A DNA stretch of 40,228 nt, from contig URVX01000001.1 in assembly GCA_900551395.1 (NCBI GenBank), positions 1 to 40,228 on the forward strand, written 5' to 3'. Below are positions 1 through 40,228 of the stretch, piece after piece. The DNA is from an uncultured Subdoligranulum sp. (GTDB taxonomy: Bacteria > Bacillota > Clostridia > Christensenellales > CAG-314). Position 1 is the stretch's first letter. Every line of letters starts with the position of its first letter. Position numbers and translations under genes: made by a program. The notes below the pieces were generated by a model. That model worked only from the letters and a program-made list of their open reading frames with translations. It was not told the origin of the DNA and did not search any database.

Positions 1-3000
1 GTGGCAATCAACGCAGTGTGGACAATCGTAACGCTGACAAGCTGCTCGCAGTTTTCAAACATAGACTTGGGAGAACCAAAAGCGCCGTTAAGATAAAGCG
101 TTATTTCTTCAATAGCCGTCCCGCTGAAAATGAATGCTCCGTCGAAATAGCAGTTGGAGGGAATCACAACCGTCTTGAGCCCCGAGCAGCCGTAAAACGC
201 ATAACCGCCGATGTCGTAATATGCTCCGCGATAACCGCTTGCCGGGTCTCTGCCTTCCCTTTCGAATGAGACAAGCTCGGTGCAGCCATCGAAAGCATGA
301 GCGCCTATCGCATAATAAGCCGTCGAGCTTCCGCTCCTGCTGTATTCGGGAAGAGTTATGCTCGTAAGCGCCGTACAGCCGTAAAATGCGTATTGCCCTA
401 TCGTCAAAGCCTCTGTCATCCACTCCGCTCCGCTTTCGGCAAAAGTAAGAGCCTCGAGTCCGGTACAGCCGGCAAAGCAGCGTGTGCCTAATGCGCTTGC
501 CTGAGTCGTAATAGTTACGTTGCCGTTTCTGTCGGTAGTAACCTTTTGAGGCGCTCTGACGCGGCGGGGCAGTTCGACGTTCACGAGAGAGACACAGTTT
601 TCAAATGCCGAGTTGCCCATGGACAAAACGCTGCTTCCGTTTTCTCCGAATGTAATCTGAGCAAGGACGGCGCAGTCTTTGAAAGCATTGTTGCCTATCG
701 TAGTCACGTTTTTGCCTATATAAATGCTCTCGATACCCGAACCCATAAACGCTTCCGCTTTGATTTCGGTAACGCCGTCGTGCAGCTCGACCTCCTTGAG
801 GTCAACGCAATTTGCGAACATGCCCTGCGGTATAACCGTCATAGAACTAGGTATGACAACCTTAGTAACTCCTGTGCCGGCAAAGGCGTAGTCGCCTGCG
901 GTCATGCCCTGCTCGATGACGTACTCGCCCGTCGCCGAAGCGGGAACATACAGAATCTGCGTTCCGTCATAATCGAGGAGCTCGCCTGCGCTGCCCAGTC
1001 TGTAAGCTGAGTTGCCTTCCGAAACGGTCAAGGTTTCGAGGTTGTCGCAATCGAGGAACACGCTTGTTCCCATGCTGACAACGGAATCGGGTATATAAAC
1101 CTCTGTCAACGCCGTGCAGCCCTTGAACGCATAGTTTCCTATCATGTTGACGCTTCTTAAATCAACGGAAGTCAGACTCGTGCAGCCTTCAAAAGTGTTG
1201 TTTCCGATTTCCTTTATGTTGGACAAATCTATGCTTTCGAGGCTGATGCAATCCTTGAACGCGGTATTGCCCAATTCGATTATATTTGCGGGCAGGATAA
1301 CCTCTTTCAGAGAGGTGCAGCCGCTGAAATAGCTTGTGTTGAGATAAGTCAGATTGTTGCCTATCGGCGCGTAAATTTCTACTCTCTCAAGCCGAGTGCA
1401 GTTTAAAAACTCATTGAGTCCCGTGTTGCCGAATTTGGTGAGCGTTGCCGGGATTACTATGCTCTTGATTCCCGAATTCTGGAAAGCAGATTGCGCTATC
1501 GTCTCGACGCTTGCGGGAATTTCCACAGTTTCAACGGGACAATTTTTGAACATATATTGTACTATCGTCTTGAGATTTGCCGACAAGGTAATGTTATTCA
1601 AACTCGTGCAGTCGAGGAACAGACCTGTAGTTCCTACAAGCGTTGTCACGCTGTCGGGCATAACAAAGGTCTCCAACGCGCTGCAATATCTGAACGCGGC
1701 GTTGCCTATTTCCTGCAATTTGCTGTTTTCTTCAAATTCAACAGAAGTCAGAGCCTTGCAGCCTTCAAAGAAGAAGTTGGGCATTCCGTTCAATCGCGCA
1801 GGCAGATGTACTCTTTCCAACGCGCTCCAACCGAACATAGTGGCATTGTAGTTTGACGAAGTGCTGCCGCCGGGAGCCGTCGCGTCAAAGGTTATGTCTT
1901 CTGTTCCGCCGTCCTCGAATATGACGTCGGTCACCATAGACTTCTGGAACACGCCGTATCCGAGATAAGTCACTGTCTTGGATATATTGACTGTCCTGAG
2001 GTTGACTGCTTCAGCAAAAGCTCTCGTTTCTATGTTCAATGTACCTTCGGGCACGGTGTAGCTTTCTCCTGCCTTGCCGGTAGGATAGCAAATCAGACGA
2101 GTGCCGTCGGAGTTGAAAAGCACGCCGTCTACGGAGGTGAAGTTTTCGCTTCCGTCCGCAACCAGAATTTCTTCAAGAGAAGTGCAGCCGACAACATTGC
2201 TCCACCAGAACTGAGTCATTCTGGAAGAAAGCGTTAAGCTTGTAAGAGCGGTGCAGTCGAGGAACACGCCGTATTTTCTCATGGTCTGCACGTAAGTGGC
2301 TGTATGCGCCTTGTTGCTGCTGTGGACATATTCTTCGCCAAGCGCAACTACGGTTTCGGGCACGACAAATTCCGTCAGACCCGTGCCGCGGAACGCTCCC
2401 GCCTTGATATCGGTAAGCTTTCCGTTTGCCGCATCCTCGAATGTAACGGACGTCAGCGTAGGGATTTGTTCAAACGCACGCGCCCCGATAGACGTCATAC
2501 GGGCGGGTATCTCGATTGTCGTGAGTCCTGTCTGGGCAAAAACTCCTTGATTGTCTGTGGGCATATTGCTTGAACGGTTGTCTTCCAACACGAGCGCCGG
2601 AGCAACGCCTTCTCCGACGTAAGGCTGAAATACGACGCTTGTAAGAGTTTTCACCTGGAAGAACGCGTTTTTGCCGATACTCGTCACCGAAGCGGGTATG
2701 GAAATGCTTACAAGCGACGTTCCCTTGAAAGCCTCCGCGCCTATCCTGTCAAGCTTATCGGGCAGCGTTATGCTTGTGAGCGACGAACCGAAAACCGCCG
2801 CAGTGTTGCCCAAAGTAGTGACCGACGTATTGGAAAGGTCAATCGTAGCGAGCGCCGAGCCGGTAAACGTATAATTTCCTATTGAGGAAAGCAGGCAGCC
2901 TTCAGCGAATTCCACCGAAGAAAGCTCGGGACAATCTCTCAGAGCGCTGAGTCCCAGCGTCGTCAGAGAAGCAGGAATAAACACACTCTGTAGATTTGCG

Positions 3001-6000
3001 CAATAAAACGCATAGTCGCCGATTCTCGTCACGCCTTCGGCAAGAGTAATATGCGTGAGGCGTGAATAATGGAACGCGTATGCTCCGATAAATTCCACCG
3101 TGCCCGCCAGAGGCTGATCATCCGAAATTTCCGTCCTGCCGGCGGGGAAGTAGACCAGCTGCTTTCCGTCCTTGGTGTAAAGCACGCCGTTTTCGGATTT
3201 GTACTTCGCATTGTCTTCACTTATTTCGATGCTTGTCAGATTGGCGGAGTTTCCGAACATTGCCTTGTGAATACCGTCGGTTGAAGCCACAAACTCGGTT
3301 CTTGCAGGCAAATTCAACGAGGTCAAAGCGGAGTTTACGAATACGTAGCCGCTGCTCGTGCCTATTTTCAAGGTTGCCGCCGCGTTTTCGTCATCCGGCT
3401 CAAACACCAGCGAAACGAGCGAATAGGTGTTCTGGAACGCATAGTCGCCTATCGTCGCCACCGTATTGGAAATGTAAAATTCAGTTATGCCGGAGCCTGA
3501 AAAAGCATAGTTGTCAATCGTGACCAGGTTGGACATAGGGTTGTCGCCATCGTCCTTTTCAAACGTGACGGAGGTCAGATTGGTCAGGTTGTAGAACGCG
3601 TATCTGCCCAAAGCGGTAAGACGCGCGGGGAGCACAACCGTACTCAGTGACGAACAGCCGATAAATACGCCCGTAGTATTTCTGGTCGCAGTGCCGGCAA
3701 TAGTAAGAGGCTGTTCGCCGCCGCCGGCAAAAATCACTGTTTCCAGTCCGGAGCAGTTGAGGAAGGCGGCTTCGCCTATCGTCGTGAACGTGTTGGGGAT
3801 TGTTATTTCGGAGATGAGCGCGCAGTTTTCAAAGGCGTTTGCGCCGATTCCGCTCACTCCCTCGGGAATGGTGACCTGTGCAAGCAATATGCAGTCGAAG
3901 AAAGCCTTGCTGCCGATGTTTTCCAATGCGGAGGAAAGCTCAAGCGTCGTCAGGGAAACGCATCCCGCGAATGCGGACGCGCCCAGAGTTGTCAGAGTGT
4001 CGGGAAGCACGGCTTGCTTCAAAGCGGTGTCCGCAAAAGCCGAAGCTCCAATTTCGACAAGTCCCTCGCTGAAATTTATCGTTGTCAGCAACGCCGCTTT
4101 GTAGAACGCCTCGTCGCCGATAGCCGTCACGTAGGAAGGCAGATTGAGTTGGCTTACGCTTGCGCAGTAGGCAAACGCTCTGTCGCCTATCGTTAAGTCG
4201 GCGTCTTCGTCCTCGCTTGTTTCGAAGATAATATCCGCAAGATACAGACACATGTTGAAAGCGTCTTCCTGAATTTCCTTGACGGAAGCGGGAATTGTTA
4301 TCTCCGTTATCTTCATGTTGTTTTCAAACACGCCCGCGCCTATGATTTCTATAGTTTCGGGCAAAACCACGTTGCCGTCGCGCCCCAGCGAATAGAAAAG
4401 AATAATCGTCTTTGCAGCGTCGTAAAGCACGCCGTCGTCGTCGGCAAAATATTCGTTGCCTTCGTCGACGTAAACGCCCTGCAGGTTGCTGCAGCCGTCA
4501 AAGACGTTCATGCTGAGCTCCGTGACAGAGTCGGACAAAGTAAATGTTGCAAGAGACACGCACCCGGAAAAAGCATAGTTTCCGATAACCAGGCTTTCGC
4601 CGCCGGACACAAGAGTTACGTCCTTGAGCAAAGCGCAGTTCGCAAACGCGCTTTCCCCTAATTTCTTCACCGTATTGGGGATTTCGACTGCCTTGAGACC
4701 TACATTGTTGGCAAACGCACCCTTAGCTATTTCCACAACATTGCTGCCCGCCTCGAAAATCACTTGAGTCAACGCGTCGTTCTGGTAAGGGAAAGAGAAA
4801 GCGTTTTCGCCGATAGTCAGCTCCGCAGGAAGCAAACCGCCTCCAAAGGTTATGCTTTCGAGAGAATAACATCCGTAGAAAGCGTTTGTTCCTATAGACG
4901 CGATTCCTGAATGGAAAACAACAGAGCTTAAACGGTGTCCCGAAAAAGCGTAGTCGCCAATGGAGGTTATCCTGCCGTCAACGACATATTCGCCGCGTCT
5001 GCCGTTGGGGAAATGAATTATCGAAGTGCCGGCAGCGTCGCACAGCACGCCGTCAACAGACGAATAATATTTGTTGCCCTCTTCCACAAAAATGTTTTCG
5101 AGGTAAATACTGCCGTTGAACAAATCCACGCCGTAAACCGTTCCCGAAGATTCGTTGCCTATCTCAAGCTCACCCATACGGGCGGGGAGAGTGATGTTGA
5201 TAAGAGAGCCGCAGTTGGCAAACGCGCTGCTCTCTATGATAAGTTCGTTCGCGCCTTCCTCGAAAATAACTTCCGAAAGATTTTCGCAGCTTGTGAACGC
5301 GCGCATACGGATAGCAGTCACGGAAGCGGGTATGGTGATTGAGGAGAGACGGCAGCCCGCAAATGCACGGATGGGGATTTCGGTTACGCCGTCAGGTATG
5401 CGCACAGAGCCTTTCTTGGCCAGCGGCACACATGTAACGTAACGCTCGCCGGTGACCTCGTCGTCGAAAATCAATATGCCGTCTGCCGAGCTGTAAGTGA
5501 TAATATTGTTGCCTTCGACGTGATAGACATTGATTTCCTCCAGATTGCTGCACTCATTGAAAGGTGTCGCGCCCGTCGCGCCCACCTGAACTATGGTGTC
5601 GGGGATTTCAACCGTCACGAGGGTGGAACAGCTGGAGAACGCGCCACTGTCGATATACGATACGGGCATTCCGTTGTAGGTCGCGGGGATAAGCAGGTTT
5701 CTTACTTTGTTGATTTCGGGACCTTTAAGCACTGCGTACGCGCCGCCCGTAGACTCTCTGAACGAAAGAGCCTCGATCCAATAAGCATAAACGGTTGTAT
5801 CGTTGTTTGCTATATTCCACACCGACAGACTCCTGCCAAGCTCGTCGGTATAACGGAAGCCCTGTCCGCCCGGCTCCTGATACCAGCCGCCGAAAACCAG
5901 CGTTGCGTCGGAAGCCACGGGAACCTCCAACGTGTAGTGCTCGCCGTAAATTAAGCGCGCGTTTCCGTTGGAGCCTTCGGGAGCGATTCCGCCGTAATAG

Positions 6001-8303
6001 TTGTATGTAACGATAAAGGAGGTGGATTTCCAGTACGCATAAAGCACAATGTCTCCCGTCTCTGCGAAGAACTCGTCGGCATACAAAGCGCCGTTACCCT
6101 CCGCGCCGCCGATTGCATTGTACCATCCGGCAAACTCGTAACCGGCTCTGACGGGTTGTTCAAAAGCCGGCATTCTGTCGCCGTATACTTTGTTGACGGG
6201 GTTCACGCTGCTGCCGCCGCGGCTGTCAAAGGTTATTTTAAAAGCCGTTACGTTGAGCGTTGCCCAGGCGCCGACATATTCTCCGTCGACAAAACGGACT
6301 TCGATGATGTTTCTGCCCGAAAAAGGAAGCTCAACCTCATAAGAATTTTCGCCTGCCGCGATGTTTGTCTGCGTGCTGACGTCGCCGTTGTAGCGAATCT
6401 GATAGCCTGTCGCTCCTATGACGGGACGCCAGTATACAACGCCCTGCGAATATTCTAAAGTGCCGTACATAGCGTAATAGCGCATGTCCGCAGCGTCGCT
6501 CCAGAGCGAATCGTTTCCGTCCATGCGTGCGCGCACGGTCACCGAGAAATCTGTTCCGGGAGCCGCAGTTGCCACAGCGTCGGCGAGACTGAAAGAGTTC
6601 TCGGTCACGATGACGGGCTGGGAGCTGCCCACTCTCACCTGATAGCTGACACCCTCACCCAAAGAGTCCCATGTCAAAAGCTCGTCTTCGACGCGGATAT
6701 TTTCCGGCGTAGCCAACCGAGTTTTCATGTAAACAAACTCCGTAGCTTCGGGTGAAATATAATTTTTCGTTACGGGAATAATTTTTACAACCACTCCCTC
6801 CGCACGGGGCGCGCACCCCTTGATGCAAAGAGAAGTTACGTTGCCTATGTATTCCTCGTGTACGTGATTGCTGTTTCCGCACAGGATTTCAACCTTGTAG
6901 CCCTGGGCGTTTACAACAGCCTGCCACGTAAGAATTTCCGTCGCCTCGTCAAAGACGAAAGCGTTTTGGTCTATTTTGTCCAGTTTGCGTTCATACACAA
7001 AGGTCTTGGACACGGAGGATGCAAATCCCTCCGCCTCCGCAGTAATGGTAAAGGCAATCCCGCCATCGCGCATGGGGCAGTTTGCAAAGTTGTAAAATGT
7101 GGACTCTCCCAGTGCGAAACGCTCGTGCCTGTGCTGCTCGTCTCCGCACTCGATGGTGATGAAATAACGCTGAGCGTTTTCAACGCCGCCGAAAACCAGA
7201 GCGGAAGGCTCGACTACGGAGAAGAAAGACACGCTTGCCAACGCTTTGTTTTTGAAGTACCTGACGGTCGAAACCGATTCGCTGCCCTGCGTCGCGGTAA
7301 CGGTAATCACGTAGTCTCCCGCGGGTGCAGAGGCAAAGTCTATCGCTTCGACTGCAGCGTCGCTTGCTTTGTCAATCGCGGTGAAGCCTGACGGCCCCTC
7401 CACCTTGAGACGGTAAGAAACGCCTGCCGCGACATTGCGGCTCATGCCTTCGGTCGTTACGCTGACTTCGGGCGCGATTAGTCCCGCAGAAGCGTTTGCC
7501 GTCCACTGCGCGAACAGGGTTGTGTTTTCGCAAAACACCATGTCATCTGTGTAGCGCGCGGTAAGCATTTCGGCATCGTCGTACATGCTTATCCACCAGC
7601 CGCCGAAGGTATAACCCGTGCGCACGGGAGTTGCGACGTTGTACAGCTTGCCGCCCACCGTCTTTGCGGACGCCATAGCCGGAGCCTGTTCATAACCAAG
7701 CTCGAAATCTACCGTAAACTCCGCCTGTCCCAGTACGCTTTCGCCCCAGTAAGCATAAAGCGTAACATTGGAGGTGACTATATCGGTGTCGAACAAAAAC
7801 GGATGAGTGTGGGTATTGTCGGTGTACCAGCCGATAAAGGTATATCCGTCTCTCGCGGGATCCGCCGGACGGGAAACGGTCTTGCCGTTGACAACCGTCG
7901 CTGCGGCGACCGCGCTGCCTCCCGCCGAATCAAACGTGACGGTGTAAGTGAGCTTTTTCAAAAAGCGCATCTGACTGCCCGAATAATTCAGAGTCAACAC
8001 CTCGCCGTCAAGCGTTGCATTGAGGTCGGCTTTGTCCCCCGCAAAATCGAATACAAGCGAAGTCCCCGTCAGGGTATATTCTCCCGAAAGGTTTTCGCCC
8101 ATTACCCAAAAGGTAAAGCGATTGCCTGCTGCCAGAGCAATCTGATATTCGATGCCCTCGTCGTCGTAGTAGTAAACTCCCGCTTCGGGACCGGCGACCA
8201 ATTCCTGCTCTTTTGGCTTAGGGTCGCAGGCGGTCAGAACCGAAAAGGTAAGCGCTGCTACGAGCACAATCAACAAGACGTACATTTTCCTCTTGATTTT
8301 CAT
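1..8303 (-). CDS. giant surface lipoprotein: Listeria-Bacteroides (InlB B-type) repeats followed by roughly 1,900 codons of BspA-type leucine-rich repeats; 3' end lies beyond the left window edge (>2767 codons in window)
   Basis: Absent from the supplied ORF track because no stop lies inside the window. The minus frame whose codons start at positions = 2 (mod 3) is the only minus frame with no listed ORF between 1 and 8303. Own translation: ATG 8303-8301, GGAGG at 8315-8311 (7-nt spacer), N-terminus MKIKRKMYVLLIVLVAALTFSVLTAC (signal peptide + lipobox LTAC), then YTVTFDSAGGSAV...GYTFIGWYTD...VTLYAYW (Flg_new-type repeat). Stop-free spot translations: 5900-5791 LVFGGWYQEPGGQGFRYTDELG; 5699-5583 NLLIPATYNGMPVSYIDSGAFSSCSTLVTVEIPDT; 3059-3001 LTHITLAEGVTRIGDYAFYC; 1199-1143 NTFEGCTSLTSVDLRSVNM; 59-3 FENCEQLVSVTIVHTALIA. 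These match the AF..C..L..V.IP..V..IG pattern of BspA-type LRRs. Confidence 0.85.
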   Translation of the reverse strand, partial: MKIKRKMYVLLIVLVAALTFSVLTACDPKPKEQELVAGPEAGVYYYDDEGIEYQIALAAGNRFTFWVMGENLSGEYTLTGTSLVFDFAGDKADLNATLDGEVLTLNYSGSQMRFLKKLTYTVTFDSAGGSAVAAATVVNGKTVSRPADPARDGYTFIGWYTDNTHTHPFLFDTDIVTSNVTLYAYWGESVLGQAEFTVDFELGYEQAPAMASAKTVGGKLYNVATPVRTGYTFGGWWISMYDDAEMLTARYTDDMVFCENTTLFAQWTANASAGLIAPEVSVTTEGMSRNVAAGVSYRLKVEGPSGFTAIDKASDAAVEAIDFASAPAGDYVITVTATQGSESVSTVRYFKNKALASVSFFSVVEPSALVFGGVENAQRYFITIECGDEQHRHERFALGESTFYNFANCPMRDGGIAFTITAEAEGFASSVSKTFVYERKLDKIDQNAFVFDEATEILTWQAVVNAQGYKVEILCGNSNHVHEEYIGNVTSLCIKGCAPRAEGVVVKIIPVTKNYISPEATEFVYMKTRLATPENIRVEDELLTWDSLGEGVSYQVRVGSSQPVIVTENSFSLADAVATAAPGTDFSVTVRARMDGNDSLWSDAADMRYYAMYGTLEYSQGVVYWRPVIGATGYQIRYNGDVSTQTNIAAGENSYEVELPFSGRNIIEVRFVDGEYVGAWATLNVTAFKITFDSRGGSSVNPVNKVYGDRMPAFEQPVRAGYEFAGWYNAIGGAEGNGALYADEFFAETGDIVLYAYWKSTSFIVTYNYYGGIAPEGSNGNARLIYGEHYTLEVPVASDATLVFGGWYQEPGGQGFRYTDELGRSLSVWNIANNDTTVYAYWIEALSFRESTGGAYAVLKGPEINKVRNLLIPATYNGMPVSYIDSGAFSSCSTLVTVEIPDTIVQVGATGATPFNECSNLEEINVYHVEGNNIITYSSADGILIFDDEVTGERYVTCVPLAKKGSVRIPDGVTEIPIRAFAGCRLSSITIPASVTAIRMRAFTSCENLSEVIFEEGANELIIESSAFANCGSLINITLPARMGELEIGNESSGTVYGVDLFNGSIYLENIFVEEGNKYYSSVDGVLCDAAGTSIIHFPNGRRGEYVVDGRITSIGDYAFSGHRLSSVVFHSGIASIGTNAFYGCYSLESITFGGGLLPAELTIGENAFSFPYQNDALTQVIFEAGSNVVEIAKGAFANNVGLKAVEIPNTVKKLGESAFANCALLKDVTLVSGGESLVIGNYAFSGCVSLATFTLSDSVTELSMNVFDGCSNLQGVYVDEGNEYFADDDGVLYDAAKTIILFYSLGRDGNVVLPETIEIIGAGVFENNMKITEITIPASVKEIQEDAFNMCLYLADIIFETSEDEDADLTIGDRAFAYCASVSQLNLPSYVTAIGDEAFYKAALLTTINFSEGLVEIGASAFADTALKQAVLPDTLTTLGASAFAGCVSLTTLELSSALENIGSKAFFDCILLAQVTIPEGVSGIGANAFENCALISEITIPNTFTTIGEAAFLNCSGLETVIFAGGGEQPLTIAGTATRNTTGVFIGCSSLSTVVLPARLTALGRYAFYNLTNLTSVTFEKDDGDNPMSNLVTIDNYAFSGSGITEFYISNTVATIGDYAFQNTYSLVSLVFEPDDENAAATLKIGTSSGYVFVNSALTSLNLPARTEFVASTDGIHKAMFGNSANLTSIEISEDNAKYKSENGVLYTKDGKQLVYFPAGRTEISDDQPLAGTVEFIGAYAFHYSRLTHITLAEGVTRIGDYAFYCANLQSVFIPASLTTLGLSALRDCPELSSVEFAEGCLLSSIGNYTFTGSALATIDLSNTSVTTLGNTAAVFGSSLTSITLPDKLDRIGAEAFKGTSLVSISIPASVTSIGKNAFFQVKTLTSVVFQPYVGEGVAPALVLEDNRSSNMPTDNQGVFAQTGLTTIEIPARMTSIGARAFEQIPTLTSVTFEDAANGKLTDIKAGAFRGTGLTEFVVPETVVALGEEYVHSSNKAHTATYVQTMRKYGVFLDCTALTSLTLSSRMTQFWWSNVVGCTSLEEILVADGSENFTSVDGVLFNSDGTRLICYPTGKAGESYTVPEGTLNIETRAFAEAVNLRTVNISKTVTYLGYGVFQKSMVTDVIFEDGGTEDITFDATAPGGSTSSNYNATMFGWSALERVHLPARLNGMPNFFFEGCKALTSVEFEENSKLQEIGNAAFRYCSALETFVMPDSVTTLVGTTGLFLDCTSLNNITLSANLKTIVQYMFKNCPVETVEIPASVETIAQSAFQNSGIKSIVIPATLTKFGNTGLNEFLNCTRLERVEIYAPIGNNLTYLNTSYFSGCTSLKEVILPANIIELGNTAFKDCISLESIDLSNIKEIGNNTFEGCTSLTSVDLRSVNMIGNYAFKGCTALTEVYIPDSVVSMGTSVFLDCDNLETLTVSEGNSAYRLGSAGELLDYDGTQILYVPASATGEYVIEQGMTAGDYAFAGTGVTKVVIPSSMTVIPQGMFANCVDLKEVELHDGVTEIKAEAFMGSGIESIYIGKNVTTIGNNAFKDCAVLAQITFGENGSSVLSMGNSAFENCVSLVNVELPRRVRAPQKVTTDRNGNVTITTQASALGTRCFAGCTGLEALTFAESGAEWMTEALTIGQYAFYGCTALTSITLPEYSRSGSSTAYYAIGAHAFDGCTELVSFEREGRDPASGYRGAYYDIGGYAFYGCSGLKTVVIPSNCYFDGAFIFSGTAIEEITLYLNGAFGSPKSMFENCEQLVSVTIVHTALIA

Positions 8304-8470
8304 TTATGTTCCTCCGTTTATTATTTTAAAACGCCCAGCCTCACGCAAAGCCGTTGCGTTTAATATTTGCGTGGATTTCTCAAAATTCATGCGGAATTTT
8401 CATGTTTCGATTACATTTATACAAAATGCGGAATTTTATGAAAAATTGTCGTTTATCTATGTGTAATCGA

Positions 8471-8499
8471 ATTATATCGTGCGTTTCACATAATGTCAA
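8471..8499 (-). promoter_or_regulatory. sigma-A type promoter for the giant LRR gene
   Basis: Minus strand reads TTGACA (8499-8494), 17-nt spacer, TATAAT (8476-8471), with a T10 run (8519-8510) just upstream of the -35. It lies ~165 nt upstream of the ATG at 8303. Confidence 0.5.
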
Positions 8500-8597
8500 A
8501 TAAAAATACAAAAAAAAAACACATTAGTAAATTTTATGGACTTCCTGTCGCATAATGGAAAATTTTATGTGCCGGACGTGACGACTTGCAATAAGCA

Positions 8598-8625
8598 AAA
8601 GGACTGCCTTAAAAGGCAGTCCTTT
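8598..8625 (-). terminator. intrinsic terminator after the 1333-aa lipoprotein gene
   Basis: Perfect 11-bp stem AAAGGACTGCC / GGCAGTCCTTT with a 6-nt loop, about 20 nt downstream of the stop at 8646-8648. The tail on the minus strand is T-rich. Confidence 0.6.
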
Positions 8626-8645
8626 AGCTGTGTTATTTTATTTTG

Positions 8646-11600
8646 TCACGCTGCTGGCGCTTCAGTCGAGCTGACAAAAGCGCCGGTTTCAAAGTCGGCA
8701 GTCAGCCAAAGCTCGCCCAAGGAGGCGCCGTAAATACGTATCGTGTTTTCATCCACCAGCTCGTAATAAACGGAGTAGGCTCTGCCCAGTCTGTCGATGT
8801 ACGTGCCATAGCCGTAGCCGTTGAACGCCGCCACCTCCCAGCCCGAGGAAACCATTCTGCACTCCCACTGCCCGGCATAGACGGCAAACAAATCGAAGCT
8901 GTCGCCGTCGGTGGAGAGCACGTCGGTCATGAGCGTGAAACGGAAAGCCCGCTCCGAGCTGTCGGCGGGGAGGAAATTCCACTCGTTTTCTCCGTCTGCG
9001 GCAGAGTAGCTCCCGGTTAGCGCTGCGGTTTCTCCTCCGTCCTCGAACAACGACGCGTTGCCAAGACCGTCCAGCACAAGTATCGTCGTGGAAGAAATTT
9101 TGTCGCCGTCGAGCAGGTTGTAAATTCCTCTGCCCGCGTCGAGAAGCAGCAGCGATTTTTGCTGTCCGTCGACGGATATGGCATAGATTTTTTCCTCGCC
9201 GTAACCCCTGCCGTCCTCGTTAAGCACTCTCACCCGCATAAGCTCGCGACCTTCCACCACGTCGTCCGCTTCGCGCACCGCCGCCGCGCCGCGCGCATTT
9301 CCCGCTTCGTCTATGAAAGTCGCCTCGCCGTAAGCGTCTATTTCCAGTCTTCCGCCGTCCGACAAAACAAAGCTTTCCACGTTGCCCTCGTCGTAAACGA
9401 TGTAAACGGCAACGGTGCTTTGACCGAGACTGATTGTGCCGTAAGCAAATCTGAAATCCTCGAATTCGTCGCCTTGGAAAGTCACGTCATACTCGTAGTA
9501 GCCGCTTTCCGACTCCACCCTGACGTAAGCGCCCGAAGCAACCTCAGAAATCTGCGCCTGTTCTCCGTCTGTCGCAGGCTCGTAGCTTTGAAGCGACGCG
9601 CCGCCGAAGCCGTCTAAAAACAGCAGGTATTTTTCCAGCGTGGGTACGCCGTTGTCAAGCGCGAAATACGTTCCGCGTTCAGACCCGGCAAGCTGCGCCG
9701 TGCCTTCGCCCACAATGCGCACCACTCCTCTCGCCCCCGACGCCGTTGTCAAGGTATATTCGTCGTCCGTCAAGGAAACGACGCAAAGCAAATTGCCCAG
9801 CCATGCGGTGCCGTCGCCGTTCACGGCAAATTCGATTCGGGTTTCGCCGTCGGAAATGACAAAATCGGCTTTTTCCCCGCTGTCGTAAACGAAGAAATAA
9901 TTTCCCAACGCGGGATAATATCTGAACACAAAGGAGTTGTAGCCGCTTTCCGCAAGCGCCTCGAAGTTTTCGGCGAAATATTCCGCCGTGAAGGTAAACT
10001 CCATGTACACGACTTGCCCGTCGGTATTGCTGTACGCCAAAGCGGAGTAACTTCCGTCAACCCCCACAACGTAACCGCCGTTGCCGTCGGGGAAACGAAT
10101 AAACGCGCTCCCCACGCCGTCGTTGTTTGTCGCGGTGAAGCCGAAGAACTCGCCTTCCTCCGGCAGACGGTTTTCAAGCTCGGAATAAAAAGTAATTAAA
10201 TGCCCCTCTTTGGTCAAAGAGTTTACCCTGACGGTAAATTGACTCATTTCCAAAGTGAAAGTGATGAAGTCATAGTTCGTTCCGCCGACTGAGTAGCCCT
10301 TTTGGAAAGTATAAACAACGGCAACGGTTCTCGTGTCGCCCTGCTTCAAAAGCGAGCCTTTGCCGAAGCCGTCGCATTTCAGGGTGTAAACCGTGCTTGC
10401 GTCGTGAATTGTGTATTCGCTTTCGGCGTCGTCGGCAATGACAAATGACGACGCGCCCTGCGATTTGTAATAAAAATCAGCGTAAAAAGGAGCAAGCAGC
10501 TGCCGATATTTTATGTTTTCCGTGTCCGCCGCAAACCACTCCGCGACAAAATGATAAATCCCGCTTGTCTCGTCGTAGGTATTTGTTCCCGAAATAACCT
10601 GCTGATATCTGCCGTTTGTCATGCTGACCTCGATAGAAGCCGTCTGACTGTCGAATATGCGCAGCTTGACGGTAAAACCGCTGCGCGCGTTTTCCTCCGT
10701 CCATACCGTGTTGTACTCCGCAAGCTCGCCGTATTTTTCCGTCATGTTGAGACGACCGAATACGCTTTTTCCGTCAACTTCCATACTCACGTAACCGACG
10801 TAATTTATTTTGCCGTCCACTACGACGTAATAGCCGTGCTCACGATAATAAACATAATCGGTTTCGCGCTCGGAATCCTTTTCTCCGTAATAAGCCTTGC
10901 CGAAGCCGTCCGAGCGGAAAGCCAATTCCTGACCGTTCAAATCCGTCAGCACATACTCGCCGCGCGTGTCGTCCGCCAGATAAAACACTGCAACCGTCGT
11001 CACATCGCCCGAAGTGGTTTTCCCCTGCTCCTCTCCGAGACGGCACAAAAAGCTTACTTCGCCGCTCCCGCCGGGATAAACCACTTCCATTACGTCATCC
11101 TTACAAACGTAGCCGCCCGTTATCACGCTCGTATCCGCGTTGGCAAGATATCCCGCCCCGCCGAAGCCGTCAAGTATGACTATCGGATAAGAAATTCCGA
11201 CGTTGTAATAATAATACGTGCCTTCAAAGCCGTCGCTCATCCGGAACACATCCTGCCCGTCAACCTTGTCCAGGCGGAAACGGAAGGTGTGCGACTGCGA
11301 GCTGAACTGATATACCATAGGAGAAACTCTCGTGTATGTACCCGACACTGCCGTGCCGTTTTCAGTCGTGTAAGTCGCCGAGTCCAGTCCGTCCAGCTCT
11401 ATTTTCGCGGCTCCGATGGAAGCTCCGTCGTACTGAAAAAGCTCAAGCGCCGTTTCCGCATCGAAATACGCAAATCTTCTGCCGTCGGCAAGCATCCTGC
11501 CGCGCAGCGTTTCGCCGTCGGAAATTTCAAATTCAAACAGCCGCGTATCCGCGTCGTAAGAGCCTGTCTTTTCTCCCAGCACGGGACGATAAAGCACAAC

Positions 11601-12647
11601 GTGCGCGCTGTCCTCCATGAGAAGATATATGCGGTCTCCGCCGCCGCCCAAGTCCGTCGCGCCGTAATTCCAGCAGGCGTACAGCATGACGGTGCCTTTC
11701 ACTTCCGCTATCTCGTCGCCCGCGCCAAACTCAACGTCGCCGTCGGGGCTTGTAGACCAACCGGCAAACCTGTAACCTCTGACGGAATAGCCGCTGTCGG
11801 CAACCTCGTGCGACGCACCGTAAGGCACGGTCGCATATTCCGTTTCGCCTTCATAATCGGAGCCCTGCGGCGCGTTGACAAAATAATAAACGTATCCGTC
11901 CGTGCGGTAAAAATATGCCTTGTAAACGTTTTTGCCGGCAGCCAGCGTTATCGACTGCGTCATAGTCTGGTCGAGCAGAAAGCCCTCGGGAGCTTTCAGC
12001 ACGGAAGAGCTCAGCTTTATCTCCTTGCCCAGCCAGTCGCTTCCGCCGTCGAAAACAATTTCGTCGGTAGGCTCGCCGTATTCCCCGTCGAAATTTTCGA
12101 GATAGACCTCGACGACATACGCCGCTTTGTATCTTGCGGTAAGGCTAAGCCCGCCCGCCGGCATAACCGCGTTTTGCGCGATCTGCGAGCTGCCGTTGAA
12201 CCAGCCACCGAACTCGGCGCCGTCAAGGCGCGGAATTGCCTGAGAAAGCACTGAGGACAAGGACTGACCGACTACGAGAGAATAAAACGTGTCGTCAAGC
12301 GTCCCTCCCGCGGGATCCAGCGTAAGAGTAGCCGTTTGCTCCGCCGAAAACTTTGCGTAGTAAGTTATATTTTCGTCGGGCATAATTTTAGGCAATTCGA
12401 CAGGACCTTCGGAAAAATCCTCCGTCAGGTACCACCCCTCGAAAATATGTCCGTCAAGCGTCGGATTTTCGGGTGTCTCAATGACCTCCCCCGCCTTTGC
12501 ATTTATCGGCGCAATTATCGTTCCGCGTCCGGTCTCAAACGTAAGCTTGTAAGACCTCGAGCAGGCAACTGCGACAGCAAGCGTGAACGTCAGCAAAACC
12601 GCTAACAGCACAATGTAAAAAATTGATTTTTTTGAATTTTTTCCCAT
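8646..12647 (-). CDS. giant (1333 aa) surface lipoprotein with N-terminal Listeria-Bacteroides repeats and about nine uncharacterised DGFG-type modules
   Basis: ORF 8646..12686. I prefer the internal ATG at 12647 (MGKNSKKSIFYIVLLAVLLTFTLAVAVAC), which follows GGAGAG at a 5-nt spacer. Basic N-terminus, hydrophobic helix and lipobox-like AVAC. Flg_new-like repeats: YKLTFETGRGT...FEGWYLTEDF...ITYYAKF, a second ending EFGGWFNGSS...LTARY, and a third YRFAGWSTSPDG...VMLYACW. Confidence 0.85.
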   Translation of the reverse strand: MGKNSKKSIFYIVLLAVLLTFTLAVAVACSRSYKLTFETGRGTIIAPINAKAGEVIETPENPTLDGHIFEGWYLTEDFSEGPVELPKIMPDENITYYAKFSAEQTATLTLDPAGGTLDDTFYSLVVGQSLSSVLSQAIPRLDGAEFGGWFNGSSQIAQNAVMPAGGLSLTARYKAAYVVEVYLENFDGEYGEPTDEIVFDGGSDWLGKEIKLSSSVLKAPEGFLLDQTMTQSITLAAGKNVYKAYFYRTDGYVYYFVNAPQGSDYEGETEYATVPYGASHEVADSGYSVRGYRFAGWSTSPDGDVEFGAGDEIAEVKGTVMLYACWNYGATDLGGGGDRIYLLMEDSAHVVLYRPVLGEKTGSYDADTRLFEFEISDGETLRGRMLADGRRFAYFDAETALELFQYDGASIGAAKIELDGLDSATYTTENGTAVSGTYTRVSPMVYQFSSQSHTFRFRLDKVDGQDVFRMSDGFEGTYYYYNVGISYPIVILDGFGGAGYLANADTSVITGGYVCKDDVMEVVYPGGSGEVSFLCRLGEEQGKTTSGDVTTVAVFYLADDTRGEYVLTDLNGQELAFRSDGFGKAYYGEKDSERETDYVYYREHGYYVVVDGKINYVGYVSMEVDGKSVFGRLNMTEKYGELAEYNTVWTEENARSGFTVKLRIFDSQTASIEVSMTNGRYQQVISGTNTYDETSGIYHFVAEWFAADTENIKYRQLLAPFYADFYYKSQGASSFVIADDAESEYTIHDASTVYTLKCDGFGKGSLLKQGDTRTVAVVYTFQKGYSVGGTNYDFITFTLEMSQFTVRVNSLTKEGHLITFYSELENRLPEEGEFFGFTATNNDGVGSAFIRFPDGNGGYVVGVDGSYSALAYSNTDGQVVYMEFTFTAEYFAENFEALAESGYNSFVFRYYPALGNYFFVYDSGEKADFVISDGETRIEFAVNGDGTAWLGNLLCVVSLTDDEYTLTTASGARGVVRIVGEGTAQLAGSERGTYFALDNGVPTLEKYLLFLDGFGGASLQSYEPATDGEQAQISEVASGAYVRVESESGYYEYDVTFQGDEFEDFRFAYGTISLGQSTVAVYIVYDEGNVESFVLSDGGRLEIDAYGEATFIDEAGNARGAAAVREADDVVEGRELMRVRVLNEDGRGYGEEKIYAISVDGQQKSLLLLDAGRGIYNLLDGDKISSTTILVLDGLGNASLFEDGGETAALTGSYSAADGENEWNFLPADSSERAFRFTLMTDVLSTDGDSFDLFAVYAGQWECRMVSSGWEVAAFNGYGYGTYIDRLGRAYSVYYELVDENTIRIYGASLGELWLTADFETGAFVSSTEAPAA

Positions 12648-12734
12648 ATTGCTCTCCTTTTTTCTTCTCGTTCTTGTCAATCCCATTCAACGACATTCCA
12701 CTTCAAGAACACATAAAAATGGTTAACATGTTTT

Positions 12735-12763
12735 AATATATCAAAAGGCTTATTTATTTGCAA
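12735..12763 (-). promoter_or_regulatory. candidate promoter for the 1333-aa lipoprotein gene
   Basis: Minus strand reads TTGCAA (12763-12758), 17 nt, TATATT (12740-12735), ~90 nt upstream of the ATG at 12647. The context is A+T-rich, so chance matches are likely. Confidence 0.35.
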
Positions 12764-12919
12764 GCAAAATAAAATAAAAACATTTGCGTCTTCGCCACAA
12801 ATTTTTTGAATAAAAATTTACGATATACGCTAAAATGTATAAATCCGATTGCGCCGAAGCTTAAGGCCTTAGCGACAATTAAATTATATTTTTACAACCT
12901 AAAGGCATGTCGGAAAAGA

Positions 12920-13070
12920 AAAGAAACACGCCACTTGCGTCTTCGTGTTTTTCTTTAAGTGCGCCATGCAAAGAAAAAAGATGCCTGTTTCGCATAAAAG
13001 CCGGCTTGTCGAAAAGCGGCGCTCGCCGCTCCGTCGCCAAGAAAGCCGCAGCCGTGCGCGAAGAGGCGCG
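12920..13070 (+). repeat. diverged, inverted copy of the tRNA-Arg-linked repeat unit (terminator-like hairpin plus structured ~110-nt body)
   Basis: GAAACACG..CGTGTTTTT hairpin (12922-12952), then GCGCC (12961-12965), hairpin ATGCAAAG..GTTTCGCAT (12966-12995), hairpin AGCGGCG-CTC-CGCCGCT, and closing GGCGCG (13065-13070). The parts follow the same order as the 172-bp units at 20195-20538 read on the minus strand. Spurious ORFs over both loci give similar peptides (GALKEKHEDASGVFLFF vs GALKKKTRAGASGVVF). Confidence 0.6.
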
Positions 13071-13074
13071 TAAA

Positions 13075-13103
13075 AAGCCCGAAGCAAACAAATACTCGGG
13101 CTT
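13075..13103 (-). terminator. intrinsic terminator after 13181..13801
   Basis: Stem AGCCCGA / TCGGGCT. On the minus strand it is followed by TTTTTA. It lies ~80 nt downstream of the stop at 13181. Confidence 0.5.
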
Positions 13104-13180
13104 TGGAATTTTTATTCATTGAAATTCGGAGATTTGCCGAAATTTTAGTCGTCGGTTTTCGGCGGGTTGTTTGAATCCGG

Positions 13181-13801
13181 TTACTTTTCTGCAGAAATGT
13201 TTTCCGGCGCTTTCGTAGCGTCGTAATCATAACCGATGTAAAAAACGAGCGTTATAAGTATGTCCGTTACGGGAGTTATAAGCAGATGCCAGGAGCTGCC
13301 GAAAATACGGTAATCCGCAAGTCTTATTATATTCAGGATGAAAATTATAAAGCATTCTGCAATTCTTGCAAGCACAAGAATTTCTATAATTCTGTCGCTT
13401 TTAAGCTTTCCCGAAAGCCCCAAAACATAGATTATGCCTATCGCTATCGTTGTCAGACCCAATATAAAATTGAACACGCTCAAGCAGATGTCCGAAGCGG
13501 AGCCGTTTTCAAAGCCGAGCCAATGGGAAAAAACGGTAAACAAATGGTGCATGAACAAATATCCGAAATAAGCGACAAACAACGTCTTCATCCAGAATTT
13601 GTTGTCCCTGTAAACCATGTAAAAACCAAGCAGGAAAAATGCCGCCTGCACGGACAATGAAAATATAAAATAAAAATAAACCGAAACCGAATTGTCATGC
13701 CAATTTACAAGCCTTGCAATGTTGTAAATTAAATTAAGGAACATTACTGCGATTATCAGACCGACAAGCCATTCCTTTTTCCGTTTAAACAAGCTTTTCA
13801 T
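13181..13801 (-). CDS. hypothetical polytopic membrane protein (206 aa)
   Basis: Only long ORF at this locus. The translation shows about six hydrophobic segments and the DNA is A+T-rich. No family recognised. Confidence 0.6.
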   Translation of the reverse strand: MKSLFKRKKEWLVGLIIAVMFLNLIYNIARLVNWHDNSVSVYFYFIFSLSVQAAFFLLGFYMVYRDNKFWMKTLFVAYFGYLFMHHLFTVFSHWLGFENGSASDICLSVFNFILGLTTIAIGIIYVLGLSGKLKSDRIIEILVLARIAECFIIFILNIIRLADYRIFGSSWHLLITPVTDILITLVFYIGYDYDATKAPENISAEK

Positions 13802-14003
13802 AAACTGCCTCCTGCTTGATATTCTTTATTCGTTTACAGTATATTGCTTTTGACGAAATTTTGTCAACTTCCGTAAAGTATTTGACGCATTAAGCATATC
13901 GGGCGTTTTAAACGCATTACGAATTATATTTATGCCGAATTAAATCAGAGGAAAAAAGTTTCGTCTCGTTTCGGGGCAGAGTTTAATAAAAAAATTTGAA
14001 ATT

Positions 14004-14681
14004 TCAGTCTTTTTTACATTTAACGGCTTTAACCGCCGTTAAAACAGACATGAAAATAAGAAATATCCATACAGCAAAAGAGCTGCAGGCGCAAACGACA
14101 AGCATGTCTCCGCTTATGCCGCCGCCGAAAGTCATGATAAGCGTGTATTGCAGAGACAGAAGGGATACCAACGCGTCGACAAAATTGATATTGCGCAGCA
14201 TTTTTACGCTCAGATGCCGGGATTTTTGCGATTTCGAGAAATTTACTGCCGACATAATTATTTTGTATGTGGTGTAAGTCGCTATCGTTATGGCAGTCAC
14301 GGTTGAAAAGTTTACGTTTTTTTGCTGCAGCGTCATAAGCGTTATCGGTGCAATCAAGGCAATGTCCGTTGCGAAAAGCAGTATGCTTTGCACCCGATAC
14401 AAATGCTTTCTCGCATTTTCCTTTTGCTGCTCGTCAAGCCCTGCTTTGAAAAATTTGATTTCGGAACACAAAATATAGGCTCTTATGCACAAAAGCGACA
14501 GATAATACGCGGCAATTCCGAAATTCCATGCGGTTTTGTATTTCAACCCCAGATAAAAATTGAAAACCGCATAAGCGGCGCCGACAAGAAAGGAAAGAGC
14601 CGAAAAGAAAAACGTGCGAAACGCATAATCGTTTTTTATAAGTTCGAGATATTTTCTTTTCGTCCCTTTTTTTCTTGTCAT
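14004..14681 (-). CDS. hypothetical polytopic membrane protein (225 aa)
   Basis: ORF with a basic N-terminus (MTRKKGTKRKY) followed by several hydrophobic helices. Its start lies 16 nt downstream of the stop of the gene 14697..15233, so the two are probably co-transcribed. Confidence 0.6.
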   Translation of the reverse strand: MTRKKGTKRKYLELIKNDYAFRTFFFSALSFLVGAAYAVFNFYLGLKYKTAWNFGIAAYYLSLLCIRAYILCSEIKFFKAGLDEQQKENARKHLYRVQSILLFATDIALIAPITLMTLQQKNVNFSTVTAITIATYTTYKIIMSAVNFSKSQKSRHLSVKMLRNINFVDALVSLLSLQYTLIMTFGGGISGDMLVVCACSSFAVWIFLIFMSVLTAVKAVKCKKD

Positions 14682-14696
14682 TTAAATCGCCGTTTT

Positions 14697-15233
14697 TCAG
14701 ATTAAATCTGCCTTTAAAAGGTCGTTTCCTTTTTCGAGAATATTTGCAAGCTTTTCTTCGTTGTCGTCTATGACGGGCAGCAACGCTTTGGTTTTTTTCT
14801 CAACACGTTTTTTGTAAATGAAATAATTTACTCCGCAAAGCGCCAGCCCGACAATTCCGAGCGCAATTCCGCCCCAAAAGGCGGATGGCTTGTTTTCCGC
14901 CAGCATAACCAGACTCATACCTCCTCCAAGGATAAGCGCGGCGATGCAGCCGAATATGTAAGCGAAAATACTTGCGCCCAGTGTTTTTGCGCGCTGCAAT
15001 CCGTTTATTGTTTGAAATACGTCCTCGGCCTGTCTTTCAAGACGGGAAAGCTCCTGCTTGTGCTTTTGTTTCCTGTCGCGTTTGAGAGAAAGCGTTATTC
15101 CGTCCACCGCCGTCGGAGTGGTTGAAGTGACCTCCCAGCCGAACGCCTCATACATATCCGTTGCCTTTGTCTGATCCTTTGCTTTGACTGTCTTTGTCCT
15201 GTATTCATAAGACACGAAATCCTTTTCCTGCAT
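14697..15233 (-). CDS. hypothetical protein, soluble N-terminal domain plus two C-proximal TM helices (178 aa)
   Basis: ORF track gives 14697..15431. The internal ATG at 15233 (MQEKDFVSYEYRT) is preceded by GGAGG at a 7-nt spacer, and the upstream 66 codons look like non-coding read-through. Confidence 0.6.
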   Translation of the reverse strand: MQEKDFVSYEYRTKTVKAKDQTKATDMYEAFGWEVTSTTPTAVDGITLSLKRDRKQKHKQELSRLERQAEDVFQTINGLQRAKTLGASIFAYIFGCIAALILGGGMSLVMLAENKPSAFWGGIALGIVGLALCGVNYFIYKKRVEKKTKALLPVIDDNEEKLANILEKGNDLLKADLI

Positions 15234-15391
15234 TTTTGATACCTCCGTAAAAATTGTTTTTTCCCGACGAAGCCGTCGACGCGCGTTTCGATTGACTTCC
15301 TCGTAAGACAAGTGTATCATATAAGAAAATTTTAATTCAATCAACCGTTTGCGCGGGCAGAAATACAAGATGCGCCGAAATGTAACCGCAA

Positions 15392-15934
15392 ATGAGACGG
15401 AAAAGGAGAATTTGTATCGTGGATTATGCACCCGAAGAATATACGAGGTTTTACATTGTTCAGGCTTTGTTCAAATTGATGAGCGCATACGAGTACGACA
15501 AAATAAGCGTAACAGACATAGCGGAAAAGGCAGGCGTGGGAAGGGCGACGTTTTATCGGTATTTCAAGCGCAAGGAAGACGTAATTATTTTTTACTTCGA
15601 ACACAACACGAAAGAATTTGTTTTCGGTCAGCGCTTTTATCCGAGATGCAGAGAGGATTACTTAATGGTCGCCAAAAATGTTTTTAAGCTGTTCAAGCAA
15701 AACAAGGAGCCCTTCAAGCTGTTGAGAAAAGCTCGGTTGGAGCATATTTATCTTGATTTTCTCAACAAAGGCTTTGCGGAAATGTTCAGCGACAATCATC
15801 CCGACTTAAACAAATATACGCCTTTTCTTTATGCCGGCATGCTGTTCAATGTGTCTATGCTCTGGCTGGACGACGACTGCGCCGAAGATATTGACAGGCT
15901 TGCCGAAATAATGGTGGACAGCGTTTTTAAATAA
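15392..15934 (+). CDS. TetR/AcrR-family transcriptional regulator
   Basis: N-terminal HTH signature ISVTDIAEKAGVGRATFYRYFKRKEDV, divergent from the membrane-protein genes. The true start may be GTG at 15419, which follows AAGGAG. Confidence 0.8.
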   Translation: MRRKRRICIVDYAPEEYTRFYIVQALFKLMSAYEYDKISVTDIAEKAGVGRATFYRYFKRKEDVIIFYFEHNTKEFVFGQRFYPRCREDYLMVAKNVFKLFKQNKEPFKLLRKARLEHIYLDFLNKGFAEMFSDNHPDLNKYTPFLYAGMLFNVSMLWLDDDCAEDIDRLAEIMVDSVFK

Positions 15935-15940
15935 AGAAAA

Positions 15941-15990
15941 AAAGAAAACACGAGCAGGCGCAAGCGGTGTCGTGTTTTCGTATCTGGCGC
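15941..15990 (-). repeat. 50-bp copy of the tRNA-Arg 3' end (last 6 nt, GCGCCA) plus its terminator hairpin; left boundary repeat of the islet
   Basis: AAAGAAAACACGAGCAGGCGCAAGCGGTGTCGTGTTTTCGTATCTGGCGC appears identical to 20323-20372 and 20495-20544. The similarity stops exactly after TGGCGC, the reverse complement of the tRNA end GCGCCA. Confidence 0.8.
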
Positions 15991-15993
15991 ACC

Positions 15994-16039
15994 AAACGCA
16001 ACCTTATTCGAATACTATCGGGTAGGGTTGCGTTTTTTT
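15994..16039 (+). terminator. hairpin with T-run just inside the left islet boundary
   Basis: AAACGCAACC (15994-16003) pairs with GGTTGCGTTT (16026-16035) and is followed by TTTT. Confidence 0.5.
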
Positions 16040-16049
16040 ATTTTAGCAC

Positions 16050-16079
16050 TTGCTAAAACAAAAGAATATTTGGTATAAT
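16050..16079 (+). promoter_or_regulatory. candidate promoter of the RM/AbiH cassette
   Basis: TTGCTA (16050-16055), 18-nt spacer, TATAAT (16074-16079), ~30 nt upstream of the ATG at 16108. Confidence 0.5.
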
Positions 16080-16107
16080 ATTCCAAAAGTATTTTTAAGG
16101 TAGTTTT

Positions 16108-18904
16108 ATGACCGATACGGAGAGGAAAAAGGCGGCGAAAGAGTTTGCCGAATATTGGCAGAATAAAGGCTATGAAAAGGGCGAAAGCCAGACCTTTTGG
16201 TTGACGCTTTTGAGGGATATTTTGGGCATATCCAAGCCCGAACAGTTTATTACGTTTGAAGAAAAAGTCAAGCTCGACAACACAAGTTTTATCGACGGGC
16301 TTATCCCCTCCACGCACGTTTTAATCGAACAAAAGAGCGCGGACAAGGACTTGCGCAAACCCATAAGGCAGTCCGACGGCACTCTGTTAAACCCCTTTCA
16401 ACAGGCAAAACGCTACTCCGCCGAGCTGCCCTACTCCGAACGCCCTCGATATATAATAACCTGCAACTTCCGCGAATTTCTCATTTACGATATGGAGAAG
16501 CCCACGGGCGAACCCGACAGCATACTTTTAAAAGACTTGCCCAAGGAATACTACCGCTTGCTATTTCTTGTTGAAACCAAGAGTGAACTGTTGCACCGTG
16601 AGGAGCGCATTTCCATTCAGGCGGGCGAGCTGGTAGGCGTATTATACGACGAATTATTAAAGCAGTACAAAGACCCCGCCGACGAACACGCCTTAAAAAG
16701 CCTTAATATGCTCTGCGTAAGGCTTGTTTTCTGCCTTTATGCGGAAGACAGCGGTCTGTTCGGCGAACACCTTAAATTCCACAACTATATCAAAAAGGTT
16801 GCCGACAAGGATAAAAAAGACGTTCGCCGCACGCTAATAGAGCTTTTCAAAGTCCTCGATATGACGCCACAAAAGCGTGAAGAATACGACCCGTTTATGG
16901 ACGAAGAGCTTGCCTCGTTCCCCTACGTCAACGGCGGATTATTCGCCGACGAAAACATACTTATTCCACCCTTTAACGAAAGGATAGTCAGTCTTTTATT
17001 GAAAAACGCAAGCGAAGATTTTGATTGGAGCGAAATCTCCCCCACCATTTTCGGCGCGGTGTTTGAAAGCACGCTAAACCCCGAAACACGCCGTTCAGGC
17101 GGTATGCACTACACCTCGATTGAAAATATCCATAAGGTAATCGACCCCTTGTTTTTAGACGATTTAAACGCAGAGCTTGAACAAATCAAGGAAATCAAGG
17201 TGGAAAAAACCCGCAACGCACAGTTGGAAAACTTCCGTCAAAAGCTTGCCTCGCTCACCTTTTTAGACCCCGCCTGCGGTTCGGGCAATTTCCTTACGGA
17301 AACCTATATCTCCCTGCGCAAACTTGAAAATAAGGCGTTGGAACTGCAATATCACGGGCAGATACAGTTTGAAACGGGCAGTATTATTAAGGTTTCAATC
17401 GGTCAATTTTACGGGATAGAGATAAACGACTTTGCGGTAACGGTTGCAAAAACCGCGCTTTGGATAGCCGAAAGCCAAATGCTGAAAGCAACCGAAGAAA
17501 TCGTCAATATGCGCCTTGACTTTTTGCCCTTGAAATCGTATGCGAATATTGTGGAAGGCAACGCCCTGCGCCTCGATTGGGAGAGCGTAGTACCCAAAGA
17601 TAAACTAAACTACATAATGGGCAATCCGCCGTTTGTGGGTTATTCTTTGCAATCACCCAAACAAAAAGCAGATATACTTTCTATATATGTGGACGAAAAA
17701 GGCAAGCCATATAATACGGCAGGAAAAGTTGACTACGTTGCAGGTTGGTATTTCAAAGCGGCGAAACTGATTGCAAATACAAATATCAAAGTGGCGTTTG
17801 TATCGACGAACTCTATCACGCAAGGCGAACAGGTAGCCGCAGTATGGAAACCGCTTTACGATAGGTTTAATATCCATATTGATTTTGCACATAGAACATT
17901 TAGGTGGGATAGCGAGGCAAGTTTAAAAGCCCACGTTCATTGCGTTATTGTTGGGTTTAGTGTTGCACCGAATAATAAGCCTAAAATTATATATTCTTCC
18001 GATCGCCCGTTAATTGCGGAGAATATAAACGCTTATTTACTTAACGCACCAAACATTTTTATCGAAAGCAGAAAAAAGCCTGTCGCCGCTGTTCCTGAAA
18101 TATTAAAAGGCAGTAGCCCCGTAGATGACGGTAACTTTTTCTTCACTGACGAAGAATATAATGAATTTATAAAAGCGGAGCCACAGTCAAAAAAATACAT
18201 AAAAAGGTTTTTTGGTGCAAGAGAATATTTACACAATATTCGCCGTTGGTGCTTATGGTTGGTTGGAGTTTCTCCTGCTGAACTTAAAACAATGCCTTTG
18301 GTAATGCAACGATTGACTTCTGTTAAAAATTTTAGACTTTCTAGTACAAAATCGGCAACACAAAAATTTGCAGATTATCCTTATCGATTTATGGAATTAC
18401 GGCAACCAACAACAGATTATATTTTAATCCCTAGACACACTTCTGAAAATCGAAAATATATTCCGTTTGGTTATGAGTGCTGAAATTATATGTGGTGATG
18501 CAAACAATATGTTACCACAGGCAACGCTATTTCATTTCGGTGTTTTAACTTCAAACGTTCATATGGCGTGGGTTAGAGCCGTTTGCGGTAGATTAGAAAT
18601 GCGATATAGATATTCAAACGATATTGTCTACAATAACTTCCCGTGGTGCAATCCTACCGAAAAGCAAAAGGCGAAAATCGAACAGACGGCGCAAGCAATT
18701 TTGGACGCCCGTGCACTCTATCCCGATTGCTCGCTTGCCGATTTGTACGACGAGGTTACAATGCCGCCCGAACTCAGAAGAGCTCACCAAGCAAACGACA
18801 AGGCAGTTATGCAGGCATATGGGTTTGATGTCAAGACAATGACCGAAAGCGCTTGCGTCGCCGAACTTATGAAAATGTATCAGGAATTGGTGGAGGGGAA
18901 ATGA
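16108..18904 (+). pseudogene. MmeI-family type IIL restriction-modification enzyme (fused endonuclease / N6-adenine methyltransferase), reading frame interrupted near 18472-18476
   Basis: ORFs 16108..18483 and 18467..18904 are consecutive parts of one protein.
- N-terminal PD-(D/E)XK-like motif: FIDGLIPSTHVLIEQKS (D-X10-EQK).
- SAM motif I: FLDPACGSGNFL.
- Catalytic motif IV: IMGNPPFVG.
- C-terminal block: FHFGVLTSNVHMAWVRAVCGRLEMRYRYSNDIVYNNFPW.
The first frame reads YIPFGYEC then a stop. The second frame (open from 18428) continues SAEIICGDANN. This fits a +1/-2 indel. Confidence 0.8.
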
Positions 18905-18905
18905 A

Positions 18906-20065
18906 ATGACGGATTATGATTTATTGATTGTAGGAAATGGTTTTGATATTGCTTGCGGTTATAAAACTTCGTACCAAAATTTATACGAACTAATGAAAGC
19001 TGCAAGTGAAAAAGATGAACAAGAATTTTACGCATATTTTGAAAGAGAAAACCCTAATATTGAATTAGAAACGGCAAAATCAAGAGGGTTGTCTATTTTC
19101 TATAACGAAATTAGCAGAACGCTGAAATCAAATATTTTTATAAATTACTTTTTAGCCTATAATACTGTTTTTGAAAGTTGGGTAGCTTTTGAAACCGAAT
19201 TAACAAACATTATCAATGCTTTTGATAATTTTTTTGAAGCGCTTAAAAAATATATGCCAAGAAACTCGGTTTATGATTTTGTATATACCGTTATTCCTAA
19301 TTCTATCGATGAAATTGTTTTTTCTTTAATTAAGGAATGTTCATATTTTAGTCAAGAATATTGCACAGAACTCATTCACACACATTTCGCTTTTATATTA
19401 AGGATTTGCATAATATTCAAGGTTTATTATGGACAAATAAAGTAAATGAATATATAAATAACTTTTGTGATTATATCTATACAGAACTAAACAAGTCTTC
19501 AAATCTCTTTTCTACATATTTAAATATTTTTACTGCACTTAAACCATCTAAAACAGCTAGTAAATTTGGTTTTAAAATAGATTACGCTATTTGTTTCAAT
19601 TATACAAAAACGTGTGAGTTAGTGTATAAATCATCATTAGCATCCATATGTTACCTTAACGGTAAAATAAACTACCAAAATAGAGTAAATGAGTTACTAT
19701 CAAGCAACATTATTTTTGGTACAAATGAAGCGAGTTTTAAAAATATAGGATTGGACAAATTAACAAAAAGCAGCCAAAGACTTCTTAAAGAAACAGATTT
19801 CAATAACTTAAATGAAATGCTTGAAGGAGCTAAAGAATCTTGGAACGAAAATGTGTCGATTTGTATATACGGACATTCATTAAGCATAGCTGATAAAGAT
19901 ACATTAAAAATGATATTTAAATGCTTTAAAAAGCTGAATATTTATATTTATTATTTAAACGATAAAGCTAAAGAAGAACTGATAGCTAACTTAAAAGTAA
20001 TTTTAACCCCTAAAAAGGTAAGTGAATTAAATTCAAGCAACTGCTTGAAATTTATAAAATGTTAA
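18906..20065 (+). pseudogene. AbiH-like abortive-infection protein, reading frame interrupted between 19352 and 19445
   Basis: N-terminus MTDYDLLIVGNGFDIACGYKTSYQNLYELM matches the AbiH-family signature (hydrophobic-IGNGFD-x3-G-x-x-T-x-Y). ORFs 18906..19445 and 19361..20065 overlap in different frames and together give ~386 aa, a typical AbiH size. The ATG lies 1 nt after the stop of the RM gene. The DNA is very A+T-rich. Confidence 0.7.
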
Positions 20066-20087
20066 ATAACCAAATCTAAAATGGCAC

Positions 20088-20147
20088 TGTGGCGGGTGCT
20101 TGAATAAACGAGCGCGCGGCTGCGCCGCGCTTTCAAGTACCCGCCAC
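20088..20147 (+). other. 60-nt compound stem-loop at the right islet boundary
   Basis: Outer 16-bp stem GTGGCGGGTGCTTGAA / TTCAAGTACCCGCCAC, with one G-T pair on the + strand. Inner 7-bp GC stem GCGCGGC-TGC-GCCGCGC. It directly abuts the repeat copy that starts at 20148. Confidence 0.6.
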
Positions 20148-20538
20148 AAAAGAAAACACGAGCAGGCGTAAGCGGTGTCGTGTTTTTTCGTTTCCGGCGC
20201 GCCTTAAGGAGCTCGCAAGGAGCGGCAGCTTCTGTCGCGACGGATCAGCGAATTCCGCGTTTAACTATCGTTTTCTTGCGGAATGAGCGTCATGTATTTC
20301 GTCCTCCGCAAGGTGCGCTTAAAAAGAAAACACGAGCAGGCGCAAGCGGTGTCGTGTTTTCGTATCTGGCGCGCCTTAAGGAGCTCGCAAGGAGCGGCAG
20401 CTTCTGTCGCGACGGATCAGCGAATTCCGCGTTTAACTATCGTTTTCTTGCGGAATGAGCGTCATGTATTTCGTCCTCCGCAAGGTGCGCTTAAAAAGAA
20501 AACACGAGCAGGCGCAAGCGGTGTCGTGTTTTCGTATC
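20148..20538 (-). repeat. tandem array next to tRNA-Arg: two apparently identical 172-bp units (20195-20366, 20367-20538) plus a diverged terminator copy (20148-20194); each unit ends with a copy of the tRNA 3' end
   Basis: GAGCTCGCAAGG starts at 20209 and 20381, and the homologous tRNA segment GAGCTCGA at 20553, giving a period of 172. Copies of the tRNA 3' segment (TGGCGCGCCTTAAGGAGCTCG on +) lie at 20195-20215 (first base C) and 20367-20387, and in the tRNA itself at 20539-20559. Confidence 0.85.
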
Positions 20539-20615
20539 TGGCGCGCCTTAAGGAGCTCGAATCCCTAACCTTTGGTTCCGTAGACCAACGCTCTATCCAA
20601 TTGAGCTAAAGGCGC
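20539..20615 (-). tRNA. tRNA-Arg (anticodon ACG), CCA encoded
   Basis: Minus strand: GCGCCTT TA GCTC AATTGGATA GAGC G TTGGT CTACGGA ACCAA AGGTT AGGGA TTCGAGC TCCTT AAGGCGC G CCA. This gives a 7-bp acceptor stem, 4-bp D stem, 5-bp anticodon stem with loop CT-ACG-GA, and a T arm with a TTCGAGC loop. Length 77 nt. Confidence 0.9.
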
Positions 20616-20633
20616 ATTAAATTTTGCTTATAT

Positions 20634-20662
20634 ATTATAAGCCTCGTGAAACCAAAAGTCAA
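20634..20662 (-). promoter_or_regulatory. consensus sigma-A promoter of tRNA-Arg
   Basis: Minus strand reads TTGACT (20662-20657), 17 nt, TATAAT (20639-20634), 18 nt upstream of the tRNA 5' end. Confidence 0.65.
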
Positions 20663-20721
20663 TCGTTTTCCCACCCTTTGCCGCAACAAAAAAGTTAAAT
20701 TTCACTCGAAAAGCAACGCAA

Positions 20722-20746
20722 AAACCGTCGGGAGCTCCCGACGGTT
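20722..20746 (-). terminator. intrinsic terminator after mscL
   Basis: Palindrome AAACCGTCGGGAGCTCCCGACGGTTT, followed on the minus strand by TTTGCG. It lies 20 nt downstream of the mscL stop. Confidence 0.7.
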
Positions 20747-20765
20747 TATTCGATAAGTAAAATTT

Positions 20766-21395
20766 TCAGCGCTTTGCCGCCAGCTCCTTGAGAGAGTCGC
20801 GGATTTCTTCCAGCAAACGGGTGTTGGCAGACGCTTTGGCTTCGGCTTCCACCTTTTCCTCATCCTCTTTTTGTTTTGCAAGCCGCTCCTCTTCCTCTTT
20901 TGCCGCCTGCGCTTTGGCAACGTCTTCCGCATATCTTGCCTTTGCCTGCGCCTTCGTCATACCCTCGCGACGATATTTGGATATCGCTTTCTTTTCGGAC
21001 AGCTCCATACCCTCGACAAATTTTTCACGCGCCTGCGCAAAGGAATTTATCGCCTTGACAATACAGAACAAAACAAACGCGATAATCAGGAAATTGATAA
21101 TGGCGTTTATAAACGCGCCCCAATCTATGTAAATAGAATTCGCAAGGTCGATTTGGCCGTCTACATAAGCCGGCTTCAAAAAGGTATAGACCTCTGACAG
21201 CGAATTTTTGCCCAAAATCAAAGCAAGCAGCCAATTTATCAGAGGCTTTAAAATATGGTCGCTCAGCGCGGTTATGATTGCTGTAAACGCGCCGCCGACA
21301 ATAACGCCGACAGCCATATCCATGACGTTGCCGCGCGTGATAAACTGCTTGAATTCGCCGAAAAAGCCCTTAAGTCCGTTTTTCTTCTTTTCCAT
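20766..21395 (-). CDS. mscL: large-conductance mechanosensitive channel MscL with extended charged C-terminal tail
   Basis: N-terminus GFFGEFKQFITRGNVMDMAVGVIVGGAFTAIITALSDHILKPLI is the conserved MscL TM1 region. At 209 aa it is longer than my recollection of typical MscL (~130-150 aa). Confidence 0.85.
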   Translation of the reverse strand: MEKKKNGLKGFFGEFKQFITRGNVMDMAVGVIVGGAFTAIITALSDHILKPLINWLLALILGKNSLSEVYTFLKPAYVDGQIDLANSIYIDWGAFINAIINFLIIAFVLFCIVKAINSFAQAREKFVEGMELSEKKAISKYRREGMTKAQAKARYAEDVAKAQAAKEEEERLAKQKEDEEKVEAEAKASANTRLLEEIRDSLKELAAKR

Positions 21396-21486
21396 TTCGT
21401 TACCTCTTTGGATTTTCCATTAAATTATAAGTCAACCCGCAAAATGTGTCAAGCGTAAAGCCCTCAAACCGTCATAAACAAACAAA

Positions 21487-21508
21487 AGAGCGGTTTGAAA
21501 ACCGCTCT
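21487..21508 (-). terminator. intrinsic terminator after ftsH
   Basis: Stem AGAGCGGTT / AACCGCTCT, followed on the minus strand by TTTTGTTTG. Confidence 0.65.
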
Positions 21509-21529
21509 CAGCTTAAAATTCGCAATCTA

Positions 21530-23475
21530 TCAATGCGGCAACACGCCGTCGTTGCCTTCGGACGCCGACGGTCTTTTGTCCTGCGTCGAATATTTGACGT
21601 CGATAAAGTCAATTACCTCCGCGGCGCTCTTGCCTTCCATAAGCATATTGACCTCATCGGTGTGAATGGTTTCTTTTGTTATCAGCACCTTTGCCATGTT
21701 GTGCAAAATATCCAGCTTGCCCTTGAGAATTTCCGTGCCGCGCGCATGACACTCGTCTACGATGCGCCTGATTTCCTCGTCGATAAGAGCCGCCGTCTCG
21801 TCGGAATAGCCCTGCGTTGTGTGATAATCTCTGCCGACAAAAACCTCCTGATCTCCGCCGTAATACAGCAAGCCGACCTTTTCGCTCATGCCCCACTCGG
21901 TGACATTTTGCGGCAGCGTTCAGTCAACGCCTTTATATCGCCGCTGGCGCCGGTGCAATAGTCCTCAATAACAAGTTCTTCGGCAATTCTGCCGCCAAGC
22001 GTCATGGTTATGTTGTCAAGCAGGTAAGCCTTCGAGACATGCTCGTTGTCGTTTTCGGGACGCGTCATCGTGAAGCCTGCCGCCATCCCGCGCGGTATAA
22101 TTGTGACCTCGTGCACGGGCTCGCAGTTCTTGAGACTGCACGCAAGTATTGCGTGTCCCGCCTCGTGATAAGCGGTTATCCGTTTGTCATGCTCGGTAAC
22201 AAGACGCGACTTTTTGGCGGGACCCATTTCCATTTTGGTTATTCCCTCGTTGACGTCCGCCATAGTTATCTGACGCCTGTTGTCGCGCGCGGCAAGTATT
22301 GCGGCTTCGTTGAGGCAGTTTTCCAAATCCGCGCCGGTAAACCCGGACGTAATTCTGGCTATCGTTTTGAAGTCTACGGTTGCGTCTATGGGCTTGTTGC
22401 GCGCGTGCACCTTCAGAATAGCCTCTCTGCCTCTGACGTCGGGACGATTCACGAAAATCTGCCTGTCAAAGCGTCCCGGACGCATAAGCGCGGGGTCAAG
22501 CACGTCGGGGCGGTTTGTCGCCGCCATAACGATAATCCCGCTGTTGGTGTCAAAACCGTCCATTTCCACAAGCAGTTGGTTCAAGGTCTGCTCTCTTTCG
22601 TCGTTTCCGCCGCCGAGTCCCGCGCCGCGATGTCTTCCGACAGCGTCTATTTCGTCGATAAACACTATGCACGGCATGTTTTTCTTTGCCTGCTCGAAAA
22701 GGGAACGCACCCTGCTTGCTCCGACACCGACGAACATTTCCACAAAATCACTGCCCGAAATGGAGAAAAACGGAACGCCCGCTTCTCCCGCCACCGCTTT
22801 GGCAAACAAGGTTTTGCCTGTTCCCGGAGGGCCGACAAGCAGCACGCCGGCGGGAATTCTCGCACCCAGTTCGGTATATTTGCGGGGGTTTTTCAAAAAG
22901 TCGATGATTTCTACAAGCTCTTCCTTTTCCTCCTCGGCGCCGGCAATGTCTGAAAAACGCGTCTTGACGCTTTGCTGGACGCGCGCCGTGTTTTTGCCGA
23001 AGCTCATCCCCTGATTGTTCTGACTGCGGAAAATGTTTATCATAAACACAAACATAACGACAATCAAGATAATAGAGAAAAGCGTAGGCAAATAATCCCA
23101 AAAGCTCGCCTGCACCGGATTGTTGAACCCGATTTGAACGGCAGACGCCCCCGCAGGCAGACTGTCGTTGCTCTCCGTTATCAATTCGTAAATAACGGGG
23201 TGCATGTTGGGTCCGATGTAAAAGAAATAATCGTAATACTTTTCCGCGTTGTTACGCGAGGCTGCTTCGGTGTTTCTCTTGACTACGTTTACCGAATAAC
23301 CCGTGTTGAAGTAGACCGCCTGAATATTGCCGGCGTCCAGATCCTCCTTGAACTGAGCGTAAGTGGATTGCTTGCTGTTGCCTACAAACTGCAGTATGAA
23401 AACCACTGCGAGCACAACCACCAGCAAAATAATCAATATCATCCACCAGCTAGTTTTTCTGTTGTTCTGATTCAA
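21530..23475 (-). CDS. ftsH: ATP-dependent zinc metalloprotease FtsH; frame broken by an apparent 1-nt deletion at ~21904 as assembled
   Basis: ORF 21886..23475 carries the TM anchor, Walker A GPPGTGKT, the SRH region and the zinc motif HEAGHAI. ORF 21530..21889 is the C-terminal continuation ([12 protein letters not shown]...). On the minus strand, AAA ATG TCA CCG AGT GGG GCA TGA becomes AAA ATG GTC ACC GAG TGG GGC ATG AGC if one G is added, giving [17 protein letters not shown] start at 23475 follows AAGGAG. Confidence 0.85.
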
Positions 23476-23710
23476 TTTAACGCTCCTTTTTGAGACAGAA
23501 AAATTCTATGCTTTTAGTATGCGGATTTTTCCGTATATTTAGGCAAATATATCACAATTTCCAATGCTTGTCAATTTTATTTTCAAAGGGCTAAATAAAT
23601 ACACAATAGTTTCACCCGTACCCGCTTTTGTCGTCGACAACGCCATTGAAAAGCTCTCACACTTAAGCCACACAAATCAGCGACGGGCTTGGATACGCTT
23701 TTTTCGACGG

Positions 23711-24826
23711 TCAAAGCACGGGCAAAATCAAAAGCGCGACAGCAAGCAGCACGGCAAGAAAAGAAAAGTTTATCGTTAAAAACACTCCGAGATAACGCGC
23801 AACGCCGCCCCCGCCGACCGCGCGGAACTCCCCCAGAGTAATCAGACTCGCAAGAGACGCGACAGGCGTTCCCAAGCCGCCGATATTTACGGCAATCAGC
23901 AAAGCGTTTTTACAGGACGTAAAGCGGGAAAGGAGCATTGCAGTCGGCACGTTGCTCATAACCTGACAGGAAGCAACGCCCACCAACAGCGGCGAAAACG
24001 CCACAACCGCGCTCAAAGTCTCCTTAACCGCGTCAATTCGCGCCAGATTGCCAGCAAATACGAAAAACGCCGCAAAGGTCAAAAGCAGCTTGTAGTCCAC
24101 CTTGAGCAGGCACGCAGGATCAAGCAGCAAAAGAGCTGCTACGACGGCGGCAAGCCCCCACCAGTAAGGAAAAACACGAAACACCATGAGCACCGACACG
24201 GCAAACAATGCGGAATATGCAACCGTTCTGAACAACGGCGGGCGCGGAACTCTAACCGAAACCGCTTCGATTTCAATCGGCTTGACAAAAAGGCAGGACA
24301 GAAATATCAAAACGAAAGCAACGGCAAACGGCGCCGCCATCACCTTGAAAAACTCCGGCGCGGAAAAAGAGTAATAAGAGTAAAGATAAATATTTTGCGG
24401 ATTTCCAAACGGAGTCAGCATACCGCCGAGATTGGCGGCAACATTTTGCATAACAAAAACAAACGCAAGATACCTTCTTTGGGCGCAGGATTCGAGTACC
24501 AGATAACCAAGCGGCAAAAAGGTAATCAGCGCCATGTCGTTTGCCATAATCATTGAACCGAAATACGTCACGAAAACAAGCGCCGCCACTGCGCCGCGCA
24601 CTGTTTTGAAACGTCGCACGATCACATCCGCAAGCCATCTGAAAAAGCGGATATTTTTGAACGCGCATACCACCGCCAACGTACAAAACAGGCAGGAAAG
24701 CGTGCGGAAATCGAAGTAATTTATATATTGCGAGTCAATCGGCACAAAAAAACATGTCAAAACGGCGGCAAGCAGCGCGACAATCGGCATTGCGAAAGCC
24801 GACAACGTCTTTTTAAATGAACTCAT
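23711..24826 (-). CDS. ArsB/NhaD-superfamily anion permease (CitMHS/YbiR-like)
   Basis: 371-aa polytopic membrane protein with the TPFGNPQN motif typical of this permease superfamily. Confidence 0.65.
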   Translation of the reverse strand: MSSFKKTLSAFAMPIVALLAAVLTCFFVPIDSQYINYFDFRTLSCLFCTLAVVCAFKNIRFFRWLADVIVRRFKTVRGAVAALVFVTYFGSMIMANDMALITFLPLGYLVLESCAQRRYLAFVFVMQNVAANLGGMLTPFGNPQNIYLYSYYSFSAPEFFKVMAAPFAVAFVLIFLSCLFVKPIEIEAVSVRVPRPPLFRTVAYSALFAVSVLMVFRVFPYWWGLAAVVAALLLLDPACLLKVDYKLLLTFAAFFVFAGNLARIDAVKETLSAVVAFSPLLVGVASCQVMSNVPTAMLLSRFTSCKNALLIAVNIGGLGTPVASLASLITLGEFRAVGGGGVARYLGVFLTINFSFLAVLLAVALLILPVL

Positions 24827-24996
24827 AAACCATTTCCCCGACCAACATTATAGTATTCGGAAAAGGAAAATGCAATTATGTGTCGATAAAAAGGAAAAGC
24901 TCTATTATTTTGGAATTTCCGATTTCGAATTTATCTGTACAACAATGACCGGCAAACCTTGTCGTGGTTTAAAATATTAAACTCAAAATCATTAAA

Positions 24997-25025
24997 AAAG
25001 ACGTTTTCCTTTCAAAAACGTCTTT
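24997..25025 (-). terminator. intrinsic terminator after yyaC
   Basis: Stem AAAGACGTTTT / AAAACGTCTTT, followed on the minus strand by a T-run (reverse complement of the A-run 24994-24999). Confidence 0.65.
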
Positions 25026-25044
25026 ACTTTAGTTTTTTTCTGCT

Positions 25045-25551
25045 TTATGCGCTCAAAATTATGCTGTCGGCTATTGTTTCCGCCATTTTTTCTACCAGCA
25101 TAACCCTGTCGGAGTGAGATGAATAAAAATCCTGACACCCGCGCTTGCTCACCACTCCCAAAATGCTTACGTCCCCTACCTGCGGCAGGTTTTTGTTGGT
25201 TGCGGCGCCCGGCATAATTCCTCCCTTGTGTATCTGAACACAGCCGACCTCCTCATTGTCTCCGACCGCTGCATCGATAACTACAATCTGTTTTTCCGGG
25301 TGCATAACTTTTACCATATCATACGCCAAAACAAGATTCTGCGCGTTTACATTGCAGCCCTCATAACCGTAAATCAACAGTGGGCGCTTCATTTTATTCT
25401 GCAGCAAAGTTCCCACTCTGGGTCCCAAACTATCCCCCGTAACATTCTCCGTCCCTATGCACAGCAAAACTATATCCCTCGCAAGCAAAGGCTTCAACTG
25501 ATTGCTTATTTGTTCCGCCGCGTTTTCCCTGTAAATTGTTGTACTTTCCAT
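25045..25551 (-). CDS. yyaC: sporulation protein YyaC-type putative protease
   Basis: IVLLCIGTENVTGDSLGPRVGTLL and VVIDAAVG...GGIMPGAA match the YyaC/GPR-like family, and the position next to parAB is as in Bacillus. I prefer the start at ATG 25551 (MESTTIY), which follows AAGGAG. Confidence 0.7.
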   Translation of the reverse strand: MESTTIYRENAAEQISNQLKPLLARDIVLLCIGTENVTGDSLGPRVGTLLQNKMKRPLLIYGYEGCNVNAQNLVLAYDMVKVMHPEKQIVVIDAAVGDNEEVGCVQIHKGGIMPGAATNKNLPQVGDVSILGVVSKRGCQDFYSSHSDRVMLVEKMAETIADSIILSA

Positions 25552-25691
25552 GCAAGACTCCTTTTTGAAAAAAATTATTCCCACAAAAAGCCCGAATTAT
25601 ACTGCCCTTAAGCATTTTAAAGCATATTTTATCAGAAACGCCGCTTACAATTTTGACGAAAGGTGTAGTTACTTGTTGTTTTTTAAATTTA

Positions 25692-25707
25692 CTTTTCACG
25701 TGAAACA
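25692..25707. promoter_or_regulatory. parS-like site (14/16 to TGTTTCACGTGAAACA)
   Basis: Sequence CTTTTCACGTGAAACA. Confidence 0.6.
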
Positions 25708-25728
25708 CCCTAGCTACAAACGCAATAA

Positions 25729-25744
25729 AGTTTCACGTGAAACA
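25729..25744. promoter_or_regulatory. parS site (15/16)
   Basis: Sequence AGTTTCACGTGAAACA, starting 37 bp after the previous site. Confidence 0.75.
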
Positions 25745-25842
25745 ACAGCCAAAAATCAATCACCGCCTTACAAATTTTTAATTCTATTAAAATATGGCAT
25801 AACGGACAAAAATCGGTACTTTCTGCCGCAAAACACATCTCT

Positions 25843-26565
25843 CTCTAAAACGAGCTGAGACAGAATAGCGTTTTTTTTAATCCAAAAAAATATAATTCCA
25901 TTCTGCCTCACAAAAAATGCCAATAGAGCGCAAACTCAAATCTTGTATCAATCAATTTGGAAAATCGGGTACGCCACATGGCAACGGATATCCGCTCCTT
26001 GCGTTTGCCTTACCAATTGCTTTTGACTTTGTAGAGCTGAGCAAGTTACATATAAAATTATAAATATTTTGAAAATATTAATCATTAATTAAAAAGCTTA
26101 AGTAAGGCAAATTCGGGTTAACTCATAAATTGAATAAAATGGCAAAATACCGGGAGCCGCTCTAAAACGAGCTGAGACAGAATAAGAATTTTTTAAACCC
26201 CAAAAAAATTATGCCATTCTGCCTCACAAAAACGCCAATAGAACGTAAACTCAATCTTAAATCAATCAATTTTAGAAATTTTGGCACGCCACATGCAAGG
26301 AGCAAGCTGCTTACATTTGCCTTTCCAAAGCTTTTGATTTTGTCAAGCAGCAACAGTAAGTTATATTCAAGAAATAATTAAATTTTAAAAGTCGTTAATA
26401 AAAACTTTATAATTAGGGCAAATCCCGGTAACTCACACACATTAAATAAAATGACGAAACGCCGGGCTCTTTAAAGAAAACAGAAAAATTCTCTCTTCTC
26501 AGACAGATTAGTCAAATTTTTTTTCGACGAAAAAACTTCTCATTCTGTCTCAGCTCGTTTTAGAG
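25843..26565. repeat. non-coding structured repeat element: two diverged ~317-bp direct units plus a third hairpin-only unit, with an identical 24-mer in two direct copies and one inverted copy
   Basis: CTCTAAAACGAGCTGAGACAGAAT lies at 25843-25866 and 26160-26183, and its exact reverse complement at 26542-26565. Each copy starts a long A/T-cored hairpin (25857-25909, 26174-26225, 26498-26553). No ORF with an RBS was found. Confidence 0.8.
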
Positions 26566-26613
26566 GGAGGTAAATTTTTATTATTCAATGCCTCGAAATA
26601 CATAAAAAGAGGA

Positions 26614-26629
26614 TGTTTCACGTGAAACA
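26614..26629. promoter_or_regulatory. perfect parS site inside a 28-bp palindrome (26608-26635)
   Basis: TGTTTCACGTGAAACA (16/16), embedded in AGAGGATGTTTCACGTGAAACATCCTCT. Confidence 0.85.
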
Positions 26630-26652
26630 TCCTCTAAAATTCTTCCATGACA

Positions 26653-27423
26653 CTATCGACCGATAAGTCCGAGCAGCCATTCGGAGATTTCCAAAATAAA
26701 GCTTCCGATATTTGTAGTGTATAGCTTCTCGTCGAAAAAGTCAGTAATAAAGGCAACGTCAATAAAGGTTCTGCCCAGATTTATTGCCGAGAATACAACG
26801 GAAATCCAGAAAATTGCCAGAACCGCGCCTAAAACAAGCCCCAAAAGCTTGTCAACCACCTTCAAAACGGATATTTTCGTCACAGCCTTAGTAAAAAGCT
26901 TTTTCAATATAAGCACGACAATCCCCAGCACGATAAACAAAGCTACGCAACAGATTATATTATTTGCTATGCCTGTCATTGCCTGAGGCATTGTTTCCGA
27001 CAAAATGTCGCCGTCCGCAAGATTTTTCGTCAGAGGAGACGCCAGAAAGCTGAGGATTTTAGGTAAACCGAAAGCCGCCAGCGCTTGTTTGACGGCATCC
27101 GGGTTACTGTTCCAGTCCTGCGGAGTCGTCCAAAGCTCCTCCAAACCGTTTTGGGCGACCTTATCCGTCAAAAATCCGTTGATTTTGTCAAAAATCACGC
27201 CGTTGTCGTCAGGCAAAAGCTTTGCAACCACCTTGCACAACAAAATAGAGGCTATCAAAACAACCAGAAAGCCGCAAAGGGCAAACAGCTGTTTGGTAAA
27301 ACCTCGAAACAAGCCAATAAGCGCCGCAAGTACGATTATACCGAGCAGAACCCAATCGTACGTCCCGAAGCTCACATTGCTTAAAAGCAAAGGATTCATA
27401 AATCTATCGAAAATCAGCAGCAT
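26653..27423 (-). CDS. cvpA: CvpA-family membrane protein
   Basis: N-terminal region DWVLLGIIVLAALIGLFRGFTKQLFALCGFLVVLIASILL resembles CvpA. AAGGAG lies 5 nt upstream of the ATG at 27423. At 256 aa it is longer than typical CvpA. Confidence 0.6.
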   Translation of the reverse strand: MLLIFDRFMNPLLLSNVSFGTYDWVLLGIIVLAALIGLFRGFTKQLFALCGFLVVLIASILLCKVVAKLLPDDNGVIFDKINGFLTDKVAQNGLEELWTTPQDWNSNPDAVKQALAAFGLPKILSFLASPLTKNLADGDILSETMPQAMTGIANNIICCVALFIVLGIVVLILKKLFTKAVTKISVLKVVDKLLGLVLGAVLAIFWISVVFSAINLGRTFIDVAFITDFFDEKLYTTNIGSFILEISEWLLGLIGR

Positions 27424-27578
27424 TATTTCTCCTTAAAAATGAACACTTTTTATTTTTGACCTTTGTTATTTTCTACTATATATTAGCACATTATTGCAAA
27501 TTTGTATACATATTTCGCGTCGATATGCAGGTCAGGCATTTTTTATAATAGTTTGTTTTAAATTATTGTCGTATCGGG

Positions 27579-27607
27579 TTGAAAAATACTTTTTATTATG
27601 ATATAAT
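27579..27607 (+). promoter_or_regulatory. candidate parAB promoter
   Basis: TTGAAA (27579-27584), 17 nt, TATAAT (27602-27607). The parS at 27646 lies between this promoter and the parA start. Confidence 0.5.
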
Positions 27608-27645
27608 AATACAAATTTTTCAGTAATAATTTCGTTTCGAAGTTA

Positions 27646-27661
27646 AGTTTCACGTGAAACA
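27646..27661. promoter_or_regulatory. parS site (15/16) in the parA leader
   Basis: Sequence AGTTTCACGTGAAACA. Confidence 0.75.
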
Positions 27662-27702
27662 ATTTGTCGGATTTCGATTTGCAATTTTCAACAGGAGTGT
27701 CT

Positions 27703-28485
27703 ATGGGCAAAATCATTGCATTTTCCAACCAAAAAGGCGGTGTAGGAAAAACTACTACGGCAATCAATCTTGCCGCATACGTAGCTCAGGCGGGAAAGAG
27801 CGTTCTTATTGCGGATATCGACCCGCAGGGCAACGCCACAAGCGGCTTTGGCGTGGAAAAGCACAAGCTGAAAGCCACAATGTACGATTATCTTATGGGC
27901 GAAGCCACCGCGGACGACGTTGTGCTTTCTACGGGAGTGGAAAATATACACATAATTCCCTGCAACGCCGACCTTGTGGGCGCCGAAATAGAGCTTGTTG
28001 ACGCGACGCGCAGAGAGTTCGCCCTTAAAAATTGCCTGCTTCCGTTAAAAGAAATCTACGATTATATTTTCGTTGATTGTCCGCCGTCGCTCGGATTGCT
28101 TACGCTCAACGCATTGACTGCCGCCGACGCAATTTTAATTCCCATTCAAAGCGAATTTTTCGCTCTCGAGGGCTTGAGTCAGCTTATAAACACCATAAAA
28201 ATCGTCAAAACTCGGCTGAATCCGTCTCTTTATATAAACGGCGTGGCGCTCACTATGTACGACAATCGTTCAGTTATCAGCCGTCAGGTGACAGCCGAAA
28301 TTGCAAAATACTTCGGAGACAAGGTTTATCCTACCCCCGTACCGCGAAACGTCAAGCTGGTGGAAGCTCCCAGCTTCGGAAAGCCCGTTTCGCTGCACGC
28401 GCCGAGAAGCAGCGGCGCAACCGCATACAAACTGCTTGCGGATGAATTTTTAAAGAGAGAGGAGAGTCAAAATGGCACAAAATAA
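27703..28485 (+). CDS. parA: chromosome-partitioning ATPase ParA/Soj
   Basis: MGKIIAFSNQKGGVGKTTTAINLAAY (deviant Walker A). ATG 27703 follows AGGAG. The ORF track starts earlier, at a TTG. Confidence 0.9.
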   Translation: MGKIIAFSNQKGGVGKTTTAINLAAYVAQAGKSVLIADIDPQGNATSGFGVEKHKLKATMYDYLMGEATADDVVLSTGVENIHIIPCNADLVGAEIELVDATRREFALKNCLLPLKEIYDYIFVDCPPSLGLLTLNALTAADAILIPIQSEFFALEGLSQLINTIKIVKTRLNPSLYINGVALTMYDNRSVISRQVTAEIAKYFGDKVYPTPVPRNVKLVEAPSFGKPVSLHAPRSSGATAYKLLADEFLKREESQNGTK

Positions 28486-29506
28486 AGGACTCGGCAGAGG
28501 TCTTGCCAGCTTGCTTGGCATGAACGAATTGGACGTCGCCCCGGTAAACACCGATTCAAAAGAGGAAAATATTCCGGTTTCCCGTCCTAAAACAGAGGGC
28601 GCGCAGCCAATAATTTCCGACAAAGGCAAAAAAATGATGAGCATTGTAGACGAAAAAGCCTCAAAGCTCAGCGCTCCCGAACACGTACCGCTCGACCCTT
28701 CCGCACGGATAATCGCAATACAGATTTCCATAAAGGATATCGACCCCAATTACGAGCAGCCGAGAAAACACTTTGACGAAGCCGCTTTAAACGACCTTGC
28801 GGAGTCGATAAAAATGCACGGCGTCATACAGCCCATAGTCGTGGTTCGCATGGGAATGCGGTTTATGATTATCGCGGGCGAAAGAAGATACCGCGCCGCG
28901 AAAATGGCAGGTCTGACAAGCATACCCGCGATAATAAAAAATTATTCCCCGCTGCAAATCAGGGAAATAAGCCTTATCGAAAACCTTCAGAGAGAGGATC
29001 TCAACCCTATAGAAGCCGCCCGCGCCATAAAACAGCTGATGGAGGAGTTCAACATGACTCAGGAAACGGCTGCGGACAGAATAGGTAAAAGCCGCTCGGC
29101 GATTGCAAACACATTAAGACTTCTCACTCTTGACAGCCGCGTCATATCGCTTATCGAGGACGGACGCCTTTCCGCCGGTCACGGCCGCGCTCTGGCAGTC
29201 ATAGACAACGAAACCGAACAATTCAACCTTGCTTCCAAAGCAGCCGACAGCAAGCTTTCCGTCAGAGAAATGGAAAAGCTCGTGCGCGAGCTGCTCAATC
29301 CCAAGCCGGCGCCCGCAAAGCAGCAGGAGGATTGCCCCGAACTCAAAGAGCTGGTACAAAACATGCAGCGCACGTTTGCAACAAAGGTAGGCGCCTTGGG
29401 CAACGGCAGAAAGGGACGCATTTACATAGACTATTATACCAAAGACGATTTGGACAGAATCTGTGAGCTGGTAAAGGATTGGTTAAAAAACAATTTCAAA
29501 ATATAA
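28472..29506 (+). CDS. parB: chromosome-partitioning protein ParB/Spo0J
   Basis: N-terminal GLGRGLASLLG, ParB box IQPIVVVRMGMRFMIIAGERRYRAAKMAG, and HTH region QETAADRIGKSRSAIANTLRLL. It overlaps the parA end by 14 nt. Confidence 0.9.
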   Translation: MAQNKGLGRGLASLLGMNELDVAPVNTDSKEENIPVSRPKTEGAQPIISDKGKKMMSIVDEKASKLSAPEHVPLDPSARIIAIQISIKDIDPNYEQPRKHFDEAALNDLAESIKMHGVIQPIVVVRMGMRFMIIAGERRYRAAKMAGLTSIPAIIKNYSPLQIREISLIENLQREDLNPIEAARAIKQLMEEFNMTQETAADRIGKSRSAIANTLRLLTLDSRVISLIEDGRLSAGHGRALAVIDNETEQFNLASKAADSKLSVREMEKLVRELLNPKPAPAKQQEDCPELKELVQNMQRTFATKVGALGNGRKGRIYIDYYTKDDLDRICELVKDWLKNNFKI

Positions 29507-29514
29507 ATTTTAAG

Positions 29515-29537
29515 GCCGCTTATCAAGCGGCTTTTTT
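29515..29537 (+). terminator. intrinsic terminator after parB
   Basis: Stem GCCGCTT-ATC-AAGCGGC followed by TTTTTT. Confidence 0.75.
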
Positions 29538-30144
29538 GTGCTTCATAAAAAATTTCTTTCGCATTTCTTTACAAGTTCGGTCTGCTTAAACAATTTTCAA
29601 TCGTTGCTTTCGCAATGCGAGCGCCAAGACTGAGTTTTTTGCGGTGACTTTATTCGATTTGACTGTTTTTGTTTTTCGTGCATATCGGAGCGCTTAATAA
29701 TAAAAAATCTGCTATTGACAGGAAATTTGTTCGTAAAAATTGCGGAATTTCAATTTATTTGTTATTTTGTTCCGCCTTTATTTATAATAAAGCTTGCCAA
29801 ACAAGATAAATATCGCATTTTTCTTAATAAATATTTTTTATCTCAAACACCTTTATATTATTGTATTTTTTTCCGCGCATCAATTTCTTTATAGTATCTT
29901 TTTTTATACTTAAATAAATCATCTCGTCGAGCCGAGTCAACTCGTATTCCGACGGAGATAAAAAACAAAAGACGGTAAACAATGTCCGGATAATGACGCG
30001 TTGTCAATCCGGTTCAGTTGATAAGGATAAAAACAGCTTGCTTTGTCAAAAATTCGTTCATTTTTGAAAGCAGCTCCAAAATTCGCACAACCAATTGTCG
30101 GCATTGACTTCAAAGGTAAACAGCTAAATAAAACAAAATTTTAA

Positions 30145-30176
30145 AAGGACGGGGAAATTCTTTCCGTCTTTTTTTG
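30145..30176. terminator. orphan, apparently bidirectional terminator-like hairpin in a gene-free 0.8-kb region
   Basis: AAGGACGG (30145-30152) pairs with CCGTCTTT (30064-30071 offset: 30164-30171), with one G-T pair. It is followed by TTTT on + and by TTTTAAAATTTT on -. No ORF of 60 aa or more ends here on either strand. Confidence 0.45.
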
Positions 30177-30325
30177 CGCTTTTTTACGCCGCTTCAAACA
30201 TGTCTAAATATGTCTTATTTTGAAGTTTGCCGCACAAAAGCTAACAGTTTTATTCACTTGTTGCGAGAAAAAGTGTAATCTTAAAATACAAATAGACAAC
30301 CACACCAAATTTCGGAGATATTTTT

Positions 30326-30775
30326 ATGGACCTTATCAGATCTTTTTCGGAACGCTTCAACGAATTGATAATCTATGCCGAAACAACTCCCAAAAAAATG
30401 AGCGCAGATCTCAATCACAATATTCACGACATTTATCATTGGAAATCCGGCACCGCCCGCTTCATGCCCTCTCTGAAAAATATAATCATGCTCGCCGATT
30501 ATTTCAACTGCTCCATAGAGTTTCTGCTGGGGATAGACGACGAAAATAAGCTGCCTCATCCAAAAAAGCAGCTGCCCGATTTCGGCGCTCATTTTAAAAA
30601 GGTGCTGAAGGAGAAAGGAAGCAATCTTTACAGGCTTTCTCTGCTTGCGGGCTGCAAAAACACAAGCCCTTACTACGATTGGCTAAACGGAAAATCCACG
30701 CCGCGAATTGACAGCCTATACAAAATTTCAAAGGTTCTGGATTGCTCGATAGATTATCTGCTCGGGAGAGAATAA
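30326..30775 (+). CDS. transcriptional regulator with two XRE/Cro-C1-type HTH domains
   Basis: Two similar halves, each ending in the HTH_3 C-terminal pattern: LADYFNCSIEFLLGIDD and ISKVLDCSIDYLLGRE. Confidence 0.7.
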   Translation: MDLIRSFSERFNELIIYAETTPKKMSADLNHNIHDIYHWKSGTARFMPSLKNIIMLADYFNCSIEFLLGIDDENKLPHPKKQLPDFGAHFKKVLKEKGSNLYRLSLLAGCKNTSPYYDWLNGKSTPRIDSLYKISKVLDCSIDYLLGRE

Positions 30776-30777
30776 CA

Positions 30778-30806
30778 AAAGACGGCTTCCGCCGTCTTTC
30801 TTTTTT
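30778..30806. terminator. bidirectional terminator shared by the convergent XRE gene and dnaN
   Basis: AAAGACGGC-TTCC-GCCGTCTTT, followed by CTTTTTT on + and by TTTTGTT on -. Confidence 0.7.
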
Positions 30807-30809
30807 GTT

Positions 30810-31913
30810 TCATGACACCATTCTTACGGGTAGCACGAGATACAGATATTCGTCCGTTTCGCACGGCGTAATTATGCAGGGCGCAACACTCGAAGTGAAA
30901 TTCATCTTTACGAAATCGTTGTCCATTGCTCTCAGGCAATCAGAAATGTACTTTGCGTTGAAAGCTATATTCAAGTCCTTGCCTTTTAAGCTTATGCTTA
31001 CGTTTTCCTTTATGTTTCCAAGCTCAGACTTGCCCGTTATGCAGACGATATTTTCCTTGACTTCGAATTTGACCAGATTGTTTTTCTCTCCGCGACTCAA
31101 CAGACTTGCGCGATCCAAAGCCGCCTCGAACTGCTGCTTGTTTATTATTACGTTTGTCGTAAACTCCTCAGGAATAATCTGACGATAATTTATATATTCT
31201 CCCGAAAGCAGCCTTGTGCTCACCGTCGTGTTTTCCATTTCCACGACAAGCAGATTTTCTTCGACGAAAAGTCTGGCTATCCTGTCTCCGTCTCCCAGCA
31301 GCTTCGACAGCTCGCTCAACGCGCGGCTGGGGATGACGAGACTCATTTTTCCGCACTTTTGCTCCAGCGCCTTTTTTGCCAACGCAAGCCTGTAGCCGTC
31401 AAGCGCAACAACAGTTAAGGTATATTCTTCTATTTCAAACAAGCATCCTTTGAGTATCTGTCTGCTGTCGTCCGTGCTTGCCGAAAACAGAGTTTTTCCG
31501 ATAACGTCTCTCAGCTCGCTTTCGAGGATATGAAAGCCCTTTTCTCTGTTTATCTCGGTTTTGTCGGGATAATCCTCCTTGTCGAGACATTGCAGATACC
31601 CTTCGCTTTCGTTATATCTGATTCTGAGTCTGTTTTTCTCCGTTTCGGAAAGCTCTATCTGTTCGTCCGTCAGCTTTTTGATATAATCCGAGAATATTCT
31701 TCCGGGTACCAGAATTTCTCCTTCCTCGATTATTTCCGCATTTATTTTTAGTTCAACCGAAAACTCGGAATCGGTTGCGTAAAGCGTCAGGGTTTCTCCC
31801 TCCGCAGTGATTTTGATACCTTCAAGCACGGGATTTACCACCCTTTGAGGCAGAGCCTTGCTTACCTTGCTTATAGCATCGCTCAAATCGAGCCCGTCGC
31901 AAATTAACTTCAT
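30810..31913 (-). CDS. dnaN: DNA polymerase III beta sliding clamp
   Basis: 367 aa. MKLICDGLDLSDAISKVSKALPQRVVNPVLEGIKITAEGETLTLYATDSEFS is a typical DnaN N-terminus. GGAGG lies upstream of the ATG at 31913. Confidence 0.9.
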   Translation of the reverse strand: MKLICDGLDLSDAISKVSKALPQRVVNPVLEGIKITAEGETLTLYATDSEFSVELKINAEIIEEGEILVPGRIFSDYIKKLTDEQIELSETEKNRLRIRYNESEGYLQCLDKEDYPDKTEINREKGFHILESELRDVIGKTLFSASTDDSRQILKGCLFEIEEYTLTVVALDGYRLALAKKALEQKCGKMSLVIPSRALSELSKLLGDGDRIARLFVEENLLVVEMENTTVSTRLLSGEYINYRQIIPEEFTTNVIINKQQFEAALDRASLLSRGEKNNLVKFEVKENIVCITGKSELGNIKENVSISLKGKDLNIAFNAKYISDCLRAMDNDFVKMNFTSSVAPCIITPCETDEYLYLVLPVRMVS

Positions 31914-32255
31914 ATTCCTCCGTTTGCGGAAATTTTTCCGTCAGTAAAGTAGATAATATTATTTTTTCTGTTGGTAGTAGTAGTAGTAGTGTATGTAGAA
32001 TTGTGGACAAGCATGACGGCTGTCCGACAAGGATATTATATATTGTTTCCGGAAAAAATGCAAGCACAATATGTTGCGAAGAAAAAAGAAATTGGTCAAA
32101 AACAAGTCTGTGGAACAAAAGTGGAAAGACTCCGAAGAAATTAACAAAGTATACGGTTTTGACTCGGGCAAGCACCGGTCGGAAAGAAATGATTTGACAA
32201 AAACGAGCAATTTGATATAATAACAGAGATTTAAGAGAGAAAATTCGAGGGAAAG
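31914..32255. other. candidate oriC (dnaN/dnaA divergent intergenic region)
   Basis: From left to right: an A+T-rich stretch AGATAATATTATTTTTTCTG (31941-31960); the trinucleotide run TAG x5 then TGT ATG TAG (31965-31988); TGTGGACAA (31992-32000, 8/9 to the DnaA-box complement TGTGGATAA); and TGTGGAACA (32099-32107, 7/9). Gene orientation switches here, with most genes on - to the left and all on + to the right. Confidence 0.65.
32184..32211 (+). promoter_or_regulatory. dnaA promoter
   Basis: TTGACA (32184-32189), 16 nt, TATAAT (32206-32211) with an extended -10 TG at 32203-32204. Confidence 0.55.
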
Positions 32256-33614
32256 ATGGATTTAAAAAAGGTTTGGGAAAACGTGCTGCTGGAAACGCAG
32301 GGTTCGGTTTCGGCAATGAGCTACGATAATTGGCTGAGCAATACCGAGGCGGTGTGCATTGCGGACGACGAGCTGGTGGTAAGCGCCGACAGCGAGGTGG
32401 TATTGCGGCTGGTTGAGATGAAATACGCCGATTTGCTTAAGGCTTGTACCAAAAAGGTCGCGCCTAAAATAAGAAATATAAAATTTGTGCTGCCTTCGGA
32501 AAAAAGCAGATACGACGGCGGAAGGTATATTTCGCTGGAGGAATTGAACGAGGACAGCATTGTTGCGGAGGAATATTACACCAATTTCGTGCCGAAGTAC
32601 ACCTTCGACAGCTTTATCGTAGGAAAAAGCAACGAATTTGCGGCGGCAGCAAGCAAGGCGGTGGCAGAAAATCCGGGAGAAAAATACAATCCGCTGTTTT
32701 TGTACGGAGGAGTGGGACTGGGAAAAACTCACCTTATGCACGCAATCGGAAATTTTCTCAAAAAAAGCGATCCGACCATCAAGTGTATGTACACGTCGAG
32801 CGAGAGGTTTACAAACGATTTGATAGAGGCGCTGCGCGCGTCTAAAAAAGCCGACGAAATGAAGGAGTTCCGTCGCAAATACAGAAGCGTGGACGTTCTT
32901 ATGATTGACGATATACAATTCATATCCCGCACGGTTGCCACGCAGGAGGAGTTGTTTCACGTTTTCAATGACTTGTACTTTGCCAACAAGCAGATAATAA
33001 TAAGCTCGGACAGACCCCCTCATGAAATAAATCCTCTGGAGGAGCGCTTGCGCACCCGTTTTCAGGGAGGACTTGTAGCCGATATTCAGCCGCCGGATCT
33101 GGAGATGAGGATGGCGATACTTCAGACAAAGGCATTGAACCAGAATCAGCACGTCGACGACGAGGTTTTGAGTCTTATTGCAAACAAGGTGAAGTCCAAC
33201 ATAAGAGAAATGGAGGGCTTGCTTACAAAGGTGATAAGCTATGCTCATCTGACAAACCGTTCCGTCAACGACCCCGAGGTTGTGGCGGGCGCGCTGAGAG
33301 ATTACGGCGACGACAAGCCCGAGACGGTGACGATAGACAGAATAACGGACGAGGTATGCGCTTATTTTAATGTTTCCAAGTCGGATCTTGTGGGCAAGAA
33401 AAAGACCAAGGACGTTGTGGAGCCCAGACAGATTGCTATATACCTCGTTACCGAATTTCTTACCACGCCGTTGATAACAATCGGAGAGCATTTCGGCAAC
33501 CGCGACCATACAACGATTATGTATGCGAGAGACAAAATCAGCGAAAAGGTCAAGGAGGACGCCAGAATAGCGCGTCAGATAAAGGATTTGAAGGATCTTA
33601 TCATGAAGCGCTGA
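32256..33614 (+). CDS. dnaA: chromosomal replication initiator DnaA
   Basis: 452 aa. YTFDSFIVGKSNEFAAAA, Walker A LYGGVGLGKTHL, Walker B LMIDDIQF, and the C-terminal DNA-binding helix RDHTTIMYARDKI. Confidence 0.95.
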   Translation: MDLKKVWENVLLETQGSVSAMSYDNWLSNTEAVCIADDELVVSADSEVVLRLVEMKYADLLKACTKKVAPKIRNIKFVLPSEKSRYDGGRYISLEELNEDSIVAEEYYTNFVPKYTFDSFIVGKSNEFAAAASKAVAENPGEKYNPLFLYGGVGLGKTHLMHAIGNFLKKSDPTIKCMYTSSERFTNDLIEALRASKKADEMKEFRRKYRSVDVLMIDDIQFISRTVATQEELFHVFNDLYFANKQIIISSDRPPHEINPLEERLRTRFQGGLVADIQPPDLEMRMAILQTKALNQNQHVDDEVLSLIANKVKSNIREMEGLLTKVISYAHLTNRSVNDPEVVAGALRDYGDDKPETVTIDRITDEVCAYFNVSKSDLVGKKKTKDVVEPRQIAIYLVTEFLTTPLITIGEHFGNRDHTTIMYARDKISEKVKEDARIARQIKDLKDLIMKR

Positions 33615-33647
33615 ATAGGAAAACCGGTTTAACAGGGAGAAGGAAAG

Positions 33648-34982
33648 TTGCTTGAAAAATATCTTAAGCAAGGCTTAAAGCTTGCATTGGCAGTGTCCGG
33701 CGGCAAGGATTCTATGGTTATGCTGGACAAGCTGCTCAAATTGAAGGAGCGTTTTCGCCTTGAAATCAAGGTGATAAACGTAAATCACAAAATAAGGATG
33801 AACGGCGGAGAGGACAGCAGGTTTGTTGCGGATTTCTGCAAAAAACAAGGAGTGCCCTGCGAGGTTTTCGAGGTTGACGTACCTGCTTACGCCGCCCGCA
33901 AAAAGCTCAGTCTCGAGACGGCGGCGCGCGAAATGCGGTATGCCGTGCTCAACGCCGCCGCAAAAAGCGTGGATTACGTCTGCCTTGCCCACCACATGAA
34001 CGACAACGCGGAAACGGTGCTTATGCATATTTTACGCGGAAGCGGAGCGCGCGGCGCAGCGGGAATTCAGCCCGTTTCCAACAGATTTTTCCGACCGCTT
34101 TTAGACGAGACGCGGGAGGAAATAGACGCGTACGCATTTGAAAACGATATTCCTTTCGTTTATGACGAGACCAACGGACAGATAAAATATACGAGAAATT
34201 TCGTCAGACATGAAATCATGCCGCTGCTGAATCGGGTAAACCCCGACAGCGTCAGAGCGATAGTGTCCTTTGCCGACAGCATAAAGGCGGACGACGAGCT
34301 TCTGAATTCGCTCGCCGACACGGACAGGATAGCTTTTTCTCGCGACCGCGCGGAAATTCCCTGTGAGCTGCTTGCCGCTCCAGCTCCGTTGGCGGTAAGA
34401 AGGGTTTACAAATGCTTCAACAGGCTGGGTGTGTTCAAGGATATAGAAAAAAAACATGTGGGAAAGCTGATAGAGCTTGCCAAAAGCAACTGCGGCGAAA
34501 AGGAGCTGACGCTTCCGTTTGGATTTAAAGCCACGAAAACTTACGATACGCTTGTTATTTCCAAAATGTCCGCGGAATGCGGCGGCGAGGATTTGTCCGG
34601 GCTGGAAATTCCGTTCAGAACGGGAAAAATAGAATTCGGAAGCCGCACCGTGACGATACTGCCCGTTTCGGGCGAGCAGGTTGAAAGAAACGCTCTGCTG
34701 TTCGACGCAGGCAAGCTGCCCGACGGCGTGATTTTGAGAACGCGCCGGGAGGGAGACTTTTTCACGAAATTCGGCGGCGGGACCAAAAAGCTCAAGGATT
34801 TTCTAATCGATAAAAAAATACCCAGAGCCAAGCGTGACGAGCTGATACTCGGAGTCAAGGATTCCGAGGTGTTTTTCATAGCCGGATTGGAAATTTCAGA
34901 CAAAATCAAGCTGGACGCGTCTACTAAAAGCTCCTGCATGATAGACGTCGAAGAAGAAATAGGTCAAAAGGAGGAAATATGA
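33648..34982 (+). CDS. tilS: tRNA(Ile)-lysidine synthase
   Basis: PP-loop LALAVSGGKDSMVML and HHMNDNAETVLMHILRGSG. TTG start. Its end overlaps the next ATG (ATGA). Confidence 0.85.
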   Translation: MLEKYLKQGLKLALAVSGGKDSMVMLDKLLKLKERFRLEIKVINVNHKIRMNGGEDSRFVADFCKKQGVPCEVFEVDVPAYAARKKLSLETAAREMRYAVLNAAAKSVDYVCLAHHMNDNAETVLMHILRGSGARGAAGIQPVSNRFFRPLLDETREEIDAYAFENDIPFVYDETNGQIKYTRNFVRHEIMPLLNRVNPDSVRAIVSFADSIKADDELLNSLADTDRIAFSRDRAEIPCELLAAPAPLAVRRVYKCFNRLGVFKDIEKKHVGKLIELAKSNCGEKELTLPFGFKATKTYDTLVISKMSAECGGEDLSGLEIPFRTGKIEFGSRTVTILPVSGEQVERNALLFDAGKLPDGVILRTRREGDFFTKFGGGTKKLKDFLIDKKIPRAKRDELILGVKDSEVFFIAGLEISDKIKLDASTKSSCMIDVEEEIGQKEEI

Positions 34983-36037
34983 AGGTAAAGGACGTTTATA
35001 AGCGGGAATATGCCGAATATTTCAAGGAAACGCTGACAAAGCTTATGGCGGCGCCCAGCCCCAGCGGCTACCACCGCGAGGTCAACGCGCTTTTAAAGGA
35101 GCTTGTCGAAAAGGAAAACGCACGCTGCGTCTTTTCACCTAAGGGTACCTGCGAGGTGCGCGTGGAGGGGAAGGGCGGCGCGGCGGTAGGTCTGTCGGCG
35201 CACTGCGACACGCTAGGACTTATGGTGAGAAGCGTTTCGCCTTCGGGAGAAATAATGTTTGTGACCGTAGGCGGAATAATTCTGCCCACGCTGGACGGGG
35301 AGTACTGCACGGTACGCACCCGCGACGGCAGGAGCTATACGGGCACCGTTCTGTCGCGCAGCCCCGCAATTCACGTCTTTGACGACTGCACGAGCAGGAA
35401 AAGAGACGAAAAGAATATGTACGTCCGACTTGACGAAAGAGTGCGTTGCGCCGACGACGTAAGAAAATTGGGAATAAGAAACGGAGATTATATCTTTGTG
35501 GACACTAAGACCGCGTTTACCGGGAGCGGATTTGTCAAATCGCGGTTTTTGGACGACAAGGCGGGCGCGGCGGAGCTGCTAACGGCGCTGCATATTCTCA
35601 CGGAAGAAGGCATAGCTCCCGAAAAGACGGTAAAAATGTTTTTCACTGTTTTCGAGGAGGTGGGGCACGGCGCCAGCGGCATCGACGTAAGCGGACTGGA
35701 GAGCTTTGTGGCTGTGGATATGGGCTGCGTGGGCGACGACCTGTCCTGCACGGAAGAAACGGTTTCGATATGCGCAAAGGACAGAAGCGGTCCTTACGAC
35801 TACGACCTGACGGGTAAACTTGCGGAATTGTGCGAAAAGCACGGCATAAATTATGCCATAGATATTTATCCGCATTATTCTTCGGACGTGAGCGCAATGA
35901 GAACGGCGGGCGCGGACGTTGCCGGAGCGCTTATCGGACCGGGAGTTCAGGCAAGTCACGGCATGGAGCGCACGCACCTGGACGGCGTGTTCAATACAAT
36001 CAAGCTGATACTCGCGTATATCGGCGCGTTGGACTGA
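34979..36037 (+). CDS. M42-family metallo-aminopeptidase (FrvX/glutamyl aminopeptidase-like)
   Basis: LSAHCDTLGLMV, SRFLDDKAGAA and FTVFEEVGHGAS are the conserved metal-ligand blocks of the M42 family. Confidence 0.7.
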   Translation: MKVKDVYKREYAEYFKETLTKLMAAPSPSGYHREVNALLKELVEKENARCVFSPKGTCEVRVEGKGGAAVGLSAHCDTLGLMVRSVSPSGEIMFVTVGGIILPTLDGEYCTVRTRDGRSYTGTVLSRSPAIHVFDDCTSRKRDEKNMYVRLDERVRCADDVRKLGIRNGDYIFVDTKTAFTGSGFVKSRFLDDKAGAAELLTALHILTEEGIAPEKTVKMFFTVFEEVGHGASGIDVSGLESFVAVDMGCVGDDLSCTEETVSICAKDRSGPYDYDLTGKLAELCEKHGINYAIDIYPHYSSDVSAMRTAGADVAGALIGPGVQASHGMERTHLDGVFNTIKLILAYIGALD

Positions 36038-36079
36038 AAAAATTTCAAAATCCGGAAAATATCCAAAGGAGGAGCGGAC

Positions 36080-36883
36080 ATGAAAGCGGATTGTCATACG
36101 CACAGTATATTTTCTTCCGACGGAAAGCTGTCGATAGAGGAAATGCTGAATATTGCTCTCGAAAGAGGGCTGTCTTATCTTGCGGTGACCGACCACATAG
36201 ATTTCGACGCGCTGCTGCCCAAAAACCGCGCTCCCTCCTATTGGAAGCAGCCTGACGTCGATTTGTACTGCGCCGAAGTTGAAAGACTCAAGCCCGTTGC
36301 GGAAAAAAACGGAATTTTCCTTGCTTTCGGCGCGGAAATGGGCTTCGACCCCGACGCGGCGGCGCAGACGCCCGCGTGCGAGCTGATTGAACGGCTGCCG
36401 TTTGACGTAATTATCAACAGCGTGCATTTTGCGGGCGGACTGGATTTGTATTTTCCCGAGTTTTTCGAGGGGCGCACAAAAAAACAGGCTTACGACTTAT
36501 ATCTCGACGCGGTGTACGACAGCCTGTTTGCGCGGTTTTCCTTCGATATAGTGGGACATCTGGGCTACGTCACGCGGCAGGCGCCTTATCCCGACAAGCA
36601 GCTTAAGCTTTCCGAATCGGGAGAAAAAATAGACAAAATCTTAAAACGGATTATCCATACCGACAAGACGCTGGAGGTCAACACCAATCACGGGCTGAAT
36701 GCCAACGAGGAAATTCTCGCCAGATATTTCGAGCTGGGCGGAAGAAACGTGAGCTTTGGCAGCGACGCCCACCAAGGCGGGCTGTGCGACGGGTGGGAGC
36801 AGGCGACGGCAACGCTCAAGCGCATAGGCTTTTCCGAGCTGTCCGTATTCAAAAGCAGAAAGCGCGAGGGAGTGAAAATCTGA
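36080..36883 (+). CDS. PHP-domain phosphoesterase (HisJ-type histidinol-phosphatase family)
   Basis: N-terminal DCHTHSIFSSDG, AVTDHIDF, and C-terminal FGSDAH. Confidence 0.7.
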   Translation: MKADCHTHSIFSSDGKLSIEEMLNIALERGLSYLAVTDHIDFDALLPKNRAPSYWKQPDVDLYCAEVERLKPVAEKNGIFLAFGAEMGFDPDAAAQTPACELIERLPFDVIINSVHFAGGLDLYFPEFFEGRTKKQAYDLYLDAVYDSLFARFSFDIVGHLGYVTRQAPYPDKQLKLSESGEKIDKILKRIIHTDKTLEVNTNHGLNANEEILARYFELGGRNVSFGSDAHQGGLCDGWEQATATLKRIGFSELSVFKSRKREGVKI

Positions 36884-36967
36884 GAAGCGCGCGTTTTGAG
36901 CGAAAAAATTTATGCTTGGGGCGGAGGCGGAAAATTCGCATTTTGTCCGACGCTTTTATTCAAAAAG

Positions 36968-36996
36968 TTGACAAGCGTTGTTTTTGACGCTATAAT
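36968..36996 (+). promoter_or_regulatory. consensus promoter of rpmH operon
   Basis: TTGACA (36968-36973), 17 nt, TATAAT (36991-36996). Confidence 0.65.
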
Positions 36997-37042
36997 CAAT
37001 CGGTAACGCTATCGCTTATTCACCAAAAGGAGTTTAGATAAG

Positions 37043-37177
37043 ATGAAAAGAACCTATCAACCCAAGAAGAGACAGAGAAGCAAGGTGCACGGCTTCAGAA
37101 AGAGAATGAAGTCCACCGGCGGCCGCAGAGTGCTTGCAAGAAGAAGAAACAAGGGTCGCCACAAGCTGTCCGCTTGA
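37043..37177 (+). CDS. rpmH: 50S ribosomal protein L34
   Basis: Below the ORF-track size cutoff. Own translation: [50 protein letters not shown] lies upstream. Confidence 0.95.
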
Positions 37178-37210
37178 CGCAAGAAGCATCGATGCATAAT
37201 TCGTGAAAAT

Positions 37211-37240
37211 ACAGCCCTGAAGCAACGCGGCTGTGTTTTT
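37211..37240 (+). terminator. terminator/attenuator between rpmH and rnpA
   Basis: Stem ACAGCC (37211-37216) / GGCTGT (37229-37234), followed by GTTTTT. Confidence 0.55.
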
Positions 37241-37281
37241 GCGTAAACAGGTTTGCCGCAGACGTACCGACTGTGCCGAAA

Positions 37282-37617
37282 ATGGAAAGACTTAAAAAAA
37301 ATTATCAATATCAATACGTCTACAAAAACGGCGTCAGCGCGAGCGACAAATATTTTACCGTCATAGCCGCAAAGAGCGGCGGCGGACCGCGTTTCGGTTT
37401 TTCCGTCGGCAAAAAGTACGGCAAGGCGGTTGTGCGCAACAGACTGCGCCGGCGTCTTAAGGAGTGCTGCAGGCTTCTTTCTCCTTTCATCAGCAAGGGG
37501 TTCGCTTTCGTAATCATACCCCATGCGCCCGCGGAGGACTTTTCCGCAATAAAAAACAGTCTCGAGGGACTGTTCAAAAGGCTTAAGGCGTGGAGGGACG
37601 AGGAGGCGCCGTCGTGA
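37282..37617 (+). CDS. rnpA: ribonuclease P protein component
   Basis: [24 protein letters not shown] is the RNR motif region. ATG at 37282 (MERLKKN); the ORF track starts at GTG 37273. Confidence 0.9.
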
Positions 37618-37853
37618 AATATATCTGTATATGGCTGCTCAAGGCCTACAAGGCGACTCTTTCCAAAATCAAGGGAAAGACCTGCCGGTTTACTCCCAGC
37701 TGCAGCGTTTACGGAATGGAAGCGTTTGAAACGCACGGTTTTTTCAAAGGAGGGCTGCTTACTGCGCGGCGCGTGATTAAATGCGGCTTTACGCGCGGCG
37801 GCTTCGACCCCGTGCCCTTCAATCTCAAAGGAGACATTAAATGGAGTTTATGA
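37614..37853 (+). CDS. yidD: membrane protein insertion efficiency factor YidD
   Basis: [19 protein letters not shown]...GGFDPVP. GTG at 37614 overlaps the rnpA stop (GTGA) and follows AGGAGG by 7 nt. The ORF-track start at 37590 is probably too early. Confidence 0.85.
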
Positions 37854-39091
37854 ACTGCTTGGCAACCGCCGCCGAGACCATCGGACAATGGGGCTTTTCG
37901 GAGGGATTTGCGACAATCATGTCGGAAATCAAAAATCCGACCTTTGTCGGCTGGCTGGTCAAGGGGTTGCTTGACGCGGTGGGAAACTACGGCTGGGCGG
38001 TGGTGCTTTTCACCGTAATACTCAAGGTCATTACCCTGCCGTTGGATTTCTGGCAGCGTTTTTCGATGAAGAAAAACGCCAAAATGATGTCCGAGCTTGC
38101 GCCCATGATGGCAAAGCTGGACAAGGCTTATGCCAACGACAAAAACAAGCTCAATCAGGAAAAGCAGAAGCTGTACAAAAAGCACGGCTACAATATGCTG
38201 TCGGGCTGTCTGCCCATGATTGTGACGATGGCGATATTTTTCATCATGTTCGGAGGCTTGAACCAATGCTCCGCTTACGTAAACCTGAAGGTTTACAGCG
38301 AGCTAAGCGTTTTTTATACGCAGACGCTGTCCTCCGAGCTGGACAAGTTCTCCGCGGAATACGAGCAAAACCGTTACGATATCCTGCTTTCCGGAGAGTC
38401 CGGCGCTATCGAGGATTACAAGACGTGGCTCGGCGGGCAGGGTGTTGAGGAAAGCGAGTTCGAAGCGAGGATAAGCTCCGCAACAGCCCGCATTTCTTCT
38501 ATCAAGGCGGAGGCTCAGGCTGTCGCGCGCAAAGCGGTGGGAGAGTATTTTCTCGAGGCAAAGGAGGGCTTTTTGTGGATTACCAACATCAGCCGTCCCG
38601 ACACCTGGGTGGAGGCGTTTCCCGAAACCGCGGACAAGTTTACCGGTACGCTCACAAAAAGATACAGAGCCTACAGGGACGAGTTCGACTCCGAGCTTTA
38701 TAAAGAAATTTACGAGGGTATCAGCGAGCAGGGCGTAGGCTACAAGGTGGGAGACAAGCATTGGAACGGACTTATGATTCTGCCCGTGCTGTCGATAGCG
38801 CTCAGCTTTTTGTCCACATTTATTTCCAACAAGACAAGCAAAAAGAAAAACGACGTCGAACAGCTCGGCCCGGATGCGGCGGCGGCGCAAAGCACCAACA
38901 AGGTTATGATGTTCGTCATGCCGATAATGATGGGTATCTTCGGCTTTATTTATACGGCTACGTTTGCGCTTTATATGGTGTGTTCGAGTTTGCTGTCGAT
39001 ATTGTTTACGCTTGCGATGAACCCCGTTATCGACAGACGAGTCGCCAAAATCGAGTCTAAGACGGAAAAACCCGATTACAGGAGAAAATAG
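37841..39091 (+). CDS. yidC: YidC/Oxa1-family membrane protein insertase
   Basis: GWAVVLFTVILKVITLPL...KLYKKHGYNMLSGCLPMIVTMAIFF is typical of YidC. 416 aa. It overlaps the yidD end. Confidence 0.9.
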   Translation: MEFMNCLATAAETIGQWGFSEGFATIMSEIKNPTFVGWLVKGLLDAVGNYGWAVVLFTVILKVITLPLDFWQRFSMKKNAKMMSELAPMMAKLDKAYANDKNKLNQEKQKLYKKHGYNMLSGCLPMIVTMAIFFIMFGGLNQCSAYVNLKVYSELSVFYTQTLSSELDKFSAEYEQNRYDILLSGESGAIEDYKTWLGGQGVEESEFEARISSATARISSIKAEAQAVARKAVGEYFLEAKEGFLWITNISRPDTWVEAFPETADKFTGTLTKRYRAYRDEFDSELYKEIYEGISEQGVGYKVGDKHWNGLMILPVLSIALSFLSTFISNKTSKKKNDVEQLGPDAAAAQSTNKVMMFVMPIMMGIFGFIYTATFALYMVCSSLLSILFTLAMNPVIDRRVAKIESKTEKPDYRRK

Positions 39092-39096
39092 AGCCG

Positions 39097-39951
39097 ATGA
39101 ACAATGAAAAAATAGAAGTCAGCGCGAAATCCGTTGACGCGGCGGTGAAAAAAGGGCTGGAAAAGCTCGGGCTTGAAAAAGACCAAGCCGAGTGGGAGGT
39201 TTTGCAGGAAGCCGGATTTTTGCGTCATTGCAAAATTTCGATAGGGAAAAAACCTACTCAGGCGAGCCTTGTGCGCGAATATGCCGAAAAAATGCTGGAT
39301 CTCATGGGCTTTGATTACGCTGTAGAGGCAACGGAAACGGACAGCGAAATTTTGCTGGAGCTCACGGGCGTTAACGCGGGAGATATTATCGGCAGGCGCG
39401 GCGACGTGCTGGACGCCTTTCAGTATATGCTGAACGTGCTTACGAAAAACTTCGACGACGATTTCAAGCGCGTGACGGTGGATACGGAAAATTATCGCGC
39501 AAAACGCGCGGAGGCGCTTGTCAAGCTTGCCCGAAATCTGGAAAAAAAGGTGAAACGCACCGCCCGACCGGTGCGGCTGGAATATATGAATCCGTTTGAG
39601 CGCAGAGCCATACATACCGCGCTGCAGGACAGCCTTTTTGTGGATACTGTCAGCGAGGGCGAGGAACCCCGCCGTTTTGTGGTAATCAAGCCCAAAGCGG
39701 GATTAAAGCCCCGCCCCGATTCGGGTGAGCGCAGGGGCAGCGGACGCGGCGGTGACAAAAAGGACAGACGTGGCAAGGGGACGGACAACGGAGCGCGCCG
39801 CAGATACGACGATACCGAAGACGGCGATAGCCGTTCTGCCGCAAAACCCGATTTCGAGGAAGAAAAAAAAGAACCCACCTATGACGGCGGAGTCATGAAA
39901 AAGCTCAATTTCGTCTATCGAAGCGAAAAAAAGCGCAGAAGACTTAAATAA
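39097..39951 (+). CDS. jag: Jag/KhpB RNA-binding protein (Jag_N, KH, R3H) with a long charged C-terminal tail
   Basis: N-terminal VSAKSVDAAVKKGLEKLGL, KH-like IIGRRGDVLDAFQYML, and R3H-like MNPFERRAIHTAL. It sits in the conserved position after yidC. Confidence 0.85.
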   Translation: MNNEKIEVSAKSVDAAVKKGLEKLGLEKDQAEWEVLQEAGFLRHCKISIGKKPTQASLVREYAEKMLDLMGFDYAVEATETDSEILLELTGVNAGDIIGRRGDVLDAFQYMLNVLTKNFDDDFKRVTVDTENYRAKRAEALVKLARNLEKKVKRTARPVRLEYMNPFERRAIHTALQDSLFVDTVSEGEEPRRFVVIKPKAGLKPRPDSGERRGSGRGGDKKDRRGKGTDNGARRRYDDTEDGDSRSAAKPDFEEEKKEPTYDGGVMKKLNFVYRSEKKRRRLK

Positions 39952-39957
39952 AACTGC

Positions 39958-39985
39958 AAAGCGTCCGCAATTTAGGTCGCTTTTT
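39958..39985 (+). terminator. candidate terminator after jag
   Basis: AAAGCGTCC / GGTCGCTTT stem with one mismatch, followed by a T-run. Confidence 0.45.
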
Positions 39986-40020
39986 CGTTTGCTCGTTTGG
40001 CGCAGCAATGGAAAAGCTGC

Positions 40021-40047
40021 AAAAAAAAGCCGCGTAAAACGCGGCTT
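40021..40047 (-). terminator. intrinsic terminator after the small minus-strand ORF
   Basis: Stem AAGCCGCG-TAAAA-CGCGGCTT, followed on the minus strand by T8 (reverse complement of A8 at 40021-40028). Confidence 0.65.
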
Positions 40048-40089
40048 TCAAGGGAAAAGTAACTAAAAAGTTCCGTTTTCGACTAAAAT

Positions 40090-40203
40090 TCAGTCGATGT
40101 TTTTCTGATTGCTGCTGCACTTGGAACTGCCGGACTTCTTGCCGGAAGTTTTGGTGTTCTTGGTGTTGGAGCAATCCGAAGCTTTCATTTTCTTCGTTTT
40201 CAT
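40090..40203 (-). CDS. small (37 aa) Lys/Ser/Asn/Cys-rich hypothetical protein
   Basis: Below the ORF-track cutoff. Own translation: MKTKKMKASDCSNTKNTKTSGKKSGSSKCSSNQKNID. GGGAGG lies 7 nt upstream of the ATG at 40203, and a terminator lies ~45 nt downstream. Confidence 0.45.
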   Translation of the reverse strand: MKTKKMKASDCSNTKNTKTSGKKSGSSKCSSNQKNID

Positions 40204-40228
40204 TTCCTTACCTCCCGTTTTTAGTATG

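Follow-up and report, generated by a model that had tools for sequence, protein, structure and literature searches.

A strain-variable islet encoding MmeI- and AbiH-family proteins is bounded by terminator repeats at a tRNA-Arg locus of an uncultured gut Clostridia species

Organization of the tRNA-Arg(ACG) locus

The window, that is the whole stretch of 40,228 nucleotides analysed here, derives from an uncultured human-gut Clostridia species, whose closest reference is 'Subdoligranulum sp. CAG:314'. An islet, an array of repeats and a tRNA-Arg gene are found in it between a tetR-family gene and mscL (Table 1). Repeats, hairpins and genes of the islet are positioned as in a preliminary description of this DNA. 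The tetR stop codon abuts the left repeat, and tetR adjoins the site in strains with and without the islet; the vicinity of mscL to tRNA-Arg is conserved in all related loci.

Table 1. Features of the islet and its surroundings (positions in the window)
Feature	Position	Strand	Remarks
tetR-family regulator gene, left flank	15392-15934	+	Pfam TetR_N, E 6.7e-11
Left direct repeat DR-L	15940-15990		51 nt; 100% identical to 20322-20372 and 20494-20544
Islet proper	15991-20147	+	4157 nt; missing from empty-site strains
Left-end intrinsic-terminator hairpin	15994-16035	+	18-bp stem and T-run; -25.5 kcal/mol, z -7.35
Promoter-like site, MmeI-AbiH operon	16050-16079	+	TTGCTA, 18 nt, TATAAT, upstream TG; 10/12; consensus match only
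MmeI-family (type IIL/IIG) restriction-modification gene	16108-18483	+	791 aa, truncated
Exchangeable segment within Pfam target-recognition-domain match	17640-18361	+	low G+C; unrelated sequence in L119
Out-of-frame MmeI remainder (TRD end and C-terminal domain)	18467-18904	+	Pfam MmeI_TRD 147-205, MmeI_C
AbiH-family abortive-infection gene	18906-20065	+	split ORFs 18906-19445 and 19361-20065; start 1 nt past MmeI stop
Right-end G+C-rich 60-nt hairpin	20088-20147		-44 kcal/mol, z -6.3
Right direct repeat DR-R'	20148-20200		53 nt, diverged copy
Two tandem 172-nt units	20182-20525 (20182-20353, 20354-20525)	-	copies 98% identical
tRNA-Arg(ACG)	20539-20615	-	ARAGORN; Rfam tRNA, 62 bits; anchors hotspot
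Promoter-like site upstream of tRNA-Arg	20634-20662	-	TTGACT, 17 nt, TATAAT; 11/12 consensus matches
mscL, right-hand core flank	20766-21395	-	Pfam MscL, E 1.3e-33

Four copies of the terminator repeat are hosted by the window, and three of them (15939-15990, 20321-20372 and 20493-20544) are identical over 52 nt; the 37-nt core pattern has four matches, against none expected by chance. In DR-L a hairpin with a 10-bp stem is located between an A-run and a T-run, and is followed by CGTATC and then by TGGCGC, which matches the final 6 nt of tRNA-Arg in reverse complement. As already described, the similarity of this copy to the tRNA-adjacent one ends after TGGCGC, inside the tRNA 3' end. The DR-L hairpin (folding energy -18.3 kcal/mol for the plus strand, -16.3 for the minus strand; z close to -2) looks terminator-like in both directions, and the repeat plausibly comprises the final 6 nt of tRNA-Arg together with a bidirectional terminator that follows the gene. 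DR-R' differs from the other copies by a 2-nt insertion and three substitutions, one of which falls in the hairpin loop.

Islet and tRNA-Arg are separated by 172-nt units varying in copy number; between 1 and 4 or more are present in this species, and 0 or 1 in a sister species. Each unit combines one terminator repeat and some 100 nt of 'X' sequence with a spacer and a 3' piece of tRNA-Arg that runs from the T-loop to CCA. The tRNA 3' fragment recognized earlier in the scaffold measures 21 nt per unit, not just 6 nt. The repeat is restricted to this tRNA-Arg locus in 23 metagenome loci; no hits were found in viral contigs.

The two hairpins located just inside the islet boundaries are real, by folding energy and z, and both are kept in the variant islets L119 and L128 (L numbers denote the loci compared). 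In the outer stem of the right-end hairpin the single G-T wobble of the window (position 20138) is a G-C pair in L119, L118, L128 and L129. The left-end hairpin probably shields the MmeI operon from transcription reading through from tetR.

Genes carried by the islet

Only MmeI-family and AbiH-family coding sequence is found in the islet, as originally proposed, but both genes are frameshifted in the window. They would form one operon, in which a single-chain MmeI-family restriction-modification enzyme is followed 1 nt later by the AbiH-family gene; the operon is predicted to have its own promoter (a candidate, identified by consensus match) and a terminator hairpin insulating each end. An anti-phage role of the pair is predicted from the gene families.

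The lesion in the MmeI-family gene is a 2-nt (TT) deletion at 18470, common to the window, L003, L004 and L118. Pfam MmeI_N, MmeI_hel, MmeI_Mtase and residues 1-146 of the 207 of MmeI_TRD are matched by the upstream ORF, which also fits the PADLOC profile REase_MTase_IIG (E 4.6e-291); the downstream ORF picks up the same profile at 769 and covers it to 909. The L005 allele is intact (932 aa) and matches the MmeI structure 5HR4 with E 6e-210.

In the AbiH-family gene the reading frame is split by a 2-nt CA insertion at 19364-65, placed by comparison with L119 and L128. Both halves match Pfam AbiH (E 2.9e-11 and 2.4e-13), and full-length relatives measure 374-390 aa (L128, P0122). PADLOC, the use of which had been suggested for this cassette, recognizes the AbiH gene weakly (E 6.6e-5). 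The CA insertion is found in six of the seven aligned copies of the islet type hosted by the window (type A; L141 and L142 are not in the alignment), and further lesions occur among these copies (-1 at 19026, -8 at 19383-90, -1 at 19522). Both ORFs are open only in L128 among the seven, and also in the type-B islets L119 and L120. Indels hence inactivate islet genes in most strains, the window included.

The base composition of the islet is not uniform. Its G+C content is 0.387, versus 0.491 in the window outside 12600-20200. GC3 is 0.21 in AbiH and 0.32 in the target-recognition segment, versus 0.57-0.63 in core genes; the islet cargo is foreign and mosaic. The higher A+T content claimed for the islet holds strongly for these two regions, but not for the first 1.5 kb of the MmeI gene, which is host-like (G+C 0.47, GC3 0.58, close to the 0.57 of mscL). 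Neither does composition change at the left repeat, since G+C falls from about 0.54 to 0.30-0.44 already at about 12600, and tetR itself has a G+C of 0.42 and a GC3 of 0.54.

Presence, absence and variants of the islet among strains

The islet is carried by at least nine independent assemblies of the same species, and the same junctions are found in the contigs L003, L004, L005, L118, L128, L129, L141 and L142. At least five same-species assemblies lack exactly the islet plus one repeat copy, some of them on nearly identical flanks. The islet is a precise presence/absence polymorphism, with breakpoints at the 51-53-nt repeats. Empty sites, anticipated by the preliminary description, were identified in L110, L138 and L136, and probably in L137 and L140. 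In the first three the tetR stop is followed by a repeat, a 20-nt tRNA piece, one or more units, a repeat and tRNA-Arg, which is the arrangement of the window once islet and one repeat are taken out; the simplest predicted form (tetR, one terminator, tRNA) was not seen among these loci. Many supporting scaffolds have 100-N gaps in the repeat array, where short-read assemblers can mis-join, but L138, L142 and L110 are gap-free.

The single repeat next to tetR at the empty sites of L110, L138 and L136 combines the tetR-side flank of DR-L, which in L138 and L136 includes an 8-nt AAAGAAAA duplication, with the right-hand part of DR-R' (TTTTTTCGTTTCCGGCGCGCC). Such a hybrid is what a reciprocal exchange would be expected to produce. 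The islet would be gained or lost through reciprocal recombination between the two flanking repeat copies, most simply by RecA-type deletion, or alternatively by site-specific recombination, the enzyme being provided in trans. The empty sites may be deletion products or targets that were never occupied; the same sequences are predicted in both cases.

L119 and L120 hold a variant cargo flanked by these repeats, as was also anticipated, and at least two diverged kinds of islet exist. The end junctions of the L119/L120 islets are as in the window (GGCGC/ACCAAACGCAACC and CCCGCCAC/AAAAGAAAAC), the target-recognition segment is replaced, and the AbiH protein is 81% identical. Identity of L119 to the window is 97.7% up to 17639 and 80.4% after 18361, and no similarity is detected in between. 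Still other sequences occupy the site in L124, L125 and L127, which have a different 266-nt spacer, and in L135, which has yet another, unrelated one.

Some loci with and without the islet form near-isogenic pairs. Over 4.1 kb aligned on the mscL side, the derived ACAA variant is common to L141, which has the islet, and to L136, L137 and L140, which lack it; three more variants are shared by L137 and L141, and another one by L139 (islet present) and L138 (islet absent). Islet state and flank haplotype occur in all four possible combinations. In a recombining population this pattern may reflect recombination in the flanks rather than repeated excision. Islet alleles, once gained or lost, are probably reshuffled among strains via ordinary homologous recombination in the flanks.

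Origin of the islet

Neither the islet nor the gene calls about 10 kb on either side include an integrase, in line with the preliminary description. The islet has neither terminal inverted repeats nor short target duplications, no circular junction was found, and no copy of the cassette was detected outside this locus or species, or on plasmids or phages. In contrast, conventional integrated elements, which end in a 45-nt repeat extending from the anticodon loop to CCA, use the same tRNA-Arg in this species and in a sister species. The L123 element (same species) carries ArsR/ArsP, AraC, WYL and other genes; that of L113 (sister species) carries defence cargo, namely AbiEii with an AbiEi-like gene, and a 1642-aa DEAD/MZB helicase. 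tRNA-Arg(ACG) is a hotspot.

On these grounds the 4.2-kb segment is probably a horizontally acquired, integrase-less genomic islet, lying in a tRNA-Arg(ACG)-linked variable region. It is best read as resembling a cis-mobilizable element in a tRNA-linked hotspot, and does not appear to be autonomously mobile. Both genes are broken in the window, and we therefore regard it as an ordinary decaying variable islet, not as a new type of mobile element. The bolder proposal, an autonomous minimal defence unit moving by a new mechanism with the terminator hairpin as target, draws on the precise boundaries, the hairpins at both ends and the lack of a recognisable recombinase. It is hardly credible, because both genes are members of defence families that are well characterised and not known for recombinase activity, and have relatives elsewhere, in unrelated contexts lacking these repeats, while the cassette itself is found at one locus of one species, has neither inverted repeats nor target duplications at its ends, and is a double pseudogene in the window.

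The islet might instead be a true remnant of a site-specific integrative element, which lost the integrase and kept attL and attR (the 51-53-nt repeats), and which can still be excised, integrated or co-transferred by a recombinase encoded elsewhere in the genome, or on an incoming element targeting the tRNA-Arg 3' end. Losing integration and transfer genes while keeping both att sites fits the published definition of cis-mobilizable elements (PMC5704250), the direct repeats include the tRNA 3' end, and integrase-type elements do use tRNA-Arg. Tandem repeat copies spaced by short 'X' units resemble accretion at an att site, and a left repeat of the tRNA-proximal kind (CGTATCTGGCGC) is found in type A, but one of the distal kind (CGTTTCCGGCGC) in type B, which points to recombination involving different copies of the array; gene conversion among these copies accounts for the repeat subtypes as well. 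We nevertheless hold such an origin to be rather unlikely, since the elements seen at tRNA-Arg cross over in the 45-nt anticodon-loop repeat, not in a repeat made of 6 nt plus terminator, no integrase pseudogene or relic of integrative/conjugative elements is found in the islet, neither the repeat nor the tRNA 3' piece occurs in viral contigs, and no circular junction was observed.

Much less probable still is that the islet is old and vertically inherited in one clade, the empty sites being alternative ancestral haplotypes exchanged through tetR/mscL homologous recombination, and the repeats having no role of their own but arising as side effects when the tRNA terminator was duplicated in tandem. 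A distinct mscL-side haplotype is indeed common to the islet-free strains L110, L124, L125 and L127, which form a separate clade 0.8% diverged on that side; some of the polymorphism may therefore be ancient and passed on by vertical descent, on the favoured reading too. Moreover, window and L005 differ in the islet as much as in the flanks (about 0.1%), and what other alleles hold at the site is unrelated (X-long in L124, L125 and L127, the other spacer in L135). However, L110, L136 and L138 differ from islet-carrying strains by exactly the islet and one repeat, and while L110 has the diverged islet-free flank haplotype, L136 and L138 have near-identical mscL-side flanks. Breakpoints at both repeat edges in all alleles are unlikely to arise by chance, and the GC3 of 0.21-0.32 and the type-B allele denote foreign input.

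Comparison with known systems

The MmeI-family protein has, at full length, the five-domain architecture of MmeI (PDB 5HR4). The N-terminal D...EQK is consistent with the nuclease motif of the family, the methyltransferase has the NPPF motif, and the segment carrying the target-recognition domain is exchanged between alleles, as in the family. The window allele differs in being truncated inside that domain, and enzyme activity is predicted only. Similarly, Pfam AbiH (PF14253, AbiH of Lactococcus) spans the reconstructed protein, and the N-terminal GNGFD motif is conserved. The gene is placed among defence functions, immediately behind a restriction-modification gene that includes a methyltransferase, an arrangement found also for a 45%-identical relative in L131. 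It differs from the Lactococcus gene in the weak PADLOC match and in being frameshifted in the window; its function is putative.

Cis-mobilizable elements (CIMEs) and decayed islands placed in tandem at tRNA-linked att sites were first described in the ICESt1/ICESt3 family of Streptococcus thermophilus (PMC5704250). Like CIMEs, the islet lacks integration and transfer genes, has flanking direct repeats that take in the target gene's 3' end, belongs to an array containing more copies of the repeat, carries restriction-modification/defence cargo and varies among strains. Unlike CIMEs, it shows no sign of descent from an integrative conjugative or mobilizable element or of mobilization by a helper, its repeat comprises only 6 nt of tRNA and 45 nt downstream, and the integrase-type elements seen at tRNA-Arg are placed differently, in the anticodon loop.

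Chromosomal hotspots for defence genes, lying at junctions of tRNA or core genes, have been described in Pseudomonas and E. coli (Hochhauser et al. 2023, PMC10121019; Johnson et al. 2023, PMC10250203). Of the E. coli hotspots 18 are located at tRNA loci, and no mobile element is detectable in hotspot #37 in 68% of occupied cases. The islet shares with these hotspots a fixed tRNA-adjacent position and a defence cargo which varies in otherwise near-identical genomes. It differs in being found in an uncultured gut Clostridia lineage, in its unusually small size (two genes), and in having breakpoints resolved to a 51-53-nt repeat.

Organization of the tRNA-Arg locus

The islet is embedded in an array of repeats which extends from the tRNA-Arg gene towards lower coordinates, and consists in that order of a terminator hairpin, two 172-nt units, a diverged terminator, the islet, a fourth terminator and tetR. 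The hairpin directly downstream of the tRNA (10-bp stem, flanked by an A-run and a T-run, -16 to -18 kcal/mol) is terminator-like in both directions. The direct repeats found at the two flanks of the islet both end in GGCGC and include the tRNA 3' end. Their tRNA content varies: the left repeat has only 6 nt (TGGCGC), which in the direction of the tRNA read GCGCCA, the final 6 nt of tRNA-Arg, and stand before the terminator; the right one runs on into a 20-nt tRNA piece. The positions assigned to the repeats and to both inner hairpins in the preliminary description were found to be correct by sequence comparison and folding.

Features of the islet and of the surrounding tRNA-Arg locus
Feature	Position	Strand	Remarks	Evidence
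tetR	15392-15934		convergent gene left of islet	
Fourth terminator copy (left direct repeat)	15940-15990		51 nt; abuts tetR stop codon	
Islet	20147 down to 15991		4157 nt	
Terminator hairpin, strong	15994-16035		left end of islet	
Promoter-like site	16050-16079		follows hairpin 15994-16035	
MmeI-family type IIL/IIG restriction-modification gene	ORFs 16108-18483 and 18467-18904			Pfam, PADLOC, structure match
AbiH-family gene	18906-20065		starts 1 nt past MmeI stop codon	Pfam
G+C-rich 60-nt hairpin	20088-20147		closes islet unit	
Diverged terminator copy (right direct repeat)	20148-20200		53 nt	
172-nt tandem units	20182-20353 and 20354-20525		98% identical to each other	
tRNA-Arg(ACG)	20539-20615	minus		gene call, Rfam scan of 15800-20800
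mscL	20766-21395		upstream of tRNA-Arg	
ftsH	21886-23475	minus	upstream of tRNA-Arg, with mscL	Pfam

The 37-nt core of the repeat has four matches in the window, against none expected by chance. All the matches detected in metagenomes (23 of 23) fall at one locus, and viral contigs scanned for the terminator repeat and for a 41-nt tRNA 3' piece gave no match to either. The repeat is therefore not a generic terminator dispersed in the genome, as had been considered, and the neighbourhood of tRNA-Arg is a true variable hotspot. Genes dnaA, dnaN and parAB (plus-strand ORFs at about 27600-33600, matched to positions 1213-6355 of the related contig L135) lie 7-13 kb from tRNA-Arg, which places the hotspot near the replication origin.

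Each 172-nt unit is made up of about 100 nt of a sequence called X, a 21-nt tRNA copy spanning from the T-loop to CCA, a 6-9-nt spacer and a terminator. Units (20182-20525 in the window, 10761-11034 in the sister-species contig L013, and those in L136) start with the tRNA 5' acceptor strand GCGC(A)CCTT and end with the T-loop-to-CCA piece; they could fold back in a tRNA-like manner, the core being replaced. RNAalifold analysis of five variants, from few lineages, gave a covariation term of +0.84 and no support for a tRNA-like RNA, and in the Rfam scan of the 15800-20800 interval the true tRNA was the sole match, none being found for the repeat or the units. Copies of the unit vary from one to at least four in the same species, and from zero to one in the sister species (79% identity), where the unit is conserved and the junction TCCTTG/CGAGCTCC is the same.

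The G+C content of the islet amounts to 0.387, and that of the window outside 12600-20200 to 0.491. That the islet is rich in A+T had been noticed at the outset; the fall in G+C however starts at about 12600, taking in three unknown genes and tetR, and the first 1.5 kb of the MmeI-family gene are host-like (GC3 of 0.58, versus 0.57 for mscL and 0.63 for ftsH). Segment 17640-18361 and the AbiH-family gene are foreign by GC3 (0.32 and 0.21, respectively), and the islet is therefore a mosaic.

Genes of the islet

All five Pfam domains of the MmeI family are found in order in the first gene (N-terminal nuclease, helical spacer, N6-adenine methyltransferase, target-recognition domain, C-terminal domain). 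The PADLOC model REase_MTase_IIG is matched with E 4.6e-291, profile positions 3-769 and 769-909 being covered, and the intact allele of the related locus L005 aligns to the MmeI structure 5HR4 over residues 7-928 (E 6e-210). By domain architecture, the gene is assigned to the MmeI-family type IIL/IIG. Enzymes of this family recognize an asymmetric site, cleave about 20/18 nt away and methylate one strand; a nuclease D...ExK and a methyltransferase NPPY/F are their defining catalytic motifs. A predicted nuclease motif, FIDGLIPSTHVLIEQKS, is read near 16290-16340, and a predicted methyltransferase motif, GNPPFVG, at 17620-17640. In the window the frame is not a single uninterrupted chain, because 2 nt (TT) are missing at 18470 relative to L005, so that it ends within the target-recognition domain (residue 791). 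An open frame is seen in L005, L128, L129, L141, L142 and L119.

The nearest MmeI homologues (P0002 and P0006, 78-81% identity) were considered as relatives of the islet and discarded: they reside at unrelated loci lacking both repeats and AbiH, one among housekeeping genes, the other beside a Phage_integrase gene.

The second gene is assigned to the AbiH family by a model match across the protein: profile positions 1-124 of PF14253 align with the N-terminal half of the protein (E 2.9e-11) and positions 96-256 with its C-terminal half (E 2.4e-13), and both matches exceed the cut-off. The match to the AbiH model of PADLOC is weak (E 6.6e-5). AbiH relatives of full length measure 374-390 aa; the window gene is not intact, with an extra CA at 19364-65 that the undamaged copies of L128 and L119 lack. 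AbiH relatives of 42-45% identity were found in L131 (4494-8191), right after a methyltransferase in a cluster of C5-methyltransferase, unknown gene and Vsr, and in L134, within a TIR-NACHT island. These contexts suggest that the pairing of AbiH with restriction-modification recurs; among the papers searched, none names AbiH together with MmeI.

Alleles found between tetR and tRNA-Arg

Contigs of the same species (98-99.9% identical) were gathered by exact-protein look-ups and one metagenome pattern scan, a sampling of alleles that is not quantitative. Most are short-read metagenome assemblies, several with N-gaps inside the repeat array. Empty sites and variant cargo, both foreseen in the preliminary description, were found. 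Islets of type A are present in the window and in L003, L004, L005, L118, L128, L129, L141 and L142. The diverged type B (L119, L120) shares these end junctions, and its contigs carry the same repeats at either end. Relative to the window, the 5' part of the type-B MmeI gene is 97.7% identical, the 17640-18361 interval is replaced by unrelated sequence and the rest reaches 80.4% identity; neither ORF is interrupted (931 and 390 aa).

Empty sites denominated H1 were identified in L110, L138 and L136, and probably also in L137 and L140, which have gaps, as opposed to at least nine assemblies hosting the islet. At H1 sites the tetR stop is followed by one repeat, the 20-nt tRNA piece, one or more units, a repeat and the tRNA, which is the window arrangement with the islet and one repeat taken out. 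The repeat that is left is composite: its tetR-side flank is that of the left copy, and its right-hand part that of the diverged one. The points at which islet-plus and islet-minus alleles part coincide with the direct repeats, and the repeat of the empty site is the reciprocal hybrid.

In H0 sites (L124, L125 from GCA_964309625.1, L127, L130) the second repeat is absent, and a unique 266-nt spacer, running on from the X sequence, fills the distance to tetR. In L124, L125 and L127 this spacer, located near 8485-8750, occupies the place of window 15940-20200 and part of a unit and has its own terminator-like hairpin; the tetR stop is TGA, not TAA. L135 has another spacer, unrelated to the others. 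L123 is an H0 site with an additional element of more than 8 kb, ending at a 45-nt tRNA copy that starts in the anticodon loop.

Other variable or repeated stretches were observed in the window. The interval 12800-13600, comprising an intergenic region and the end of a 206-aa ORF (13181-13801), is hypervariable, with 58-69 differences per 400 nt in strains whose identity elsewhere exceeds 99%. To the left of tetR/unk244, some strains of the same species (L135, L136, L142) have, in place of unk225, unk206 and Flg_new, genes of 544, 485 and 481 aa that lack a Pfam match; this is a second variable segment, adjoining the islet and assorting independently of it. A tandem duplication of about 316 nt (25843-26279, copies 85% identical) is located in the A+T-rich spacer between the DUF1256 and colicin V genes, and giant minus-strand ORFs (Flg_new, LRR-type) with many internal 41-45-nt repeats (families D1 and D4) span 1-12686.

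Sister species and integrated elements

The sister species 'Subdoligranulum sp. CAG:314' is represented by L013 and L093-L115, excluding L110 and L114, which are of the same species as the window; nucleotide identity is about 79%. The tRNA, the terminator repeat and zero to one unit are conserved, and the next genes differ, encoding radical SAM, nitroreductase and MarR proteins. The tetR-unk244-unk225 block (14004-15934 in the window, 13238-15136 in L013) has there the opposite orientation with respect to mscL and to the large Flg_new gene, and unk206 is missing. An apparent lack of the tRNA in L013, the CAG:314 reference, was set aside as a deletion or misassembly in that MAG, as other sister-species contigs carry the tRNA.

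Conventional integrated elements of the sister species (L093, L094, L100, L107, L113) and the one in L123 end at the same 45-nt anticodon-loop-to-CCA tRNA repeat. The L113 element (1-9999) carries AbiEii, a DUF6088 (AbiEi-like) gene, and genes for a 1642-aa DEAD/MZB helicase and a 913-aa unknown protein; the L123 element (1-8078) carries ArsR/ArsP, thioredoxin, AraC/GyrI, WYL and DJ-1 genes. In both, the integrase end falls beyond the DNA covered.

Turnover and decay of the islet

Along 4.1 kb on the mscL side, strains with the islet and H1-empty strains are interleaved. A derived ACAA variant is common to L141, which has the islet, and to L136, L137 and L140, which lack it; L141 and L137 share three more variants, and one is common to L139 (islet-plus) and L138 (islet-minus). 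Islet state and flank haplotype occur in all four combinations, and genes beyond tetR/unk244 vary independently of islet state. These patterns argue that the state of the islet changed, or was recombined, more than once. A second clade (L110, L124, L125, L127), 0.8% diverged, is islet-free.

The sister species was rejected as a polariser of insertion versus deletion, because its tetR block is inverted and no homologue of the X-long (266-nt) spacer was found in it. An excess of SNPs beside the islet was similarly dismissed as a sign of import, as the cluster at the tetR 3' end is specific to the window lineage and found in islet-plus and islet-minus strains alike.

Both genes are frameshifted in the window, which the preliminary description had missed, and given these MmeI -TT and AbiH +CA lesions the window copy is very probably non-functional. 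In an alignment of seven type-A copies (all except L141 and L142), the MmeI lesion at 18470 recurs in four. AbiH lesions are the CA insertion at 19364-65 (six copies), single-nucleotide deletions at 19026 (two) and 19522 (one), and an 8-nt deletion at 19383-90 (one). L128, which has in-frame deletions of 6 and 33 nt, is the sole copy of the seven with both frames open. The window ftsH has a 1-nt deletion at 21903, found in the window alone, which shortens the product to 529 aa versus 637-648 aa in L003, L004, L005 and L110. Either this deletion is an error of sequencing or assembly, or a gene that is normally essential has a genuine lesion; the finding bears on the trust to be given to single-base indels of the window.

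Origin and mobility of the islet

Recombination between the 51-53-nt repeats would remove the islet, or conversely insert it. The process may be driven by homologous recombination or by a site-specific recombinase acting in trans; homologous recombination in the flanks would then spread islet alleles. An excision junction, from a circle or a tandem, would read CCCGCCAC-AAAAGAAAACACGAG...GGCGC-ACCAAACGCAACC.

By Pfam and PADLOC the 16108-20065 interval holds two defence ORFs only, and no integrase, relaxase or transfer genes, which bears out the initial reading of the islet as lacking integrase, recombinase and transposase. The proposal that it is a mobile minimal unit, advanced on the same occasion, is unsupported: recombinase and terminal inverted repeats are missing, and BLAST searches of plasmids and phages with the islet gave nothing beyond distant MmeI-family matches (65-73%). 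The unrelated contexts of the other MmeI and AbiH relatives also count against autonomous mobility. A transposon or insertion sequence was rejected, as there are neither terminal inverted repeats nor a transposase domain, and the duplication is of 51-53 nt, not short. Integron attC sites have core sites GTTRRRY and RYYYAAC; none was seen by eye in hairpin 20088-20147, and gene calls in the neighbourhood include no integrase, so that an integron gene cassette was discarded as well.

The islet might alternatively be a simple cis-mobilizable element, excised or transferred by a recombinase in trans and descending from an integrative element. Repeats including the tRNA 3' end, strain-variable presence and lack of integrase, relaxase and transfer genes all fit such an origin. 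Integrase-type elements at this tRNA use instead the anticodon-loop sublocation, not the 3'-end-plus-terminator repeat of the islet, and neither relic genes nor a circular junction were seen. Classes of tRNA sublocation were reportedly set out by Williams in 2002. It seems rather improbable that a recombinase encoded elsewhere uses the 51-53-nt repeat as a true attachment site, the array downstream of tRNA-Arg serving as a landing pad where the two-gene restriction-modification and abortive-infection cassette, and perhaps other cargo, enters and leaves without an integrase of its own. Were this so, the islet would be a minimal cis-mobilizable defence cassette in a gut anaerobe.

Comparison with known systems

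The islet reveals neither a new mechanism nor a new defence system. It shows in nature, and resolved at the base level, how a tRNA-linked hotspot of an uncultured gut bacterium gains or loses a small defence module, and documents that duplicated terminators can bound islets devoid of integrase. Empty, occupied, variant and decayed alleles coexist in one population which, because of the several independent inactivating indels and the exchange of a target-recognition segment in an MmeI-type enzyme, is useful for studies on the turnover of defence genes. Defence hotspots linked to tRNA genes, many without detectable mobile-element genes, have been described (PMC10121019), as have decayed, att-flanked cis-mobilizable elements (PMC5704250), and the islet matches both of these known patterns.

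Follow-up and report, generated by a model that had tools for sequence, protein, structure and literature searches.

A conserved ~80-nucleotide module in inverted copies between the parS sites of origin-proximal DNA in a group of gut Christensenellales

The window (the whole stretch of DNA that we analysed, 40,228 nucleotides) carries, from left to right, yyaC (DUF1256; 25045-25584, minus strand), cvpA (Colicin_V family; 26653-27423, minus strand), parA (27664-28485, plus strand), parB (28472-29506, plus strand), dnaN (30810-31913, minus strand) and dnaA (32256-33614, plus strand). We assigned yyaC and cvpA with Pfam and used them as synteny anchors. The cumulative GC skew reaches its minimum at ~31-32 kb, and the repeat element described here, which occupies the gap between yyaC and cvpA, lies ~5.5 kb to the left of the origin. 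The element itself was rejected as a replication origin or DUE, given the position of the skew minimum and the absence of a DnaA box inside the element. The gap measures 1068 bp (25585-26652) and, as the first-pass annotation of this DNA had stated, holds no credible ORF: all of its ORFs are at most 63 aa long, none has a Pfam match even at E values up to 1, and none has a conserved counterpart in relatives. The parS sites that had been placed on either side of the element were also recovered. On the yyaC side, a motif scan found two parS-like sites, at 25692-25707 (2 mismatches) and 25729-25744 (1 mismatch). On the cvpA side there is a perfect parS (26614-26629) inside a 28-bp palindrome (26608..26635, minus strand); a T-run follows this palindrome, and the two together are likely the cvpA terminator. 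A further parS-like site of the cluster is found at 27646.

The gap contains exactly three copies of the 24-mer CTCTAAAACGAGCTGAGACAGAAT, two of them direct (25843-25866 and 26160-26183, plus strand) and one inverted (26542-26565, minus strand), as had been noticed at first reading. No further match with 3 or fewer mismatches exists in the 40-kb window, and the number expected from shuffled sequence is 0. The two ~317-bp units that start at 25843 and 26160 are indeed homologous and diverged (BLAST 74.8% identity over 322 nt; mean column identity 83%), and a repeat finder recovered from the window both the direct repeat, at 317-bp spacing, and inverted arms of 61-70 nt. Across alleles, the terminal inverted repeats have arms of 61-80 nt with an exact core of 24-31 nt, and they bracket a short intergenic segment as the repeats of invertons do.

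We gathered contigs of relatives by way of YyaC, CvpA and their homologues, and by a metagenome scan with a hairpin pattern. The resulting set of ~45 contigs represents at least four lineages, whose CvpA proteins are 65-75% identical to that of the window. Whereas the first-pass annotation had treated a 723-bp element built of 317-bp units as the entity of interest, the unit conserved among these relatives is a module of ~80 nt, and the 317-bp duplication is a tandem one limited to one allele of the window species. The module consensus reads (A)CCTCCCTCTAAA, 4-5 variable nt, GCTGAGACAGAAT, 32 nt (T-run, G/C-rich centre, A-run), ATTCTGTCTCA; that is, it consists of a tail (CCTCCCTCTAAA to GCTGAGACAGAAT) whose last 10-11 nt recur in inverted orientation, with an arm-to-arm distance of 32±1 nt.

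A profile of this module found only three copies in the 40-kb window. Copy 1 (yyaC side, outermost; 25838..25915, plus strand; nhmmer 5.7e-17) includes the first 24-mer and has its arms at 25856-25866 (TGAGACAGAAT) and, as the inverted copy, at 25900-25910; the outer CCTCC of its tail is degenerate (CTCTCT). Copy 2 (internal, a direct repeat of copy 1; 26158..26231, plus strand; nhmmer 2.6e-17) includes the second 24-mer, has arms at 26173-26183 and 26216-26226, and has lost the outer CCTCC (GAGCCG). Between these two copies lies spacer 1 (25916..26157), the AT-rich body of unit 1 (34% GC), a sequence that the one-unit allele of this species lacks and that is homologous to part of the central segment. 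Copy 3 (cvpA side, in the orientation opposite to that of the other two; 26495..26571, minus strand; nhmmer 5.2e-20) includes the inverted 24-mer and has the full tail ACCTCCCTCTAAAACGAGCTGAGACAGAAT, a 5' arm at 26542-26552 and a degenerate 3' arm near 26500-26509. The central segment between the facing modules (26232..26494) is likewise AT-rich (33% GC).

The same syntenic position carries the module in at least four related lineages, which form a small group of gut Christensenellales. Every carrier has an inverted pair of modules with the tails pointing outward, and some have extra direct copies. Read from cvpA to yyaC, the arrangement is -> <- <- in the window and seven sibling contigs, -> <- in three sibling contigs (L007, L008 and L010), -> <- plus a decayed internal copy in all contigs of the CAG:314 type, and -> -> <- <- in L012 and L013. 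The number of modules per locus ranges from 2 to 4 and varies in whole units (1+1, 2+1 or 2+2). The decayed internal copy of L001 lies at 4510-4545, and the L013 strain has lost one half, the hairpin, of its outermost module. When we searched for the exact 24-mer across the 185,579 species genomes of GTDB, it was found at one locus, in Subdoligranulum sp. CAG:314 (FR901000.1), again in the cvpA-yyaC gap and between parS sites. The module profile likewise hit only this locus within the 10-15-kb loci of relatives. The metagenome scan returned 48 loci, 15 of them true modules and the remainder unrelated palindromes; 14 of the 15 sit at this locus in the normal order, and the fifteenth (L061) carries a flank of the locus.

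Between lineages, the gap conserves only parS and the ~80-nt module. The 31-mer made up of tail and 5' arm is identical at 30 of 31 positions between species (in register). In comparisons of the window species with L001 or L012, cvpA is 70-73% identical at the nucleotide level, the third-codon positions of cvpA and yyaC 41-54%, and the 35-nt flank that leads from the parS hairpin to the module 46-57%. Conservation has a sharp edge at CCTCC, and the flanks beyond it are saturated. Gene conversion between copies cannot reach across species, and the conservation of the module therefore reflects purifying selection, which is confined to the module. In effect, the module amounts to ~45 constrained nucleotides within neutral, hypervariable DNA.

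The interiors between facing modules are unalignable between species and hypervariable within species. For example, the window and L007, which belong to the same species, share 99.4% identity in parA, 98.1% in cvpA, 99.3% in yyaC and 96.2% in the cvpA-side module, compared with 76% in the interior (alignable part only) and 62% in the spacer from module to parS. The hypervariable patch is bounded by the cvpA-side module and by the inner yyaC-side parS, which in the window is the site at 25729-25744. We found no motif common to the interiors of all alleles; the motif TAACTCA recurs in three species and was discarded as a shared interior motif, being missing from the allele of L007 and L008. Local palindromes had also been pointed out at equivalent positions of the two units (CGGATATCCG and AGCAAGCTGCT), and the diverged allele of this species lacks them.

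Constraint is unevenly distributed within the module as well. Comparing 12 independent modules, we counted 0 changes in the 5' arm as against 9 in the 3' arm. The tail is bipartite, with two invariant blocks separated by 4-5 variable positions. The spacer between the arms is 32 nt long in 10 of the 12 modules (range 31-33), a fixed length kept by a stretch that varies in sequence and holds two slippage-prone homopolymer runs.

One explanation for a unit of this kind is an RNA element, with the module as the conserved part of one or more transcripts. In one version, small RNAs would pair with Shine-Dalgarno (SD) regions through a single-stranded CCUCCCUCUAAAAC tail; in another, the two inverted tails of a long transcript would pair with each other instead of folding locally, giving a 24-31-bp duplex like an RNase III-type processing stem. 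Several features are consistent with such an element. The layout of tail and hairpin is like that of a seed and its scaffold, the tail contains a near-perfect anti-SD (CACCUCCUUCUAA in L012) with an extended SD on the opposite strand (AGAAGGAGGUG), and the module varies in copy number within one intergenic region, as multicopy sRNA arrays do. The long-range pairing that the first-pass annotation had envisaged would be perfect over 24 bp between the inverted 24-mers of the window. Of the hairpins it had drawn in every copy, those of units 1 and 2 fold better than shuffled sequences (z -2.5 to -4.6), whereas the third is weak (z -1.0 to -1.5).

The comparison with relatives, however, points away from an RNA. 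The inner 32 nt, which had been read as an upper stem of T-run and A-run, have no significant structure in 16 modules (mean z -0.85). An alignment of 16 related sequences, an analysis that had been proposed at the outset, contains no compensatory change at any of the 11 stem pairs: the changes are all one-sided, falling on the 3' arm as mismatches or wobbles, and the RNAalifold covariation term is ~0. A G-U pair had been taken as a hint of a minus-strand RNA; this applies to units 1 and 2 only, as the modules of related genomes favour the opposite strand and hairpin stability has no strand preference overall (summed energies -311 vs -300 kcal/mol). Partner tails differ at three adjacent positions in L008 and at one in L001, and none of these differences is compensated, which argues against selection for long-range pairing. 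A search of the whole window against Rfam 15 gave a tRNA as its sole match, with the best matches in the region of the element at E >1, and the same search in three related loci gave nothing at either gathering or permissive thresholds. Promoter-like and terminator-like matches do not exceed those in shuffled sequence in four alleles, and neither signal was found at a conserved position on either side of any module. Read-through from cvpA is expected to be low because its terminator stands just upstream, and no ORF follows the SD-like motif. With neither transcription signals in excess, nor covariation, nor a consistent strand, the array of small RNAs that had been suggested for this locus is left without support, and an RNA element in general seems somewhat unlikely.

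Three further readings of the module were tried and rejected. A frame (..KK..ILSQLVLEGG..) is open through every module and might have been a small ORF, yet it is mostly without a start codon, its three codon positions are equally conserved, and the sequence after GGAGG is unconserved as protein. The modules do not qualify as intrinsic terminators, since both strands present a T-run and then an A-run and no U-tract abuts the stem. Resemblances to rRNA-type boxA, to ssoA CS-6 and to CodY and Spo0A boxes are partial or limited to a single module.

The modules could instead be recombinase sites of an inverton- or shufflon-like switch that rarely flips, its recombinase being encoded elsewhere. The segment between inverted copies would then flip, deletions or duplications could arise between direct copies, and outward transcription would change as a result. 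Inverted repeats around 0.37-0.40 kb of AT-rich non-coding DNA, here with an exact core of 24-31 bp, are the geometry typical of invertons (fimS, the Bacteroides PS promoters, C. difficile cwpV and flgB), and it suits recombination that the sites are oriented and asymmetric and that copies come and go as whole units. In addition, the 2.1-kb contig L061 joins a cvpA-type flank to a yyaC-side module, with the central segment reversed. We did not accept this contig as proof of inversion and take it for a probable assembly chimera, as its outer flanks are foreign and its joins coincide with parS and with a low-complexity, AT-rich run. All of the ~33 full-length assembled contigs are collinear (17 of 20 of the CAG:314 type, the other three being cut inside the element; 10 of the window species plus the window; two of the L012 type; two of the L072/L074 type; and L021). 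Tail polymorphisms of the cvpA-side module are never present on the yyaC-side module, the direct copies are stable enough to be present in 7 of 10 contigs of the window species, and a Pfam screen of the larger ORFs of the 40-kb window found no recombinase domain. Promoter-like matches are at or below shuffle expectation, and yyaC has a -10 element of its own close by. We consider a switch unlikely.

Mobile elements were also considered. BLAST with one module against plasmids (72,556) and phage records (50,697) gave chance matches of 20-30 nt only, and viral contigs gave 0 matches with either the 24-mer core or the hairpin pattern. Together with the Rfam results, this agrees with the original impression that the element belongs to no described RNA or IS family, and our literature searches found no account of it. 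No transposase domain was detected by Pfam in the screened ORFs of the window. We inspected the nucleotides adjoining CCTCC on its outer side in four allele types (the window, L007, L001 and L012) and found no shared direct repeat and thus no target-site duplication; they consist of A/T runs that simply prolong the inverted symmetry. An IS200/IS605-type palindromic element was rejected because the outermost modules are inverted, not direct, in every allele. An integron attC array (CALIN) was rejected as well: attC sites share one orientation and carry R''/R' boxes (RYYYAAC / GTTRRRY) at the base of the stem, whereas the modules have GAGACAGAAT/ATTCTGTCTC at the stem base, opposing orientations and no such boxes. 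It is very improbable that the locus is a relic MITE-like element or a neutral local duplication whose repeat identity is kept by gene conversion (the MITE was one of the roles raised at first reading), because its terminal inverted repeats, small size, lack of coding capacity, tandem duplication and decayed internal copy are outweighed by its restriction to a single locus in every collection searched, the lack of target-site duplications and of plasmid, phage or viral relatives, and a strong, sharply bounded cross-species conservation at one syntenic position that gene conversion within a genome cannot explain.

The explanation that we tentatively favour is that the modules are paired, helically phased DNA sites for a putative sequence-specific protein, which would connect the two inverted modules and so fold the AT-rich spacer within the parS cluster into a loop. 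Each module would be a composite, oriented site. Its first part would be an asymmetric, bipartite block of ~31 bp (CCTCCCTCTAAA, 4-5 free bases, GCTGAGACAGAAT), and its second an inverted copy of GAGACAGAAT, placed 42 bp away from centre to centre across T-run/A-run DNA. A distance of 42 bp corresponds to four helical turns and would set both 10-bp half-sites on one side of the duplex. The protein would then synapse an inverted pair of modules, of which at least one is kept per genome at a distance of 0.4-0.9 kb, and synapsis would loop out the AT-rich spacer. Since the pair lies in the parS cluster ~5.5 kb from the origin, its role would likely be architectural, such as shaping or insulating the ParB-parS nucleoprotein region.

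What favours recognition of DNA sequence over an RNA fold is the combination of asymmetry between the arms, a bipartite tail, no covariation, no strand preference, uncompensated tails, no excess of promoters or terminators and a spacer of fixed length. In particular, an unchanged 5' arm opposite a 3' arm with 9 uncompensated changes indicates that sequence, and not pairing, is conserved, and a bipartite tail is as expected for a two-domain DNA binder. A distance to parS that three lineages keep across unconserved sequence adds to this case. The anatomy of the module, the purifying selection on it, its single locus, its spacing and its varying copy number are observed; a protein reader on double-stranded DNA, the bridging of two modules and any link to ParB or SMC are inferred. 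Several points run counter to this explanation, among them the lost hairpin half in L013 and, as set out below, the unequal distances to parS in other cases, a module-free relative and a nearby candidate binder that nothing ties to the module. In addition, a similar pattern of conservation would result if a protein recognised a fixed-length hairpin in RNA or in single-stranded DNA, and the SD/anti-SD-like GGAGG/CCTCC at the end of the tail is not accounted for by a protein site.

The position of the modules relative to parS bears on what such protein-read sites might do. In carriers, the element always lies between parS sites. In the window, the perfect parS and the 5' arm of copy 3 are 75 bp apart from centre to centre. 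In three lineages the corresponding distance on the cvpA side stays at 73-75 bp, over a stretch whose sequence is not conserved. A fourth lineage, L018, has 98 bp instead, and distances on the yyaC side vary (117-258 bp). An accessory cis element of the centromere, another of the roles first proposed, is possible and gains slightly from the fixed distance in three lineages, but not from the fourth lineage or the yyaC side. In L023, a more distant relative whose YyaC is 54% identical, the gene order is unchanged and the gap, here of 900 bp, has two parS sites but no module, so any role at the centromere would be dispensable or lineage-specific; the module profile found no match in this contig or in L022 and L075. 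Nearby, the only lineage-linked candidate for a binder is a tandem-HTH gene (30326-30775) that neighbours parB in module-bearing genomes. We did not adopt its product as the module binder, as a 47% homologue occurs in an unrelated context without modules, and it stays a bare lead. In its fullest form, the centromere reading would make the modules a lineage-specific accessory part of the centromere: a putative dedicated DNA-binding protein would sit on phased composite sites whose distance to the strongest parS is 73-75 bp. By joining the two inverted modules it would either form a loop of the AT-rich, fast-evolving spacer or fence it off, and would in this way control the loading and sliding of ParB-CTP clamps or SMC next to the origin. 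We regard this specific form as quite improbable.

As it stands, the element is a well-documented conserved sequence of one narrow clade, and it overturns nothing. Should the modules prove to be read by a protein and tied to parS, they would represent a rare case of a chromosomal centromere with an extra, lineage-specific cis component, and would offer a handle for finding the binder. As an RNA or a switch, they would define a new family in the Christensenellales, a gut order that has been little studied.

No known family fits the element: features that define MITEs, Rfam RNAs, IS200/IS605 palindromic elements or attC arrays are missing from it. MITEs and other small repeats (the Neisseria Correia elements, pneumococcal RUP and BOX, and REP/BIME) are likewise short, non-coding, bounded by inverted repeats and capable of forming hairpins. 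Unlike these, the element described here occupies a single locus without target-site duplication, is syntenic across species under purifying selection and has an unconserved interior. There are also multicopy sRNA arrays with C-rich anti-SD seeds, such as Listeria LhrC1-4 and the staphylococcal RsaE-type motifs, in which repeated, conserved units, each ~80-100 nt long, alternate with variable spacers within one intergenic region and a CCUCCC is complementary to the Shine-Dalgarno sequence, much as here. The present modules differ from them in having no promoter or terminator, in using both strands, in showing no covariation and in belonging to no Rfam family.

The nearest analogies would be invertons and, as these are generally known, repeat-built cis loci such as pSC101 par and plasmid centromeres. 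Invertons (E. coli fimS, the Bacteroides fragilis PS promoters, C. difficile cwpV and flgB) likewise place an inverted pair around a few hundred bp of AT-rich intergenic DNA, have conserved repeats and a variable interior, and need not have their recombinase adjacent. Unlike the repeats of invertons, each repeat here is a composite of ~80 nt with an internal dyad at a fixed spacing of 32 nt, and the locus shows no orientation variant among the ~33 contigs that span it in full, no recombinase among those window ORFs that were screened, and no evident promoter or controlled gene. Repeat loci near origins and at centromeres include pSC101 par, whose direct and inverted repeats bind gyrase, F sopC, R1 parC and P1 parS with its IHF bend. 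Like our locus, these plasmid loci are non-coding, adjacent to an origin or partition genes, and built of direct and inverted units in variable number. They are read by proteins under phasing constraints, as is proposed for the modules. Their repeats are short and tightly packed, whereas the modules described here are 270-400 bp apart on a chromosome, beside canonical parS.

The perfect parS site next to cvpA lies in a palindrome that is followed by a T-run (window 26608-26635; 4120-4149 in L001 and 4786-4817 in L012, both contigs of module-bearing relatives). In all three sequences, the palindrome is itself perfect and spans 28-32 bp. Because of the palindrome and the T-run after it, this centromere site likely also serves as the terminator of cvpA. 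The palindrome is also the exact end point of several metagenome contigs (L014-L016).

One strain has lost part of the module, the conserved ~80-nt unit made up of a 24-mer tail and a hairpin half. Comparing L013 4858-4890 with L012 4858-4975 (both from module-bearing relatives) revealed a 93-nt deletion in L013, by which the outermost module on the cvpA side lost its hairpin half but kept its 24-mer tail; ACAGAAT and ACAATAT microhomology was found at the deletion borders. The sole hint of inversion or transfer came from L061 (OMAY01010996.1), a 2.1-kb gut-metagenome contig in which a flank of the cvpA type and the module from the yyaC side occur, along with 175 nt of the central segment, in reversed order (682-992). 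Flanking this stretch are two unrelated genes of low GC content, a DUF-like ORF and an ABC ATPase, and L061 is most likely an assembly chimera. The hairpin pattern additionally matched a family of soil and water sequences made of short repeats of the CAGGAGACAGAATACAG type, tandem or inverted (L028, L030, L031, L037, L043-L045, L050, L053, L060, L063, L067 and L070); this family is unrelated to the module.

ParB (parB, window 28472-29506, + strand) is 331-345 amino acids long in the module-bearing clade, with a low-complexity insertion of ~60 residues that follows the N-terminal GLGRGL motif and precedes the ParB_N domain; the ParB of L023, a more distant relative that lacks the module, has 296 amino acids. 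Downstream of parB is a second large gap of ~820 bp (29507-30325) with no convincing ORF, and then a gene (30326-30775) whose 149-aa product has two HTH domains of the XRE type; in every module-bearing relative seen, this gene lay between parB and dnaN.

Elsewhere in the window, ORF reading and Pfam place ftsH on two ORFs (21530-23475, - strand). A 529-aa ORF (21886-23475) stops within the M41 peptidase domain, the remainder of which (Pfam profile positions 107-190) is on a 119-aa ORF (21530-21889). FtsH is whole, at 637 aa, in sibling contigs, and the two-ORF form is a frameshift or assembly error in the window. GC content (33-44% over about 12-20 kb) marks a low-GC island with defence genes (16108-20065, + strand), followed by a tRNA gene (20542-20615, - strand). 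These defence genes look broken: an MmeI-type restriction-modification enzyme (16108-18483 and 18467-18904) and an AbiH-like gene (18906-19445 and 19361-20065) are each in two pieces.

DnaA box-like matches were concentrated at 35.7-36.7 kb and 38.6-39.6 kb rather than in the 343-bp dnaN-dnaA gap, which holds a single DnaA box at ≤1 mismatch (32002-32010) despite containing the GC-skew minimum. The genes bordering this gap, dnaN (-) and dnaA (+), form a divergent pair (30810-33614), in contrast to the tandem arrangement usually seen, in which dnaN comes after dnaA; tilS lies immediately after dnaA.
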